A stretch of DNA of 63,251 bases, counting the filler, from Craspedostauros australis (Eukaryota): NCBI GenBank assembly GCA_030167865.1. It is 8 parts of 8 records of this genome, joined end to end, with 100 filler letters (N's around TTAATTAATTAA, not from the genome) between each part and the next. Parts side by side here need not be neighbours in the genome. Positions count along the whole stretch, not along the records: positions 53,392 to 57,575 come from JALAGF010005992.1; 7 more parts are not named here. One strand, 5' to 3'. The notes beneath the pieces are model-generated. The model worked only from the letters and a program-made list of their open reading frames with translations, had not been told where the DNA came from and did not search any database. Shown here one piece after another: positions 1 through 63,251 of the stretch (position 1 is its first letter; every line of letters starts with the position of its first letter). The position numbers were made by a program, and so were the translations under genes.

Positions 1-706
1 GAAGGAGGCCATTGATGCTCTTTGCCATCAAGTATACTCTACAATAAGCAGTTCAGGTGATTTTATGGTGGAGGAACATGCGATAGAAGTATGACCTTAA
101 CTTGGAACAGTGCAACCGAGTGTGTGCCTAAGTATGATGTACACTATTGTGCCAATCAAACTCAGGACTGCGTTTTCAGAAGTCTAACTTTGTGTCTACT
201 TTGGGTAGACATAGGTCGTCTGTCGTGCATACGTCGGATTTTTGTGCGCACCGAAGTCTGCGGTGCGATTTCCAACAATACCGCAACCTCCCAGTCGGAC
301 AACGACAACCACGAGGACATTTTCTTGTGTTGGGAGACAAAATCGTTCTTTTTCTCCCGCACTGCAGGCCCCGTGACTCAAGTGGGTCATACAAGATAGG
401 GGTGTGTGTTTGCTTCAGCCTAGCCTCGATACTCCATTCTACCAATGCCTGTACTCGACTCTACGCTATTTGTGTGGTGAAAGACTAGATCTTTACATGG
501 TTATTGATAGGGGAGTGTAGACACGCGAAGGGTATGAGTATTGCTGCTGTTGTTTATGAGTCGGCATGAAAACAACCGATTCTGTGTGATGATGTGATAG
601 ATTTGCAATCATCATCCAGTTGGCAGTGGTAGGATGTGCTTGAATCCACACACCCTTCACATGTCCACAACCCTACTCGAAGAGGGCGTAGGCTGCGACT
701 GCCAAG

Positions 707-1321
707 TTAGCAACCGACTGCCTTGATGGTGAAGAGATCAGTGACGAAGTTTCCCTCCACTCCTTCGGCCCAGATCTCCAGGAACTGGATGTTGGACAGC
801 ACAGCTGGGGGTGGGCAGACGCTTGGGTCAGCAGAGCATGGGATGATGATCTTGCCGGTGGCATAGTCCCAGTAGTTGCTGAACTCGAAGAGTGGGATGG
901 TGTATCCGTTCTTGCCTGATCCAGAGACAGGGATGGCGGCGCGCCATTCGTATGGAATTGGCATATCGGGAGTAGGGGGAGTATCTCCAAAGGCAATGAA
1001 GTATCCATCGTAGCCGATGACGGAATCCATGGTGACCTCGATGGCAGCGCAGCCATCGATGTTGGGGAAGGACTTGGTGCTAACGGTCTTGACGAATCCT
1101 GCTCCACCGATAAATGGCTGATAGAAGACCATCCCATCGAAGTAAGAACGATCGCCTGCCTGAGTCAAGGTGCCTGCGGAGACTCCACCAGGGATGACAT
1201 TGTCGGTCTTCACCTCCCAGCCGGTGGTGTCGGCGAAGTTATGCAAGAGGACGTCGGCGTTGGCGGCAGAGAACATGCCCATGAGGGTGGCAGCGATGGC
1301 GGAGGAAACGGAGAGCTTCAT
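707..1321 (-). CDS. Secreted CIA30-domain (galactose-binding-like fold) protein, 204 aa
   Basis: Signal peptide MKLSVSSAIAATLMGMFSAANA. CIA30-like motifs WEVKTDNVIPGGVSAG, FDGMV..GGAGF, and C-terminal EIWAEGVEGNF. Confidence 0.75.
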   Translation of the reverse strand: MKLSVSSAIAATLMGMFSAANADVLLHNFADTTGWEVKTDNVIPGGVSAGTLTQAGDRSYFDGMVFYQPFIGGAGFVKTVSTKSFPNIDGCAAIEVTMDSVIGYDGYFIAFGDTPPTPDMPIPYEWRAAIPVSGSGKNGYTIPLFEFSNYWDYATGKIIIPCSADPSVCPPPAVLSNIQFLEIWAEGVEGNFVTDLFTIKAVGC

Positions 1322-2420
1322 GGTGGTGTTTGTTTGTTGTTGGCTTTTGGCGTTTGATGGGTGAATCAGTCCAGGTTTTGCTTTTTGTGAGGATGTGGAG
1401 ACATGTGCTTCGATTCATTGGCGGAGATACGGGCGATGCGAGCGCACAGGCGGCGCATCATGCAAACGATGCCCGAGGGTCGGATGTTGGAGGTTGGATT
1501 GGTTTTGGATACGTTTCTACAGCCATTGCAGTAGGTGTCCTACTGCGAATATGTTGCCAAGATGCTGACAACTGCACATGTTTCATCTCCACCAATAATT
1601 CCCAGCCACCGCAAGCGAGAAAGATTCGGAAGGAGTCAAAAACGACGAACTGGGATGTGTTTTGGAGGCGTCAGCAACCGTGCCAGCATTTGCGAAGTCT
1701 TGGCTGATGCTACCCCGTCGAGAGAACCGAATTGGGTCCAGACAGAGGATCTATGGATCCAAATGCCGTCAATGCCGGCGGCACATGTTGACAGCCGTTC
1801 ACGGGACTTTGGCAAACTCCAGCGGATACAGAGGACGTGCACAGAAGAAGTCTCGTCGGAATCGTTGGTGGTATGTGTCTCTCGGGTCTGATACTCCACT
1901 GTTTCTTGCCGGCACAAGGAACTGCCTGCCTGCCGACACATGCTGCCCCAACGAAGAATGGAGTATCAATATGACCAGGTGGAATGCCGGGAGCTGCGGT
2001 CCTGGGGGCTGGGCAACATACGATGCACCTCAATCACTCGGAAAACTGATAGCACTCTAGTATACTCGTAGTAGCTTTGTTTGCAGCAGCTACACTTGTG
2101 TGTAGTCGCAACATCAAGTGCAGTAATTGCATCGTTGACCGATCTCTTTCGTGTGACGACGTTTTTGGGAAACAAGGCGATCTGGCGATCGTTGAAAATG
2201 TGACGAAACGGAGCACGCGAAACGTTGAGGGAATGTCACAGCGACACATGTCTGTCCAAAGTAATCGCCGCCCAACGGCTGATTTCGCCGAGCCTGTCGC
2301 GATGTGCACTCAGAATTGTGACCGATCTCATTCCTCCTCTCTTGTGGTGGTGGTGGTTGCGAGATCGAAAGATGTTAATACCAAGCGCATGCAAAACCAA
2401 TCGGTCAGCAGCAACAGAAG

Positions 2421-3311
2421 ATGGCACAATCCGTCATGAAGCTCATCAGCAACGTGAAACGCTCCGGAAGTCGACAGCGGCTGGATCTGGCCGTAGGTCC
2501 CACGATCTTCGAGACGTCTGTGCAGCATCTCGATCGAACAGGCAGCAATGATACGACAGCCAGGAACAATCGCAGCGCAGTGCAGCATGCGCCTTCGAAG
2601 GGCGTTCTGAAGAAGAGGCAGGGTCAATCAACGGAGAGGATCCACGATGAGGCAAGGCAGGAGCATGAAACGAACTTGCATGGCAACAACAATAACAGCA
2701 GTCACAGCAACAGCGCCGCTGCAACTATGAATGGCAAGAGCAGGTACTCCCAGAAGCACACGACCATCGATTACAAGTCCAACCAGGCCACCATCTACTT
2801 CAACACAGCACAGGACGAAGACGAGATTGATGAGCAAGTCAACAAGGATTACGAGGCCTTGATGGTTTCCAGAGGCATCACCAGCCCCATGCAGGAACGA
2901 TCGACGAGGATATCCTTCCAGCTCAACGACGACGAAAGCCTCCTCTCCACCCGCCACGTCGCCAACACGCAATCCCCCATCCTGCAACGTCGCATCCGCG
3001 CCTTGGAACAACGCAACGACGATCTCCAACAGCAAGTGCGCGACATGCGCAATCAAGCCAACGCGGCGCACGTGCATGCCTCCATGAAGGTGGCCAATCT
3101 CACGATCGATCTCGAATCCCTGCGCGAGGACAAGGAATGCTGGCAGCAAAAGTGCGAAGAGTTGCAATGGAAGCTGCGTCAAGCGCGCATGGAGCAGGCG
3201 GCGCAGCAGTTGGAGCTGCAGGAACTGCGGAACGAACGGCAGCAGTATCAGCGTCGCGTTCAGATCATTCGGCGGTCGGGGGCGGGGTCAGGGCAGACGC
3301 TTTCGTTTTGA
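2421..3311 (+). CDS. Hypothetical protein with C-terminal coiled coil, 296 aa
   Basis: ATG-initiated ORF with gene-like GC3 usage. Heptad-rich C-terminal half (ILQRRIRALEQRNDDLQQQVRDM...LQELRNERQQYQRR). Confidence 0.6.
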   Translation: MAQSVMKLISNVKRSGSRQRLDLAVGPTIFETSVQHLDRTGSNDTTARNNRSAVQHAPSKGVLKKRQGQSTERIHDEARQEHETNLHGNNNNSSHSNSAAATMNGKSRYSQKHTTIDYKSNQATIYFNTAQDEDEIDEQVNKDYEALMVSRGITSPMQERSTRISFQLNDDESLLSTRHVANTQSPILQRRIRALEQRNDDLQQQVRDMRNQANAAHVHASMKVANLTIDLESLREDKECWQQKCEELQWKLRQARMEQAAQQLELQELRNERQQYQRRVQIIRRSGAGSGQTLSF

Positions 3312-3687
3312 TGTGGGAGTGGTTGATGGACCAGTAGATCCATGAATCCATCAACCAATGGATGGATGGAGGCATGGATGAGGCAGCGCGACACATGCAG
3401 ACTCTTTAGAGAGTTGAGCATGTTCCTTTCTGTTTGGAGTACTCTACTCTGAATATGTTGTCACTCGAAGTACTAAGACATTCTATTGCATTGGCTAGGC
3501 TCCTACCACTCTACTGGTCCACTCTCTCTCTAGATTCCACAGCGTGGACCATACTACACTACCACACACATTTACATACAATCTCAATGTTCACCTGTCC
3601 AACACGAAGAGTGTGTAGCAGAGCAGCGTGCAGTCCTCTGCTCTGCTCCGCTCTTGTTTACTTGTGTGAAGACACCCACTGCGTCGC

Positions 3688-5145
3688 TCACTTGACAAGC
3701 TTCTGCTGCTGCTGCTTGTTGGGATACACAACGGCCCGCGGCTTGAGACCCAAGAGTTCCAACTCGTAATCCGCCGCAAAGTACCGATCCACCTTGCGCT
3801 CCATCTGCGGCGTGTAGTACCAGCTCAACTTCTGCCCCGCGCTGGTCATGTGGCGAATACCACCCGCCGACGATCCCAGGAAACTCGCGGCCGAACTGGC
3901 CGGCGGGCCCCAACCCGAGACGCCGTACGTCTGCCATACCTGCAGATGCCGCAGCAATCGCTTGGCATCGTGCGCGTTGGTATCGAAATGACCGACAAAG
4001 ACGGAATCCTGCAGCACGGGCCAGTACTTGGCATCGATGCGTTCGGATTGCGGCAGCCAGTGGGCGTCCCAGGCGCAATGGTTCGTGACGAGGTCGTAGA
4101 ATGCGTCGAGCGATGATTGGGCCTTGGCGATGCACTCGTCCGATTGCTGGCAGCAGTTGCGAATGTGCTTGCCGTTGTTGCTGACGGCCTTGTCGAGGTA
4201 GGCGGAGAGGAAGCGCTCCTTGGGATCGCGGACCCAGATCGCCTTTGTCCATTCCCGTGATCGCAGCATCTGTTCCGCTTCCTCCGTGGAGTAGTCCGCC
4301 AGGTAGGTGAGGCCGTTGAGCTTGGGATCGTGGGCCAGCATGGAATCATCCCAGTCGGCGTATCCCATCATGCGTCGGAAGAGCTTCTTCCAGACCGTGC
4401 AACCAACTTTGGGGGTCGTGAAGAAGATGAGCTTGTGCTGCGGGACAACTATGGGACTCTTGTCATAGTCCCGTTGCATGATGTAATCGTCTTTCGAGAC
4501 GAGAGTGCCCACAGGATGCTGCTGCTGTTGTTGCTGTTGCTGCTGCTGTTGTAGCTGCTGTTGAGGTGCAGCTTTGAGGGAGTCATTTGTTTGGACGTTT
4601 CGTATCAGAGCGGTTTGCTGTGCTAATATCTGCCTTTCTCCCGATTGTGGCACCTTTGGCGCTCTCGGACGTGCATTGTCGCTGTCGTTTGCGTTGCTGA
4701 TTGCTCTAATGTTTGTGGTTGTGCTGGGACTGACATCACTGCTTGCGCGGGTCCCATCGTCCGGAGACGAGAACGATGGTGTCTGCGCTTGCAGCATTCT
4801 GCTGTGCTGTTGCAGCGGCTGTTGCTGCGCTTTCGCACTGTTTCTGCTGCGTGTGGAACCACACATGATGGTCTCCGCACTCCACGTCCCCTTCGTCGAC
4901 TTTTCGATCTGAAGACCGCAGAGCGAGTTCGGAGGCAGGAACATGAATTGAGCGACGGAAACCAGGAAGATGGAGATCACCAGGATGCCGTTCCATAGCT
5001 GCAGCCGCGCCCTCTTCGTCCTGCGACAAGCGGCAGAAGGAGAAGAGGGTGGAGCAGCCGCAACTGGTGATGACAAGGACGCTGGTGCTTGCTGTCGTGT
5101 TGGCATCATTGCATACGTGCTTGTGTACGTGCTTGTGCTGCTCAT
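3688..5145 (-). CDS. Golgi-type carbohydrate sulfotransferase (Sulfotransfer_2 family), type II membrane protein
   Basis: N-terminal TM (ILVISIFLVSVAQFMFL) and low-complexity/polyQ stem. 5'-PSB motif FFTTPKVGCTVWK, 3'-PB motif VRDPKERFLSAYLDK, plus DAHWLPQ and C-terminal YFAADYELELLG. Confidence 0.9.
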   Translation of the reverse strand: MSSTSTYTSTYAMMPTRQQAPASLSSPVAAAPPSSPSAACRRTKRARLQLWNGILVISIFLVSVAQFMFLPPNSLCGLQIEKSTKGTWSAETIMCGSTRSRNSAKAQQQPLQQHSRMLQAQTPSFSSPDDGTRASSDVSPSTTTNIRAISNANDSDNARPRAPKVPQSGERQILAQQTALIRNVQTNDSLKAAPQQQLQQQQQQQQQQQHPVGTLVSKDDYIMQRDYDKSPIVVPQHKLIFFTTPKVGCTVWKKLFRRMMGYADWDDSMLAHDPKLNGLTYLADYSTEEAEQMLRSREWTKAIWVRDPKERFLSAYLDKAVSNNGKHIRNCCQQSDECIAKAQSSLDAFYDLVTNHCAWDAHWLPQSERIDAKYWPVLQDSVFVGHFDTNAHDAKRLLRHLQVWQTYGVSGWGPPASSAASFLGSSAGGIRHMTSAGQKLSWYYTPQMERKVDRYFAADYELELLGLKPRAVVYPNKQQQQKLVK

Positions 5146-6776
5146 GATGTTGTTGTTGTTGCTGTACGACTACGACCTCAAGGATGTTGTGGCAAGGTGG
5201 GACAGTGACCCGTACCTCGTGCTCTGCTGGCAGAGAGAGAGAGAGAGAGAGGATGTATGGGCAGAGTGTCGTGGATCGTGCTCTGCGGGCTTCGAATAGC
5301 GCTGCTCGGTCTCTGCCGGTTGCCTGTTCGGCAAGCTGTTGTGTGTTGTGGTTGGCAACCAGCCTCTTTCTTGTGATGAATGGTGGACTGACTGATTGGC
5401 TGATGGCGTGACTTCAGCACTTCTATTCTCTTCGCAGACATGGGAATCAGAAGCCTCCATCGCGATCTGTTGTTCGTTACCGCACTGCGCCACGCGCGCC
5501 AAGAGCGAGAAAACCGTGAAACAAAACTGCCCCAACAACGACAACAACGACAAAGAAATAACGAGGGAAGGATGAAATACCGACAATAACTGTGCCCGTA
5601 CTCGACGAACAACGAGCGCAACAAGCGAACAAAACCCTCGCTGCTCGTGGCTTCTTAGAACAAAAAAGTCGTTCCTGTGTCACTGAGCTTCGCTCACGCC
5701 TCGTGGCACCATGTGTGTGACATCACATTCGCACCGCAGGTGTGTCGTGCCACCAATCACTGCTCCATGTTCCACACGTCCGTACGATCCAGGAACTTGT
5801 CTCGCCGGCATCATTTGACATCGTCGTCTTCCGCGTGCAAGAAATGTGGAATGGTGCTGCTCTCATCGTGCCCGATCCGCCTTGTCCTTCACATGATCAA
5901 CATCGGCGTAAGTCTTGCAAGCAATAACACACATGACACGATCCCGGGAATGCAAGGATAAGACTTGTTCGTCGATGTCTTGTTGGTGCCTGTCGAGATG
6001 TGTCATCGTGTTTCAGATCTCGCACTATTTGCACACCATGCTTCGCGCCAGTTCTGATCGTGAACCGCGCGGTCTTGCCGTCGTCTGATCGTGCATGATT
6101 CGCTCGAATGAATCGCCGTTGTCTCTCCACATCTTTCGCGCACCACATTTTCTTCCTTCGCGCCGCCAAAATGCAAATTTTGCTATTCCAACAGACGCCT
6201 CCACAGCAGACATCGTGCACCGTGCCTGGAGTGCTCTCGAGTTCATGTCGTGCGACATATGTGTTGCGGAAGCATCATCATTCGGAAACCTTCAGCATGC
6301 AGGTAAGCAATGGACAGGGAAGGGACACACCCCAGTTATGCCTTCCGCAGTCAACGGTCAGAAACGAGACATTCGGAGGTCCAAACAAACACGTTCACCC
6401 ACATTGCTCTCTTTCAATCCCAACAATCAAGCCATCTCCAACAAATACTACTGTGGTGTAGCCCCTCCTTCTATTATTCTCGATGCACAACTACCATGGC
6501 GCACCGCGCAACAAAGAAAGCAGTCACAACGAGCACAAGTGGCACCACAGCTTCTTGCCATCTCGCTTCATATTCCAAACCAGAACGAATCACACCTCAC
6601 AAAACTTCCACATTCACAAACACAGCATCCGTATCCACACGACTTCACTGTCACAATCACTATCACTTGCAATCACAATCACAATTGCAAGACCCACATC
6701 CCTACTTCAGAGAGGCACACAGCACTCGTAGCAAGAGCAGAAGCAACACGAGACCAGAAGACGAATTGATTGAACC

Positions 6777-7949
6777 ATGTTTATGAAGAGAATTGCATTC
6801 AATGCCTTCGTGGCAGCGGCCCTCATGATGGCCGGAACCAACGCCGTCGAAAGCGGCAGCATCCGGGAGTACGTCATCGAGGCCGATGGCAGTGCCCACG
6901 CCAACCGCGAAGTCGCAGATGACAACATGCGCCTCCTGCAAGGAAAGGGCAAGGGTGGATTCAAGAGCAGCAAGAGCAGCCCCTCGTCGGAAGATTCCAG
7001 TCCATCCGGACCGTCCAGCCCAAGTCGCAGCGGAAAGGGCAAGGGAAGCAAGAGCTCTAAAAGCAGCCCCAGCAGCCCAAGCACTCCATCGTCGGAGGAT
7101 GTCACCTCGCCACCATCTGCCGCTCCCGTGACACCAACCACCCCCACAACGCCGACCACGCCGACGACACCCACAACTCCAACCACGCCCACGACGCCAA
7201 CGACTCCGACCACCCCTACGACGCCGACCACCCCTACGACGCCGACGGAACCAGGTTCCAACGCGCCATCTGTTTCGTTCCGCCCAACTGGAGTTCCAAC
7301 CGTCAGTGCCGCCCCATCCGGTAGCGCCAGGCCGTCGATGCCAACCGGCGCACCAACCGAGGGTTTTGGCCCAACGCCTCGTCCACGTACTCCAGTCGCA
7401 CCGACTGTGCCAGGAACAGGAGCCCCAGTCAACCCCACCAACCCAACCGTTCCAACGACCCCAACTACTCCAACAAACCCCACTGATCCAACCAGCCCAA
7501 CAAACCCCACTGATCCTACCAGCCCCACAAATCCAACTGATCCAACCAGTCCAACCAACCCAACTGATCCTACCAGCCCAACGAACCCAACTGATCCTAC
7601 CAGCCCAACAAACCCAACTGATCCTACCAGCCCAACAAACCCGACAGATCCAACCAGCCCAACAAACCCGACAGATCCAACCAGCCCAACGACACCGACA
7701 GATCCTGCCAGCCCCAGCACCCCAACCAGCCCCAGCAAGTCGTCCAAGAGCTCCAAGAGTGAAAGCTCGCCATCCGGCCCCAGCACTCCAACCTCACCAA
7801 GCACCCCCTCCACTCCATCCACACCCACCAGCCCAAGCTCCCCAAGCGACGACAGCCCATCCTCGTCCAGCCGAAGCGGAAAGGGATCCAAGAGTCGACG
7901 ACTGGAGCAAGGCACCGACCGCTTCAAGAAGACCGGCCGACGTGCCTAA
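6777..7949 (+). CDS. Secreted silaffin-like / mucin-like Pro-Thr-Ser-rich protein with KxxK clusters and RXL sites, 390 aa
   Basis: Signal peptide. RLL precedes GKGKGGFKSSKSS; further GKGKGSKSSKSS and SKSSKSSKS clusters; (PTT)n and (PTNPTDPTS)n repeats; C-terminal RRL. Confidence 0.75.
   Translation: MFMKRIAFNAFVAAALMMAGTNAVESGSIREYVIEADGSAHANREVADDNMRLLQGKGKGGFKSSKSSPSSEDSSPSGPSSPSRSGKGKGSKSSKSSPSSPSTPSSEDVTSPPSAAPVTPTTPTTPTTPTTPTTPTTPTTPTTPTTPTTPTTPTTPTEPGSNAPSVSFRPTGVPTVSAAPSGSARPSMPTGAPTEGFGPTPRPRTPVAPTVPGTGAPVNPTNPTVPTTPTTPTNPTDPTSPTNPTDPTSPTNPTDPTSPTNPTDPTSPTNPTDPTSPTNPTDPTSPTNPTDPTSPTNPTDPTSPTTPTDPASPSTPTSPSKSSKSSKSESSPSGPSTPTSPSTPSTPSTPTSPSSPSDDSPSSSSRSGKGSKSRRLEQGTDRFKKTGRRA
7127..7715 (+). 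repeat. Coding tandem repeats: 9-nt (PTT) and 27-nt (PTNPTDPTS) units
   Basis: Directly visible degenerate repeats at ~7127-7250 and ~7470-7715. Confidence 0.85.
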
Positions 7950-9016
7950 TCGCAGTCATGTCTTGCCGTGACGATCGTGGATCGCGGCATCCATTTGCGC
8001 CACACTATAGAGAAAACACAACGGCGGGTTGGAGTGTCACCGTGCACTATCACTCCACCTATCCCATATTCGTACAAGTACAGTACATCACAGCCTCAGA
8101 AAACATGAAAACAACACAAAAATAGGAAAATATACGTACACGTCAACGACCGCGCAGCGCTCTGGGTCCTTGGGTGTCACGTGAATAGCTTGACCATTCC
8201 ATATACGGGTGCATTTATGGAAATATTTAGAATATAGTAGTTGGTGGTTGACGTGTGTTTCCACCTGCAACGTGAGCCTGCACATCCCCCAATGCCGTAG
8301 ACGCCTGTGAAGTGATGTTCCAGCGGATGTTCACATTGGGGATAGCTCGTACCTCACTTACATTGCTGCTGCAACTGCATGCATAGACTCATCTTCAGCT
8401 CTCTTCGAAATGTGTAACACACACCATCATCCAGTCAAGTGATGTTGGAGGAAGTCTTCGAACATGAAGACTTGAGTACGTGCTGTCATGCTTTCGGCAC
8501 AACCTCAACTTTTCATGTCTGACGAATGGCGAAAGGCGTCTTTATAATTGGCACACGTTTTGTTGTGCCTCGTCTTGAGACTATTTGTGCAAGGTACGGT
8601 CTGGAATGAACCCCGCGAACGGAATGATGTCATCCTGGTGGACTACATCGACATAACTTTTAGGGAAGGTGATGTCACCCTTTCGTGGATACAACATCAA
8701 CGATAAAAATGAAAATACGTTTTGTTGTGTCCACAAAACGATGGATGTTGATAATTCCTTCTGTTTCGCCAACTCCGCAACAGCCCTGCATCCGTGGCAT
8801 CCTTCACTTTTTTTTCGTCTTTGTGTGTCATCAGCCAAGGCCATCGACATGACCCGCTCGTGGAGAATCGAGAGATTCATCACAGAACAGTCGGAAAGGG
8901 GACATTGCATCGCGCTCATCACAAGAGCTCCCTCTCACAAGATTAGATGATACCATACACTATCATTGTACCATACAGACGGCATCATCAAATATATTCA
9001 TCAGAGCAACAGCATT

Positions 9017-10099
9017 ATGATGTTCGGAGGAATGAAGATCGCGACGATCGCAACGCACTTGACCTTTGGGTGGATTCTCGGCAGCAGCAACAGCAATGAC
9101 AATGGTGGAAGCAGCGAAAGCGACTTCTTCTTTCCGCAAGCTCGAAAGATGATGGAGAGCATCATGCCACCTTTTCCAAATGGTGACAACAATAATGGTG
9201 ACAGCGGCGATAACAGAAAGTTCGTCTCAAGCCCCATCCGAGACAACTTCTACCAATCCAGCTCGTACTACGCTTCCACATTCGCATTGATCACAACCAC
9301 CGACGAATCTGGTGAGACCAACATTGGTCCCTACCAGCTCGCCTTCCCGCTCGAGGTCTGCGGCCCCATCAAGACCTTGATGCTCGTGAGCCGCCCCGAT
9401 GCCAACACGATCCGCAATCTGAAACGCACCAAGAAATGTAGCCTCAACTACATCGAACTGCCGCCGTCTTTTGCCTTCGACAACGAGCTGGTCGACACGA
9501 TCGTCAATCTCGGATATCCCGGCCAAACGACGCAGGAAAAGATGAAGGACAACAACTGCTTCGACTTGGCAAGCAGCCCCACGACATCGCACGATGACAT
9601 CCCGCAGATCATATCCAACGCTTTTCAGGTCTACGAATGCACATGGCTCGAGGACCGCAACGTCGCGGCTGCGTTGGAGCCAGAGCCCAACCGCGGTCCA
9701 TCCGAGCACATGATCCTGCGACTGGACAACATTTTGTTGCAGCAGCAATGGAAAGGCAATCTAGAAGATGACGGCGGAAGAATCATGCCGCGCCTTCCGA
9801 TTACGTTGGGATTCCGCGGCGGACGTAAGTTTTGGTTCGCGCGCTTGCAGACGCCATTTTTCCGACTGATACCACAGAATAAAGGCCCCAAGTACGAGGC
9901 CATCATGTACGAGGCCAATCGCATGGATCCGGACGTCACTTTCACGAAGGAGGCCTGCGAACAGCTGCTGGGGATACCGTCCATCTTCTTACGTCCCGCG
10001 TTGACGGGGATCATCCAACAAGCGAAAGCCAACGATGTCAGCGAGATCGACATTGAGTTCGTGCTGAAGATTAATGAAGAGCGATCCGCGAAGACATAG
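9017..10099 (+). CDS. Flavin reductase-like (split-barrel) protein with C-terminal PCP_red-like helical domain; N-terminal targeting-like extension
   Basis: LITTTDESGETNIGPY, RPDANTIRNLKRTKKCSLN and AFQVYECT are flavin-reductase-like. The C-terminal VTFTKEACEQLLGIPSIFLRPAL...AKANDVSEIDIEFV resembles PCP_red. First ATG at 9017. Confidence 0.65.
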   Translation: MMFGGMKIATIATHLTFGWILGSSNSNDNGGSSESDFFFPQARKMMESIMPPFPNGDNNNGDSGDNRKFVSSPIRDNFYQSSSYYASTFALITTTDESGETNIGPYQLAFPLEVCGPIKTLMLVSRPDANTIRNLKRTKKCSLNYIELPPSFAFDNELVDTIVNLGYPGQTTQEKMKDNNCFDLASSPTTSHDDIPQIISNAFQVYECTWLEDRNVAAALEPEPNRGPSEHMILRLDNILLQQQWKGNLEDDGGRIMPRLPITLGFRGGRKFWFARLQTPFFRLIPQNKGPKYEAIMYEANRMDPDVTFTKEACEQLLGIPSIFLRPALTGIIQQAKANDVSEIDIEFVLKINEERSAKT

Positions 10100-10553
10100 G
10101 TATGGCACAAATGGGCATGGTACGTACGATTGTTGTGCATATACTCTCTATCGGATGACAACGTAACCAAGCGAGATTTGTATTCGCACAGCAGCAGCAG
10201 CAGCAGCATCAGGTGAGAGAGAGCATTGAACGGCATCATATCCATCGGCCGGAGCTACGGAGAATTCGGAGGCGGTGACGACCAATGCCGCGAGCAAGCC
10301 AGTGCACAACAAGCACGCCACAATATGAACGCATATAATAACACGCTATTTTGCTACTTTACAAATGCACTGCTTCGATAGAAACTCACGAGGATGCACA
10401 TGTGAGCACAGTGTGCCATTCATCCAACAGCAAGGGAGGCATCAAAGCCTACGTCCGTGACAGACCTCATAATGATCTTCCCCATTTCGCGCCACGAATC
10501 TCCTTGATCGCACTCGTCCATCACATCACACATTCCATTCCTCTGCCGATCGG

Positions 10554-12218
10554 TCATTCCTCCCGCTTGCGCGACATGTTGCGTAAACTCATCGCTGCTC
10601 GCTTGCGGGCCACCGCATCGGGAACCTCCTCCCACCAATCACCCGAGTCATCATGCTTCAAGAACCGCACCCCAGCATCACGCAGCTTCTGGACCAGCTC
10701 ACGCGTGATCTCTGTCTTGCGAGGCTTGGACGCCAGATCGTAACTTGGCTTACACTCTTGCAACAGTCGCGAGAATTCCAAATTGCCCGGGAACTTTTGC
10801 AAGGGTCGGCCCCGGCCCAGTAGGACGTCGTTGAGGTTGGGCGGCGCGTCGATGCAGTGGTCAGGTTTGTCTTTGTAATACTTGTCCAGCACTTCACGAT
10901 CGTATTGCAGACATCGCTGAATAGTACCATGATCTGTGTCGTGGTCATGAATGGCATCGTCGTTGTCTGGTAACATGGTGGATCGAATGCCGTACGTAAG
11001 CAGCTCGTTCTTGCACGTCTGCATTGATCCGTAATGGAGTCTCGTTCGCAGCCTGTAATCCTTCGGTACTACCTGTATCACACGAGAGACGATCTCCTTG
11101 AAGCGAAGATCGGAGATGCAGGCGTGCATACTTGCCGCGCGAGCTGGTATAATATGTAGCAAGTTCAATCGATTCAAGCTGATCGCATCGTGGAAATGAC
11201 GCTCTTCGGCTCCGACCGCAATGCCGACCACAGAGAAGCCATATTTCTGGGCTTGCGCCGAGCGGGCCGCAACGTGTGGCAGATAAAATATAGCCTGAGC
11301 TTGAGAAAGAACCGTCTGCGTCTTCCACCGTGCCGCGAAGTTGAACACCACGGGCCTTGGGCAGATGCCTTCATTGCCATCATGCACGATGTACGCCCCT
11401 TCCTCAATGGACTGTCTTGCGTCATCCTGAAGATCCGACAACATGATAGGTCGTAAGCACCTCTCCCTGCCAAACAGCCGTTCCTTGACATGGAAGTACT
11501 GCACGATCTTGATCGTTGCTTCCTCAGCGTCCCAATTGGTAGATCGTAGCATCGCAATCCGGAATGCCACATCACATGTTAAGCGCGGCGCCAACAGGGC
11601 TGCCATGCGATATGGTTTCTGAACGGACTCGCTTTGATGATTCTTGCGTCGGCTGTCGCACAGACCCATGGTGAGTTCGGCATTCAATCGGTGCAGCCGA
11701 TCCTTCAAGAAGGCCTCCGTTTCTTCAGGTGGTCGACGCACACCATGAATGTCCTCGTAGATTTGCTCTCTGTCTTGCAGAGATAGCGCCTGGATCTCTC
11801 GGGCTTGCAATTTCTCGGCCTCCGTCAGTTCTTCTTCAAGATGTTCAGTCGAGGAAGGGTCTGAAGCAGTCTCCAGATGCGATGATGGCGATGACGATGA
11901 ATTGCCTCCATTCAAGCCTCGTTTGTTGGACGGTCTCGATGATGAAGTATCCTCCTTGTCATCCAATTGACTGATGTCGAAGGGATGCAGATCGCCATCA
12001 TAGATCTGCGGATCTGCATCGCTGGTTGTTACGGGATCATCGCCAAGGGTGTCGTCAAGAGCATCGCCAAGGGCACCGTCTGCATTTTGTAGCAAGGACC
12101 AAATGTCGTCGCTCCCAGGATCATTGTCAAACAGAGATGCAATCTGTTCCGAGCTGATCAAGTTGAGGAAGTCTGGGTTGGTTTCTTCTGACATCTTTGC
12201 GATGGGCATGCAACGCAT
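10554..12218 (-). CDS. Diatom-type DUF6824 protein with CRAL-TRIO-like middle region, paralog 1
   Basis: C-terminal DVLLGRGRPLQKFPGNLEF...GVRFLK...WEEVPDAVARKR. Also REQIYEDIHGV, FRIAMLRSTNWDAEEA and RTRLHYGS motifs. The true start may be the second Met. Confidence 0.85.
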   Translation of the reverse strand: MRCMPIAKMSEETNPDFLNLISSEQIASLFDNDPGSDDIWSLLQNADGALGDALDDTLGDDPVTTSDADPQIYDGDLHPFDISQLDDKEDTSSSRPSNKRGLNGGNSSSSPSSHLETASDPSSTEHLEEELTEAEKLQAREIQALSLQDREQIYEDIHGVRRPPEETEAFLKDRLHRLNAELTMGLCDSRRKNHQSESVQKPYRMAALLAPRLTCDVAFRIAMLRSTNWDAEEATIKIVQYFHVKERLFGRERCLRPIMLSDLQDDARQSIEEGAYIVHDGNEGICPRPVVFNFAARWKTQTVLSQAQAIFYLPHVAARSAQAQKYGFSVVGIAVGAEERHFHDAISLNRLNLLHIIPARAASMHACISDLRFKEIVSRVIQVVPKDYRLRTRLHYGSMQTCKNELLTYGIRSTMLPDNDDAIHDHDTDHGTIQRCLQYDREVLDKYYKDKPDHCIDAPPNLNDVLLGRGRPLQKFPGNLEFSRLLQECKPSYDLASKPRKTEITRELVQKLRDAGVRFLKHDDSGDWWEEVPDAVARKRAAMSLRNMSRKREE

Positions 12219-12452
12219 GCAACGCGATGGAGAGTGGATATGATCGTGAAAGGATGTTCAAAGTTGGATGTTGGATGGGAGACGGTATGGCAACATCTCT
12301 TGATGAGGATGTGATGGCATTGCGCATTGTGGCAGTGCGTACGTACTTTGGGGTATTGCCACCAAACGCTCTCACCACATGACATGGAGCGAGTTTGGAA
12401 CAACAACGAAGACAGATCAAAGGAGAGAGAAGAATTCTGCCACTTCAACCAG

Positions 12453-12476
12453 TTCAATCACGTGGGAAACGAATCG
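12453..12476 (-). promoter_or_regulatory. Conserved upstream element with CACGTG (G-box/E-box), paralog 1
   Basis: TTCAATCACGTGGGAAACGAATCG matches 14845..14868 at 21/24 nt while the surrounding sequence has diverged. Confidence 0.45.
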
Positions 12477-12914
12477 TGTTTCGTTCTCTCTAGACCTTCC
12501 GATGAAAGTAGAGTAAAATAGAAACAGTTTCGCGCCACGATTTTCCTACAAGGCGTCGAACAAAGGGGATCTTCATTGCCGCATTTGGACAGTGTTGGAA
12601 TCAAACGACGGTGGATTGCAAAGCACCGAATGTTGTCACTGATACAAGATACGAGTGCGAGTGGGAAGTTATTGGTGTTGTTAATGCGGTGCCCATGCGA
12701 TCCCAATGGCAACAGATGAGAGAGTACAGAATGTAGGCATAGGATAACGCACTATTGTTGCGGCAGCACATTGAATCTGCGACACCATGCTTTGCCGTGA
12801 ACGCAATGTGCCATTCATCCAGCAGCAAGGAAGGCCTCTCCAAAGTACATGCCCGTGACATATCTGACGCCGATCCACCCCGTCTCGCGCCGCGAATCTC
12901 CTCCATCGCCTACT

Positions 12915-14579
12915 TTATTCTTCTCGCTTGCGCGACATATTGCGCAAACTCATCGCCGCCCGCTTGCGGGCCACCGCATCGGGAACCGCCTCCCACCAAT
13001 CTCCCGAGTCATCATGCTTCAAGAACCTTACCCCGGCATCTCGGAGCTTCTGGACCAGCTCACGCGTGATCTCTGTCTTGCGAGGCTTGCACGCCAGATC
13101 ATAAGTTGGCTTGCACTCTTGCAACAGTCTCGAGAATTCCAAATTGCCGGGAAACTTTTGCAAGGGTCGGCCCCGGCCCAGTAGGACGTCGTTGGGGTTG
13201 GGCGGCGCGTCGATGCAATGGTCTGGCTTGCCTTCGGAATACTTGTCCAACACTTCACGATCATATTGCAGACATCGCTGAATGGTGTCATGGTCGGTGG
13301 CAATGGCGCCAAGAGCAGCGTCGTTGTTGGGCAACATGCTGGGCCGTATACCATACGTGAGCAAGTGGCTCTTGCAAGCCTGCACTGATCCGTAATGGAG
13401 TCTCGCTCGCAACCTGTGACCTTTCGGCGCCACCTGCAACGTATGGGAGACGATATCGTTGAGGCGACGATCGGAGATGCAGATATGCATGCCTGCTGTG
13501 CGAGCTGGTATTGTATGCAGCACATTGAATCGAATCAAGCTGATCAAGTCTCTGAAATGTTGCTCCTCAGCTCTGATCCCAATGACGACCACGGAGAAGC
13601 CATACTTCTGGGCCTCTGCCGAACGGGCTGCCATGTGTGGCAGATAGAAGAGGGCCTGCGCGTGAGAGAGTTCTGTCTTTGTCTTCCACCGCGCCGAGAA
13701 GTGAAATACCACGGGCCGATTGCAGATTCCTCCGTGGCTATCATGCACGATGTACGCGCCTTCCTCAATGGACTGTCGTGCATCATCCTGGAGATCCGAT
13801 AACACGATGGGTCGTAAGCACCTCTCCCTCCCAAACAGCCGTTCCTTGACATGAAAGTACTGCACGATCTTGATCGCTGCTTCCTCAGCATTCCAGTTGG
13901 TGGACCGTAGCATCGTAATCCGGAACGCGACGTCGGACGTCAAGCGCGGGGCTAGTAATGATGCCATGCGATATGGTTTCTGCACGGACGCGCTTTGTTG
14001 GTTCTTACGTCGGCTATCGCACAAACCTATTGTGAGTTCGGCATTCAATCGGTGCAGCCGATCGCAAAGGAAGGGCTGAGACTCTTCCGGCGGTTGACGC
14101 ACACCATGAATGTCCTCGTAGACTTGCTCTCTGTCTTGCAGAGATAGCGCCTCGATCTCTCGGGCCTGAAGTTTCTCGGCCTCCGTCAGTTCTGCTTCAA
14201 GATGTTCAGTCGAGGAAGGGTCTGAAGCAGTCTCCAGATGCGACAATGCCACTGGCAGTGGACTGTCTCCATCCAAGCCTCGTTTGTTGGATGGTCTCGA
14301 CGATGGAACATCCTGCTTGTCATCGATTTGGCTGATGTCGAAGGGATGCAGATCGCCATCATAGATCTGCGGATCTGCGTCGCTGGTTGTTGCGGGATCA
14401 TCGTCGAGGGTGGCGTCAAGGGTATCGCCAAGGGCACCATCTGCGTTGTGCAGCAAGGACCACAGATCATCGCCTCCTGGATCATTGTCAAACAGAGATG
14501 CGATCTGTTCCGAGCTGATCAAGTTGAGGAAGTCCAGGTTCGTTGATTCTGGCATGTTTGCGATGGGTGTGCAACGCAT
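12915..14579 (-). CDS. Diatom-type DUF6824 protein, paralog 2 (tandem duplicate)
   Basis: Same 554-aa length and motifs as 10554..12218, offset 2361 nt, with many substitutions. Confidence 0.85.
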   Translation of the reverse strand: MRCTPIANMPESTNLDFLNLISSEQIASLFDNDPGGDDLWSLLHNADGALGDTLDATLDDDPATTSDADPQIYDGDLHPFDISQIDDKQDVPSSRPSNKRGLDGDSPLPVALSHLETASDPSSTEHLEAELTEAEKLQAREIEALSLQDREQVYEDIHGVRQPPEESQPFLCDRLHRLNAELTIGLCDSRRKNQQSASVQKPYRMASLLAPRLTSDVAFRITMLRSTNWNAEEAAIKIVQYFHVKERLFGRERCLRPIVLSDLQDDARQSIEEGAYIVHDSHGGICNRPVVFHFSARWKTKTELSHAQALFYLPHMAARSAEAQKYGFSVVVIGIRAEEQHFRDLISLIRFNVLHTIPARTAGMHICISDRRLNDIVSHTLQVAPKGHRLRARLHYGSVQACKSHLLTYGIRPSMLPNNDAALGAIATDHDTIQRCLQYDREVLDKYSEGKPDHCIDAPPNPNDVLLGRGRPLQKFPGNLEFSRLLQECKPTYDLACKPRKTEITRELVQKLRDAGVRFLKHDDSGDWWEAVPDAVARKRAAMSLRNMSRKREE

Positions 14580-14844
14580 GTAACGTGATGGATAGTGGGT
14601 ATGGCCGTGAAAGGATGATCACTGTTGGATGGAAGTGGTTGTGAAAGTGCGGACGATGGTGGAGGGGCCGTACGGTAGTATGCGATTTATCGTGTGTACC
14701 ATTGTGTATGAGCGTGCTCTCTCCATGAGGTTGTGATCGCATCACAGATGATGCAATTGCCACGATCATCGTCGCCATGTGCGTTCTTGTTCACAGTGTG
14801 GTCGTGTGATGGGTGTGGATGACATGTGAACAGAATCCAATCAC

Positions 14845-14868
14845 TTCAATCACGTGGAGCACGAATCG
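14845..14868 (-). promoter_or_regulatory. Conserved upstream element with CACGTG (G-box/E-box), paralog 2
   Basis: TTCAATCACGTGGAGCACGAATCG; counterpart of 12453..12476. Confidence 0.45.
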
Positions 14869-15503
14869 AGGTGTCAGAACAAGGTAAACACTGAACGTAG
14901 ATGTAAATGTTGATCAAACTTTGATGGTGAAGAGGTGCAACCAAGAACATAGAATAGTACTTTTGACATTGAAACAAATTCAAAACAGGAAACGGAGAAT
15001 GGCATGAGGGTGCATCGAATGGTGATATGAATCATCAATGGACGACGCCGTAGTCTAACTTGAGGAAGAAAATTAGATCGATACATTGTTCGATTTCACA
15101 AATTGGATATGCGTGAAAATAAATAATAAATAACTTATTTCTGTTGCTAGACATGCAACAATTCGGCTTGTGTCGCAGCTGGGTGTTCGGTTTCACCAGT
15201 TTTCCCTTTCGCCGCCAGCATTCCCATTCTTCGGGAGCTTTGTTTCTGTTCGTTCGTTCCTGTTTGTTGTGGGATGTGTCTGTCTGTCTCCTTCCTGCCA
15301 CCACCCAACAAGGCACAACAATGCACAACACAACACGCATGCGAAACATTGGCACACAAACAAGTGCACAAATGCGCAAGAGTGCATCTACTGGTGTGTC
15401 TTCCCATTCATCCAGATTCACTTCATTCCGCTAGGACTCCACTATACTCTATTCCATACTCTCAACAGCTAAAGACAGCTAAAACCAGCTGAACAGCAAA
15501 CAA

Positions 15504-17081
15504 ATGACGGCGAGACGAAGAACGCGCCTCCCGCGAACGATGGCGACGCCGCTGCTGTCGACACTGCCGACACTGCTGCTGGTATGCGCATGTTTGAGAC
15601 CTGCAGAGGCCTACAAGAGCACCATCGACTACGATGACGGCATCAACGGCGTGCGGAAGTACGATCTGCAGCAGGCGCACGTCATCACGCGCCACGGCGC
15701 CCGCGCGCCCCTCACGAAGCACTCGTACGACCTGCTCGAGACTGACGGCGTGCCGCTGACGTCGCGCGGCGCAGCGCAGATGTACGCTCTGGGTCAGGGC
15801 CTGCGCGATCATTACGGCGACACCTTCTTCGGCAGCTACTCGCCCTTCGATCACAAGTTCGAGTCGTCGCATTTGGATCGCACGCTGACGAGCGCCAACG
15901 CGTTGGCTTTGGGGTTGTTCGGCAGCGATTTCCGCCCGCAGAACGACTTCGATCCTGCCCTGTACGCAGCCGAGGTGCCGGTCTACTCCACGCGGGAGGA
16001 TAACGACGTCACCATCCGCGCCTACAAGAACTGTCCCGTCTTCAACGATCGCCTCAAGGAACTGTACGCATCGCCGTCGTGGCTCACCATGGAGATGGGC
16101 TACGTGGATCTGCTCAAGAAGTACGCCCAGCATTTTCCGCAGTTCATCAAGGTGGTGGTCGTGGAGGAGATCCCCATCATGATCGTCATGCTCGAGAATC
16201 TGTGGAACGTCTACGACGCCATCCACTTCATCCGGACGGAATGCACGACGTCCGACGATGCCTGCGACGCCGTCATCAACCCGCAGATCGCAGCGGATAT
16301 GACCGACGCCGAATGGGAGATGCTGGAGCGGATCACGCACAAGGTCGAGTACGAAAAGTACGGCGTCGGCAACAGCGACAACCTGCTCGGTTCCAACCTC
16401 CTGCGTCAGATCCTCACGCGCATCGAGGACGGCAAAGGCAAGCTGTACCATTACTCGGCGCATTATCCAACCATCATCGGTCTCATGGCCACCATGAACC
16501 TGCCCGTCGTCGACGATCCGATTCCCGATTACGCCGCCGCCTTTGTCATTGAAGTTTACGCCCCGCAGGGTATCACGGCACCCAAGTACGTGCGCATCGT
16601 GTACGAAGCCAGGCCCTTGGTGGACATCTCCGCGACGAACGTCGCCACGCAGTTGACTTTGGAGAAGATCACCCTGAAATGTCCCGATGAGACGGACACG
16701 TGCTCGTTGGACGCGTTCCAGACCATGCTATCGCAAACGATGCTGCCGACCGTCGAAGATTGGTGCGATGCTTGTCAAAATACCGTCGCCGATGTGTGCA
16801 TCAAGAAGGAAAGGGATGCCTTAAAGGCGGCTGCTTCCAACGACGTTGCAAACGACAAGAACATTGCAACCAGTCCGGCAAGCAACGACGACAAGCAGAA
16901 GTTCGCTGTTGCCATCGTTCTTTCGTTATTCGGCGGCATCATGTTGGGCATCCTCCTGACCATGTTCGTCACTCCCAAATTACATGTGTCCAAATCGACC
17001 GTCAATGTCAGCGACGAAAAGTCCGTCAACGACTTGGAAATGACCCCGAGTGAACCCGGATCTTCGGGCGTCATGGGTTGA
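15504..17081 (+). CDS. Histidine acid phosphatase (branch 2), type I membrane protein
   Basis: RHGARAP catalytic motif, SSHLDRTLTSA, and SAHYPT at the usual HD position. Signal peptide and C-terminal TM helix. The start could be the ATG at 15540. Confidence 0.9.
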   Translation: MTARRRTRLPRTMATPLLSTLPTLLLVCACLRPAEAYKSTIDYDDGINGVRKYDLQQAHVITRHGARAPLTKHSYDLLETDGVPLTSRGAAQMYALGQGLRDHYGDTFFGSYSPFDHKFESSHLDRTLTSANALALGLFGSDFRPQNDFDPALYAAEVPVYSTREDNDVTIRAYKNCPVFNDRLKELYASPSWLTMEMGYVDLLKKYAQHFPQFIKVVVVEEIPIMIVMLENLWNVYDAIHFIRTECTTSDDACDAVINPQIAADMTDAEWEMLERITHKVEYEKYGVGNSDNLLGSNLLRQILTRIEDGKGKLYHYSAHYPTIIGLMATMNLPVVDDPIPDYAAAFVIEVYAPQGITAPKYVRIVYEARPLVDISATNVATQLTLEKITLKCPDETDTCSLDAFQTMLSQTMLPTVEDWCDACQNTVADVCIKKERDALKAAASNDVANDKNIATSPASNDDKQKFAVAIVLSLFGGIMLGILLTMFVTPKLHVSKSTVNVSDEKSVNDLEMTPSEPGSSGVMG

Positions 17082-17333
17082 TCATAGCGTACGAGTACAC
17101 GTGGAGGAGAGTGGAGTGGAGTGGAGCAGAGTATAGTACTCTCTTCTATTATACTTCATTCATTACTTTAGATCAAGCACTCCAGGCGCATCGTGTGCAC
17201 GCAGTAGTCTACACCATGACACCATAGTCGCGACATCAGAGACAGAGAGACTGTAACAGAGTGACGGGTGACTCCATCCCATCCTATTCTTATCATGTTA
17301 TCATAGTATCATCGTTATGCATACCACACCCCA

Positions 17334-19418
17334 TCACTCCGCCCGCGACTGCGGTATCCCATGATACGACTGCGACACGTCATTGTCATGATGCCCCCAC
17401 CGCCACCACGACACGAACTCCAACGTGCCCGTGCCGTAGACCATGTGCGTGATCCATCCGCAGACGGCGCCGTAATGCGTCTTGCCCAGACCGACGATGA
17501 CGATGGTCGTCACCATGGCAATGACGGTGGCTTGGCGCAACGTGGCGGCTGGCACGCCCGCGTCGTCCGTGGCGGCGTCGTTGCGGTGGTACGTCTTGAC
17601 GATGGTCGTGCTGCCCGTCGTGGCGAGTTCGTGGCCGGCGATGCAGAGCATCAATCCCAAGATGCTGACGGGCAGGGCATCGAGGACCTGCAGCAGCGAC
17701 TGGCCGAAGAGAACGGCGACGGCCATCTTGATGACGCCCAGCATGATCATGGACGTGCCCGTCTCGGCGCCGAGACGATGCTGGCCGGCCAGACCACCGG
17801 CGCCGTGGCACGTGGGCATGGCGCCCAGCGGACACAGGACGAGGTTGAGCAAGCCCACGCTGAGACAGACGGCCTTGCGCGAAACGACGGACTCGTGGTT
17901 GTTGTGGCGCTTGTGCGGAAATAGCGTGTCGGCCAGCAGACAGACGCTGATGACGGAGTTCAAGGTGGTGAGGGGCAGCTGTGGGATGGCGCCCTCGAGA
18001 AAGCCGGTCTTCCAATCGTGCGATGTGGCGTTGTGCAGCGCGTTGACGAGAACGGGCGCGCCGAACCAGATGGACTCGAGTTCGTCGACCGCCTTTTGTG
18101 GTTTCTGGAGGCACGTGCGTATCGTGGAGATGACGACGCCGGCTGTGAAGAGGTATAGACCCACGGGGGGCTTTTGCGTGAGACGCCGCCACAGCGACAT
18201 GCTCTGCGGGGGCGCCGCGGCCTGACGTTGCTGCTGTTCCTTGAGGAGGATCATGCACAGCAAGGTGCAGACGACGGCCGTGAAGATGCAGTCCAACGCG
18301 CCGAACCACGGCAGGGTCTGGATCATGTGCATGCCGCTGATGGCGAGCCGCATGCCGACACCGATCTGCACGCCGCCCACGACGCTGACGGGCACGATGC
18401 GATTGACGACCTCGATGCCGCCGCTGATGCTGAGGGCGGACATGATGAGGCCCAGCCAGATGCCGGAGGTCGTGACCTGCACGCGGTTGAGTCCTCCCGC
18501 GATGGCGATGGCGGCGATGGACTTCATGGGTTGCAGCGGCATGGGTATGTCCCACAGCAAGCCCGTGATGATGTGCACCATGCCCGTGCAGAACAACGTG
18601 GGCGCCAAGAAGATGGTGCGCTCGCGCGCCATGGCCACCAGGAGCGGAATGAGCGTTCCGAAGTCGCCGCATGCGCCCGAGAGTTCGGATAGGTTGATGC
18701 GGGACCAGTGGCAGGCGGAGAAGGAGAGGAAGGGCGCTTCTCCCATGCCTCCGACCGTGATGGGGCCGTACCGATCGTAGGGATTGCTGTTGCTATTGCC
18801 GCCGCTGTTGTTGCCGCTGCCGTGGTTGGCAATGGCGTCACCACGATTGCTGTTGCCGCTGCTGTTGTTGATGTTGCTGCTGCCATTGCCGTTGAGGGGC
18901 ATCATGGCATCCATGCGACGAGCCGTGGCCAAATCCGCTTCGACGTCGGCGCCCGTGGTGGGACTGGCCATGAGCAGGGTGTCCCTCTCATCGACAGCCG
19001 TGACAATGGGGGACGACGCAGCCGACGCAAAGGCCGGGTCCATGCTGTGCGACGCAGCCTGATCGAACATGGACTGGCTGTTGCTGATCTCCGTTCCGTT
19101 GCCAGTCCCCAACCTGGTCCTCGCCGTCGTCCTCGTGCGGATGCTGCTGTTCGTCATGGAGTCGTCTCCGTCATCCAGCGACGGCGCCTCCATGAAGAAT
19201 CGGTGGGAGGAGCTGTCATCGTAGTCATGCTCCGTGTCATGCTCCGTATCGTGCTCATGCTCATGGCCGTAGCCGCTGCTGCGACTGCCCCCTCTCGGAA
19301 CGCTGTCATGATCGGTGTGATCATCCCCAGACGAAGGAACGCCTCCACCCACCACCCCTCCGGCGTATCCATCGCTGTCGCAGTCATGCTCCATGCCTTC
19401 GTCCACGGATCCCACCAT
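17334..19418 (-). CDS. Molybdate transporter, MOT1 family, with long acidic/His-rich N-terminal extension
   Basis: MOT1 signatures ELSGACGDFGTLIPL, PMPLQPMKSIAAIAI, IPQLPLTTLNSVI and GAMPTCHGAGGLAGQHRLGA. First ATG at 19418. Confidence 0.92.
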   Translation of the reverse strand: MVGSVDEGMEHDCDSDGYAGGVVGGGVPSSGDDHTDHDSVPRGGSRSSGYGHEHEHDTEHDTEHDYDDSSSHRFFMEAPSLDDGDDSMTNSSIRTRTTARTRLGTGNGTEISNSQSMFDQAASHSMDPAFASAASSPIVTAVDERDTLLMASPTTGADVEADLATARRMDAMMPLNGNGSSNINNSSGNSNRGDAIANHGSGNNSGGNSNSNPYDRYGPITVGGMGEAPFLSFSACHWSRINLSELSGACGDFGTLIPLLVAMARERTIFLAPTLFCTGMVHIITGLLWDIPMPLQPMKSIAAIAIAGGLNRVQVTTSGIWLGLIMSALSISGGIEVVNRIVPVSVVGGVQIGVGMRLAISGMHMIQTLPWFGALDCIFTAVVCTLLCMILLKEQQQRQAAAPPQSMSLWRRLTQKPPVGLYLFTAGVVISTIRTCLQKPQKAVDELESIWFGAPVLVNALHNATSHDWKTGFLEGAIPQLPLTTLNSVISVCLLADTLFPHKRHNNHESVVSRKAVCLSVGLLNLVLCPLGAMPTCHGAGGLAGQHRLGAETGTSMIMLGVIKMAVAVLFGQSLLQVLDALPVSILGLMLCIAGHELATTGSTTIVKTYHRNDAATDDAGVPAATLRQATVIAMVTTIVIVGLGKTHYGAVCGWITHMVYGTGTLEFVSWWRWGHHDNDVSQSYHGIPQSRAE

Positions 19419-20002
19419 CCTCAATGGTAATGCAATTCAGTAGAATGATGTACGGGTAGAGTGCGATCTATAATAGAATAATATTCTACAGTTGAAGTAT
19501 AGTGTGATGCAAAGGCACGAGTTGAGTGTTGTGATGATTTGCTGTTTCTCGTTCTGGATCCAGCGCTTGATGATGGTGTACTGTTGTGATGATGATTCAC
19601 CATGATGATCCACGATGGCGACTGCGGAATCGCGGCAAAACGGAAACAGGAACACGTTCGTCTGTTCGTCATGGCGTCATTCTTGTTTAGTATACGCTTG
19701 TCCGAATAAACGGGTGTGGCATATGATTCGCTTTGTCGGAGAACGCCGATGATCCACAGACACCAACAAGATCGCGGAAGAGGAACCCGCGATGGCGATG
19801 ATCGCGAAGCGTGTCGGATTGGATGACACGAAGAGAGGGCAACGCTGTGGACATCACCATCACCAACACCATCATCACCAGTCGTATCGCCAACATCCAG
19901 AGCCGTCTCTTGACATCGATAGATCCGAGGTTGAGGGAAGACTGCTGAAGGTCGCAGAGCCATCCCACATTGCGTTGCATTCCATTCGTCGATCAAAGAA
20001 CC

Positions 20003-22220
20003 ATGCTGCGACAAGTCTTGCTCAAAGCGACCACGCGGTCGACGTGCATCCCGGCCGTGCAAATCAGCGCGCGCAATCTGGTGACGAGCGCCAAAAAGCG
20101 CGCCTTGAACAAGCAGCAGCTGGGCAAGGATGCGCCAGCACCCAAGCCAGCCCAGGCACCCAAGCCAGTCAAAGCGACCGAACCTCCTGCGAGTGGCTCG
20201 TCGGTAGCGCCGCTCGTGATTGGCGCTGTGGTCATCGGGGGAGCCGCCGCGGCCTACTACACGGATAGCATTCCGAAGGAGGCCTTGGATACGCTGGGTC
20301 TCCGCGCCAACGGCGATACCAAGGAGGTCGTGGAGAAGGCGGCGCCGGTTGTGGCGGAAACGAAGGACGAAGCTACTGCTCCAAAGCAGGAGGCGCCAGC
20401 GAAGAAGGAAGACGAGACCGATCCAAACGAGACCGATCCAAACAAGGTCTCCCAAATCACAACGTTCGGCGGCCAGGCGACGGCTGCGTCTGCTGTGGCG
20501 GCCGTGCAACATCCCGCGAATGGCAACCGCGTCGTCATGGCGCCGGCCTCCAAGCAACCAGCGCCCTACAAACCCTCCACGGATGCGGCCTTGATGGAGC
20601 TCAAGAGGGACCTGGCCGAGCGGCAGAATCAGGTCCTCGGCCAGGCCCACGAGGAGCTGGCCAAGGTCTCGGCGATTCCGTTGGAGGACTTGGACGACCT
20701 CTCCGTCACGCAGCTCAAGATTCGTCTCGTGCAGTTGTCCAAGGAATTGCAGGAGCGCACGCAGTGGGAGGCCGTCCGGTTGAAGGAGTTCTTGGCGATG
20801 AAGGAGAAGGAGACGTCCGATCGGTGCGTGTTGTATGTGCGATGTGTGTATGCGATGTGTTGGGTTGTACTAATATGGGAACATTCAACTGCGGTTGCTT
20901 TTCATGTGCCATGCTACCATACGTCTCGTATGTTGAAGGGGTGATGTGGATGCGATTGCGTTGGCATCCTGAATGCATCTGGAATGAAGCAATGCATGTG
21001 GCCAGCTGTATCGTGTTTTTTATTCCACGTTCACCGTACATTCCGTGTTCACATTCAATCCACCACCACCATCATCATCATCCACCACGAATTCACTTCT
21101 TCTCACACCCAACCACCCTCTCAACCCTCTTCATTGCAATGCAATACATTGCATGTTCTGACGTAACCGCCATCATACGTGACTTTACTCTGATCTGCTC
21201 TACGTCACCAACAAACAACATGTAACCTGCCACCTGCCACCTGCAACCTACAGATACACGCAATTGATGAAGAAGCAACGGATGGAGATGGAGGATACCA
21301 TGGAGCGTCGTCTCAAGACGCAGAAAATGGACATGACGCAAGAGATGCAGGGCGCGCTTTACAGGAAGGAGCAGGCCCTGCAAACCATCGTCGATCACGC
21401 CCTCAAGCTGCAGGAGCAGGAGTACTTCGAAGAGAAGGCGCAGTTCGAAAAGGACACGGCCGAGCAGCTCTCGTTCAAGATGGAGCAGCAGTACGGCCAA
21501 TCGCTGGCCCAGGCCAAGGATGAGATCGCCCAGAAACTCGCCGTCAAGGTCCAGCAGATGGAGCAGCTCGTCGACCGCGTTCAGAACCTCGAATCCGCGC
21601 TCAAGGCATCCAAGCAGTTCCAGCAGGGATCGCTGCAGGCGCATCACATGAGCGCTGCTGCTCTGGCCCTCATCGAGCGATTGGAATCGTCGGAACCGGC
21701 CGCCAAGGAGATCGCGACCCTCGTCGCCACCACGATCACCGCGCCCAACTCCGTCATCGAATCGGCCATCCGATTGCTTCCAGACACCGTGCGCACGGCG
21801 GGCGTGCCATCCCTGTCCGAGCTCCAGACCCAGTTCGAGGAGTCCGTCCACACCAAGGCGCGTCAAGCAACCATGGTCCCCAAAGGCAACGTCGGCTTGG
21901 AGGGACAGCTGCTGGGCATGGCCTTTGCCACGCTCAAGGTGGCACCAGGCCCGGATGACGCTGCTCCAGCCGAACAAACCGCCAGCACGCGTAGCGAATA
22001 CGCCCTGTCACGCGCCCGACGACAAATTCAGTTGGGCAATTTGGAAAAGGCCGTCGAACAGTTAGATGGATTGGAGAAGGGTGGGCAGGCCGCCTTCACC
22101 GTCCAAGACTGGAAGGAAAGTGCCAAGCAGCGCATCGCCGTCGACAAGGCACTCAAGATGATCCGGTTGGAATGCGCGCTCGCAAATGCCACCCTGGCCA
22201 AGGACGCGCCAAAGGACTAG
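20003..22220 (+). CDS. MIC60: MICOS subunit Mic60/mitofilin; exons 20003-20823 and 21254-22220
   Basis: Mitochondrial presequence MLRQVLLKATTR, one TM (LVIGAVVIGGAAAAYY), long coiled coil, and mitofilin C-terminus (LSRARRQIQLGNLEKAVEQL...DWKESAKQR). A phase-2 GT-AG intron at 20824-21253 joins the two ORFs in frame. Confidence 0.85.
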
Positions 22221-22687
22221 ACGATGCAAGCCGCAGTCGTACGGAGTACTGTACTAGCATCTCGTAACTTACAAGATCGGCCCATTCGTCATGTCGACAT
22301 GGTAAAGCAAGACAAAGCAAAAGAGAACAGTACACTTCATCAAGTTTCGACATGGCACTCGGCTCCTTTCCTTCGCGACTCGTTGCGGGTGCAGAGCAGT
22401 TTTCTTCTGTCTTTGTTGTTCGAATGCTCTGTTGGTTAGTCGTAAATCCGTCTCAGGCCTGGTGGCGACAATGTTGCGAGAAGTTGCAGGGGCGATCGTA
22501 ACAACGCGACGCAGTGAAGGACACTTGTGCTGGACAGGTGGTTTGGCATTGGGAGTGCCATGCGTGATTGTTTGTGTATGAGTACAACATTGCTTTCTCT
22601 CTATTACTATTATGTTCATTGTATTGTGTGAGTGCGATTCTGTCACAGAGCATTGGAGCGACGCAGCGATTCAAAACTGGCGCGTGC

Positions 22688-23800
22688 CTATTGTTCCGAA
22701 AATGTGGATTGGATGATGTTGGCACTCCCCAACACCACCTTCTGCCCACGCGGCAGCTCGGTGGCCCAGACGACGCCGCGTGTGGTCAACCAGATATCGT
22801 CGGCGGATTCCTGGTGCTTGCGGAATGGGACGATCTCCTCGGCGTCCGGAACGATGGCAAAATTTCGCATCGGATACAACGAGCACTTCTCGGCCGCGAC
22901 GCATGCTTCTCTGTACTTCAATGCCTTGAGGAGGAGATTGGGTTCCTGCTGGAACTCATCCAAGGCGTCTCGCTTGGCTTGGTTGTATCCCATGGACTTG
23001 GCCTTCTGCTCTCGTGCATCGGCCAGGCCTTCCGTCGTCCAGACCGGAAAGCTGATGTACGTCTTGCCCTTGGGGAGCGTGGCGTCGTTGCGGTGGTAGT
23101 CATCGGAGATATCGAATCCGCACACCAGCGAGCCTGCTGGTGCGCCATCTCTCCAGACCATCTCCCAGCACGGGTCCTTCATTCCCACCTTCTGCGCGCC
23201 GCCGAGGGAGACGAATCCACCTTCTTCTTGAATTTCGAGGCGTCTGGATCCGCTGGAGAGCTCTGGGTGAGGACCGTTGATGCCTGTTGCAGCAGGAACG
23301 GGAGGGAGGTCGCGCAGTGGCGTTTGTAGAGCATAGAGATGAGCAGAGCGGAGGATTGGAATACACGTGTCAGCAAATGGCGGTGAACGCAAATGCGCTC
23401 ACGTTTTCGATAGGCTTTCGCCAGCCAACATCGATCGGACAGATGACGAATACGATTGACTCTCTATAGCTTCCCTTCCCTTCTTGTTGTATTCGTACGT
23501 ACCTGGCAATTTGACGGAGGGTTGGTCGCTGGGGACCGCTTCGGAATGCAGCTCCAGTGTGAGTCCTTTGATTCCCATTCGTGACGATTCCCCGGACTTG
23601 CCGATGTCGAGTGCAATCTGCAGCACGGCTTCATGCTGTGCTTCGACGATATTGCCCAGGTCTGGGAGGATCTGCTGCTTTCCCGAACGCCTCGCCGGTG
23701 ACGACGTGAGGACGGATGAGAAGAATGCAGTTGTGGATGCCATGTTGTCGGCGACAACAACAAAGGAGATGAGAGCGACGGTGAGGTTGGTGTACTTCAT
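22688..23800 (-). CDS. Conserved hypothetical protein, putatively plastid-targeted; exons 23800-23503 and 23283-22688
   Basis: Signal peptide followed by TA-FF (ASAFAP-like). A GT-AG intron at 23284-23502 gives continuous KLP-GINGPHP. Conserved-looking WEMVWRDGAPAGSLVCGF. Confidence 0.75.
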
Positions 23801-26079
23801 GATTGGATAGATGTGTTTGTTTGTTTGTTCGTTTGTGGGATAGGTTGTTGTGATGTTTGGGTTTGAAGCTGTTGTATGTGATTGATTGATGGCTTGTTCG
23901 AAGAGTTTATTGAGTTGGGTTGAGTTGACTTGTGTTGTTGCTGTTGATGTGTTTGTTGTTGTTCTTGAGTTGAAATTGTGAGAACGAGGAATCGATTTTG
24001 GAGAGATCCGCAGCCAACAAGAGCGTTCTGGCGTATTGGCACGGACGGTGATGGGGATTGCTTTCGAGTAGTCGTACTGATGCCTCGTGTGATCGGGTGT
24101 GTCAGAGAGTGCGCTATTAATAGAGAACAATGCCGTTTCTCAACCAGTGGGTGTGATTGATGATGCCACGAGCGTAGCATGTAAAATACCTGCCTTGGTT
24201 TCGTTCGATGACCGGTTTCGTTGATGTGTTGCCTGTTGTTTCAACCAGTCACAGTAAAACAGTTGAGATTGGCACGAAAACGGTGATGGGTTCTGAACTG
24301 GGGATGAAGCAAAGTTGGATGGAATGGATCAAAGCAACGTCGGTACGGACGATGACTCTTTTTTGATACAGTGTCAGAACGGCAACGTGCGAGAATACTT
24401 GCAGTGTGAGGAAGTCAAGATGTCGGATGATGTATGCGATGTTATGCGATGTCCGATGTCTGATGTCTGATGTGTGGTGGGTATGGCATGACAGCATCAC
24501 ACCAAACCACGATGGTTGTCAACGTTGATGTGATGTGATGTCACATGATGTGCTGTTCCGACTACAATCGCACCAGTACCACCACATGTATAACACCATA
24601 CCCTGTTGCATGTCCACATGACGGATCGATGCATCAATGTTTGCAAACTGCTCATCAACGAACAGAAGGAAGGGACTTCACATCATCATCACCATCGCCG
24701 TCGCGAATCTCAAATGTTCATGCGCGCATCCGCGCACATCACACTCCACTTCCGTATTGGTAGTCGTACGACTACCACGTGCAATTCGAACGCACCTGCT
24801 CTGCTACTCCATGTACCCATAGTAGTACAAGGTACCCAACAGAGAGCGCGCGTACGTGAGGATGATGTGTGATGATGTTGCAACATGACTCAACATCATT
24901 GTCGAGCGGAGAGGATTTGTTCTTCGCGTCGCTCATCATCGTGTTCGCCAACCCATCACATCGCGAACATCACTTCGCACACGCCACGAGACCAAGCAAA
25001 CAGAATTTCGCCTGTCTTGGTTGTTGTTCGGAAGAACTTTCGAAATCGTGGTGTGTGTCGAGAACTTGTTGACGTCACGAATGACATCAATAGAAAGTCA
25101 TCGCTTGTAACTGTATGCCATCCCCTGGCCTTGTCGATGTGACACGAGTTGGGGAGCCTCCCCAAAAGCTTCGCTGCGACGTTGTATCTTGGAGGGACTG
25201 AAATAAATCATAGTAATCGCGTGATGGCGTCATGTAGACTGTCTAGCCTTATCTATGCTGTTGAGTAGCCTTCCTCGGTGGAAGACTATGGCAATAGGAA
25301 GTCCGTTCTTCTCCATTTTTTGTTTCCATCCACAGTGTACAAAAAGAATGCTCAAGGATTCCACCTGCATGTTTGTGCTTGTTGGCATCGTTGCCTCCTA
25401 TTCCGTTTCGGTGTTTCTGGCATGCAGGTCACATGTAGCACTTGACTTGCGTGTATTCTCACTCCAGGCTTCTCCCAACCACAGCTTCAACCCTTCTCCA
25501 TCCCCAGGCCGCCGCGGGCCCATCGACTGGCAGGCAGAGGTGACCCACGAGCTACGGTACATGGCGCTGCAACATCGGTCTAGTCAGAACCACGCGCTTC
25601 ACGAGGAAGGAGAGCACGATGTGATGTCCCAGCGCATGCAATTCTACTGCCAACCCCTCCAAGAGCTGCCACCACGGCCCATCCCCACCCACCTTCGCCA
25701 GCTTGCCCAGCAGGTCCCAACGTCGGAACCACGACAAGCAGAATGGCTGCTCACTCTGCTACACGCTATGCCCCACATCGCAGCCATCGTTCCCCTGGCG
25801 CAAATAGCGTGGATGTGTCGCTGCGTCTCCCAGCCCGCAAGCTGGAGTCCCGCAGGTAATCGCATGGGCGCCGCCCTGTCTCCTTCCGTTGACGCCCAAA
25901 GACGCTTAGCGTACCGCGCATGCTCTAACTACACCTCCACCATCCAATGGACATAATCAAATACACCACAAGGACAGCGACCTACCCAACATCATTCATT
26001 CCCTGCTGGGCGACTCATGTAGAATAAACGAGGCGGCTCAAAACTGCCTGCATCGCATAGTTAAAGACTACAATCTATG

Positions 26080-27078
26080 TGTTAGGAATCGAGGGTACGA
26101 CTTTGTCAAGATACCCATGATTGCCGCACCTCCCAACATTATTCGCCACACCTTTGAATACCATATCATTACGACCATGATTAAGGACGAACGTGATTTA
26201 TATGAGTCCTACCAAGAAGAAAGGGTAGCCTGTCCTCTGGCAATATAAGAACCACACCAAACATGGATCAGGAGGTCCCAATACCAAACCAACCATGGCA
26301 ACCATGCAGACGGCGTCGTCAGCCAGAACTCTGGCAACGGCAATGGGCAAGTGACGCACCCCCTCCAGGGAGCAGCACGCGCCCCTCCTGCGGACAAGAC
26401 ATGCCACAGGTGGCCAACATCAGAAAGGATCAGAACAACCGCAGGTTTGGAACATCACCAAAGATGACACCAATCATGTGATGAGGTGTCACAGGATCAA
26501 GGATCAAAACATATGACAGACAAGCACACAGGACTGCAGATTCCTACCATATGAACGTAGACAGCTACAAACATACAGATACAAACGATGAGATACCAAG
26601 ACAAAGACACAAAGGAAGGCATATGAAGATTCATGAACAAGGCATGATGAATACAGAGGGAAGCATCTGGTGACACAGCGATACCCCATAACGCTACCGC
26701 AACAAATGCCTACAATGAAATTGAAATCGAAAGAGATGATGAGATTGAGCTCACAGTTCTAAAACGGTACAGTTTCTAACAGCAGATTAGATTACAGTAC
26801 TAACTATAACCCTGGATTTCCAACAAATATCAGAGGCAAGACAAGATGCGGTGTTAACAATGCAAGACAACTACACCATGGATGCATGATGAGATGCCTG
26901 ATGCATGCATGATGAATTGCAAGATGAATTCACGTTGAGCAAGCATGGAGCTATCATGGTGATCTCAGGAGGAGATCGAACATCGCAAGTTGAGAGCAAT
27001 GAAGAGCCCACAGTTCGAAGAAGTAGATTCTAATATTGATTAGCACTCTACCACTAACACCACCCTGGATTTCCAACA
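26080..27078. mobile_element. LTR-like relics (one left terminus, two right termini) of the same family as 38094-38771 and 60937-62320
   Basis: Starts TGTTAGGAATCGAGGGTACG...ATTGCCGCACCTCCCAA. Ends CCCTGGATTTCCAACA at 26825 and again at 27078. No target-site duplication found. Confidence 0.6.
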
Positions 27079-28115
27079 TTCCTGCGTGATGCCGATCCTT
27101 CAATCCGGCAGTCTCGCCCAGGCATCGGGATTTTGGCGGGGAGGGTTCCAATGACCAGGTCATCGGAACCCTTTTTCCATGGGTCTTGGGTTTCAAAGAC
27201 TTTCTTCAAAGACTTGTGCCCTCTCCAAATGTGGTTATGTCCAAAACATGGTTATAGGTATGATTCGGGCGTAGTTGGTGTGAATTGGTGGAGGATACCT
27301 TGTGAATCTGCCGGCTTCAGGATAGCCGTGTGATGCAGTTCAAGAGAGGTGTACTGATTGAATAGTCGTTACTGTAACGATGAGTAGAAGAGTGCTTTTG
27401 TAGCTAATCCTTGTCTGTTTATTATGAGTTAGCTTGTAGTGTTAGTAGGATGAAGAAACGATGCCACACAACTTGGCGAGACCCTGCACTGATGTACTTG
27501 GTTCAGTGCTTGAGGGTAGACATTATTACAGTTCCTTTCTCTCCACACACGTAGATACATTGCAGTGTAGGTCATGATGCAATGGCTGTGGCTGGAGCTC
27601 ACCCTCGGATTCCATTGCTCGAGTTGAAGCAGGTTGGATACACATGTCAAGACTACGGCAGTAGTGCAGTAGTCATCAGCATGGAGGGAATCAAGGAGTG
27701 TTGTAGTAGAAGGGTATGAGGAGCATATAGTTCCCAAGGTAAGGTGTGAGTCAGGTCGGTCATGCTTGAGTCATGATGGACTCGTGAATGGAGGAGAGAA
27801 AGGAGGAGAAAAAGGTTTGGTGGTCGATCAAGTCGGAAGATTTCGCGCCAAAACAAGAATTTCTCCCATCAGGTTGATACCGTGTTCGGTAATAGTCTGT
27901 CCCTTATTGAATCTCAACTGTTATGTCCGAAACATGGTTATGTCCAAAAGTGGTTCAGGCCAATTCGTGGGAAAACGGTTCATGCGTGTTGGGAAATCCT
28001 TCCTTCGCCTAACTGCTAGTTTAGCTCTATTACCTCTATTATGTTCATTGTATTGTGTGGGCGTGTGCAAATTGGTCCTGGTGTGATTCTGTCGCGATTC
28101 AAAATTGGCGCGCGC

Positions 28116-28839
28116 CTATTGTTCCGAAAATGTGGATTGGATGATGTTGGCACTCCCCAACACCACCTTCTGCCCACGCGGCAGCTCGGTGGCCCAGACG
28201 ACGCCGCGTGTGGTCAACCAGATGTCGTCGGCGGATTCCTGGTGCTTGCGGAATGGGACGATCTCCTCGGCGTCCGGCACGACGGCGAAGTTTCGCATCG
28301 GATACAGCGAGCACTTCTCGGCCGCGACGCATGCTTCTCTGTACTTCAATGCCTTGAGGAGGGGATTGGGTTCCTGCTGGAACTCATCCAAGGCGTCTCG
28401 CTTGGCTTGGTCGTATCCCACGGACCTGGCCTTCTGCTCTCGTGCATTGGATAGACCTTCCGTCGTCCAGACCGGAAAGCTGATGTACGTCTTGCCCTTG
28501 GGGAGCGTGGCGTCGTTGCGGTGGTAGTCATCGGAGATATCGAATCCGCACACCAGCGAGCCTGCTGGTGCGCCATCTCTCCAGACCATCTCCCAGCACG
28601 GGTCCTTCATTCCCACCTTCTGCGCGCCGCCGAGGGAGACGAATCCACCTTCTTCTTGAATTTCGAGGCGTCTGGATCCGCTGGAGAGCTCTGGGTGAGG
28701 ACCGTTGATGCCTGTTGCAGCAGGAACGGGAGGGAGGTCGCGCAGTGGCGTTTGTAGAGCATAGAGATGAGCAGAGCGGAGGATTGGAATACACGTGTCA
28801 GCAAATGGCGGTGAACGCAAATGCGCTCACGTTTTCGAT
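28116..28839 (-). CDS. Second copy (last exon plus part of the intron) of the 22688..23800 gene, truncated by the contig end
   Basis: Near-identical to 22688..23411 with a few amino-acid changes (SNAREQKARSVGYDQ vs ADAREQKAKSMGYNQ). Confidence 0.75.
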
Positions 28840-28939
28840 NNNNNNNNNNNNNNNNNNNNNNNNNNNNNNNNNNNNNNNNNNNNTTAATTAATTAANNNNN
28901 NNNNNNNNNNNNNNNNNNNNNNNNNNNNNNNNNNNNNNN
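28840..28939. other. Artificial contig-joining linker (N44-TTAATTAATTAA-N44); also at 34872-34971, 37994-38093, 47122-47221, 50132-50231, 53292-53391, 57576-57675
   Basis: The same 100-nt structure occurs seven times and puts stop codons in all six frames. Confidence 0.95.
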
Positions 28940-29245
28940 AAATGCACACTTAATCAGCAAAACCAACACAGTTGCCAACAACACAGGAGTGGTGCTTCTC
29001 GGGTTTGTGAGTTGCTTCGCTCTTCGCACTCCAACACTGGTTGCCCCGGTCATGCTATTCAGTCCAAGCCACCGTAGCGTACGTGTTTCGTTTCAGCTTG
29101 TTTTCCGACCTATGGTAATTTTTGTTTTTTACCGTTGCTCCCTGGGCGCAAAACTGGTGGTTGCATGAGCCAGACGACTGTTTCACAAACGGAAGGTGGT
29201 CGTAGTGAGCAAGAACAATTCTCCTGCTGCCAATTCAGTGGTTCT

Positions 29246-29311
29246 TGTAAGCCCCGTGCTGGGTACCATCGTGTTTTCTGTAAGCCCCATGCTGGGTACC
29301 ATCATGTTTTC
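29246..29311. repeat. 33-nt tandem duplication
   Basis: TGTAAGCCCC(G/A)TGCTGGGTACCATC(G/A)TGTTTTC x2. Confidence 0.85.
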
Positions 29312-30719
29312 CTGAAGGTGAAAAATAGGAAAACACTACTTTCTTAGATGGCGATGTACCGTGTTGTCAACTAGGGTTAGACATATTTAGCTACATGTCT
29401 ACGACACCAATACTGGCTGGCTTGTCCTCAACGCGGACAAAAAGCATGACGTCATTGACGGTCGATGACAGACCGAAATTGTATTCAATGGTGTGGATGG
29501 TGATGTCGTGACAGGTCCGGTGACAGGTCCGGTGTCACGCTGTTGGTGATTTGGCTCCTTTGGGTGTTTCCTCCTCCCGGTGTTGTGTCAAGCAGCAAAG
29601 CATTGGTGGTGCCATCCCTACATGTCGGCCACACCAGCCACACGTGTGAATGCTACACAACATAATATTATGTAATGTAATGGAGGGCAGTGACTTATCC
29701 TTTGCTATGCACAACAAAATACAATACTAAATAGTACTTGGCTTAGTTTGTGAATATTCTACAAAGTCCTGTGCAACCTGCTTTGTTCCCCTTGGACATG
29801 GGATGCCATGATCATCTGCTGAGCTGTTGACATGGTGCAGAAAGAGACTGGTGANNNNNNNNNNNNNNNNNNNNNNNNNNNNNNNNNNNNNNNNNNNNNN
29901 NNNNGAGCTGTTGACATGGTGCAGAAAGAGACTGGTGACAGTAGTGTTGTTATCCTTGTTGTTTCTTGCATCGTGATTCAAGTGCTTGTGGATTCAATAC
30001 CACTGAAACAAGAAGTATAGAGGGGGAGCAGATGAGCAACGGTTCGAAGCCAATGATGGCCATTGGCNACGACGAGCAGAGAGGAGGTCCAAACACACAG
30101 GCAGGGAATAGACCTGAAGCAAGGACAAGGCTGTACTATAGAGTAGGTATATGGAGGGAAGGCAGCATGTGCTGATTGAGACGTGGACGAAGCTGAACGT
30201 CCTGGACCATGAACAGCAGCAGACCAAGAACAAGGCATGATGCAGGTCAAGTTAAGGGTGAGTGCAAAGGTTGAATTGGGGTGTACCCACTGTGGGTAGC
30301 ATGGAGCCTGCAACCCGCTCACCACCATATGTATTCTTCTCCACATGGATTCCATTGGTCCAAAGCCCAGACAAAGCAGCAGCCTCGGCATGCCCACCGC
30401 CACCACGCAATCCTCAACATTTCGTTACAAGTAACCGCCTCACCCACGTGAAATGTGAGTGTGTCGATGATAGACACGACTGGACAGCATGTCGAAACAC
30501 GACTGACGATTCCGAACCCATTTGCCCTCCACCGTCCGCACGCTTGACGCTTTTAGGCAAAGTCTAATGCGAAAAATATAACTTTGTAACTACAAGGTTC
30601 AGGAGTCTATAACTTCACGCACACCCAATAAAGCATAACAGGATGAATTCAGTGCTAAAACATCGCATCATAACGAAGTTACAATCGTATCCTGAATGGG
30701 TCTTATGCTCACGCTGGGT

Positions 30720-30915
30720 CCACACAGCAAACAACTCGAGTCTGTTGTCTATTTGGCGTTGGAGAATCACACACAGAGCCTCGAATGGGTAGGTGCACAT
30801 GGCACTGGTGGCCATGGCGAACAGTGTCGCTCGTGGTCTTCAAGTTCTTGATTCGGCAGTTCATGCGCTCGTGTCGGCAACGAGCGCGGCTCTTGAACTT
30901 CGCACCATCTTTTCG
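30720..30915 (-). pseudogene. Frameshifted C-terminal fragment of a PIF/Harbinger-like (DDE_Tnp_4) transposase
   Basis: KFKSRARCRHERMNCRIKNLKTTSDTVRHG, then after a frameshift FEALCVILQRQIDNRLELFAV. Resembles the C-terminus of DDE_Tnp_4 transposases. Confidence 0.6.
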
Positions 30916-31026
30916 CAAAAAATCCTGTTCTTGGGCCTGCACACCAATCGCCAACCCACACACAAACAGCTCAAGCAAGTCCCGCGACCTGTGTGCTTCC
31001 ATCAAAAAATGCACTTGGAGTTCAAA

Positions 31027-31114
31027 AAATGCAGTTGAAGTGCATTAAATGCATTTGAAGTGCATTAAATGCAATTGAAGTGCATTAAATGCATTTGGAA
31101 TGAATTAAATGCAC
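31027..31114. repeat. 20-nt tandem repeat with a palindromic core (TGCATT-A-AATGCA), ~4 units
   Basis: TTGAAGTGCATTAAATGCA at 31035, 31055 and 31075; degenerate at 31095. Confidence 0.85.
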
Positions 31115-31618
31115 TTTCAGTTGTGCATCAGATTGATTCGTGACTTAAACAACTACAGTCACAACGGCGGTCATTGGACACTAATAGACGATCTCGTTAA
31201 ATATGATACTTAACGATACGACATCTACCGGTCATTTTCAGCGAATGCAACGACACAGATTGTGTAGGCAAGACTAATTCGATTAAACAGTCTCGATTCA
31301 TCTCTCTGGTCAAATGAGTCAAACAACGCACGTTTCAATGGACTTGCCGGGTGTCCCCGGTTCTTTCAGGAGGCTAATAAATCGAATATAGAATACAAGC
31401 ACTCCATTGAACAAAATCAAAAATTAAAATGTATCCCTTGATACATTATCGTGTTGCGAAGGAGAGCAGTACGAGCTAGGGGTTTCCATCCCTTCCATGT
31501 GGCACTTTCAGGTTTGTTTCTCCTTGCGTTCGACGATGGCCATGATGCACTCATGCATTCAATCGTCTAAACACGGCTCTCCCAGCCCGATCATGTGATG
31601 GGACAGGCCTTGCTGCCT

Positions 31619-33618
31619 TCACCTGTCGCCGCTGACGCCTTTTGACGATGAGCATACAGGGTCTCCTCGTGATTGTGCGAAGTGGATGACGGGGGCGATG
31701 CTGGGATCGTCCTCTGCTGCTATTTCCCCGTGCTGTGCTTCTCCGGTGCTGCTGGTCTGGGAATGGCTGGCGCTCCCAGCATTCTCGTTGGTGGTCGGAT
31801 TATCATGGCTGCAGTTGCTGTGGTTGCCGCAACGGCTGCGGCCGCTTTGATCGTGACTTAGAACACTTCCATGGCTATCATCGCCGCGCCATCTCGTCCT
31901 CACGACATCGTTGCTGTTGATGTCTGTATTGGACAGGCCGGTCATTCCGACTCTCACAGCATTGGAATGCGAACCATGGCTCTCTGTGCTCCTGTTCCGG
32001 CGCGGTTGCGACACTTGCGCATGCTGAATTGGGCGCCGCTCCGATTTGCTCGGTGGGTTACGTTTTCCAACCGCACATCGGAATACGTACCACCTTGATT
32101 CATCAGGCAAGGCCGTCCGCCAGAGTCGGTAGCGAGGTGAGATGAAGACCAGAAAGTTGAACCATCCCTGCAATGGAAATAGCGTGTACATGGCAATTTG
32201 GAAAGGGAATCTCTGCAATGTCGTCTCGTCTCCATTAGCGTCGACCAACTCGTGCATGATCTGGCATAGCAGCGGCCATATGAATAAATTAGCATACACC
32301 CTATTGTTGTTGTTGTTGTTGTCGATGATGGTGGTGGTAACGGTGGTGATAATATAACCGGCATTTGTCACAATACGCAACAAGGAATGTTAGCAACAGC
32401 ATCGCATTGATCGCAAATGAAGCATATGTACTGGTAGCATGACATCGTGGCAGCCATGACACCAAATCAGATTTCAACTTACAGAGCATACATGATGCAT
32501 TGCCATGAAACCTCTCGTATTCTTTGCTGATGGCGTTCATCCATGTTGAGGCGCGCTTTGGTGACTGTTAGAGTGGAAGATTGGCGCTGGCAATCATTCT
32601 GCCAGTTTGATGCAAGGGACTTGGATGACGACGACACGCCATGGATCTGCGCGTCGTGCTCTTGGCCGTCGGTTTCTTCCGCCGAGGAGTCTCGTGGATG
32701 TTTCTCGTGCTGCTTGTCATGCTGATTGTCATGCTGCTTGTCATGTTGGCCATCATTGTGCTGGCTGCTGTGCTTGGAAGTAAAGTGGACGGCATGGTTC
32801 GTGCCAACATCGCAGCGTCCGTCACTGTCGCAGTCATCTTCGACACCTGTTTGCTCCTTAAAATTATGCTTGGCGCTCTGATGCAATGTTTTACTGACCT
32901 TCCTGTACACAAGGAAGGTTGCAAGGAAGCCAGCACATGATAGGCAACACAGCAAGCTGATTGCCACACGCCCCAGCGTCTTCGCTGTGCCGCCTCCTCT
33001 TTCGCAGGGCACAGCGTCTCCAACGTCAGGCTCGGTACGGTGAGGATCAGTTGTGGTGTTGCCATCATCGATGCTGCTGACATCATCTCCTCTGCCGACG
33101 TTGGTGGAACAGCCGTTGGGGTACTCCACGAGGAAGCAAATGCCACCAAATTCCCAGTAGTTGATGGATTGCGTGGCCAAAGCCACAGTTTGCAGGATCA
33201 TCGCCGTGAGCGCGGCTGCAATGTGCACCGCCCTTTCCACCCTCCGTGCGATCTTCTCCTCTGACCATCCGAAGTGTATCTGAAAGCAGAAGTTGATGGA
33301 GATGAAAGCGCTGTAGACGGCCACCCAGCCCGTCAAAACAGAAACGAGGAAAGAGATCACAGAGCAGCTGGTCTGGTTGCCCACCACGGATGGAAATGGC
33401 GCATCGTCCGTGGGCACCACGAACGGGTGGATGACGTTGAGCGTGGAGAGGCAGATGTCGCCGATGGAGAGAAGGAACAGCGTGCGATGATGGACCTTGG
33501 CCTTGAGGTCTCCGATGACATGGCAGAGGATGAGAGATGATCCTGTGAGGGAAAGGGTGGCGCTGATCGCGCTGATGGTCGCCAGGATGATGAACTGGGC
33601 ATGCGTTTGCTGAGTCAT
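31619..33618 (-). CDS. 7TM GPCR-like receptor (cAMP-receptor/Git3-like); exons 33618-32483 and 32300-31619
   Basis: TM1 SATLSLTGSSLIL, HHRTLFLLSIGD, GNQTSC, and TM7 LFPLQGWFNFLVFISPRY. A phase-2 GT-AG intron at 32301-32482 joins the frames (MYAL-VYANL). Confidence 0.85.
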
Positions 33619-35294
33619 GATGGCACGATGGCGCGATGGGCTGTTTGTCTCTGGCTATACCTGGCTTTCCCTTCGACTCTGACCTATCTTGGGCTGTGTT
33701 GAGCAGCGTCGAGCAGCGTCGAGCGAAGGCAGGTTGTGGTGGGTGTATGGCCCGTGTACTCGAAAGGCGCAGGGTATGTACATACCATCATATAATATTA
33801 TAATAGATCGCATGGTATGAGTGCGATACGACCTACTGATCACATCGGCAACGCAGACACTCATGGAGAAAGAAGGATTGCGCGACAACCCAGGTGCGAG
33901 GCTCTTCATGACGTGGACGTGGATGTCGAAGTTGAAGCTGCCGAAGTTGATGTTGGCGTTTGGCCTTGCATCGATGGAGGTGCTGCCAAGGCATACACTT
34001 GCGACCCACAAACAGGAGCGCGAGCACGAGTACGTCAAGGGAGAGAGAATGCGCAAGTGTCGGGATGTTCGCATGGGTACAACCACCGCTGTGTGCCATG
34101 GTGAGGACCCTTGTTCGCCTTTGCCCTTGTCAATGGGATACTTCTTGCTGCGCGCAGGATTCCTCTGCCCTGCCCAAACCCGCTCGCAAAAGAGACAGAA
34201 GAGAAGCAATTTTGACGACATAACTACCGCTTGTGTGTCTGCAAACGACCAAGAGAGATGATGCGAGTTCCATTGTTGCGGCTCGTATTGGGGAGAATTA
34301 ATCATCGAAGTGAAGCAAATAAATAACACTGACATCTTGCCGCAGAGTCCTTTGCTCCATTCCACGAGCTGCAAGAAATCACTTTGCGACAACAGGGGTG
34401 GAATGGGCTTGGGTGGATGCGACGACACAGGCTTTTCTCCCTGTGACATAGCCTTGACAGAATCTCTTGTCTCTTTGTGAATGTTTCACGCACGCGGATC
34501 AACATCGACAGCGAAACAGTACAGTAATACCGCCGCACGCAATCGTTTTCGCGCCACGAGACGAAGCTGCAGCCATTGGTGTTGGTCGGTCGCGGATCGG
34601 AGTTAGCGAAGATCGCGTCGCCATCTTCGGTGCAAGGTGGAGAGACAGATCTCATGTGGCGACAGCAGGCGCATCACGCGCATCACGCGCATCACAAGTT
34701 GCACAAGCTGCGGCAAGCGCAACAGGTATTATATGACCTATTATACTATATCAACTGCTCTATTATGTTATTATATTCTGTTGTGCTGTGCATCAACCCT
34801 TGGCATGGCACCCCCGTGAATGGTTAGCGTACGAGCTACTCGTATGGCACGGCACCAACAGCATGGCTTTCNNNNNNNNNNNNNNNNNNNNNNNNNNNNN
34901 NNNNNNNNNNNNNNNTTAATTAATTAANNNNNNNNNNNNNNNNNNNNNNNNNNNNNNNNNNNNNNNNNNNNTAGTAGTAGTCACATACTACTAGCTTGTC
35001 TGCGTTGGGTGGTACGACTGCGACTACTACTACAGGAAGGCCCATACAAGCTAAGTATGGAGAGTTTGGCTATGGTGGATGCTGTTTTGGCCTGTTTTTG
35101 TTTGGGACCCACGCAGAAAGCGTACCACGATCTACACAACAGTTTTTGCGATCCAAGCATTTCCAAAAATCGCCAAATTGTTTGGCTACAGCTGGCTCTT
35201 CAAGGCACTAGAGTATAATACTATTCTGCGACTCCAGTAGTTCCTAAACTTCTCTCTGCCTCCATCTGAGGCATCTACTCAACAAGACTCCTCA

Positions 35295-37993
35295 TCACAC
35301 CGACCCATCGCTCAGGACGGAGATATCATCATCATCGTCCGTGCACGCGTACGTATCTTGCTTCGATGAGACGTCGCCAACTTGCCCTTTTCTGGCGGAA
35401 CCAGGCATGAGGGGTGTCATCGAAGTGACGATCCCAGTCTCTGCTCCAATGGTATCATCCGATGCTTGCTTCCTGCCGTTGAAGCCGATGGTTGGGATGT
35501 GCACTGCTGTGATTTGCTTACCCTTTGACCTCGCGAGCTTCTTGAGGTCAAGGTACTGCAGATGGCGCGACTTGATGTCGTCGACCTTGGCCTTGCAACT
35601 CCATTGGTTGTAATGAATGACCGCATCCGTGAAGTACGTGCCGATCATCTCTTCCTCGCCCATTCGGAGAAACGTTTCACCAGCCAGTTCCGAAGCAAGC
35701 GCCACGTCGTGGATGCAACCTGCCTTGCTGGCGACAGCGATCGCGAGGTCGTAGGATTGCTTTATTGCGATCGTGTGGCTTGAGGTGACGGCCTTGAGTT
35801 GCGCCGTTAGCATGAGACTTTGGTGGAGGCAGTTCGATCCTCTGTGGCGCACCAGACTCTTCAGTTCCCGCGTATTGTGTTGGAGCCTTCTCAGGTGCTT
35901 CTTCTTCTTCGTACTTCTGTAATAGCCCGCTGCTGCAAGGCCAACAAACAGCAGACGAGGAACGAATATGCTGTAACACAGTCTGTCCCCATGGACTTTC
36001 TCGAACCTTTCAGCGAGCTCGCTGGCGATGGTGTACCGTTGAAAGTAGACGGCCAGACGGAGCCTGATGGAATATCCACCTGTCAAGAAGTAGGCGTCGT
36101 TGGAAACTTCAGAGCTCATCGATTGCGAGCCGAAGTTTTGGACCTCGACCCAGTCGATAGGTGCCTCACCAGCCAAGTTTCTCATCACTGGTAGTTGCAC
36201 CTCAGTGACCCTTTGCATTGATAGGATGTGGTACTGCTTTGTCTGATCGATGATGGCACGCTGCGATTGGATGAGACTGCCGAGGTCCTGCCCAACGGCA
36301 ATGCCAAGATCGATACGGGCGGACCAATTCATGGCGGCCATCTCAACGTCACCAACCTGCATGGCCGATCTATATCCAGTCTCCAGATCCTTGAATTGCT
36401 CGTGGTGAGGTCTACTCCATGAGAAAATGTAGGAGCTGGAGCTCAAGTACGCTCTGCCAGTCATTGTCTTGCCTTGCGTGATGTCCAGTATCTTTCTCGT
36501 AAGGAGGGCCATGCGATTTGCAGTGCTGGAATCGTTCATGGTCAGACCAATCACCGCACATGACGTCAAAGCAGTAACAGAGTATTCGCACAGGCCATAT
36601 TTCTTGACGAGGCGAAGTTGCTGGCCTATGCAGACAAGGATGAGCAATATGTTCTGTGTGATGAAGGCTTGCATTGCAAGCTTGCTCAGAATCTTCATTC
36701 CCATCTCCTTGACAGAATCAGTCATCAGCGGGAGATTCAGGATCGTCTCGTCGCTCTGACCCTTGATGAAGTTGTTCATGAAGCGCCAGTCCTTGGCGGC
36801 GTGAAGAGCGAACCACCTCTTGGGGAAGATCTTGAGCTCCTGGGCCACGCCGACCAGCAGCTTCACTGCCTTGTCATGCTGGTGTTGGCGGGTGAGGATG
36901 TCGGCCATCGGTATGTAGCATGGGAGTCGTTCCTCCAGCGTCTTCGCTCGTTTCAGGACGAGATTGAACATTGACGTGGCGACATCGTAGTTGCCAAGGG
37001 CNNNNNNNNNNNNNNNNNNNNNNNNNNNNNNNNNNNNNNNNNNNNNNTGGAAGTGCTCGCTTTGGTTGTTGCGAACGAGCCGGAAGCCATGGTAGGCCTT
37101 CTCCAGGTAGGATGCGGCCAGGGAGAGCGCGCTCTTGGCCAGTGCGATCTCGCCGACTTGGAGGTTGAGGTTGACGAGGAACAGAGCATCCTTGGTTGGC
37201 ACACTGTTGAGATGATCAGCCGCGATGAAGAGCAGACCGTCATCGTTCTGGACGATGGGCTTGGCCGCAGCATTGTCGTCCTGAGAGCTGCTGAGCCGAT
37301 TGTACATGTTGAGGATGCTGCGCCCAATGGCCCTGCGGAGCTTGTCGCGGGACTCTCCTTCTGGGATGACGTTGCGAGCCGCCTGCTGGATGCGATCATG
37401 AGCGAAGCGGTAGGTTGCGGCGCCGATGGTGTTGGTCAGCAGCCCTTCGAGAACCGCCTCGTCCAGAAGGAAGGTCAGGTCCTGATCTCCGTCTGGCGCA
37501 GAGCCCGAGATCTGCTCGCCGCCCCAGCAGGCGAGATCTCCGTCGCACATGCCGATGAGATCCTTGATCTCGTTCCAGACAGCCCGCAGCGTCGAAAGCT
37601 CGAATTGGGACTGGATGTAGGATGCCACTGTGAGCAGCTGCTGCAGGGTCTTGGGGAGGTACTTCATCTTGGAGGTGATGAGATCCTCGATGTTTCCACC
37701 AACGGACACGGTCAGGAGCGATCGTTCGTCGTCGTCGATCCCGACGCTGCTGTTGGCGTCAGCGTCAGATCCTGGGCTTGGCCTGGTGTCGTGCCCATCT
37801 GCTCCCCATCTCCACGTGCAAAGAATGTCATCGTAGATGATGCGATTTTCTCGCTGCAGCGCCTCCAAGGCTTGGACAATGTAGAATGGGTTGCCCAGTG
37901 TCTTGTAGTGTAGCTTGAATGACAAGGACCGGATGATCTTGGTCGGCGAGTCGAGCAGAGATGACATCCATTGGGTGACCTCTGCCAACGTCA
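35295..37993 (-). CDS. STAND/COG3899-like ATPase with helical-repeat C-terminus, 5'-truncated
   Basis: KTLGNPFYIVQAL, LPKTLQQLLTVAS, YRFAHDRIQQAA, GYRSAMQVGDVE, YDLAIAVA...HDVALASELAG...YNQWSCKAKV. The P-loop lies beyond the contig edge. Confidence 0.8.
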
Positions 37994-38093
37994 NNNNNNN
38001 NNNNNNNNNNNNNNNNNNNNNNNNNNNNNNNNNNNNNTTAATTAATTAANNNNNNNNNNNNNNNNNNNNNNNNNNNNNNNNNNNNNNNNNNNN

Positions 38094-38771
38094 CGATTGG
38101 TGTCAAGCTTGATGTCCTTTCTGAATTGTTCTAGTCCGCGAGTGGCACGTGTTTCGGTTCTCCTGATGGGGTGATCATAGACCTGCTGGTCATCGATGTT
38201 TCTCCTGTGACGTCGTTGTTTGGATTGTCGCGATGTCATGCTTGATGTTGGGACATCCTGTTTTTCGATGTCGTGGCTTTTCTTGTTAGAGGAGGACAGG
38301 CTTGTTTTCTTGTCAAGACTGAGATCAATCACGTTTTTCTTGAGTCACGGGTGTGATCAACAAGACTCAAAGGTGTGATCAACAGGAGTTGATTTCAGTC
38401 GTGATTGATAATTTTGGGAGGTGCGGCAATCATGGGTATCTTGACAAAGTCGTACCCCCGATTCCTAACATGGGTGATGGATGTCAGATTGGGAGAGAGT
38501 GAAACTTGACATCAGCATGCATATACTGCAGGAATGTAGGAGGGAACCTCAGTGGACAAGCATGATGAAATACACCTGTTATGCATGATGAGATGTGAAC
38601 AATGAAGGAGGATTGCAATGATGAATGCAGGAGCAACTACAGGGTGTTACTGGCATCATCATGGGCAAACAACTTGAGGAAATGAGAAATGAAGATGTTG
38701 TTCTCACAGTTCTAAAATGGTACAGTTTAATAAGCATTAGACTACAGTACTCTTACCCTGGATTTCCAACA
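38094..38771. mobile_element. Nested LTR-like relics: an inverted left terminus ending at 38470 abutting a right-terminal fragment ending at 38771
   Basis: The reverse complement of ~38415-38470 is nearly identical to 26080-26135. 38703-38771 matches 26750-26825. Confidence 0.65.
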
Positions 38772-40088
38772 TGCAACAAACAGCAGATGGAACAGTTTGC
38801 TGGAGGTGACAAACTGCAGGGGTGACTGACCATCCCACATCAACTGTTCATCCAGGATGTGCTTCATTTCATTTGCTATTGGTTTTTGCTTCAGCATCTT
38901 ACGATCGCGGCAAGTAGTTGCAGCGCGGTCGATCGCCTGGTCAATCCTGCTTGACCAGTTGGGTGTTTCCACAATGGCCTCCTTCTTAAGCATCAAATGG
39001 AACAGCAGCATCAATAGATCTTTTCTCAACATCTCTGTGGTGCACAACGATGCTGGCACCATCCAATTGAGGAACAGCGGGTGTCAGATTCATCTGCAGG
39101 TACTTATCGCACTTGCTACCAGCAGCAAGTACTGCTCGATGAATGGTTCTTCCCACTACACTATCCACACCCTCTCAGTGCGATGTGCAAGGTAGATGTC
39201 CCATTCCAGCTGTCCCAGACGGTCATGCAAACCATGACAAAAAATGCGGAAGTTACAAATCAGCAAGGGCGGTGCATCAGAATTGGTGTGGATGGCATTG
39301 TCTGGGAACTTGGAACGTATCTCGATATGCCATTGCAAGTACAGTTGGATTCATTGGGGCAGCTGTGCAAAGTGATTGTGCAAATGTTGCATGGACGGCT
39401 GCATATTGGTATTGGTATTGGATGGTGATCATCTGGGATGAGACGGATGGGTCAACATCGAGTCCGCCTGGGCGTCAATGGTATGAAACATAGAGAACCA
39501 TGGGGAATGTTCCATTGTCCAAGGGACCATCATGGCCATCAACACCATCACAATGCATGCCATTCTTCTCATGAATGCCAGCAACCACATCACAATGGAT
39601 CTTGCCTGTGTTCTCTTCTTGCCATCATGAGGATGTATATCGAAGGAGCGGATCATGAACGACAGCACAGTCTCTCACGCTCTTTGGACATGTCAGCATG
39701 TATGCCACCATAGAGTATCTGATGCCACCAATACCACTGTTTCTGGCACCATTGTCATGAGTGTTGTGATCTTTATTGATGTTACTGTGCTTGCCAGGCC
39801 AGTGTTCCTGCACTTGACTCTAATTTGGGTGTTGTTTGAAGGTGATGGGAGTGTGACGATTGATGATGGCGATGACCGTTGCTTGTCATTCTGCGAAAAG
39901 CAACACCAGCAACAACAAAGAGACATTTGGCACCAAGACAGTATCCTTGAACCGAATAGTGACTGAGATAGTGTAGAAGACACAAGCCAAGCTAGAGTCC
40001 ACATCATCGCCAAGGAGTGCTCTGCTTTGCCAGCACAACATAGGAAATGGTCACAGAGAGCGAGCTAGTGAATGCTAGTAGGTGATGA

Positions 40089-43000
40089 TTAGAGTACTTC
40101 GCAGGCAGATTGGACTGGTCCAGGGCAATCCACGTTGAATTCGTCGACTACGTACGTCTCTGTTGTTGACATACACAGTTTTCCCTTGGCGCAACCGATA
40201 CAGGGGGAGAGGGTCGTGCAGATTCCACTTCTGATGAGGATGTCATTGGTTGCAATGTCACTGTTGCCAAGAGTTTGGCACGTCCTCTCGCCCGAGCACG
40301 CACCGGCTTCGATGATTACGTCTCCTGCCAATTTGGTCGTTTGGCTACGATGAAATTCAAAGCAAGCGGAAGTCCCTTTGCACGCATCCTTTCCGATGAA
40401 GACGTTTGCCACAACCGGTGGCATGGGTTCAGACCCTTGGTGGGTGCGGCTTGCAATGGCAGTGCATGCATTGAATGCATCACATGCTCCTTCTTCCACT
40501 CGTATATTGCCAAAGATGTTACGTCCAATAACATTGCAACTCTGCTCTGCAACACAAGCTCTTGGCCCGATCACCCTGAATCCGACTGGGACACCAGCAG
40601 CTGGCTGAAGTCCGGGGAAATTACCCAAAATAAGGCAGGAATTGTCTCCCTTGCAACTGTCAAGTATTATTGCGTTGGGACGTGTGGATTTGCATGCGCG
40701 AACCCCGATACATGACCCTGAGCTCACTGTCATGACACTGCCATCAGCAGGGTCAATGATGCAAGCCTCGCTACCACTGCAGCATGAATCGCATGCAGTC
40801 GTCACCACAGACGCGCTACCAGTGAAAAGCTTCTTGTTCTCGTCTATGATCGCCAACAATGCGGTGGTCACACTTTCGTCGTTCTTGATCTTGTCAAAGC
40901 GTTCCTGCGCCACCGCCAACGTCACGGGCTGTGGAGGGTTTGCACCATCGCATCCAAAGATGCTCTTGACCATCTTGCCCTTGTCACCGAGGGCATCGAC
41001 CGCAGTGACAAATTTAGCGCAAGTGCCTGCTGCATCATCGCAGAATACATCACCAGTGATAGAAATGAACATTGATGTGTCGTCACCCGGTGTCGCGAGA
41101 CATCCAACGATGAAGGATGCCGGGGTGAGAGTTGGGCTGTTTGTTCTTGTAGGCTCTTGCGATGGCTCCTCGGACGGGAGTGAGCTCGGGATATCTGATG
41201 GCATCTCAGACGGAACGTGAGAGGGTTGTTCGGACGGAAGAGCAGATGGGACGTGCGAAGGCTCCTCGGATGGGAGTGAGCTTGGGATATCTGACGGCAT
41301 CTCAGACGGAAGGTGAGAGGGTTGTTCGGACGGAAGAGCAGACGGGACGTGCGACGGCTCCTCAGACGGGACTCGCGATGGTGTGTTTGACGGGAGTGAG
41401 CTTGGGATATCTGACGGCTCGTCGGACGGAAGTTGGGAGGGCTGTGCGGACGGCATCTCAGACGGGACTTGCGATGGACTGCCTGACGGAAAATATGAGG
41501 GCGTCCGAGACGGCGAGTTAGATGGGGAACTGGTTGGACTGGCCGTGAGAGGTGTGGGGAAAGGAGTGGGAGAAAAAGTCGGACAGTCTGTGGGCAATGT
41601 GTCCTTGCCAATACAGTACTTCTCCACTTTGTCACCGGTTGGATTGCCCCCAGAGCTGCTGCTTCCCTTTGGGCAGGCCCCATCGACATCGCTGATGAAG
41701 TAGAATTCATCGGGGCTGCACTCCGTCTTCGTCATGCACCCCCTGCAGCCTTCGACACTGCCACATCCACCAGGAGGGACGATGATGTCCGTTCTCATCC
41801 TGTCACTGAAGCCCATCTTCTCGCATGACCCATCGGCGGCACAGCCAGCAGCACCAATGGTCAGACTGCCTGCCGGCTTGCCAGCAGTACCATGGTTGAC
41901 AGTGGAATGGGCATCCTTGCAGGCATTGCTGCCAACACACGCATTCGGGCCAATGTCGATGTGGCTGCGGAAGCGAAAGGATGGTGCTGATTGCTCCACA
42001 CGGCGGCCAGCTGCATTGCATGCCTCTGATCCAATACATGCACCGGTCTGGATGGTGACATCACCATGAGAGCGGCGTCCCACTCCCTCACAAGATTGAG
42101 GGGTGGTGCATGCCATCTCACCAACGAAGGTAACTCCTGTGGTGAAGGGATTGATCTCATTCTCATTTATCAATTCGCATGCGCTGTCTCCAGTGCAGGA
42201 GGAATCGAGTATGAGGGAATTGGGACCCATATCCTTGCAGGCGCTGTCACCGGTGCATGCCGTGATGGCGATGGTCATGAATGGAGGAGAGTTGGAGGCG
42301 GAACCGGTGACTGAAGTGCACCCCGAGGATCCCTGGCAGCATGGGTCCGCGACGGCAGGCGATTGCATCGCAGCGATGGCCGCGCATGCTGCCTTCATGG
42401 CATCCGGACGTTCGGTGACGAGGATCACGTTGGTGGCAGCGACCAACGCCAATTGGCCAGCAAGCATGTCATGCGACGCATACTTGTTGAAGAGCTTGCG
42501 TGCAGCTCCTTCTCCGAGGTCTCCTGCGCATCCGAAGAAGTTCTGCAGCTGCTCGGATTCCTTGACGGCACTGATGGCTTCGCGGCAGGATGGCTTGTTT
42601 GCATTGCAGATGATGGTCTTGGCGCTTGCCTCTTGTGTTGTGAGAGTGGTGGTGAGAGCGGTGTTGCCGTCTGGCCGGCAAACGACTTCGATGGTAGAAT
42701 CAAAGACCACTGGGGCAGCTGATGGTTTAGACGTTGGCAGGAGAGTCGGTTGAGAGGTCGGCGAAGCAGTTGGCTGGGCGACAGGTGCCATCGACGGCAT
42801 CTCCGAAATCAACCCTGTCGGCGATCCAGTCGGCAACGCGGTTGGCGCAGAGGTCTCGGGAGTACCCGGGTTGTCTGTGGGAGGCTCTCGGTCGGCCTTG
42901 TTTTGTTTCGCCGCCTTCTCGTTGTCATCAGCGCCGACCTTGAGGATGCGGGTCTTCATCATCATCATGTGGAGTTCCTCAGTTGGATCCATGGGGGTCC

Positions 43001-43091
43001 GGTTGCCACGGAGCACGGCGTGAGTCAACACCATGTTGGAGAGGAAGAGAACAGCCACGATGGGTGCCTTCATGTTGATCATGCGGATCAT
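40089..43091 (-). CDS. Large secreted Cys-rich protein with two homologous Cys-repeat domains separated by Pro-Ser repeats
   Basis: Signal peptide MKAPIVAVLFLSNMVLTHA (start at 43091 or 43073), LRG/RIL propeptide motifs, repeated (A/S)CxGxx(A/S)C units, and 32-aa PSEEPSHVPSALPSEQPSHxPSEMPSDIPSSL repeats. Confidence 0.8.
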   Translation of the reverse strand: MIRMINMKAPIVAVLFLSNMVLTHAVLRGNRTPMDPTEELHMMMMKTRILKVGADDNEKAAKQNKADREPPTDNPGTPETSAPTALPTGSPTGLISEMPSMAPVAQPTASPTSQPTLLPTSKPSAAPVVFDSTIEVVCRPDGNTALTTTLTTQEASAKTIICNANKPSCREAISAVKESEQLQNFFGCAGDLGEGAARKLFNKYASHDMLAGQLALVAATNVILVTERPDAMKAACAAIAAMQSPAVADPCCQGSSGCTSVTGSASNSPPFMTIAITACTGDSACKDMGPNSLILDSSCTGDSACELINENEINPFTTGVTFVGEMACTTPQSCEGVGRRSHGDVTIQTGACIGSEACNAAGRRVEQSAPSFRFRSHIDIGPNACVGSNACKDAHSTVNHGTAGKPAGSLTIGAAGCAADGSCEKMGFSDRMRTDIIVPPGGCGSVEGCRGCMTKTECSPDEFYFISDVDGACPKGSSSSGGNPTGDKVEKYCIGKDTLPTDCPTFSPTPFPTPLTASPTSSPSNSPSRTPSYFPSGSPSQVPSEMPSAQPSQLPSDEPSDIPSSLPSNTPSRVPSEEPSHVPSALPSEQPSHLPSEMPSDIPSSLPSEEPSHVPSALPSEQPSHVPSEMPSDIPSSLPSEEPSQEPTRTNSPTLTPASFIVGCLATPGDDTSMFISITGDVFCDDAAGTCAKFVTAVDALGDKGKMVKSIFGCDGANPPQPVTLAVAQERFDKIKNDESVTTALLAIIDENKKLFTGSASVVTTACDSCCSGSEACIIDPADGSVMTVSSGSCIGVRACKSTRPNAIILDSCKGDNSCLILGNFPGLQPAAGVPVGFRVIGPRACVAEQSCNVIGRNIFGNIRVEEGACDAFNACTAIASRTHQGSEPMPPVVANVFIGKDACKGTSACFEFHRSQTTKLAGDVIIEAGACSGERTCQTLGNSDIATNDILIRSGICTTLSPCIGCAKGKLCMSTTETYVVDEFNVDCPGPVQSACEVL

Positions 43092-46000
43092 GGTTGCTGT
43101 TTGCTGCTTGTCGGTTGCTTGGATTGTGTGCTGCGATTCATTTTCGTGTTGGACACGGATAGAGCAGCGCAGCGTAGAGCAGAGCAGTGTGAAGTACGGG
43201 AGCAAAAGTGCTCGTACCGGTGGGATACGAGAGGTGTGGGATTGAGTTGAGTTGGGCAGAGCAGCGGAACGTGGCAGCAGTGTATTGGGCAGACCAGAGT
43301 CGAGCGGAGTTGGAGGCGATGGCGCCGTATGCCATCAACATACAAAGCAAGCATATGGTCGGAATGACAAGCGTGGAGACGCGTGGAGTCGTTACACACC
43401 ACGCCTCCCATGACGATGGCAGCTGATTCGGTAGGAGCGTCCTCCCTAGATGCTGCCGGCGATGCTGATGCTCTCGATGTGTGCATCTCTTTGAAGCAGC
43501 ACGCTGTGTCGGGTAGGACGAGTGCTGCGAACGAATCCTCCCGTCATTGGCTCCTCGCCATGCAGACGTTCATTCATCTTGCAAACCTGCGTCTGTAATC
43601 GACCGACGAGCGGAACGTACCTTTGGTTTGCATCTGGCTTTGGCGGGAGAGAGTCTTGTGATCACGTGGCAATGCTTGTCGATTGCTGTGTTGTGATGCT
43701 GCGCTTCGAAGGACAATTTGTTCGTCGATTGTTTTTTGTACAGATGTTGTGTGAATCCGTCGGAGGCAGGGAAGCGATTGTCGCAGACGCAAATCCACAC
43801 GCACATGCAGTGAGAGACGCAGAGAGGAATAGTGCGATGGACACTGTGATTTTGTTGTTACACCAACGACAGATGCACACTCCTCCCTCCACTACTCTGC
43901 TCGTGCGTGCACACTCACACACACCTTGTGGAGAAAAGTATGTGGAGAGGCATTGCTTGTTCGTTCATCCAATCCTCAAGATCTCTTCAACAAGGTCCAC
44001 CAAGGTGATCCACACCAATAACGTCTGGTTCCAAAACAAAGAGACTCGTTCCAGCCCAGTCGGCGTGTGTGCATGGTATTCGTGCGAATTGGAGGAGTTC
44101 TGCGCCGTTTCGTTTGCGCTCGCGTTGTTTGCATGGTTGGTAGAAGTTGCGCTCTGGTGCATCAACGCTGGGATTGATCGGCCCCACCAGTTTCCACTAG
44201 CGACACGAAAGGCTCAGACGAGCACGCCCGAGTCCTTGCGCGTTCACCACCGTGTTTCTATTTTCTCCATGGCCACCTTCAGTCATTTCGAATTGTGGTC
44301 TCACTGGTCTTTTGTCACAACCACTTCTCGCGGAGAGGCCCACCGTTGCCGGAAACCAAAAGAAGGACCAACGCAAACCCCAGAACAGCATCAACCAACA
44401 GTTTTACGGACACAAAAATCCTTCCGCGATAATGCCGTGTGGAAGTCGGAAGCACATTCCCTTGACCACCTCAACTAACCGATGCGAACAAACAGGAGGT
44501 GACAACTGCGGCACATCGATACGAATGTGTCACACCAACGTCGAGTGGCAACTTGTCGCATGAGGACCCGAAATCTATCTGGGCGTATGCTTGTACCCAG
44601 ATTTGTTCGTGATTTCGTCGCCGCAAATTCTGACAAAGTAGTTCTCCGACCGGCTCCATTCTCCCGATCCGGACATTCGCCAGATAAAAGCAACCAGATC
44701 GAGGAAGGTGCGCCAAAGCGACAACGTGTGTCATCGCGTCGTGTGTGGCCAAACTGCCGCGATCCGATGCAATGGTGGAAGACGGAAACATACAGGAATG
44801 CAACACGAGAGAGCCAAAGCAATGGATGGAATCGTCAAGAGTGATGTTGCACTCCAATGTGCACCATGCAGTATACTCGGAGATGCTGGAGTCGAACGGT
44901 CCTCTCAATCATTCCAGACAAATGTTCTGTCTCTCTCAGAGCAACTCTGCCATCCCAACAAGCAGCGCGAGAGCAGCGACATTCGTACCAGAGTCATGAT
45001 TAGCAACAACAGTAGTGACATTGACGACGTCATCACCAATGGCAGCGCATCATGAGCGTGTGCGCGATGAGGACCAAAACCAAGACCAACCCCAAGCGCT
45101 CATCGCCATGTTCGTCATTGATGTTTTCTGTCAAGTGTGGTCTCGACAGAGATGGAAAAGCCTGGCTCCGAGTCGCGCAAGAGCGAAGGAAAACTTGTGC
45201 GCCTAACGTCGACAAGTGACTTGACGAGACGACGGAAAAGGGAATTGGGCGCGGCAACATCCCAGCGCCTTCAAGGCGCAGCAATTCCGACTTGCGGCTC
45301 GCAAGGAAACATCAACGTTCGAAACAGGGAGCTGGGGAAATGCAGTCATGCAAAAAAGGGAGAAATTCTGAATTTGTTCACGGATTTTGCGCACATTAGA
45401 CTGATACGACCCAAATGTTGTCGTTAATTGTGTCGAGATTTGGCATGACGTCACCGACCAGACGAAGGCGGGACTCGGATCGAGACTGAAAACTCACGGA
45501 GGTCAGATGAATCGTGTGTCTGTACCACGACCGAAACTGTGACCGAATGTAGTGGTCTCAATACTTTACCCCAGTGTGCAGAATGCAAGATTGAACATGA
45601 CACTTGCAAACACCTTGACATTGGAGGACNNNNNNNNNNNNNNNNNNNNNNNNNNNNNNNNNNNNNNNNNNNNNNNNNNTCTCAATACTTTACCCCAGTG
45701 TGCAGAATGCAAGATTGAACATGACACTTGCAAACACCTTGACATTGGAGGACTCCCCATGTGTGTCCTTATGTGTTCAGATTCGGAACATCAACATTGC
45801 AATCTGTGAGCCAGATGGAATCACAGATGAATGCGCCAATGGTTCCGAGTACGAATGGGATTGCTCCATAACCGGAAGCAACATGGATACACAAGATAAG
45901 ATCAGCAGAGTGGCTGATGTACAACACGAGATCACGATGAACAGAGCAGCAGAGAGAGAGAGAGCAGAATCGGAAATAGAATAGCTCATAAAACTGACAG

Positions 46001-46305
46001 AGAAAAGGTTACCAACCCTCAACAGAAACAGTCTACTTTTACCAACAAGTCTACAGCACCCGGACATTTCAACATAATTGACCCCCACTCCGATAGTATC
46101 AATGGAGCCACTGTGGTGCGTGTGGACAGCAAACCACGTGAATTCCGTTGAAACTGCCATTCGATCGCACTTGACCAAGACGACCACTCCATAGGCACAA
46201 TCACGATTCAACTACAGCGACTAAAATGTACAGCCAGCAGAAAATCATGTAACGTCTCTAACCATTACTATTTTAAATCCGAACACCAGGCTGATTGCAA
46301 TTAAA

Positions 46306-46458
46306 TGTTGAAACTATCGCTGATCCATTGAAACTAATGACGAAATGTTGAAGCTAATGAAGAACCGTTGAAACTAGTAACAAAGCATTGAAACTAATGA
46401 AGAAACATTGAAACTAATAGCAAGGTGTTTTAAACTAATATAGAACCGTTGGAAGTAG
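46306..46458. repeat. 20-nt-period minisatellite with conserved TTGAAACTA core, ~8 units
   Basis: Core starts at 46308, 46328, 46348, 46368, 46388 and 46408, then degenerates. The linker bases vary. Confidence 0.85.
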
Positions 46459-47221
46459 TCACGATTCATTCGTGAAGCCTCGTGACACTCCGGATGAAAA
46501 ATGACACTTGTGGTTTGATCGAGGCGATGTCATCACACAACAGGGCAAAGGCGGAAAGGCTTCCATTTCTGTCCATATTTTGTTGGCACTCTTGCCATCC
46601 ACTATCCATTATCCATCAGTCACCATGCAATCAAACACAACTGAAAGACCAACAAGCTGAGCAGCAAGCATCGGAGGAAGGCAGCGAGGCGGAGGAAGCG
46701 AGGGAAGCCGCACCACAACAACCATGAGCAGCAGGGGAGAGCACCAAGGCGGAGGCAGCAAGAAAAGCACCACCACGAGTGTCGAGATGTATGTTGGCAA
46801 GTTCCGCTCACGGTAACCTACGATCGTGGAAGATGGTGGTGGTTGATAGTCGTCTGTTTGCTATTTCATTAGTTGGCTNCTCCGATNCTCTNNNTGTACA
46901 CCAGTTGTCTTGCCCGATGCTCTCNGCGCTTCAATCTGTTTCGTAGATTCAGTCTCCGACTATGAGTCGGTACGCGAGATCCTCTCTCGCTCCTCTCTGT
47001 ATTCTCTCTCTCTCTCTTTCTCAACATCATGTGCTCATGCTACACGATACTCCGTGTTCGATGCGTGCTCTGCATTCGACACTCCGTTCATTCAGTACTG
47101 GCTTCTACTCCATGAGTACTTNNNNNNNNNNNNNNNNNNNNNNNNNNNNNNNNNNNNNNNNNNNNTTAATTAATTAANNNNNNNNNNNNNNNNNNNNNNN
47201 NNNNNNNNNNNNNNNNNNNNN

Positions 47222-50131
47222 AAAACCATCAACACTCTCCCGGATCTGGTGTTTGGCCTTCCATCATTCCGGCCTTGCACCTCGTAGGATCTCCAGGTCT
47301 GTAGTTTCGCTCGCTCTCTCTCCATCTTGGATGACCCTCTCCCAGCTTGCGGAACTGCCAGACGAGTTGGATGTCTCTCACGTTGGTTCGCAGGTGTCAC
47401 ACGCCGTTCATTCGCCTGATGCACATCCACCATCTCGAAGTCATCCATGCCCTCATTTCCATCCGAATCAGAGACAAGCCCAGGATCNNNNNNNNNNNNN
47501 NNNNNNNNNNNNNGGACATGGTCGGTTGGGTCCGCCATCACACCGCTCTCATCGTCCGAAATGACATGAGGAAGTTCATCGATGCTGACCATCTTTGGAA
47601 TCTTGGTGGTTACCGCTCTCTCCCCAGTGGACGGAGTCATCATCAGTGGAACATCCGCATCGACCACAGCCTTCTCATCTGGGACTGCGGCTGCAGTTGC
47701 TGCTGGTGTTGGATTGGATGCAGGCTCATGTTGTGCAATGATCTCCACACTGTCCACGACCCCTGCTCCATGCCACTCCATCCAGTTCAGGTCTCTGGAC
47801 ATCACCACCTTGTTGGTATCAACCTTCAGCATCCGGTAGGTATCGCCTGCATGGTTGTCAGCATAGCCCAGCATCACCGTTTTGAATGCTTTTGGTGTAA
47901 GCTTCGGCTTCTTGGCGCGATCCGTTACGTATCCGACGCGTCCCCATTCCATCAGATGCGGATAGAGCTTGGGATTCTGGCCGTAGAAGGTTTCATCTGG
48001 ACTCTTGTCATTGCCTGTCGTGACCGTCAGGTTATGGAGCCGGGTTGCCGTGTGGATTGCCTCCGCCCAAAGCCGTCCTTGTGCCTCATCAGTGNNNNNN
48101 NNNNNNNNNNNNNNNNNNNNNNNNNNNNNNNNNNNNNNNNNNNNGAAGTTCATCGATGCTGACCATCTTTGGAATCTTGGTGGTTGCCGCTCTCTCCCCG
48201 TTGGACGGAGTCATCATCAGTGGAACATTCGCGTCGGCCACAGCCTTCTCATCTGGGACTGCGGCTGCGGCTGCTGCTGGTGTTGGACTGGATGCAGGCT
48301 CAGGTTGTGCAATGATCTCCACACCGTCCACAACCCCTGCTCCGTGCCACTCCATCCAGTTCAGGTCTCTGGACATCACCACCTTGTTGGTATCGACCTT
48401 CAGCATCCGGTAGGTATCGCCTGCATGGTTGTCAGCATAGCCCAGCATCACCGTTTTGAATGCTTTCGGTGTNNNNNNNGGCTTCTTGGCGCGATCCGTT
48501 ACGTATCCGACGCGTCCCCATTCCATCAGATGCGGATAGAGCTTGGGATTCTGGCCGTAGAAGGTTTCATCTGGACTCTTGTTGTTGCCTGTCGTGACCG
48601 TCAGGTTATGGAGCCGAGTTGCCGTGTGGATTGCCTCCGCCCAAAGCCGTCCTTGTGCCTCATCAGTGAGATCAGCATCCAACATGAGCGCCAGTGCCGA
48701 ATCTCGAATCGTCACGAATCCTCTCTCGACAACACCATTCATCATTGGTGTATTGGGGGCAGTGTACTCCAGTTGGATTCCGTGCTCGTCACAGACCTTC
48801 TCCAGCTTCCCTTGGTTCTCACCAGCGTTGTCACACCGAATGGCCTCCACCTTCAGGTCCGCACCTNNNNNNNNNNNNNNNNNNNNNNNNNNNNNNNNNN
48901 NNNNNNNNNNNNNNNNNNNNNNNNNNNNNNNNNNNNNNNNNNNNNNNNNNNNNNNNNNCCACGATCAACAGCCAGTAGTTGCTTCCTTTGGCCGTCTTCT
49001 TGTATGGACCAGAGATGTCCAGGTATAGGCGTTGAGCGATGTTGGTAGCCTTCTCAAAGGCCTTCTTCCGCACTCCCTTCGCCTTTGCTTTTGCCTTTGC
49101 ACACGCCTCACATGCTCTCCAAGTCCCAGTGAGTGACCAGCCTGCCTTTGCTGCTGTCAGCTTGGTGTAGCGCTCGTTTGGATGCCCCAGGATGCGATGA
49201 GCTCGATTGACATCCATGGTGCTCTTCCTCTCCACAGTTCCCGTGGCCATGATGGATTCCGTTGGCTTCCCCTTTGACTTGCATTTGAGGAAGTACAGGT
49301 TGCCGTCTCCATTGTCCTCTTCATGTTGGAACTTCAGACTGATGTTGGCGCTTGGATGCTTCAAAGTGATATCATCCTTGCCTCCACTGAGCGTGCATCC
49401 CTTCTCCAGGAATTGGGGAATACTGATGATGTTGTGCGCGAATCCTGGGACCACGAAGACTGACTTCAAGATGAACTCGGTACCATCCAGACACTCTCCA
49501 TGGAATTCCCCCACATGGGTTGGTGTCACCATGTTGCGGTCTCCCACCTGCACCTGTCTGTCGTCGGTGACCGCCNNNNNNNNNNNNNNNNNNNNNNNNN
49601 NNNNNNNNNNNNNNNNNNNNNNNNNACTGATGTTGGCGCTTGGATGTTTCAAAGTGATATCATCCTTGCCTCCACTGAGCGTGCATCCCTTCTCCAGGAA
49701 TTGGGGAATGCTGATGATGTTGTGTGCGAATCCTGGGACCACGAAGACTGACTTCAAGATGAACTCGGTACCGTCCAGACACTCTCCATGGAATTCCCCC
49801 ACATGGGTTGGTGTCACCATGTTGCGGTCTCCCACCTGCACCTGTCTGTCATCGGTGACCGCCACCAGATCTGTGATCCCTTCGGTTGACCAGGTCACAT
49901 GNCATGTAGCTCCGGTGTCAGCCAGCCACTTGTTCTTGTCTCCAGCCTGCCTGCCATCTGTCCCNGTTACATGAGATATNGCTGCCATACCAACNAACAT
50001 TCCAGAGTGGGTGTTCCCAGATCCTCCTGCTTGTCCGCCCTGTCCGTTCTTCTCCGGACAATCCTTGGCCTTGTGCCCTTGCTTCTTGCATCTGTAGCAC
50101 TTGATTCGTTGGAGGTAGTCATTGTTGTTGG
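47222..50131 (-). mobile_element. Ty1/Copia retrotransposon fragment A: zinc knuckle, protease, GAG-pre-integrase, integrase (with gap-flanking duplications)
   Basis: CYRCKKQGHKAKDC, WLADTGAT, AHRILGHP...CEAC, IRCDNAGE, YTAPNTPMMNGVVER, LWAEAIHTA, and the SH3 MLGYADNHAGDTYR. Confidence 0.92.
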
Positions 50132-50231
50132 NNNNNNNNNNNNNNNNNNNNNNNNNNNNNNNNNNNNNNNNNNNNTTAATTAATTAANNNNNNNNNNNNN
50201 NNNNNNNNNNNNNNNNNNNNNNNNNNNNNNN

Positions 50232-53200
50232 CTTTGGGGACTGGAACCATGTTCACACCCAACACAAAGCCACTGTGCGTTGCCATGATCCGGTCAAACC
50301 GGATGCGCTGTCCATTCTTCTCCAATGCGATGATGACACCTTTGTTACTGATGTCGAACCCATTCTGGAGTGCTTTACCGATGCTGAGGAGATTCACCCA
50401 AAGCTTCGGCACGTACCTCACTCCCTTCAGGATGATGATGGCGCTCTTGCCATCCTTCTGCAACACTTTCATGCGTAAATCTCCGACCTTGGTGGCACGC
50501 AAGAATTTACCGCTTCCGACCTTCACCGAAAAATTAGAGAGGCGCACATTAGTCATGCCCTCATCGTTATTCGTGAGGTGGCATGATGCACCTGTGTCAC
50601 CCAACCATGTGTTTGCTTCATGCTGGTCTGGCGCGATGAGCTTGCGGCTGCTGCTGCTCGCCTTGAGGTCCCCGACCACCATGGCCAAGTCATAGCCTCG
50701 AGTAGCCATCGCGATGTGGTCCGCCATCTCCAGTCGGTACTGCGGACTCCCCACACGGGGTCCCTTCTTTGGCAACTCGCGACATTCTATTCCGTCGCGT
50801 ACTTCGGTGTCTTCCCAATTGTACATCCACATGAGTCGCTGAGCTGACATTTTGCTCATTCTTGCGATCAGGTGATTTGGGAGGAGTGGGAGTTGCTTTT
50901 CTTCGAGTAGCTCATTAACCATCACGAGCTTGCATGACATATCGAACATTCCGTTGATGCCGATCTGCGTGAGCATGTAGTAGAGCTCACGAGCGCCCAT
51001 ACACTGTGCTCCTGTTTCGATGGTCGCCTTTCTCACGTCGTAGCATAGAAGCGCTACATTGAAGCGCACATCGTTCGCCTCCAATGCGTTGGATAGGGAC
51101 ACCCTCACGGCGTCCTCCACTGATCCGAATCGACTAAGGATCTCGCGACGGCGAGCAATCTCGGCTTCAGTGCTCGGTGGGAAAGTGTCATCTCCCCAGT
51201 GGGTGCGGATCTTGAATGGATTATACTCGGTGCAATCCGTGCACCATGAGTACATCGCTCCGCGAGTGAGACAGAGTGGGCACCATGCGTCCATTCTGCT
51301 TCCCTCACATGCGCGGTCGACCTCTTCACGCAAGAAGCGATCGATGGGGTTGCCAGTGCGAGCCACTGTTGTTCCTCTCCCACGCGTAGTCGGCGCATCA
51401 TCGAAGTCCATTCCAGGCATCGCAATCTCTTCATTGTCCGCGATGATCTCGTCGATGACGTCGTACTCAATCAGGTCTTCGCCCATGAGCTCGAGGATAT
51501 CGACCTTGCTGTCGTTGGTTGGCGACTCAGCTCTTGCAGCCGGAGAGAATGTTCCCATGAACTCCACGATGTCGTCCTCGTCGTCGCTATCGATCATGAT
51601 CTCGTTATGATCGTTGATTTCGACGAAGTCTCCGTCCGCGATGATGAGCGCCATATCATCCATCGCGTCGTCGCCATCCATTGCCACATTGGCACTTTCT
51701 GCGTCTTTCATCGCTGCCTTCAGCTTAAAGCACTGAAGGATCTTGTGCCCAGCCTTTCCGCAGTAGTTGCACTTGCCATCGAACTGTACCTTCTTGAGTC
51801 CGCCTTTGGCGTTGGCGTGGTGGCCTTGTTTCTTGGCACCGCCGCCCCTCTTGTTGTTGTTGCCGCCCTTGGCTGGCGCACGACAGTCTGCCTTCTTGTG
51901 CCCGTAGGCGCCACAGTTGCGACAGTTTCCCTTGAACTGGCCAACTCCAATCAGTGCGAACTCTTCGCTACCGTTGTTGCCTGCGCGCTTATAACCATGT
52001 TTGAGATGGTGGCGGTCGTAGGTGAGGCTCACGGCTTTGCGGATGTCGCCCACCGTCATCTCTCGTTCCTTTCCTAGGAACTTGAGTTCGAGCAACTTCA
52101 CATCCATCTCGTACTCGCGGCCGAGTGTGTTGAGGACGAGCATGTTGAACTGCTCCACATCGACGATCACCTTCAGGTCGATCAGTCGGTTTCGAAGGAC
52201 CTCCATGTCCGTCAGGAAGAGATCCGGATTCTCTNNNNNNNNNNNNNNNNNNNNNNNNNNNNNNNNNNNNNNNNNNNNNNNNNNGATTTCGACGAAGTCT
52301 CCGTCCGCGATGATGAGCGCCATATCATCCATCGCGTCGTCGCCATCCATTGCCACATTGGCACTTTCGGCGTCTTTCATCGCTGCTTTCAGCTTAAAGC
52401 ATTGAAGGATCTTGTGCCCTGCCTTTCCGCAGTAGTTGCACTTGCCGTCGAACTGCACCTTCTTGAGTCCGCCTTTGGCGTTGGTGTTGTGGCCTTGTTT
52501 CTTGGCACCACCGCCTCTCTTGTTGTTGTTGCCTCCCTTGGCTGGCGCACGACAGTCCGCCTTCTTGTGCCCGTAGGCGCCACAGTTGCGACAGTTTCCC
52601 TTGAACTGGCCAACTCCAATCAGTGCGAACTCTTCGCTACCGTTGTTGCCTGCGCGCTTATAACCATGTTTGAGATGGTGGCGGTCGTAGGTGAGGCTCA
52701 CGGCTTCGCGGATGTCGCCCACAGTCATCTCTCGTTCCTTTCCTAGGAACTTGAGTTCGAGCAGCTTCACATCCATCTCGTACTCGCGGCCGAGTGCGTT
52801 GAGGACGAGCATGTTGAACTGCTCCACGTCGACGATCACCTTCAGGTCGATCAGCCTGTTTCGAAGGACCTCCATGTCCGTCAGGAAGAGATCCGGATTC
52901 TCTCCCTTCTTCAGCCGCATCCCGTTGAGCTCCGCTAGCAACTTTGCCTTCATAGGCGCAGTGCGCTGCTCNTAGATGCGCTCAAGAGCCACCCAAGCTG
53001 CACGAGGGTCTCCTCCCCCGTTCAGCATGCTCTTGCATCCCCACACCGCCTCGAAGGCAACTTTGCCTTCCTTCGAATCATGGCTAATAGCCAAGGTCAG
53101 TTCTTCGTAGGCGTACTTCGCCATCGCTTCCTTGTACTCGGCCAGGTCCGCGGCGCTCGGTTTGGCGCTTGCCTTGCCGCTCGCCTTGGTGCCGGGTTTG

Positions 53201-53291
53201 AGCTTGATACCTGCCTCGGTCTTGATGGTTGGGACCAGGCTCTCGGTAACCTCAGAAGGAGCTTTCACTTCCACCTCAGAGTAGGCCATCA
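50232..53291 (-). mobile_element. Ty1/Copia retrotransposon fragment B: gag with two CCHC knuckles, ~330-aa insert, protease
   Basis: Gag-type ENPDLFLTDMEVLRNRL, CRNCGAYGHKKADC, CNYCGKAGHKILQC, WLGDTGASCH and YVPKLWVNLLSI. The gag segment is duplicated across the gap at 52235-52284. Confidence 0.92.
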
Positions 53292-53391
53292 NNNNNNNNN
53301 NNNNNNNNNNNNNNNNNNNNNNNNNNNNNNNNNNNTTAATTAATTAANNNNNNNNNNNNNNNNNNNNNNNNNNNNNNNNNNNNNNNNNNNN

Positions 53392-56300
53392 GGCCTTGAT
53401 CTGAGCTGTGGGGTCGGGAGGCATCTGGAAGATGGATGGTTGCATCATCGTTGGTCCTCGGTTGCTGGACATGATGTATCCGGACCGAAGACGTCGGGGT
53501 GACGGGTATGCTATCGCTGGTCGGACCTCCGTTCGGGCTCTCTTGTTGGCATTGCTGGTCTCCGGAGTGTCGGGGGTCGATGGTAGGGGATGGTTCGAGG
53601 CACGGAGTTGGCGGGTATTGGTGTTCGCGTACTCATTGTAATTCACGGGTGCCGGGTACGCGGTTGCTACCGGCACGTCATCATCGGTTGGTCCCTCCGG
53701 TGGTGTAGGGACCTCTGGTTGCTCATCCTGGGTTGTGGGAGGCACTGGTTCTGCCGTCTCGGTAGGTTCTTCCACGGTCGTGGTGGGGGCCCTATCTGTG
53801 TTGATGGTCCCACTTGTGGATTTCTTGGCGGACCTGACCTGTTTGATCATCTTGATTCCCGATGTTCCCGAGGAAATGGTGGAGTCCTCGGATTCGTCGA
53901 AGAGCCCCTCTCTTTTGGGACGATTGCTTTGCTTGCTGCTGGCTCCAGAGCTGGGTCGTCGCGACGCTTGGCTTCGTTTGGTCGACTTGCCTTCTGGTCG
54001 GTAGATGGACCCAGAATCGTCACTGTCGCCGGGCTCTGGGACGGATGCGCTGTTCACGGAATGGTCGGCTGGGATCATGGGCTTTGGGCGTACCTTGTCG
54101 GTATACCCTTGTCCATCTCGCGTGGCGGTCAAGATTTTGGACGCTGGTGATGGTCGTGATGATCGTCTGATGGGAGGTCTGGGATGGCTGATCACCGCTC
54201 CGCTTGCGATCTCTGCTTCCATGTCAATCACACTTCCTGGGTCCTGCGATTCTTGGTCTCCATCGTGGTACGTCTCTGATTCAGACTCCTGATGGCTGGC
54301 TTCTTCTGCGGTCATCTTTTCGTCGAAGAATCCGTCAGGGATCTCATCCAGGAACCTGCCTTCTGGTGTCTCTCCCTCTTCGAGACTGGGACGGGTGTCT
54401 TCGAGGGATGGTATCCCATTGACCATCTCATCATCGTCGGTGGGGGGAAAAGGCTCGTTCGCGAGTGCTTTCTTCTCTCGTGCGAGGTTGACGGCGAGGG
54501 TGTCGCTTTGTTTTCGGACCATTCGTGCCTTCCTTGCACGTGTGAGGATGATTGGGATCCGGTTCTTCCTCACCTTGAAGAAGTGGCATATGGATGGCTT
54601 CCGCATGGTTGCGCGGAACTCGTCGGGTGGTTCGCCCCATGCGCCGTCCTGAGCGGAGTAGAAGCACTGGCCATCGGCTATGGCGATGCTGAGGACCTTG
54701 GTGGTTTGGAGGTTGTTATCCAGGTATTCGGAGAGGGTGAGAGGGTAGATGGATTGTTTCTCTACATGGGAAATACGGCCGGCTGGTGTGTTCTCGTTTC
54801 CCTTCGTGCAGAAGATTCGGACTCTGCGGCCACTGTGTCCGACGACGATTCCTTGGAAAGGTCCCTTCTTTCCTGCGGGATATAGCACCCTGGATCCGGG
54901 AACGGGACAATTGATGCCCTTGTAGAACGGGGTGTACTTCGGGAATGTCATCTTGCGTGTCCTCGTCAGGAATGGGGAGAGGTTGTGTCCGGGGTCCTGG
55001 TTGTGACGGCTCCGTTTTTGTGGTGAAAGCATGTTCATGTCGCGGAGTGCAATAGAGGGTGCGGTCGCGTTCCGTGCCAGGTCTTCTTGGAGATCAGCGA
55101 TCAGCATGTCGCACCTGTATGTTTCGTGCTCAGGTGTGACGAAAGCCCGAGGTGTCAGGCCCGTGTGGAAGGAAGTTTCACAGTTGCCTTCTTTGATGGC
55201 TGGCATGGTGACTCCAGGTGGCGGTTTCCGGAACTTGGTCGATGTGGCGACGTGTGATTGGTTCCTTGGCATGATGGGCCCTGTCTCCAGCATGTNNNNN
55301 NNNNNNNNNNNNNNNNNNNNNNNNNNNNNNNNNNNNNNNNNNNNNTCCCTTCTTTCCTGCGGGATATAGCACTCTGGATCCGGGGACGGGACAATGGATG
55401 CCCTTGTAGAACGGGGAGTACTTCGGGAACGTCATGGTGGGTGTTCTTGTTTGTTGCAGGGTGAAGTTGTGTCCGGGATCCTGGTTGTGACGGCTCCGTT
55501 TTTGTGGTGAAAGCATGTTCATGTCGCGGAATGCAATAGAGGGTGCGGTCGCGTTCCGTGCCAGGTCTTCTTGGAGNNNNNNNNNNNNNNNNNNNNNNNN
55601 NNNNNNNNNNNNNNNNNNNNNNNNNNNNNNNNNNNNNNNNNNNNNNNNNNNNNNNNNNNNNNNNNNNNNNNNNNNNNNNNNNNNNNNNNNNNNNNNNNNN
55701 NNNNNNNNNNNNNNNNNNNNNNNNNNTGTGGCGACGTGTGATTGGTTCCTTGGCATGATGGGCCCTGTCTCCAGCATGTCTCTTGGGTAGTAGAGGACGT
55801 CGCTTCCACATGAGGGGTTGATACTCGATAGTGCGCTGAATTCGTCTGTGAGGGCTGATGGTGGTGTGTCGCCACGCCGGATCGTGAAATTGGCGGTTGG
55901 CGCGCCGGCTGGCTCGTGGTTCTGATTCGTGTTACGGTTGTCGGTCATGTCGTATACGACATTGGAATTTCGCGTCTGTTGGCGGTTGGTCGAGGCCGGT
56001 GTGCTCTTGGTGCGCTTGATGGTTCTGGGTGATTTCCTTTGTGCCGTTNNNNNNNNNNNNNNNNNNNNNNNNNNNNNNNNNNNNNNNNNNNNNNNNNNCA
56101 TGATGGGCCCTGTCTCCAGCATGTCTCTTGGGTAGTAGAGGACGTCGCTTCCACATGAGGGGTTGATACTCGAGAATGTGCTAAATTCGTCGGTGAGGGC
56201 TGATGGTGGTGTGTCACCACGCTGGATCAAGAATTTGTCGGTTGGCGCGCCGGCTGGCTCGTGGTTCTGATTCGTGGTACGGTTGTTGGTCATGTCGTAT

Positions 56301-57575
56301 ACGACACTGGAATTTCGCGTCTGTTGGCGGTTGGGCGAGGCCGATGTGCTCTTGGTGCGCTTGATGGTTCTGGGTGATTTCCTTTGTGCCGTTTCGAGGG
56401 GGTTCGGTTCTCGTAGGGTTCTGGTTAGCCGAAGGGTTTTTGATGTCGGGCTGTATTTCATGGAGGTTTGTTGATACCTTGCCATGTTCACACTCATAGT
56501 GTGTTCTTCCTTCGGTGGTGGTGGTTCTTGCGTCTCCGTGGCCATTATATCGGGATCATCGTCTGCTCTGGTCGTCCTGCTCATTGTTATGGCTTGTGAT
56601 ATGGTTTCGCTGTGGTATCCGGACTCATGGATTGAGTTCCGGAATATCGTTCTCGACGTGATGTGGTGGAATGGTGTTTTGGAAAGGGGCTTGGTGAGTA
56701 TGTCGGCGATGTTGTCGACTGACGCAATGTGGGAGAACACGATGATTCCGGCGGCGATGCATTCCCGGATTTGGTGAAAGGCCAATGAGCAGTGTTTCTT
56801 CTTCAGCGTTGAGGATGGAACCGTAGTATTGAGTACCACNNNNNNNNNNNNNNNNNNNNNNNNNNNNNNNNNNNNNNNNNNNNNNNNNNNNNNNNNNNNN
56901 NNNNNNNNNNNNNNNNNNNNNNNNNNNNNNNNNNNNNNNNNNNNNNNNNNNNNNNNNNNNNNNNNNNNNNNNNNNNNNNNNNNNNNNNNNNNNNNNNNNN
57001 NNNNNNNNNNNNNNNTGTTGATCAGTAGAACCACGCCCGTCATTGATTTCCGTGTGACCTGGTCATGGCCATGGTCAGCGTCCACGTAACACGTGATTTG
57101 GACCGGTTTCCCTTTTGGTGCTGGTACTGATATGGGGGTGACCTCAGATGCGGTAGGGTAGAATTCTCTCCAATGGCTTGAGAGGGTGGTGTCGATGTTT
57201 GTGTGGTCCACTGGGTTGGGGTCGCAGAGGATGGCTCCCCTTTCTCGACCTTTGAGGTATCCAATGATACGTTGGATGGTCAAAAGGTGTCCTTNNNNNN
57301 NNNNNNNNNNNNNNNNNNNNNNNNNNNNNNNNNNNNNNNNNNNNNNNNNNNNNNNNNNNNNNNNNNNNNNNNNNNNNNNNNNNNNNNNNNNNNNNNNNNN
57401 NNNNNNNNNNNNNNNNNNNNNNNNNNNNNNNNNNNNNNNNNNNNNNNNNNNNNNNTCTACCATGGGGGTGGATGCCTTCGGGATTGTCTTCCCTACTAGT
57501 TGCTCCACTCGTTTGATGACGTTTCCGATATACGTCTGGGCCGAGAGTCCGATGTTGACTCCCCTGTCCTTCCAG
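53392..57575 (-). mobile_element. Ty1/Copia (CoDi-like) fragment C: RT C-terminus, RNase H and a long in-frame downstream extension
   Basis: LSAQTYIGNVI...ASTPM, CYVDADHGHDQVTRKSMTG, SSTLKKKH and NIADILTKPL. No stop codon after RNase H. Confidence 0.88.
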
Positions 57576-57675
57576 NNNNNNNNNNNNNNNNNNNNNNNNN
57601 NNNNNNNNNNNNNNNNNNNTTAATTAATTAANNNNNNNNNNNNNNNNNNNNNNNNNNNNNNNNNNNNNNNNNNNN

Positions 57676-60525
57676 TCCTCCCACGTTTCATCTCCCTTGA
57701 CTTGCGATCCCGTTGCGTTCGTGATGATCTCATGGAAAGTCTTACTTTGGAGGTCGTCGTCTTGGTCTGCGTTCCTCGCTGACATGGTTTCGGTTGGCGA
57801 TGTCTTGGCATCACCATCCTGTGCAACTTGGGCGGTTGGATTTGGGTTTGCGCTGAAGCTGAATATTGCTTTCTGGTCTCCATCGTGCAGACGTTGTCGG
57901 TTGCGGCGTCTCTGGATCTTCCCGCTTGTTGTTTTGGAGATGGTGCGTTCCTTGACGGCTGCGATTGTGACAGGTGCCAATCCGATGTGCTCCATCACGG
58001 CCTTTCTGATCTCCTGACAGATTGTTGCAGCATCGTCTGTATGGTTGGTTCGGATCTCAAAGACGATCTCGAGCTGTCCATCGTTGCCTGAATCATCAGA
58101 TGAGAATGCCGCGACACATCCTGGACGGACGGCAGATGAGGCCTCTTCAACAGCGTGCTCGATATCTTGCGGGTAGTAGTTCACACCATTGACGATGATG
58201 ATGTCCTTCTTGCGGCCGCAAATGAAGAGATGATCATCTTGGTAGAATCCGTAGTCTCCCGTTCGCAAGTACGTCTTGGTCGAAGGGCGGCCTCCATTGC
58301 TGTCACTGTCAGCGGTGTTCTCGCCATTGCCATTGCCATCGGATGGAGGATCTTGCAGCTTCGCATGAAATTCGTCGGCGGTGAGCTGGGCTTGATTGTA
58401 GTATCCGGCTGCGACAGAGGCCCCGGCGATCCAGATCTCTCCCGTGATATTATCTGGACGTTGCACGCGGGTGTCCGGGTCCACGATGATGATATCAATC
58501 GAGTGGTGTAGAGTATTGCGGTGTGTAATTGCCACAGATGGATGCAGATCTTCACCTTCGCGGATGGTAGAAACATGAAATCCATGCTTGAAACTCACGC
58601 CAACCACGTTCTCCGCAAGACCATACCCAGCCACAAACCATTCCTTGCGCAGGCCGTATGGGCAGAATGCGTCAGAGAAGTGCTTTTCTGTGTCCAGCCG
58701 TGTTGGTTCGGCCGCGTTTTGCAGATGATACACGTTGGATAGGTCGAGGTTCGGGATGGGATGACCTTTTCCAGTCTGCTTGCTCTTGGCCTCGTTGAAC
58801 TTGCGTGTTGCAAGACGGTACGCAAAGTCTGGCGCAGCACTCATGTGGCACTTGTGTCGCGAGATCAGATCAATCCACAGCAGCGGGTTGCTGATAAATG
58901 AGACGGGCGACATCATATGGAGACGGAAGGCACCGGACAAAGGCGCAATGACCATCTGGATCAGACCCATGTCATGGTACTGCGGTAGCCATGAGCATGC
59001 CGTGATTCGCTTTGGTATTTTGCCTCTATCACCCANNNNNNNNNNNNNNNNNNNNNNNNNNNNNNNNNNNNNNNNNNNNNNNNNNGCGCAGGCCGTATGG
59101 GCAGAATGCGTCAGAGAAGTGCTTTTCTGTGTCCAGCCGTGTTGGTTCGGCCGCGTTTTGCAGATGATACACGTTGGATAGGTCGAGGTTCGGGATGGGA
59201 TGACCTTTTCCAGTCTGCTTGCTCTTGGCCTCGTTGAACTTGCGTGTTGCAAGACGGTACGCAAAGTCTGGCGCAGCACTCATGTGGCACTTGTGTCGCG
59301 AGATCAGATCAATCCACAGCAGCGGGTTGCTGATAAATGAGACGGGCGACATCATATGGAGACGGAAGGCACCGGACAAAGGCGCAATGNCCATCTGGAT
59401 CAGACCCATGTCATGGTACTGCGGTAGCCATGAGCATGCCGTGATTCGCTTTGGTATTTTGCCTCTATCACCCACGTCATTTTCAAAGCACTTCAGCCAA
59501 CAGCCATGGAGCAGTTCAACGTTGGCTCTCAGGGCGGCATGCGTCACCATCACACCCTTGGGGTTGCCTGTGCTCCCGGATGTGTACTGGAGGAACGCCA
59601 GATCCGATCCCACCATGTTGGGTTCATCGAATGAAGGCGGCGGCGACGATGAACGGCCAGAGATGAGGCTCGAAAGGAAGCCTTTGTTGGTTTGCTTGTT
59701 CTTGCCGTTGATCTTGCCCGTGATGAAGCCATCATGGCGAATGATGCGATCGGTGACTTGGTACTTCACCCCGCTTGGCCACATGGAGCGGCTCCTGGAT
59801 GTTGGGTTGGCGCGATCGGCGGCTCGAAGGAGATTGATGGATGTTTGGGTGAGGATGAGTGCTGGAGCGCAATCCTCGATCACCTTGTTCATCTTGGTGA
59901 GCGACTTGACAAGCGGAGGTCCGGGAGGGTAGACCAACACGGCTGTTACTCCTGCACGAAGACATCCCAAGAAGACAGCGAAGAAGTGCAGACCGAAGTC
60001 GTAGCAGAGAACGACGCGATCGCCTTTCTTGACGTCCCACTTGTTGCGGAGGAGATGGGCGCATTGGCCGGCTTCATCCCAAAGCTGCTGGAAGGTGTAG
60101 TTGTTGATTGCCTTTCCCTTGTCGTTGTACCAAGTGGAAAAGACGATGTCGGACTTGAGCTCGACGACGAACTTGAGATGGTCGAGGAAGGATTTGTTTT
60201 GGATGGATTTGTGGATGACATCATGCTCGCTGATGACAGCAGGGCTGCTGATGCCGTCGGACGAAGCCAATGTCGTTGATGCCTGCGACGGAGGCAATGA
60301 TTGTGGCTTGATGATGCCGGCTTCGACATCATCTGTGATGTCTGGCAGAGGAGAGTGCTCGTCATTGCTGCTGGATTTGTTGGATGCAGTTGTTGCGACA
60401 TCGCCGGTATTGTCTTCGGCTGTTTGGTTACGGTCGTCGTCGCGCATGATGGAGAGAGGGAAGGTGGGTATGTGAACGGATAGTCGTACTTGATTATGCG
60501 AGATGGATTTGCTCTGTTTCTTCAT
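57676..60525 (-). CDS. Fatty acyl-AMP ligase (FAAL)-domain protein, 3'-truncated, probably multidomain
   Basis: FLQYTSGSTGNPKGVMVTH, WLPQYHDMGLI, YGLAENVV, YLRTGDYGF, GRKKDIIIVNGVNYYPQDIE, KTTSGKIQRR. The frame break is explained by the duplication 58647-59035 = 59086-59474 across an N gap. Start ATG at 60525 or 60447. Confidence 0.88.
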
Positions 60526-60936
60526 TTTGTGACCATCCCTGCGAGTTTGTTGTTGTTGTCCCTGTTGGTTGGTTATCACTGACAGTTGACACAGTTTCCG
60601 ATCAAGGCGGAAACGAGTTGGTCATGTTGGCTCCGGGGCATTTGTCCCTCGAGTCCCTGTGAAGAACATCCCGAAAAGACCGTCATCGGCAACACGAGAT
60701 TCATACGGAGCATTATGACTTCCACATTCAGTTTCCCCTCCTACTGGTCCCCACCACGGTTCGTGCCGGTTCTCGGAAAACGAAACTTCGCAGAACCGCG
60801 TCGTGACTGAATAGAGAGATAAAGTTGGAATTCAATGAGGGACGGACTGATTCGGATTTTTTGGTGTCCCACCCTGGTGCTCGAAATTCAACTTGGCGCG
60901 AAATTGTCCGACTCCGACGATCACAACGCCCACTTT

Positions 60937-62320
60937 TGTCAGGAATCGGGTGTTGTGAACCACCGAATTGCCGCACCTCCCAAGAGCGCGGAGTTGATCA
61001 TTGTGTAATGCTAAATTACCGCACCTCCCAACAGGTCAAGAGTCAGGAGTCGAATGTCATGAAATGCTACATTACCGCAACGCCCACCTGTGGATCTTTG
61101 TGACAGAAAATGTGAGCTACACGCGTCTTGTGGTGAAGAACGCCACGTGCCGAATGCGAACCATGCCTGACGTTCATGACTCCAATGCAGGAATGCGAAT
61201 CACACGTGTATGTCGCAGGGGGCGGGGATGTTGGAATCGTGACCAACATCACGANACNAGCGACTACGGCCCCCATGTCGCAACCAATGAAAAAGAGTAC
61301 TGGAGGAAGGCCAACATCACGAAGTGTGAGATGGCCTGTGAACGAACCTGAGATGAGGAACATCCAGGAAGCCGGCAAAGTGATCGGCGAAGAAAACATC
61401 AGAAACGACCGGAGAAGATCGGAGATGATCGGAGATGTGGAATGATGAGGAGCTGAGAGAGACCCCACCCAGGGTGCTCCTGTGACGAGTNNNNNNNNNN
61501 NNNNNNNNNNNNNNNNNNNNNNNNNNNNNNNNNNNNNNNNAACGCCCACCTGTGGATCTTTGTGACAGAAAATGTGAGCTACACGCGTCTTGTGGTGAAG
61601 AACGCCACGTGCCGAATGCGAACCATGCCTGACGTTCATGACTCCAATGCAGGAATGCGAATCACACGTGTATGTCGCAGGGGGCGGGGATGTTGGAATC
61701 GTGACCAACATCACGACACAAGCGACTACGGCCCCCATGTCGCAACCAATGAAAAAGAGTACTGGAGGAAGGCCAACATCACGAAGTGTGAGATGGCCTG
61801 TGAACGAACCTGAGATGAGGAACATCCAGGAAGCCGGCAAAGTGATCGGCGAAGAAAACATCAGAAACGACCGGAGAAGATCGGAGATGATCGGAGATGT
61901 GGAATGATGAGGAGCTGAGAGAGACCCCACCCAGGGTGCTCCTGTGACGAGTGGGAAATCGTGATCTGATCGAATGAACTGATCTGTGTGATGCCTACGA
62001 CTCGGCGATGTCTACGCTAACGAAACTATTGGTAGAGGGCAGGAGATGGAATGTCTGAGATGCATGATGAGATGCATGATGAGATGAACCAGTACTGCAA
62101 GATGAGATGTACATGGAGTACAAGCTGCATGACATGATGAAACAGGAGGACAGCACTGCATGAGCAAGGGCAAGACTGTGTGCTACTGTGGATTATGTAT
62201 GCTTTGGCAAATGGAATTGAAAGTGATGAAGATGTTGTACTCACAGTTCCAACAATGCAATAGCAGGAATAGGTAACCAGAGACTACTACTAGAGACTGG
62301 GGTACCCCGGATTTCCAACA
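60937..62320. mobile_element. Solo-LTR-like element with 6-bp flanking direct repeat CACTTT (true length ~920 bp)
   Basis: TGTCAGGAATCGGG...CCGGATTTCCAACA, with CACTTT at 60931-60936 and 62321-62326. The internal duplication 61079-61490 = 61541-61952 spans an N gap. Confidence 0.75.
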
Positions 62321-63251
62321 CACTTTCTCCTCCTCCTTTCCATTCACAAACCATTGCCCGACTCTATTGAGAGGACAATTGTAATAGATCCCAAACATTA
62401 TGGCTTATCACTTGTTAGCTGTTGTTGGCTGTAGAGGCTTGATTGACAAGCAGTCCGAACGTGAGTCTTCTGTTCTACAAGTAGTCAATTGAGAATACTG
62501 GTAGATGGTGAAGAAACGTGCGGATTATGAGTGTTATTGCTATTGATCTTCTCCATGGGGTGGATCTCCAACGTTGCCCTAAAGGATCTGTTGTATGGGT
62601 CGCGTAGCTTGAGTACTGCGGATGGACGCTGGCATGTGTTCCGTGGGTTGTCATCCTTGCCGTGTTGGCTTGTATTCGTGCGTTGGTGCTTTGGCGATGT
62701 GATGGGATCAATGACTTGGTTATCGGAACCCTTCAACATGTCTGACACGGGTCGCCAAAGATAAAGTGTTGGAAGGCTACGCGCACGGAGAATCGGTAGT
62801 AGTCACACTCTTTGTCGAAAGTGTTTCTGTTACTGTTACTGTTGTTGCTATTGTTTGTTGATGAGCGAGCGTGGGGAATGAGATGATCAAGATGCTCTCT
62901 TGATCCATCTCTTCCTTGCTCTCATTGCTTGGTGCAATCCTCTTGCACCTCCATGCACATTGCTCTCATGTTGCTCGTTGATGTTGACTTGATCATCAAC
63001 GTTGTCGTCTCTCTCTCGTTGTCTCGTCTGTCGAGATGTACATGTGAGTATATGTCGAGATGTACGAGTATATGTGCATCGTTCACCCGCTATTCTCTCA
63101 TACGCACTTGGACGGTATAACTACATTCGTGTCGATAGTATACTGTGATTCGTCAGAATTACAGGGTAAATGGAACACACGAAAAGGGGCAAGATTTCTG
63201 GAGGAAATTTGCAAATGACGATTTCTGAGAGAATTGGAAGATCGTCCGTCC

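What the first reader, a model, noticed from the sequence alone, without database searches (positions are those of the whole stretch)
53392..56720. Copia pol reads through RNase H into a very long unknown C-terminal extension
Seen: after the RNase H end motif NIADILTKPL (~56690) the frame stays open with no stop, polypurine tract or LTR for ~190 codons of gap-free sequence (to 56099). Overlapping duplicated segments across the N gaps link it to the ~630-aa ORF 53392-55293, implying about 800 or more extra residues, still open at the contig end. The extension is mostly disordered but contains a compact beta-rich block (PVPGSRVLYPAGKKGPFQGIVVGHSGRRVRIFCTKG...ISHVEKQSIYPL). Two diverged variants of this region both remain open. 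Known: Ty1/Copia pol normally ends just after ADxxTK, and sirevirus env-like ORFs are separated from pol by a stop codon. Inference: this is a Copia lineage with a fused accessory domain (SH3/KOW/Tudor-like, possibly for targeting), or a permuted/head-to-tail element in which gag follows pol.
Basis: partly seen in the sequence, partly recalled or inferred. Interest (0 to 1): 0.8.

Follow-up and report, generated by a model that had tools for sequence, protein, structure and literature searches.

The report
Diatom Copia pol with long tail
A fragment of a diatom Copia-type retrotransposon keeps its pol reading frame open for about 820 codons past the usual end of RNase H, into real-looking coding sequence with no detectable relatives or known domain, so it is an unusual element whose extra part remains unexplained.

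Summary
The window is 8 small scaffolds glued together. The finding lies in one 4184-nt scaffold, 53392-57575, minus strand. It carries the C-terminal RT/RNase H of a Ty1/Copia pol, collinear with RVT_2-bearing pols.

After NIADILTKPL (56713-56684) the frame runs on for 195 gap-free codons. A bridging contig (55727-56048) links it to a 634-codon open block (53392-55295). That makes about 821 extra codons, still open at the scaffold end.

The extension is not a chance ORF. It has 0 stops against 19 and 16 in the other forward frames, and 0 of 20000 shuffles were stop-free. It shows 3-base periodicity (p=7e-11). Its third-codon-position composition matches the pol part, not 7 host genes. Two diverged copies exist (91-95% nt).

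In 32 relatives the tail after ADxLTK has a median of 30.5 aa and a maximum of 276.

The extension is an orphan: 0 hits in 1.84 billion proteins, and nothing in Pfam, PDB or metagenome loci. AlphaFold models were poor (pLDDT 38 and 52), so the SH3/Tudor idea is untested, and the gag-after-pol idea found no support.

Verdict: a new variant of a known kind, of moderate interest, resting on a fragmentary assembly.

The parts
57456..57575 (-). Block F: C-terminal part of the Copia reverse transcriptase (39 codons); the scaffold begins here
   Evidence: It aligns with P0002 residues 844-881 and with 10 other RVT_2-type pols.
57016..57294 (-). Block E: connection and N-terminal part of RNase H (92 codons, includes YVDADHGHD)
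   Evidence: blastp to P0001-P0011 gives E 1e-18 to 1e-28, collinear with blocks F and D.
56639..56839 (-). Block D, codons 1-67: C-terminal part of RNase H, up to the conserved end of pol. The motif NIADILTKPL is at 56713-56684.
   Evidence: It is 55-64% identical to the last 67 aligned residues of the relatives, and homology stops here.
56099..56638 (-). Extension part 1: 180 codons, rich in T, N, R, P, S and Q, apparently disordered, in the same gap-free contig as the RNase H end
   Evidence: It has 0 stops against 9 and 4 in the other forward frames, and periodicity p=0.014. No relative shares it.
55727..56048 (-). Block C: second copy of the end of extension part 1. It bridges to block A.
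   Evidence: 295 nt at 94.6% to D; 53 nt at 100% to the head of A. It is open for 107 codons.
55346..55576 (-). Block B: second copy of A 54862-55092
   Evidence: 91% nt identity with 21 differences; open for 77 codons; in-frame dN/dS 0.39.
53392..55295 (-). Block A: extension part 2, 634 codons, open to the scaffold end
   Evidence: 0 stops against 19 and 16; 0 of 20000 shuffles stop-free; chi2 59.1, p=7e-11. Third-position composition is like the pol part. 0 homologues were found.
54499..54957 (-). The only less polar stretch of the extension (about residues 113-265 of block A). It includes the block PVPGS...SIYPL at 54739-54906 and a basic stretch KVRKNRIPIILTRARKARMVRK.
   Evidence: Hydropathy and polar-residue windows. 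AlphaFold gave low-confidence strands only. There is no Pfam, PDB or fold match.

Best explanation
This is the 3' portion of a diatom CoDi-like Ty1/Copia LTR retrotransposon. Its gag-pol reading frame lacks the usual stop about 30 codons after the RNase H motif ADxLTK. Instead it continues for at least 821 codons.

The extra sequence is genuine coding sequence that has evolved as part of the element, not host DNA. It occurs in at least two diverged copies. It is lineage-specific (orphan) and mostly polar and disordered, with acidic and basic/NLS-like patches. It contains one stretch of about 150 residues that may fold.

Inferred mechanism:
- The extension is translated as the C-terminal end of the polyprotein.
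- It either stays attached to RT-RNase H or is released by the element's protease.
- It acts as an accessory module for nuclear entry or for tethering to host factors or chromatin. In function this would be analogous to, but unrelated in sequence to, the chromodomain that this Copia lineage carries on its integrase.
- Its origin was most likely the fusion of a downstream region or ORF to pol by loss of the stop codon.

Shown: the ORF, its coding character, its element-like composition, two copies, and the outlier tail length.

Inferred: translation, processing and function.

My odds: about 0.65 that it is an element-borne coding extension, and about 0.35 that it has an accessory function.
For: - Collinear homology of blocks F, E and D to 11 long and 22 short Copia pol proteins. 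It ends at D residue about 67.
- The RNase H end and 195 further codons lie in one gap-free contig.
- Contig C bridges D and A.
- 0 stops in 634 codons against 19 and 16; 0 of 20000 shuffles stop-free; periodicity p=7e-11.
- Third-position composition and A>T skew match the pol part (AT skew .33-.45 against .23), not 7 host genes (.10).
- Overlap variants are 91-95% identical here, against 99.5-99.7% in the non-TE scaffold. They are therefore separate copies, not alleles.
- In-frame dN/dS for A against B is 0.39 (0.22 without one variable patch), against 0.71 and 1.47 out of frame.
- Relatives' tails after ADxLTK: median 30.5 aa; 2 of 32 reach 100 aa or more (117 and 276). Tail length is therefore plastic in this lineage, and this element is the extreme.
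- No hydrophobic segment; basic and acidic patches are read.
Against: - Nothing at all is homologous to the extension: 0 of 1,835,955,588 representatives, none in two metagenome scans or one viral scan, and none in Pfam or PDB. Conservation beyond this genome is therefore unshown.
- dN/dS between D and C is 0.91 (12 non-synonymous, 4 synonymous changes), which is neutral.
- The RNase H-to-tail junction rests on a single contig of a fragmented assembly whose 50-N gaps are all unmerged overlaps (9 of 9).
- No LTR, PPT, PBS or ORF end is visible.
- No genome could be consulted.
- The fold is unknown.
Confidence: 0.55

Rival explanations
1. Assembly artefact. Contig D, or the D-C-A chain, is a chimera that joins a Copia RNase H end to an unrelated coding repeat, for example another element's orphan ORF. 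On this reading no single molecule encodes pol plus extension.
For: - The scaffold is built from six short contigs.
- Every 50-N gap in the window is an unmerged overlap (9 of 9).
- The D-A overlap is only 26 nt.
- The RNase H-to-tail junction is covered by one contig only.
- No genome could be consulted.
Against: - The junction lies inside a gap-free 741-nt contig and is in frame.
- Third-position composition is the same on both sides (.26/.42/.22/.10 against .30/.39/.22/.09 and .25/.40/.23/.11).
- Contig C, from a different copy, independently spans the D/A joint.
- Two relatives also have long tails (117 and 276 aa).
Confidence: 0.12
2. Captured or co-opted host sequence. Either the element transduced a host gene fragment, or this is a host gene built from a Copia RT/RNase H remnant plus a host-derived C-terminal region. 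RT-domain genes with added domains have been reported in Phaeodactylum.
For: - PMC5859163 (passages read) reports diatom gene models with RT, RNase H or integrase domains plus extra domains, and speaks of N- and C-terminal extensions.
- The extension has no TE homologue.
Against: - Composition is retroelement-like, not host-like.
- At least two copies are 5-9% diverged, against 0.3-0.5% for the overlaps in the non-TE scaffold.
- There is no host homologue either.
- The pol pieces seen are intact, with no stops in 258 codons.
Confidence: 0.1
3. Non-functional read-through. The pol stop was lost, and the T-poor (13-15% T) 3' region or a decaying former ORF simply stays open. The tail is tolerated but does nothing.
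For: - The minus strand has very low T.
- dN/dS for D against C is 0.91.
- There are no homologues and no domain.
- Tails in relatives are variable and non-homologous.
Against: - 821 stop-free codons, against about 20 stops expected per 634 codons at this composition. That expectation is my arithmetic from the base frequencies; the observed counts in the other forward frames are 19 and 16.
- Periodicity is present along the whole of A (4 of 6 300-nt windows at p<0.05).
- In-frame dN/dS at the A/B block is 0.39.
Confidence: 0.15
4. Permuted or head-to-tail element. The extension is the gag (and beyond) of a following or rearranged copy, read in frame with pol.
For: - The ORF is still open at the scaffold end, so what follows is unknown.
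- gag regions diverge quickly and are often unrecognised by Pfam. The N-terminal region of P0001 has no Pfam hit either.
Against: - No similarity to the polyproteins of 11 relatives, including N-terminal regions (best E 0.14).
- No CCHC knuckle (read).
- No LTR-like direct repeat within the scaffold apart from assembly overlaps.
- The low-confidence models show strands rather than a helical capsid-like domain.
Confidence: 0.04

Closest known systems
CoDi-type Ty1/Copia retrotransposons of diatoms (Maumus et al. 2009, PMC2806351; clades CoDi-A to D in Llorens et al. 2009, PMC2774666)
   Same: - The host is a pennate diatom: the MOT1 gene in the window is 66% identical to its best hit, a diatom transcriptome protein.
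- The RT/RNase H end is 45-64% identical to metagenomic and Nitzschia Copia pols.
- Those relatives have integrase upstream of RT, with a chromo-like module between them.
   Different: - The published CoDi elements are 5.2-8.1 kb (PMC2806351, section 18). The passages I read mention no coding region after RNase H.
- Here at least 2.4 kb of ORF follows RNase H.
- No reference CoDi sequence was at hand, so clade membership was not tested.
Sireviruses (plant Copia with an env-like ORF after pol; mentioned in PMC9289625; details recalled)
   Same: They are Copia elements with extra coding capacity 3' of pol.
   Different: - From recall, the sirevirus env-like ORF is a separate ORF with transmembrane or coiled-coil features.
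- Here there is no stop between pol and the extension.
- There is no hydrophobic segment: the highest 30-aa mean hydropathy is 0.18.
- There is no sequence similarity to anything.
Chromodomain-bearing integrases (Ty3/Gypsy chromoviruses; CoDi-A Copia, PMC2774666)
   Same: They set the precedent that LTR elements, including this diatom Copia lineage, acquire accessory chromatin-reading modules.
   Different: - That module sits at the integrase C-terminus, which in Copia is upstream of RT. Here the extra region follows RNase H.
- hhalign of the block against the chromo-like module of 6 of the 11 long relatives gave probability 0.2%.
- Pfam Chromo and Tudor-family profiles do not match.
Additional ORFs and domains in plant LTR retrotransposons (Vicient & Casacuberta 2020, PMC7264820; orchid Gypsy AlkB, PMC9289625)
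   Same: They are extra coding regions that are often without a known domain.
   Different: - They are reported mainly for Gypsy elements. PMC9289625 states that no domain gain was seen in plant Copia-type elements (passage read).
- They are usually separate ORFs, not in-frame pol extensions.
RT-containing gene models with added domains in Phaeodactylum (Rastogi et al. 2018, PMC5859163)
   Same: It concerns a diatom, with RT, RNase H or integrase domains combined with other regions, and it speaks of N- and C-terminal extensions (passage read).
   Different: - Those gene models have recognisable added domains (Chromo, cyclin).
- Here the added region is orphan and appears multi-copy and element-like.

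Membership tests
Ty1/Copia LTR retrotransposon | RVT_2-type reverse transcriptase followed by RNase H ending in the ADxxTK motif | tested here: met
   Blocks F, E and D align collinearly with RVT_2-bearing pols. The motif NIADILTKPL is at 56713-56684. Pfam RVT_2 itself does not hit the short pieces, because only the RT C-terminus is present.
Ty1/Copia LTR retrotransposon | Domain order gag-PR-INT-RT-RNase H | not testable with these tools
   The scaffold starts inside RT. In relatives, sub-threshold rve hits lie upstream of RVT_2.
Ty1/Copia LTR retrotransposon | LTRs, PBS and PPT | tested here: inconclusive
   The only direct repeats in the scaffold are the assembly overlaps. No convincing PPT followed by TG lies after RNase H (read). 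The scaffold ends inside the ORF.
CoDi-A / CoDi-I (chromodomain Copia of diatoms) | Chromodomain at the integrase C-terminus | not testable with these tools
   This region is absent from the window. One relative, P0008, has a sub-threshold Chromo hit (E 0.0072, 16.7 bits against a cut-off of 25.1) between INT and RT.
CoDi-A / CoDi-I (chromodomain Copia of diatoms) | RT phylogeny places the element within the CoDi clades | not tested
   No reference CoDi sequences were available in the tools.
Sirevirus-type env-like ORF | A separate ORF after the pol stop, with transmembrane or coiled-coil features | tested here: not met
   There is no stop between RNase H and the extension, and no hydrophobic window (maximum 0.18).
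Royal-family / SH3-like barrel (Tudor, chromo, PWWP, KOW) | A profile match to a family model | tested here: not met
   Pfam at E<=10 gave only unrelated noise. No PDB sequence matched at E<=10. hhalign against the relatives' chromo-like module gave probability 0.2%.
Royal-family / SH3-like barrel (Tudor, chromo, PWWP, KOW) | Five-stranded barrel fold | tested here: inconclusive
   AlphaFold gave pLDDT 38.0 (201 aa) and 52.0 (78 aa), with three strands. The best Foldseek hit had E 0.36. ESM Atlas neighbours at 0.76-0.80 include KIF2A-N, Spin/Ssty, PWWP and Tudor-knot clusters, all below the tool's threshold.
Copia gag (head-to-tail reading) | Similarity to the gag of related elements, or a CCHC knuckle | tested here: not met
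   The best blastp E-value against 11 polyproteins was 0.14. No CX2CX4HX4C motif occurs in the translation.

The most novel reading that the evidence does not exclude
A diatom Copia lineage has added a large accessory polypeptide of more than 800 aa, in frame behind RNase H. This position has no described precedent in Ty1/Copia. Its small ordered core would be a divergent Royal-family (Tudor/PWWP-like) reader flanked by disordered, NLS-bearing linkers. It would give the RT-RNase H or pre-integration complex a second chromatin-tethering or nuclear-import device, beside the integrase chromodomain of this lineage.
Probability: 0.12. Interest if true: 0.7.

Novelty: new variant of a known kind. 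Interest (0 to 1): 0.4.

Why it matters
Copia elements are regarded as architecturally conservative. One survey of plants found domain gains only in Gypsy elements (PMC9289625). The one published Copia exception I found is the integrase chromodomain of diatom CoDi-A (PMC2774666).

A Copia that carries 2.4 kb of extra in-frame coding sequence behind RNase H would show that diatom retroelements also expand at the pol C-terminus. It would also offer a case of how orphan, largely disordered coding sequence arises and persists in a mobile element.

Copia elements dominate diatom repeat content and respond to stress (PMC2806351, abstract and passages). An accessory module could therefore bear on where and when they integrate. 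As it stands the case rests on one fragmented scaffold, so its main value is as a pointer for long-read re-examination.

Tried and rejected
- Whole genome: none is held for this window.
- Sequencing runs: none was listed, and no RNA holder was listed.
- Homologues of block A: phmmer against 1.84 billion representatives gave 0 hits.
- Related loci: nothing in metagenome contigs with A or D, and nothing in viral contigs with A.
- Homologues of D: the 11 longer and 22 near-length proteins all match the RNase H part only. They cover 20-43% of the query.
- Pfam on all blocks at E<=1 and E<=10: only unrelated sub-threshold rows.
- PDB sequence search: no match at E<=10.
- AlphaFold without an alignment: pLDDT 38.0 and 52.0. 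Foldseek against PDB on the better model: nothing at E<=0.001, top rows glucokinases at E 0.36-1. This is meaningless given the quality of the model.
- ESM Atlas: residues 60-300 scored 0.77 (noise). Residues 113-190 scored 0.75-0.80 (lead only).
- hhalign of the block against the chromo-like module of 6 of the 11 long relatives (the 6 that a regex could anchor): probability 0.2%.
- Other copies in the window: none.
- Tandem repeats: only two trivial rows.
- Literature: four full-text searches found no description of a Copia pol extended past RNase H.
- Supplements: the structural table of CoDi elements (Additional file 1 of PMC2806351, a TIFF) and the supplements of PMC2774666 were not opened. 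They could list ORF lengths that bear on this.
Full report
**What the window is.** The 63251-nt window is not one locus. It is eight small scaffolds joined by N44 + TTAATTAATTAA + N44 spacers. The finding lies wholly in one scaffold, 53392-57575 (4184 nt), with the gene on the minus strand. Six gap-free blocks make it up: F 57456-57575, E 57016-57294, D 56099-56839, C 55727-56048, B 55346-55576 and A 53392-55295.

All nine 50-N gaps in the window are unmerged overlaps of their flanks. The other gap sizes show no overlap. In the non-TE scaffold the overlaps are 99.5-99.7% identical. In the retroelement scaffolds they are 91-98% identical.

**Checking the observation.**
- Blocks F, E and D translate without stops. 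They align collinearly with the C-terminal RT, connection and RNase H of Copia polyproteins. For example, they match P0002 at residues 844-881, 938-1029 and 1089-1197.
- The motif NIADILTKPL is at 56713-56684.
- Homology to all 33 relatives ends about 15-17 residues later, at D residue about 67. One marginal alignment, to P0002, reaches residue 106.
- The frame then stays open for the rest of D, which is 195 codons after TKPL.
- Block A is open for 634 codons.
- The last 26 nt of D equal the first 26 nt of A. Contig C overlaps the D tail (295 nt, 94.6%) and the head of A (53 nt, 100%), so a gap-free contig spans the D/A joint.
- B is a 91% variant of A 54862-55092. The 150-N gap between B and C is exactly the distance expected from A. 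So C-gap-B is a second copy running parallel to D+A.
- The extension is therefore about 821 codons long, and it is still open at the scaffold end.

**Is it more than chance?** The minus strand is T-poor (12-18% T), which lengthens ORFs in every frame. Even so:
- Block A has 0 stops, against 19 and 16 in the other forward frames.
- None of 20000 shuffles of the same base composition had a stop-free forward frame.
- The D tail has 0 stops, against 9 and 4.
- Nucleotide composition differs by codon position along the whole extension. For A, chi2 is 59.1, p=7e-11, and four of six 300-nt windows reach p<0.05. For the D tail, p=0.014.

So the extension is coding-like sequence.

**Whose sequence is it?** The table gives third-codon-position composition and coding-strand A>T skew. 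The seven host genes total 11.5 kb and were identified by Pfam.

| Region | A | C | G | T | A>T skew |
|---|---|---|---|---|---|
| pol part | .26 | .42 | .22 | .10 | .23 |
| D tail | .30 | .39 | .22 | .09 | .45 |
| block A | .25 | .40 | .23 | .11 | .33 |
| 7 host genes | .15 | .39 | .30 | .16 | .10 |

The extension therefore shares the compositional regime of the retroelement, not that of host genes. This argues against a recent host-gene capture and against a chimeric join to a host gene.

The two variant pairs differ by 5.4% and 9.1% at the nucleotide level. The overlaps in the non-TE scaffold differ by only 0.3-0.5%. So the variants are separate element copies, not alleles.

Selection signals are weak.
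- dN/dS for D against C is 0.91 (12 non-synonymous, 4 synonymous changes).
- dN/dS for A against B is 0.39 in frame, against 0.71 and 1.47 out of frame. It falls to 0.22 without one variable patch, but that figure rests on only 7 differences.
- Copies of a transposon diverge largely neutrally after insertion, so these values say little either way.

**How unusual is the length?** Two searches with block D gave 33 relatives. Of these, 32 carry the ADxLTK-type motif and one is cut at it. Their tails after the motif have a median of 30.5 aa. Thirty are under 100 aa, and the two longest are 117 and 276 aa. Some of these predicted proteins may be cut by contig ends, so the figures are lower bounds. 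The tails are not homologous to each other or to this one. Tail length after RNase H is thus plastic in this lineage. This element, at 823 aa or more after TK, is three times the longest relative.

**What is the extension?** I found no relatives.
- phmmer of block A against 1,835,955,588 representative proteins gave 0 hits.
- Two metagenome scans and one viral scan gave none.
- Pfam gave nothing, even at E<=10.
- PDB sequences gave no match at E<=10.
- No other copy is in the window.

The databases lack a close relative of the host. The MOT1 gene in the window is only 66% identical to its best hit, a diatom transcriptome protein. Other hits are diatoms at about 50%. Orphan status is therefore less surprising for the disordered parts. 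A conserved Tudor, SH3 or chromo domain, however, should still have been detectable.

The sequence is mostly polar. In most 30-aa windows 60-90% of residues are P, S, T, G, Q, N, E, D, K or R, and there is no hydrophobic segment. It has acidic and basic patches, and one less polar stretch at about residues 113-265 of A.

AlphaFold without an alignment gave pLDDT 38.0 for 201 aa and 52.0 for the 78-aa block, showing three strands. Foldseek found nothing meaningful. A language-model neighbourhood search on the 78-aa block listed KIF2A-N, Spin/Ssty, PWWP and Tudor-knot clusters at 0.76-0.80. That is below the level at which the tool's own controls separate signal from shuffled sequences. I recall, but did not check, that several of these are SH3-like or Royal-family barrels. 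It is a lead, not evidence.

hhalign against the chromo-like module that relatives carry between integrase and RT gave probability 0.2%. That alignment used 6 of the 11 long relatives.

**The gag-after-pol idea.** There is no similarity to the full polyproteins of 11 relatives (best E 0.14). There is no CCHC knuckle. There is no LTR-like repeat in the scaffold.

**An env-like ORF of the sirevirus type.** This is excluded by the absence of a stop and of hydrophobic segments.

**Comparison with what is known.** The relatives are Copia pols from metagenomes and from a Nitzschia genome. Several show a chromo-like stretch between integrase and RT (read). Pfam Chromo is sub-threshold in P0008. This fits the chromodomain-bearing CoDi-A/CoDi-I Copia of diatoms described by Llorens et al. 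2009 (PMC2774666, passages) and cited in PMC5348765 (passages).

Published CoDi elements are 5.2-8.1 kb (PMC2806351, section 18). The passages I read mention no coding region after RNase H, but the structural table is a TIFF supplement that I could not read. A plant survey found extra domains only in Gypsy-type elements (PMC9289625, passages). Phaeodactylum gene models combine RT, RNase H or integrase domains with other domains (PMC5859163, passages). Four full-text searches found no report of a Copia pol extended in frame past RNase H.

**Best explanation and limits.** I read this as a CoDi-like Copia family whose pol has absorbed a long, lineage-specific, mostly disordered coding region behind RNase H. 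It would be translated as the end of the polyprotein. I put about 0.65 on it being truly element-borne and coding. I put about 0.35 on it having an accessory role such as nuclear import or tethering to host factors or chromatin. That role is inference from composition and position only.

The rivals and my odds:
- Neutral read-through after stop loss: 0.15.
- Assembly chimera: 0.12.
- Host-derived or co-opted chimeric gene: 0.10.
- Head-to-tail gag: 0.04.

No genome and no full-length copy could be consulted, so the junctions and the 3' end remain to be confirmed.

Noticed in passing
window 28840-28939, 34872-34971, 37994-38093, 47122-47221, 50132-50231, 53292-53391, 57576-57675: The window is a concatenation of 8 scaffolds joined by N44 + TTAATTAATTAA + N44 (a stop in all six frames). 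Neighbourhood across these joints therefore has no biological meaning.
   Followed up: yes
all nine 50-N gaps, e.g. 48095-48144, 52235-52284, 59036-59085, 61491-61540: Every 50-N gap is an unmerged overlap of its two flanks (34-619 nt). Identity is 99.5-100% in non-TE sequence and 91-98% in retroelement sequence. This creates apparent tandem duplications in ORFs across the gaps.
   Followed up: yes
relatives P0001-P0006, P0008 (not in the window): Related Copia polyproteins carry a chromodomain-like stretch between integrase and RT. Pfam Chromo is sub-threshold in P0008 (E 0.0072, residues 573-622). This is consistent with the CoDi-A chromodomain integrases described in PMC2774666.
   Followed up: partly
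window 47222-50131 and 50232-53291, minus strand: Two other scaffolds hold gag-protease-integrase pieces of Copia elements with CCHC knuckles. The CoDi-like pols do not hit them. They seem to belong to a different Copia lineage. The 50232-53291 scaffold has a long non-canonical region between gag and protease.
   Followed up: no
window 10557-12257 and 12918-14618, minus strand: Two tandem 567-aa ORFs each end in a DUF6824 domain (E 2.5e-20 and 6.8e-19). This looks like a recent tandem gene duplication.
   Followed up: no
window 57679-60621, minus strand: An AMP-binding / DIP2-like acyl-activating enzyme gene is split by a 50-N overlap gap.
   Followed up: no
window 40092-43334, minus strand: A 1081-aa ORF with PT disordered repeats and DUF7640.
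   Followed up: no
window 55577-55726: This 150-N gap equals exactly the distance between the matching points in block A (55092 to 55243). The non-50 gap sizes in this assembly may therefore be exact rather than estimated.
   Followed up: partly
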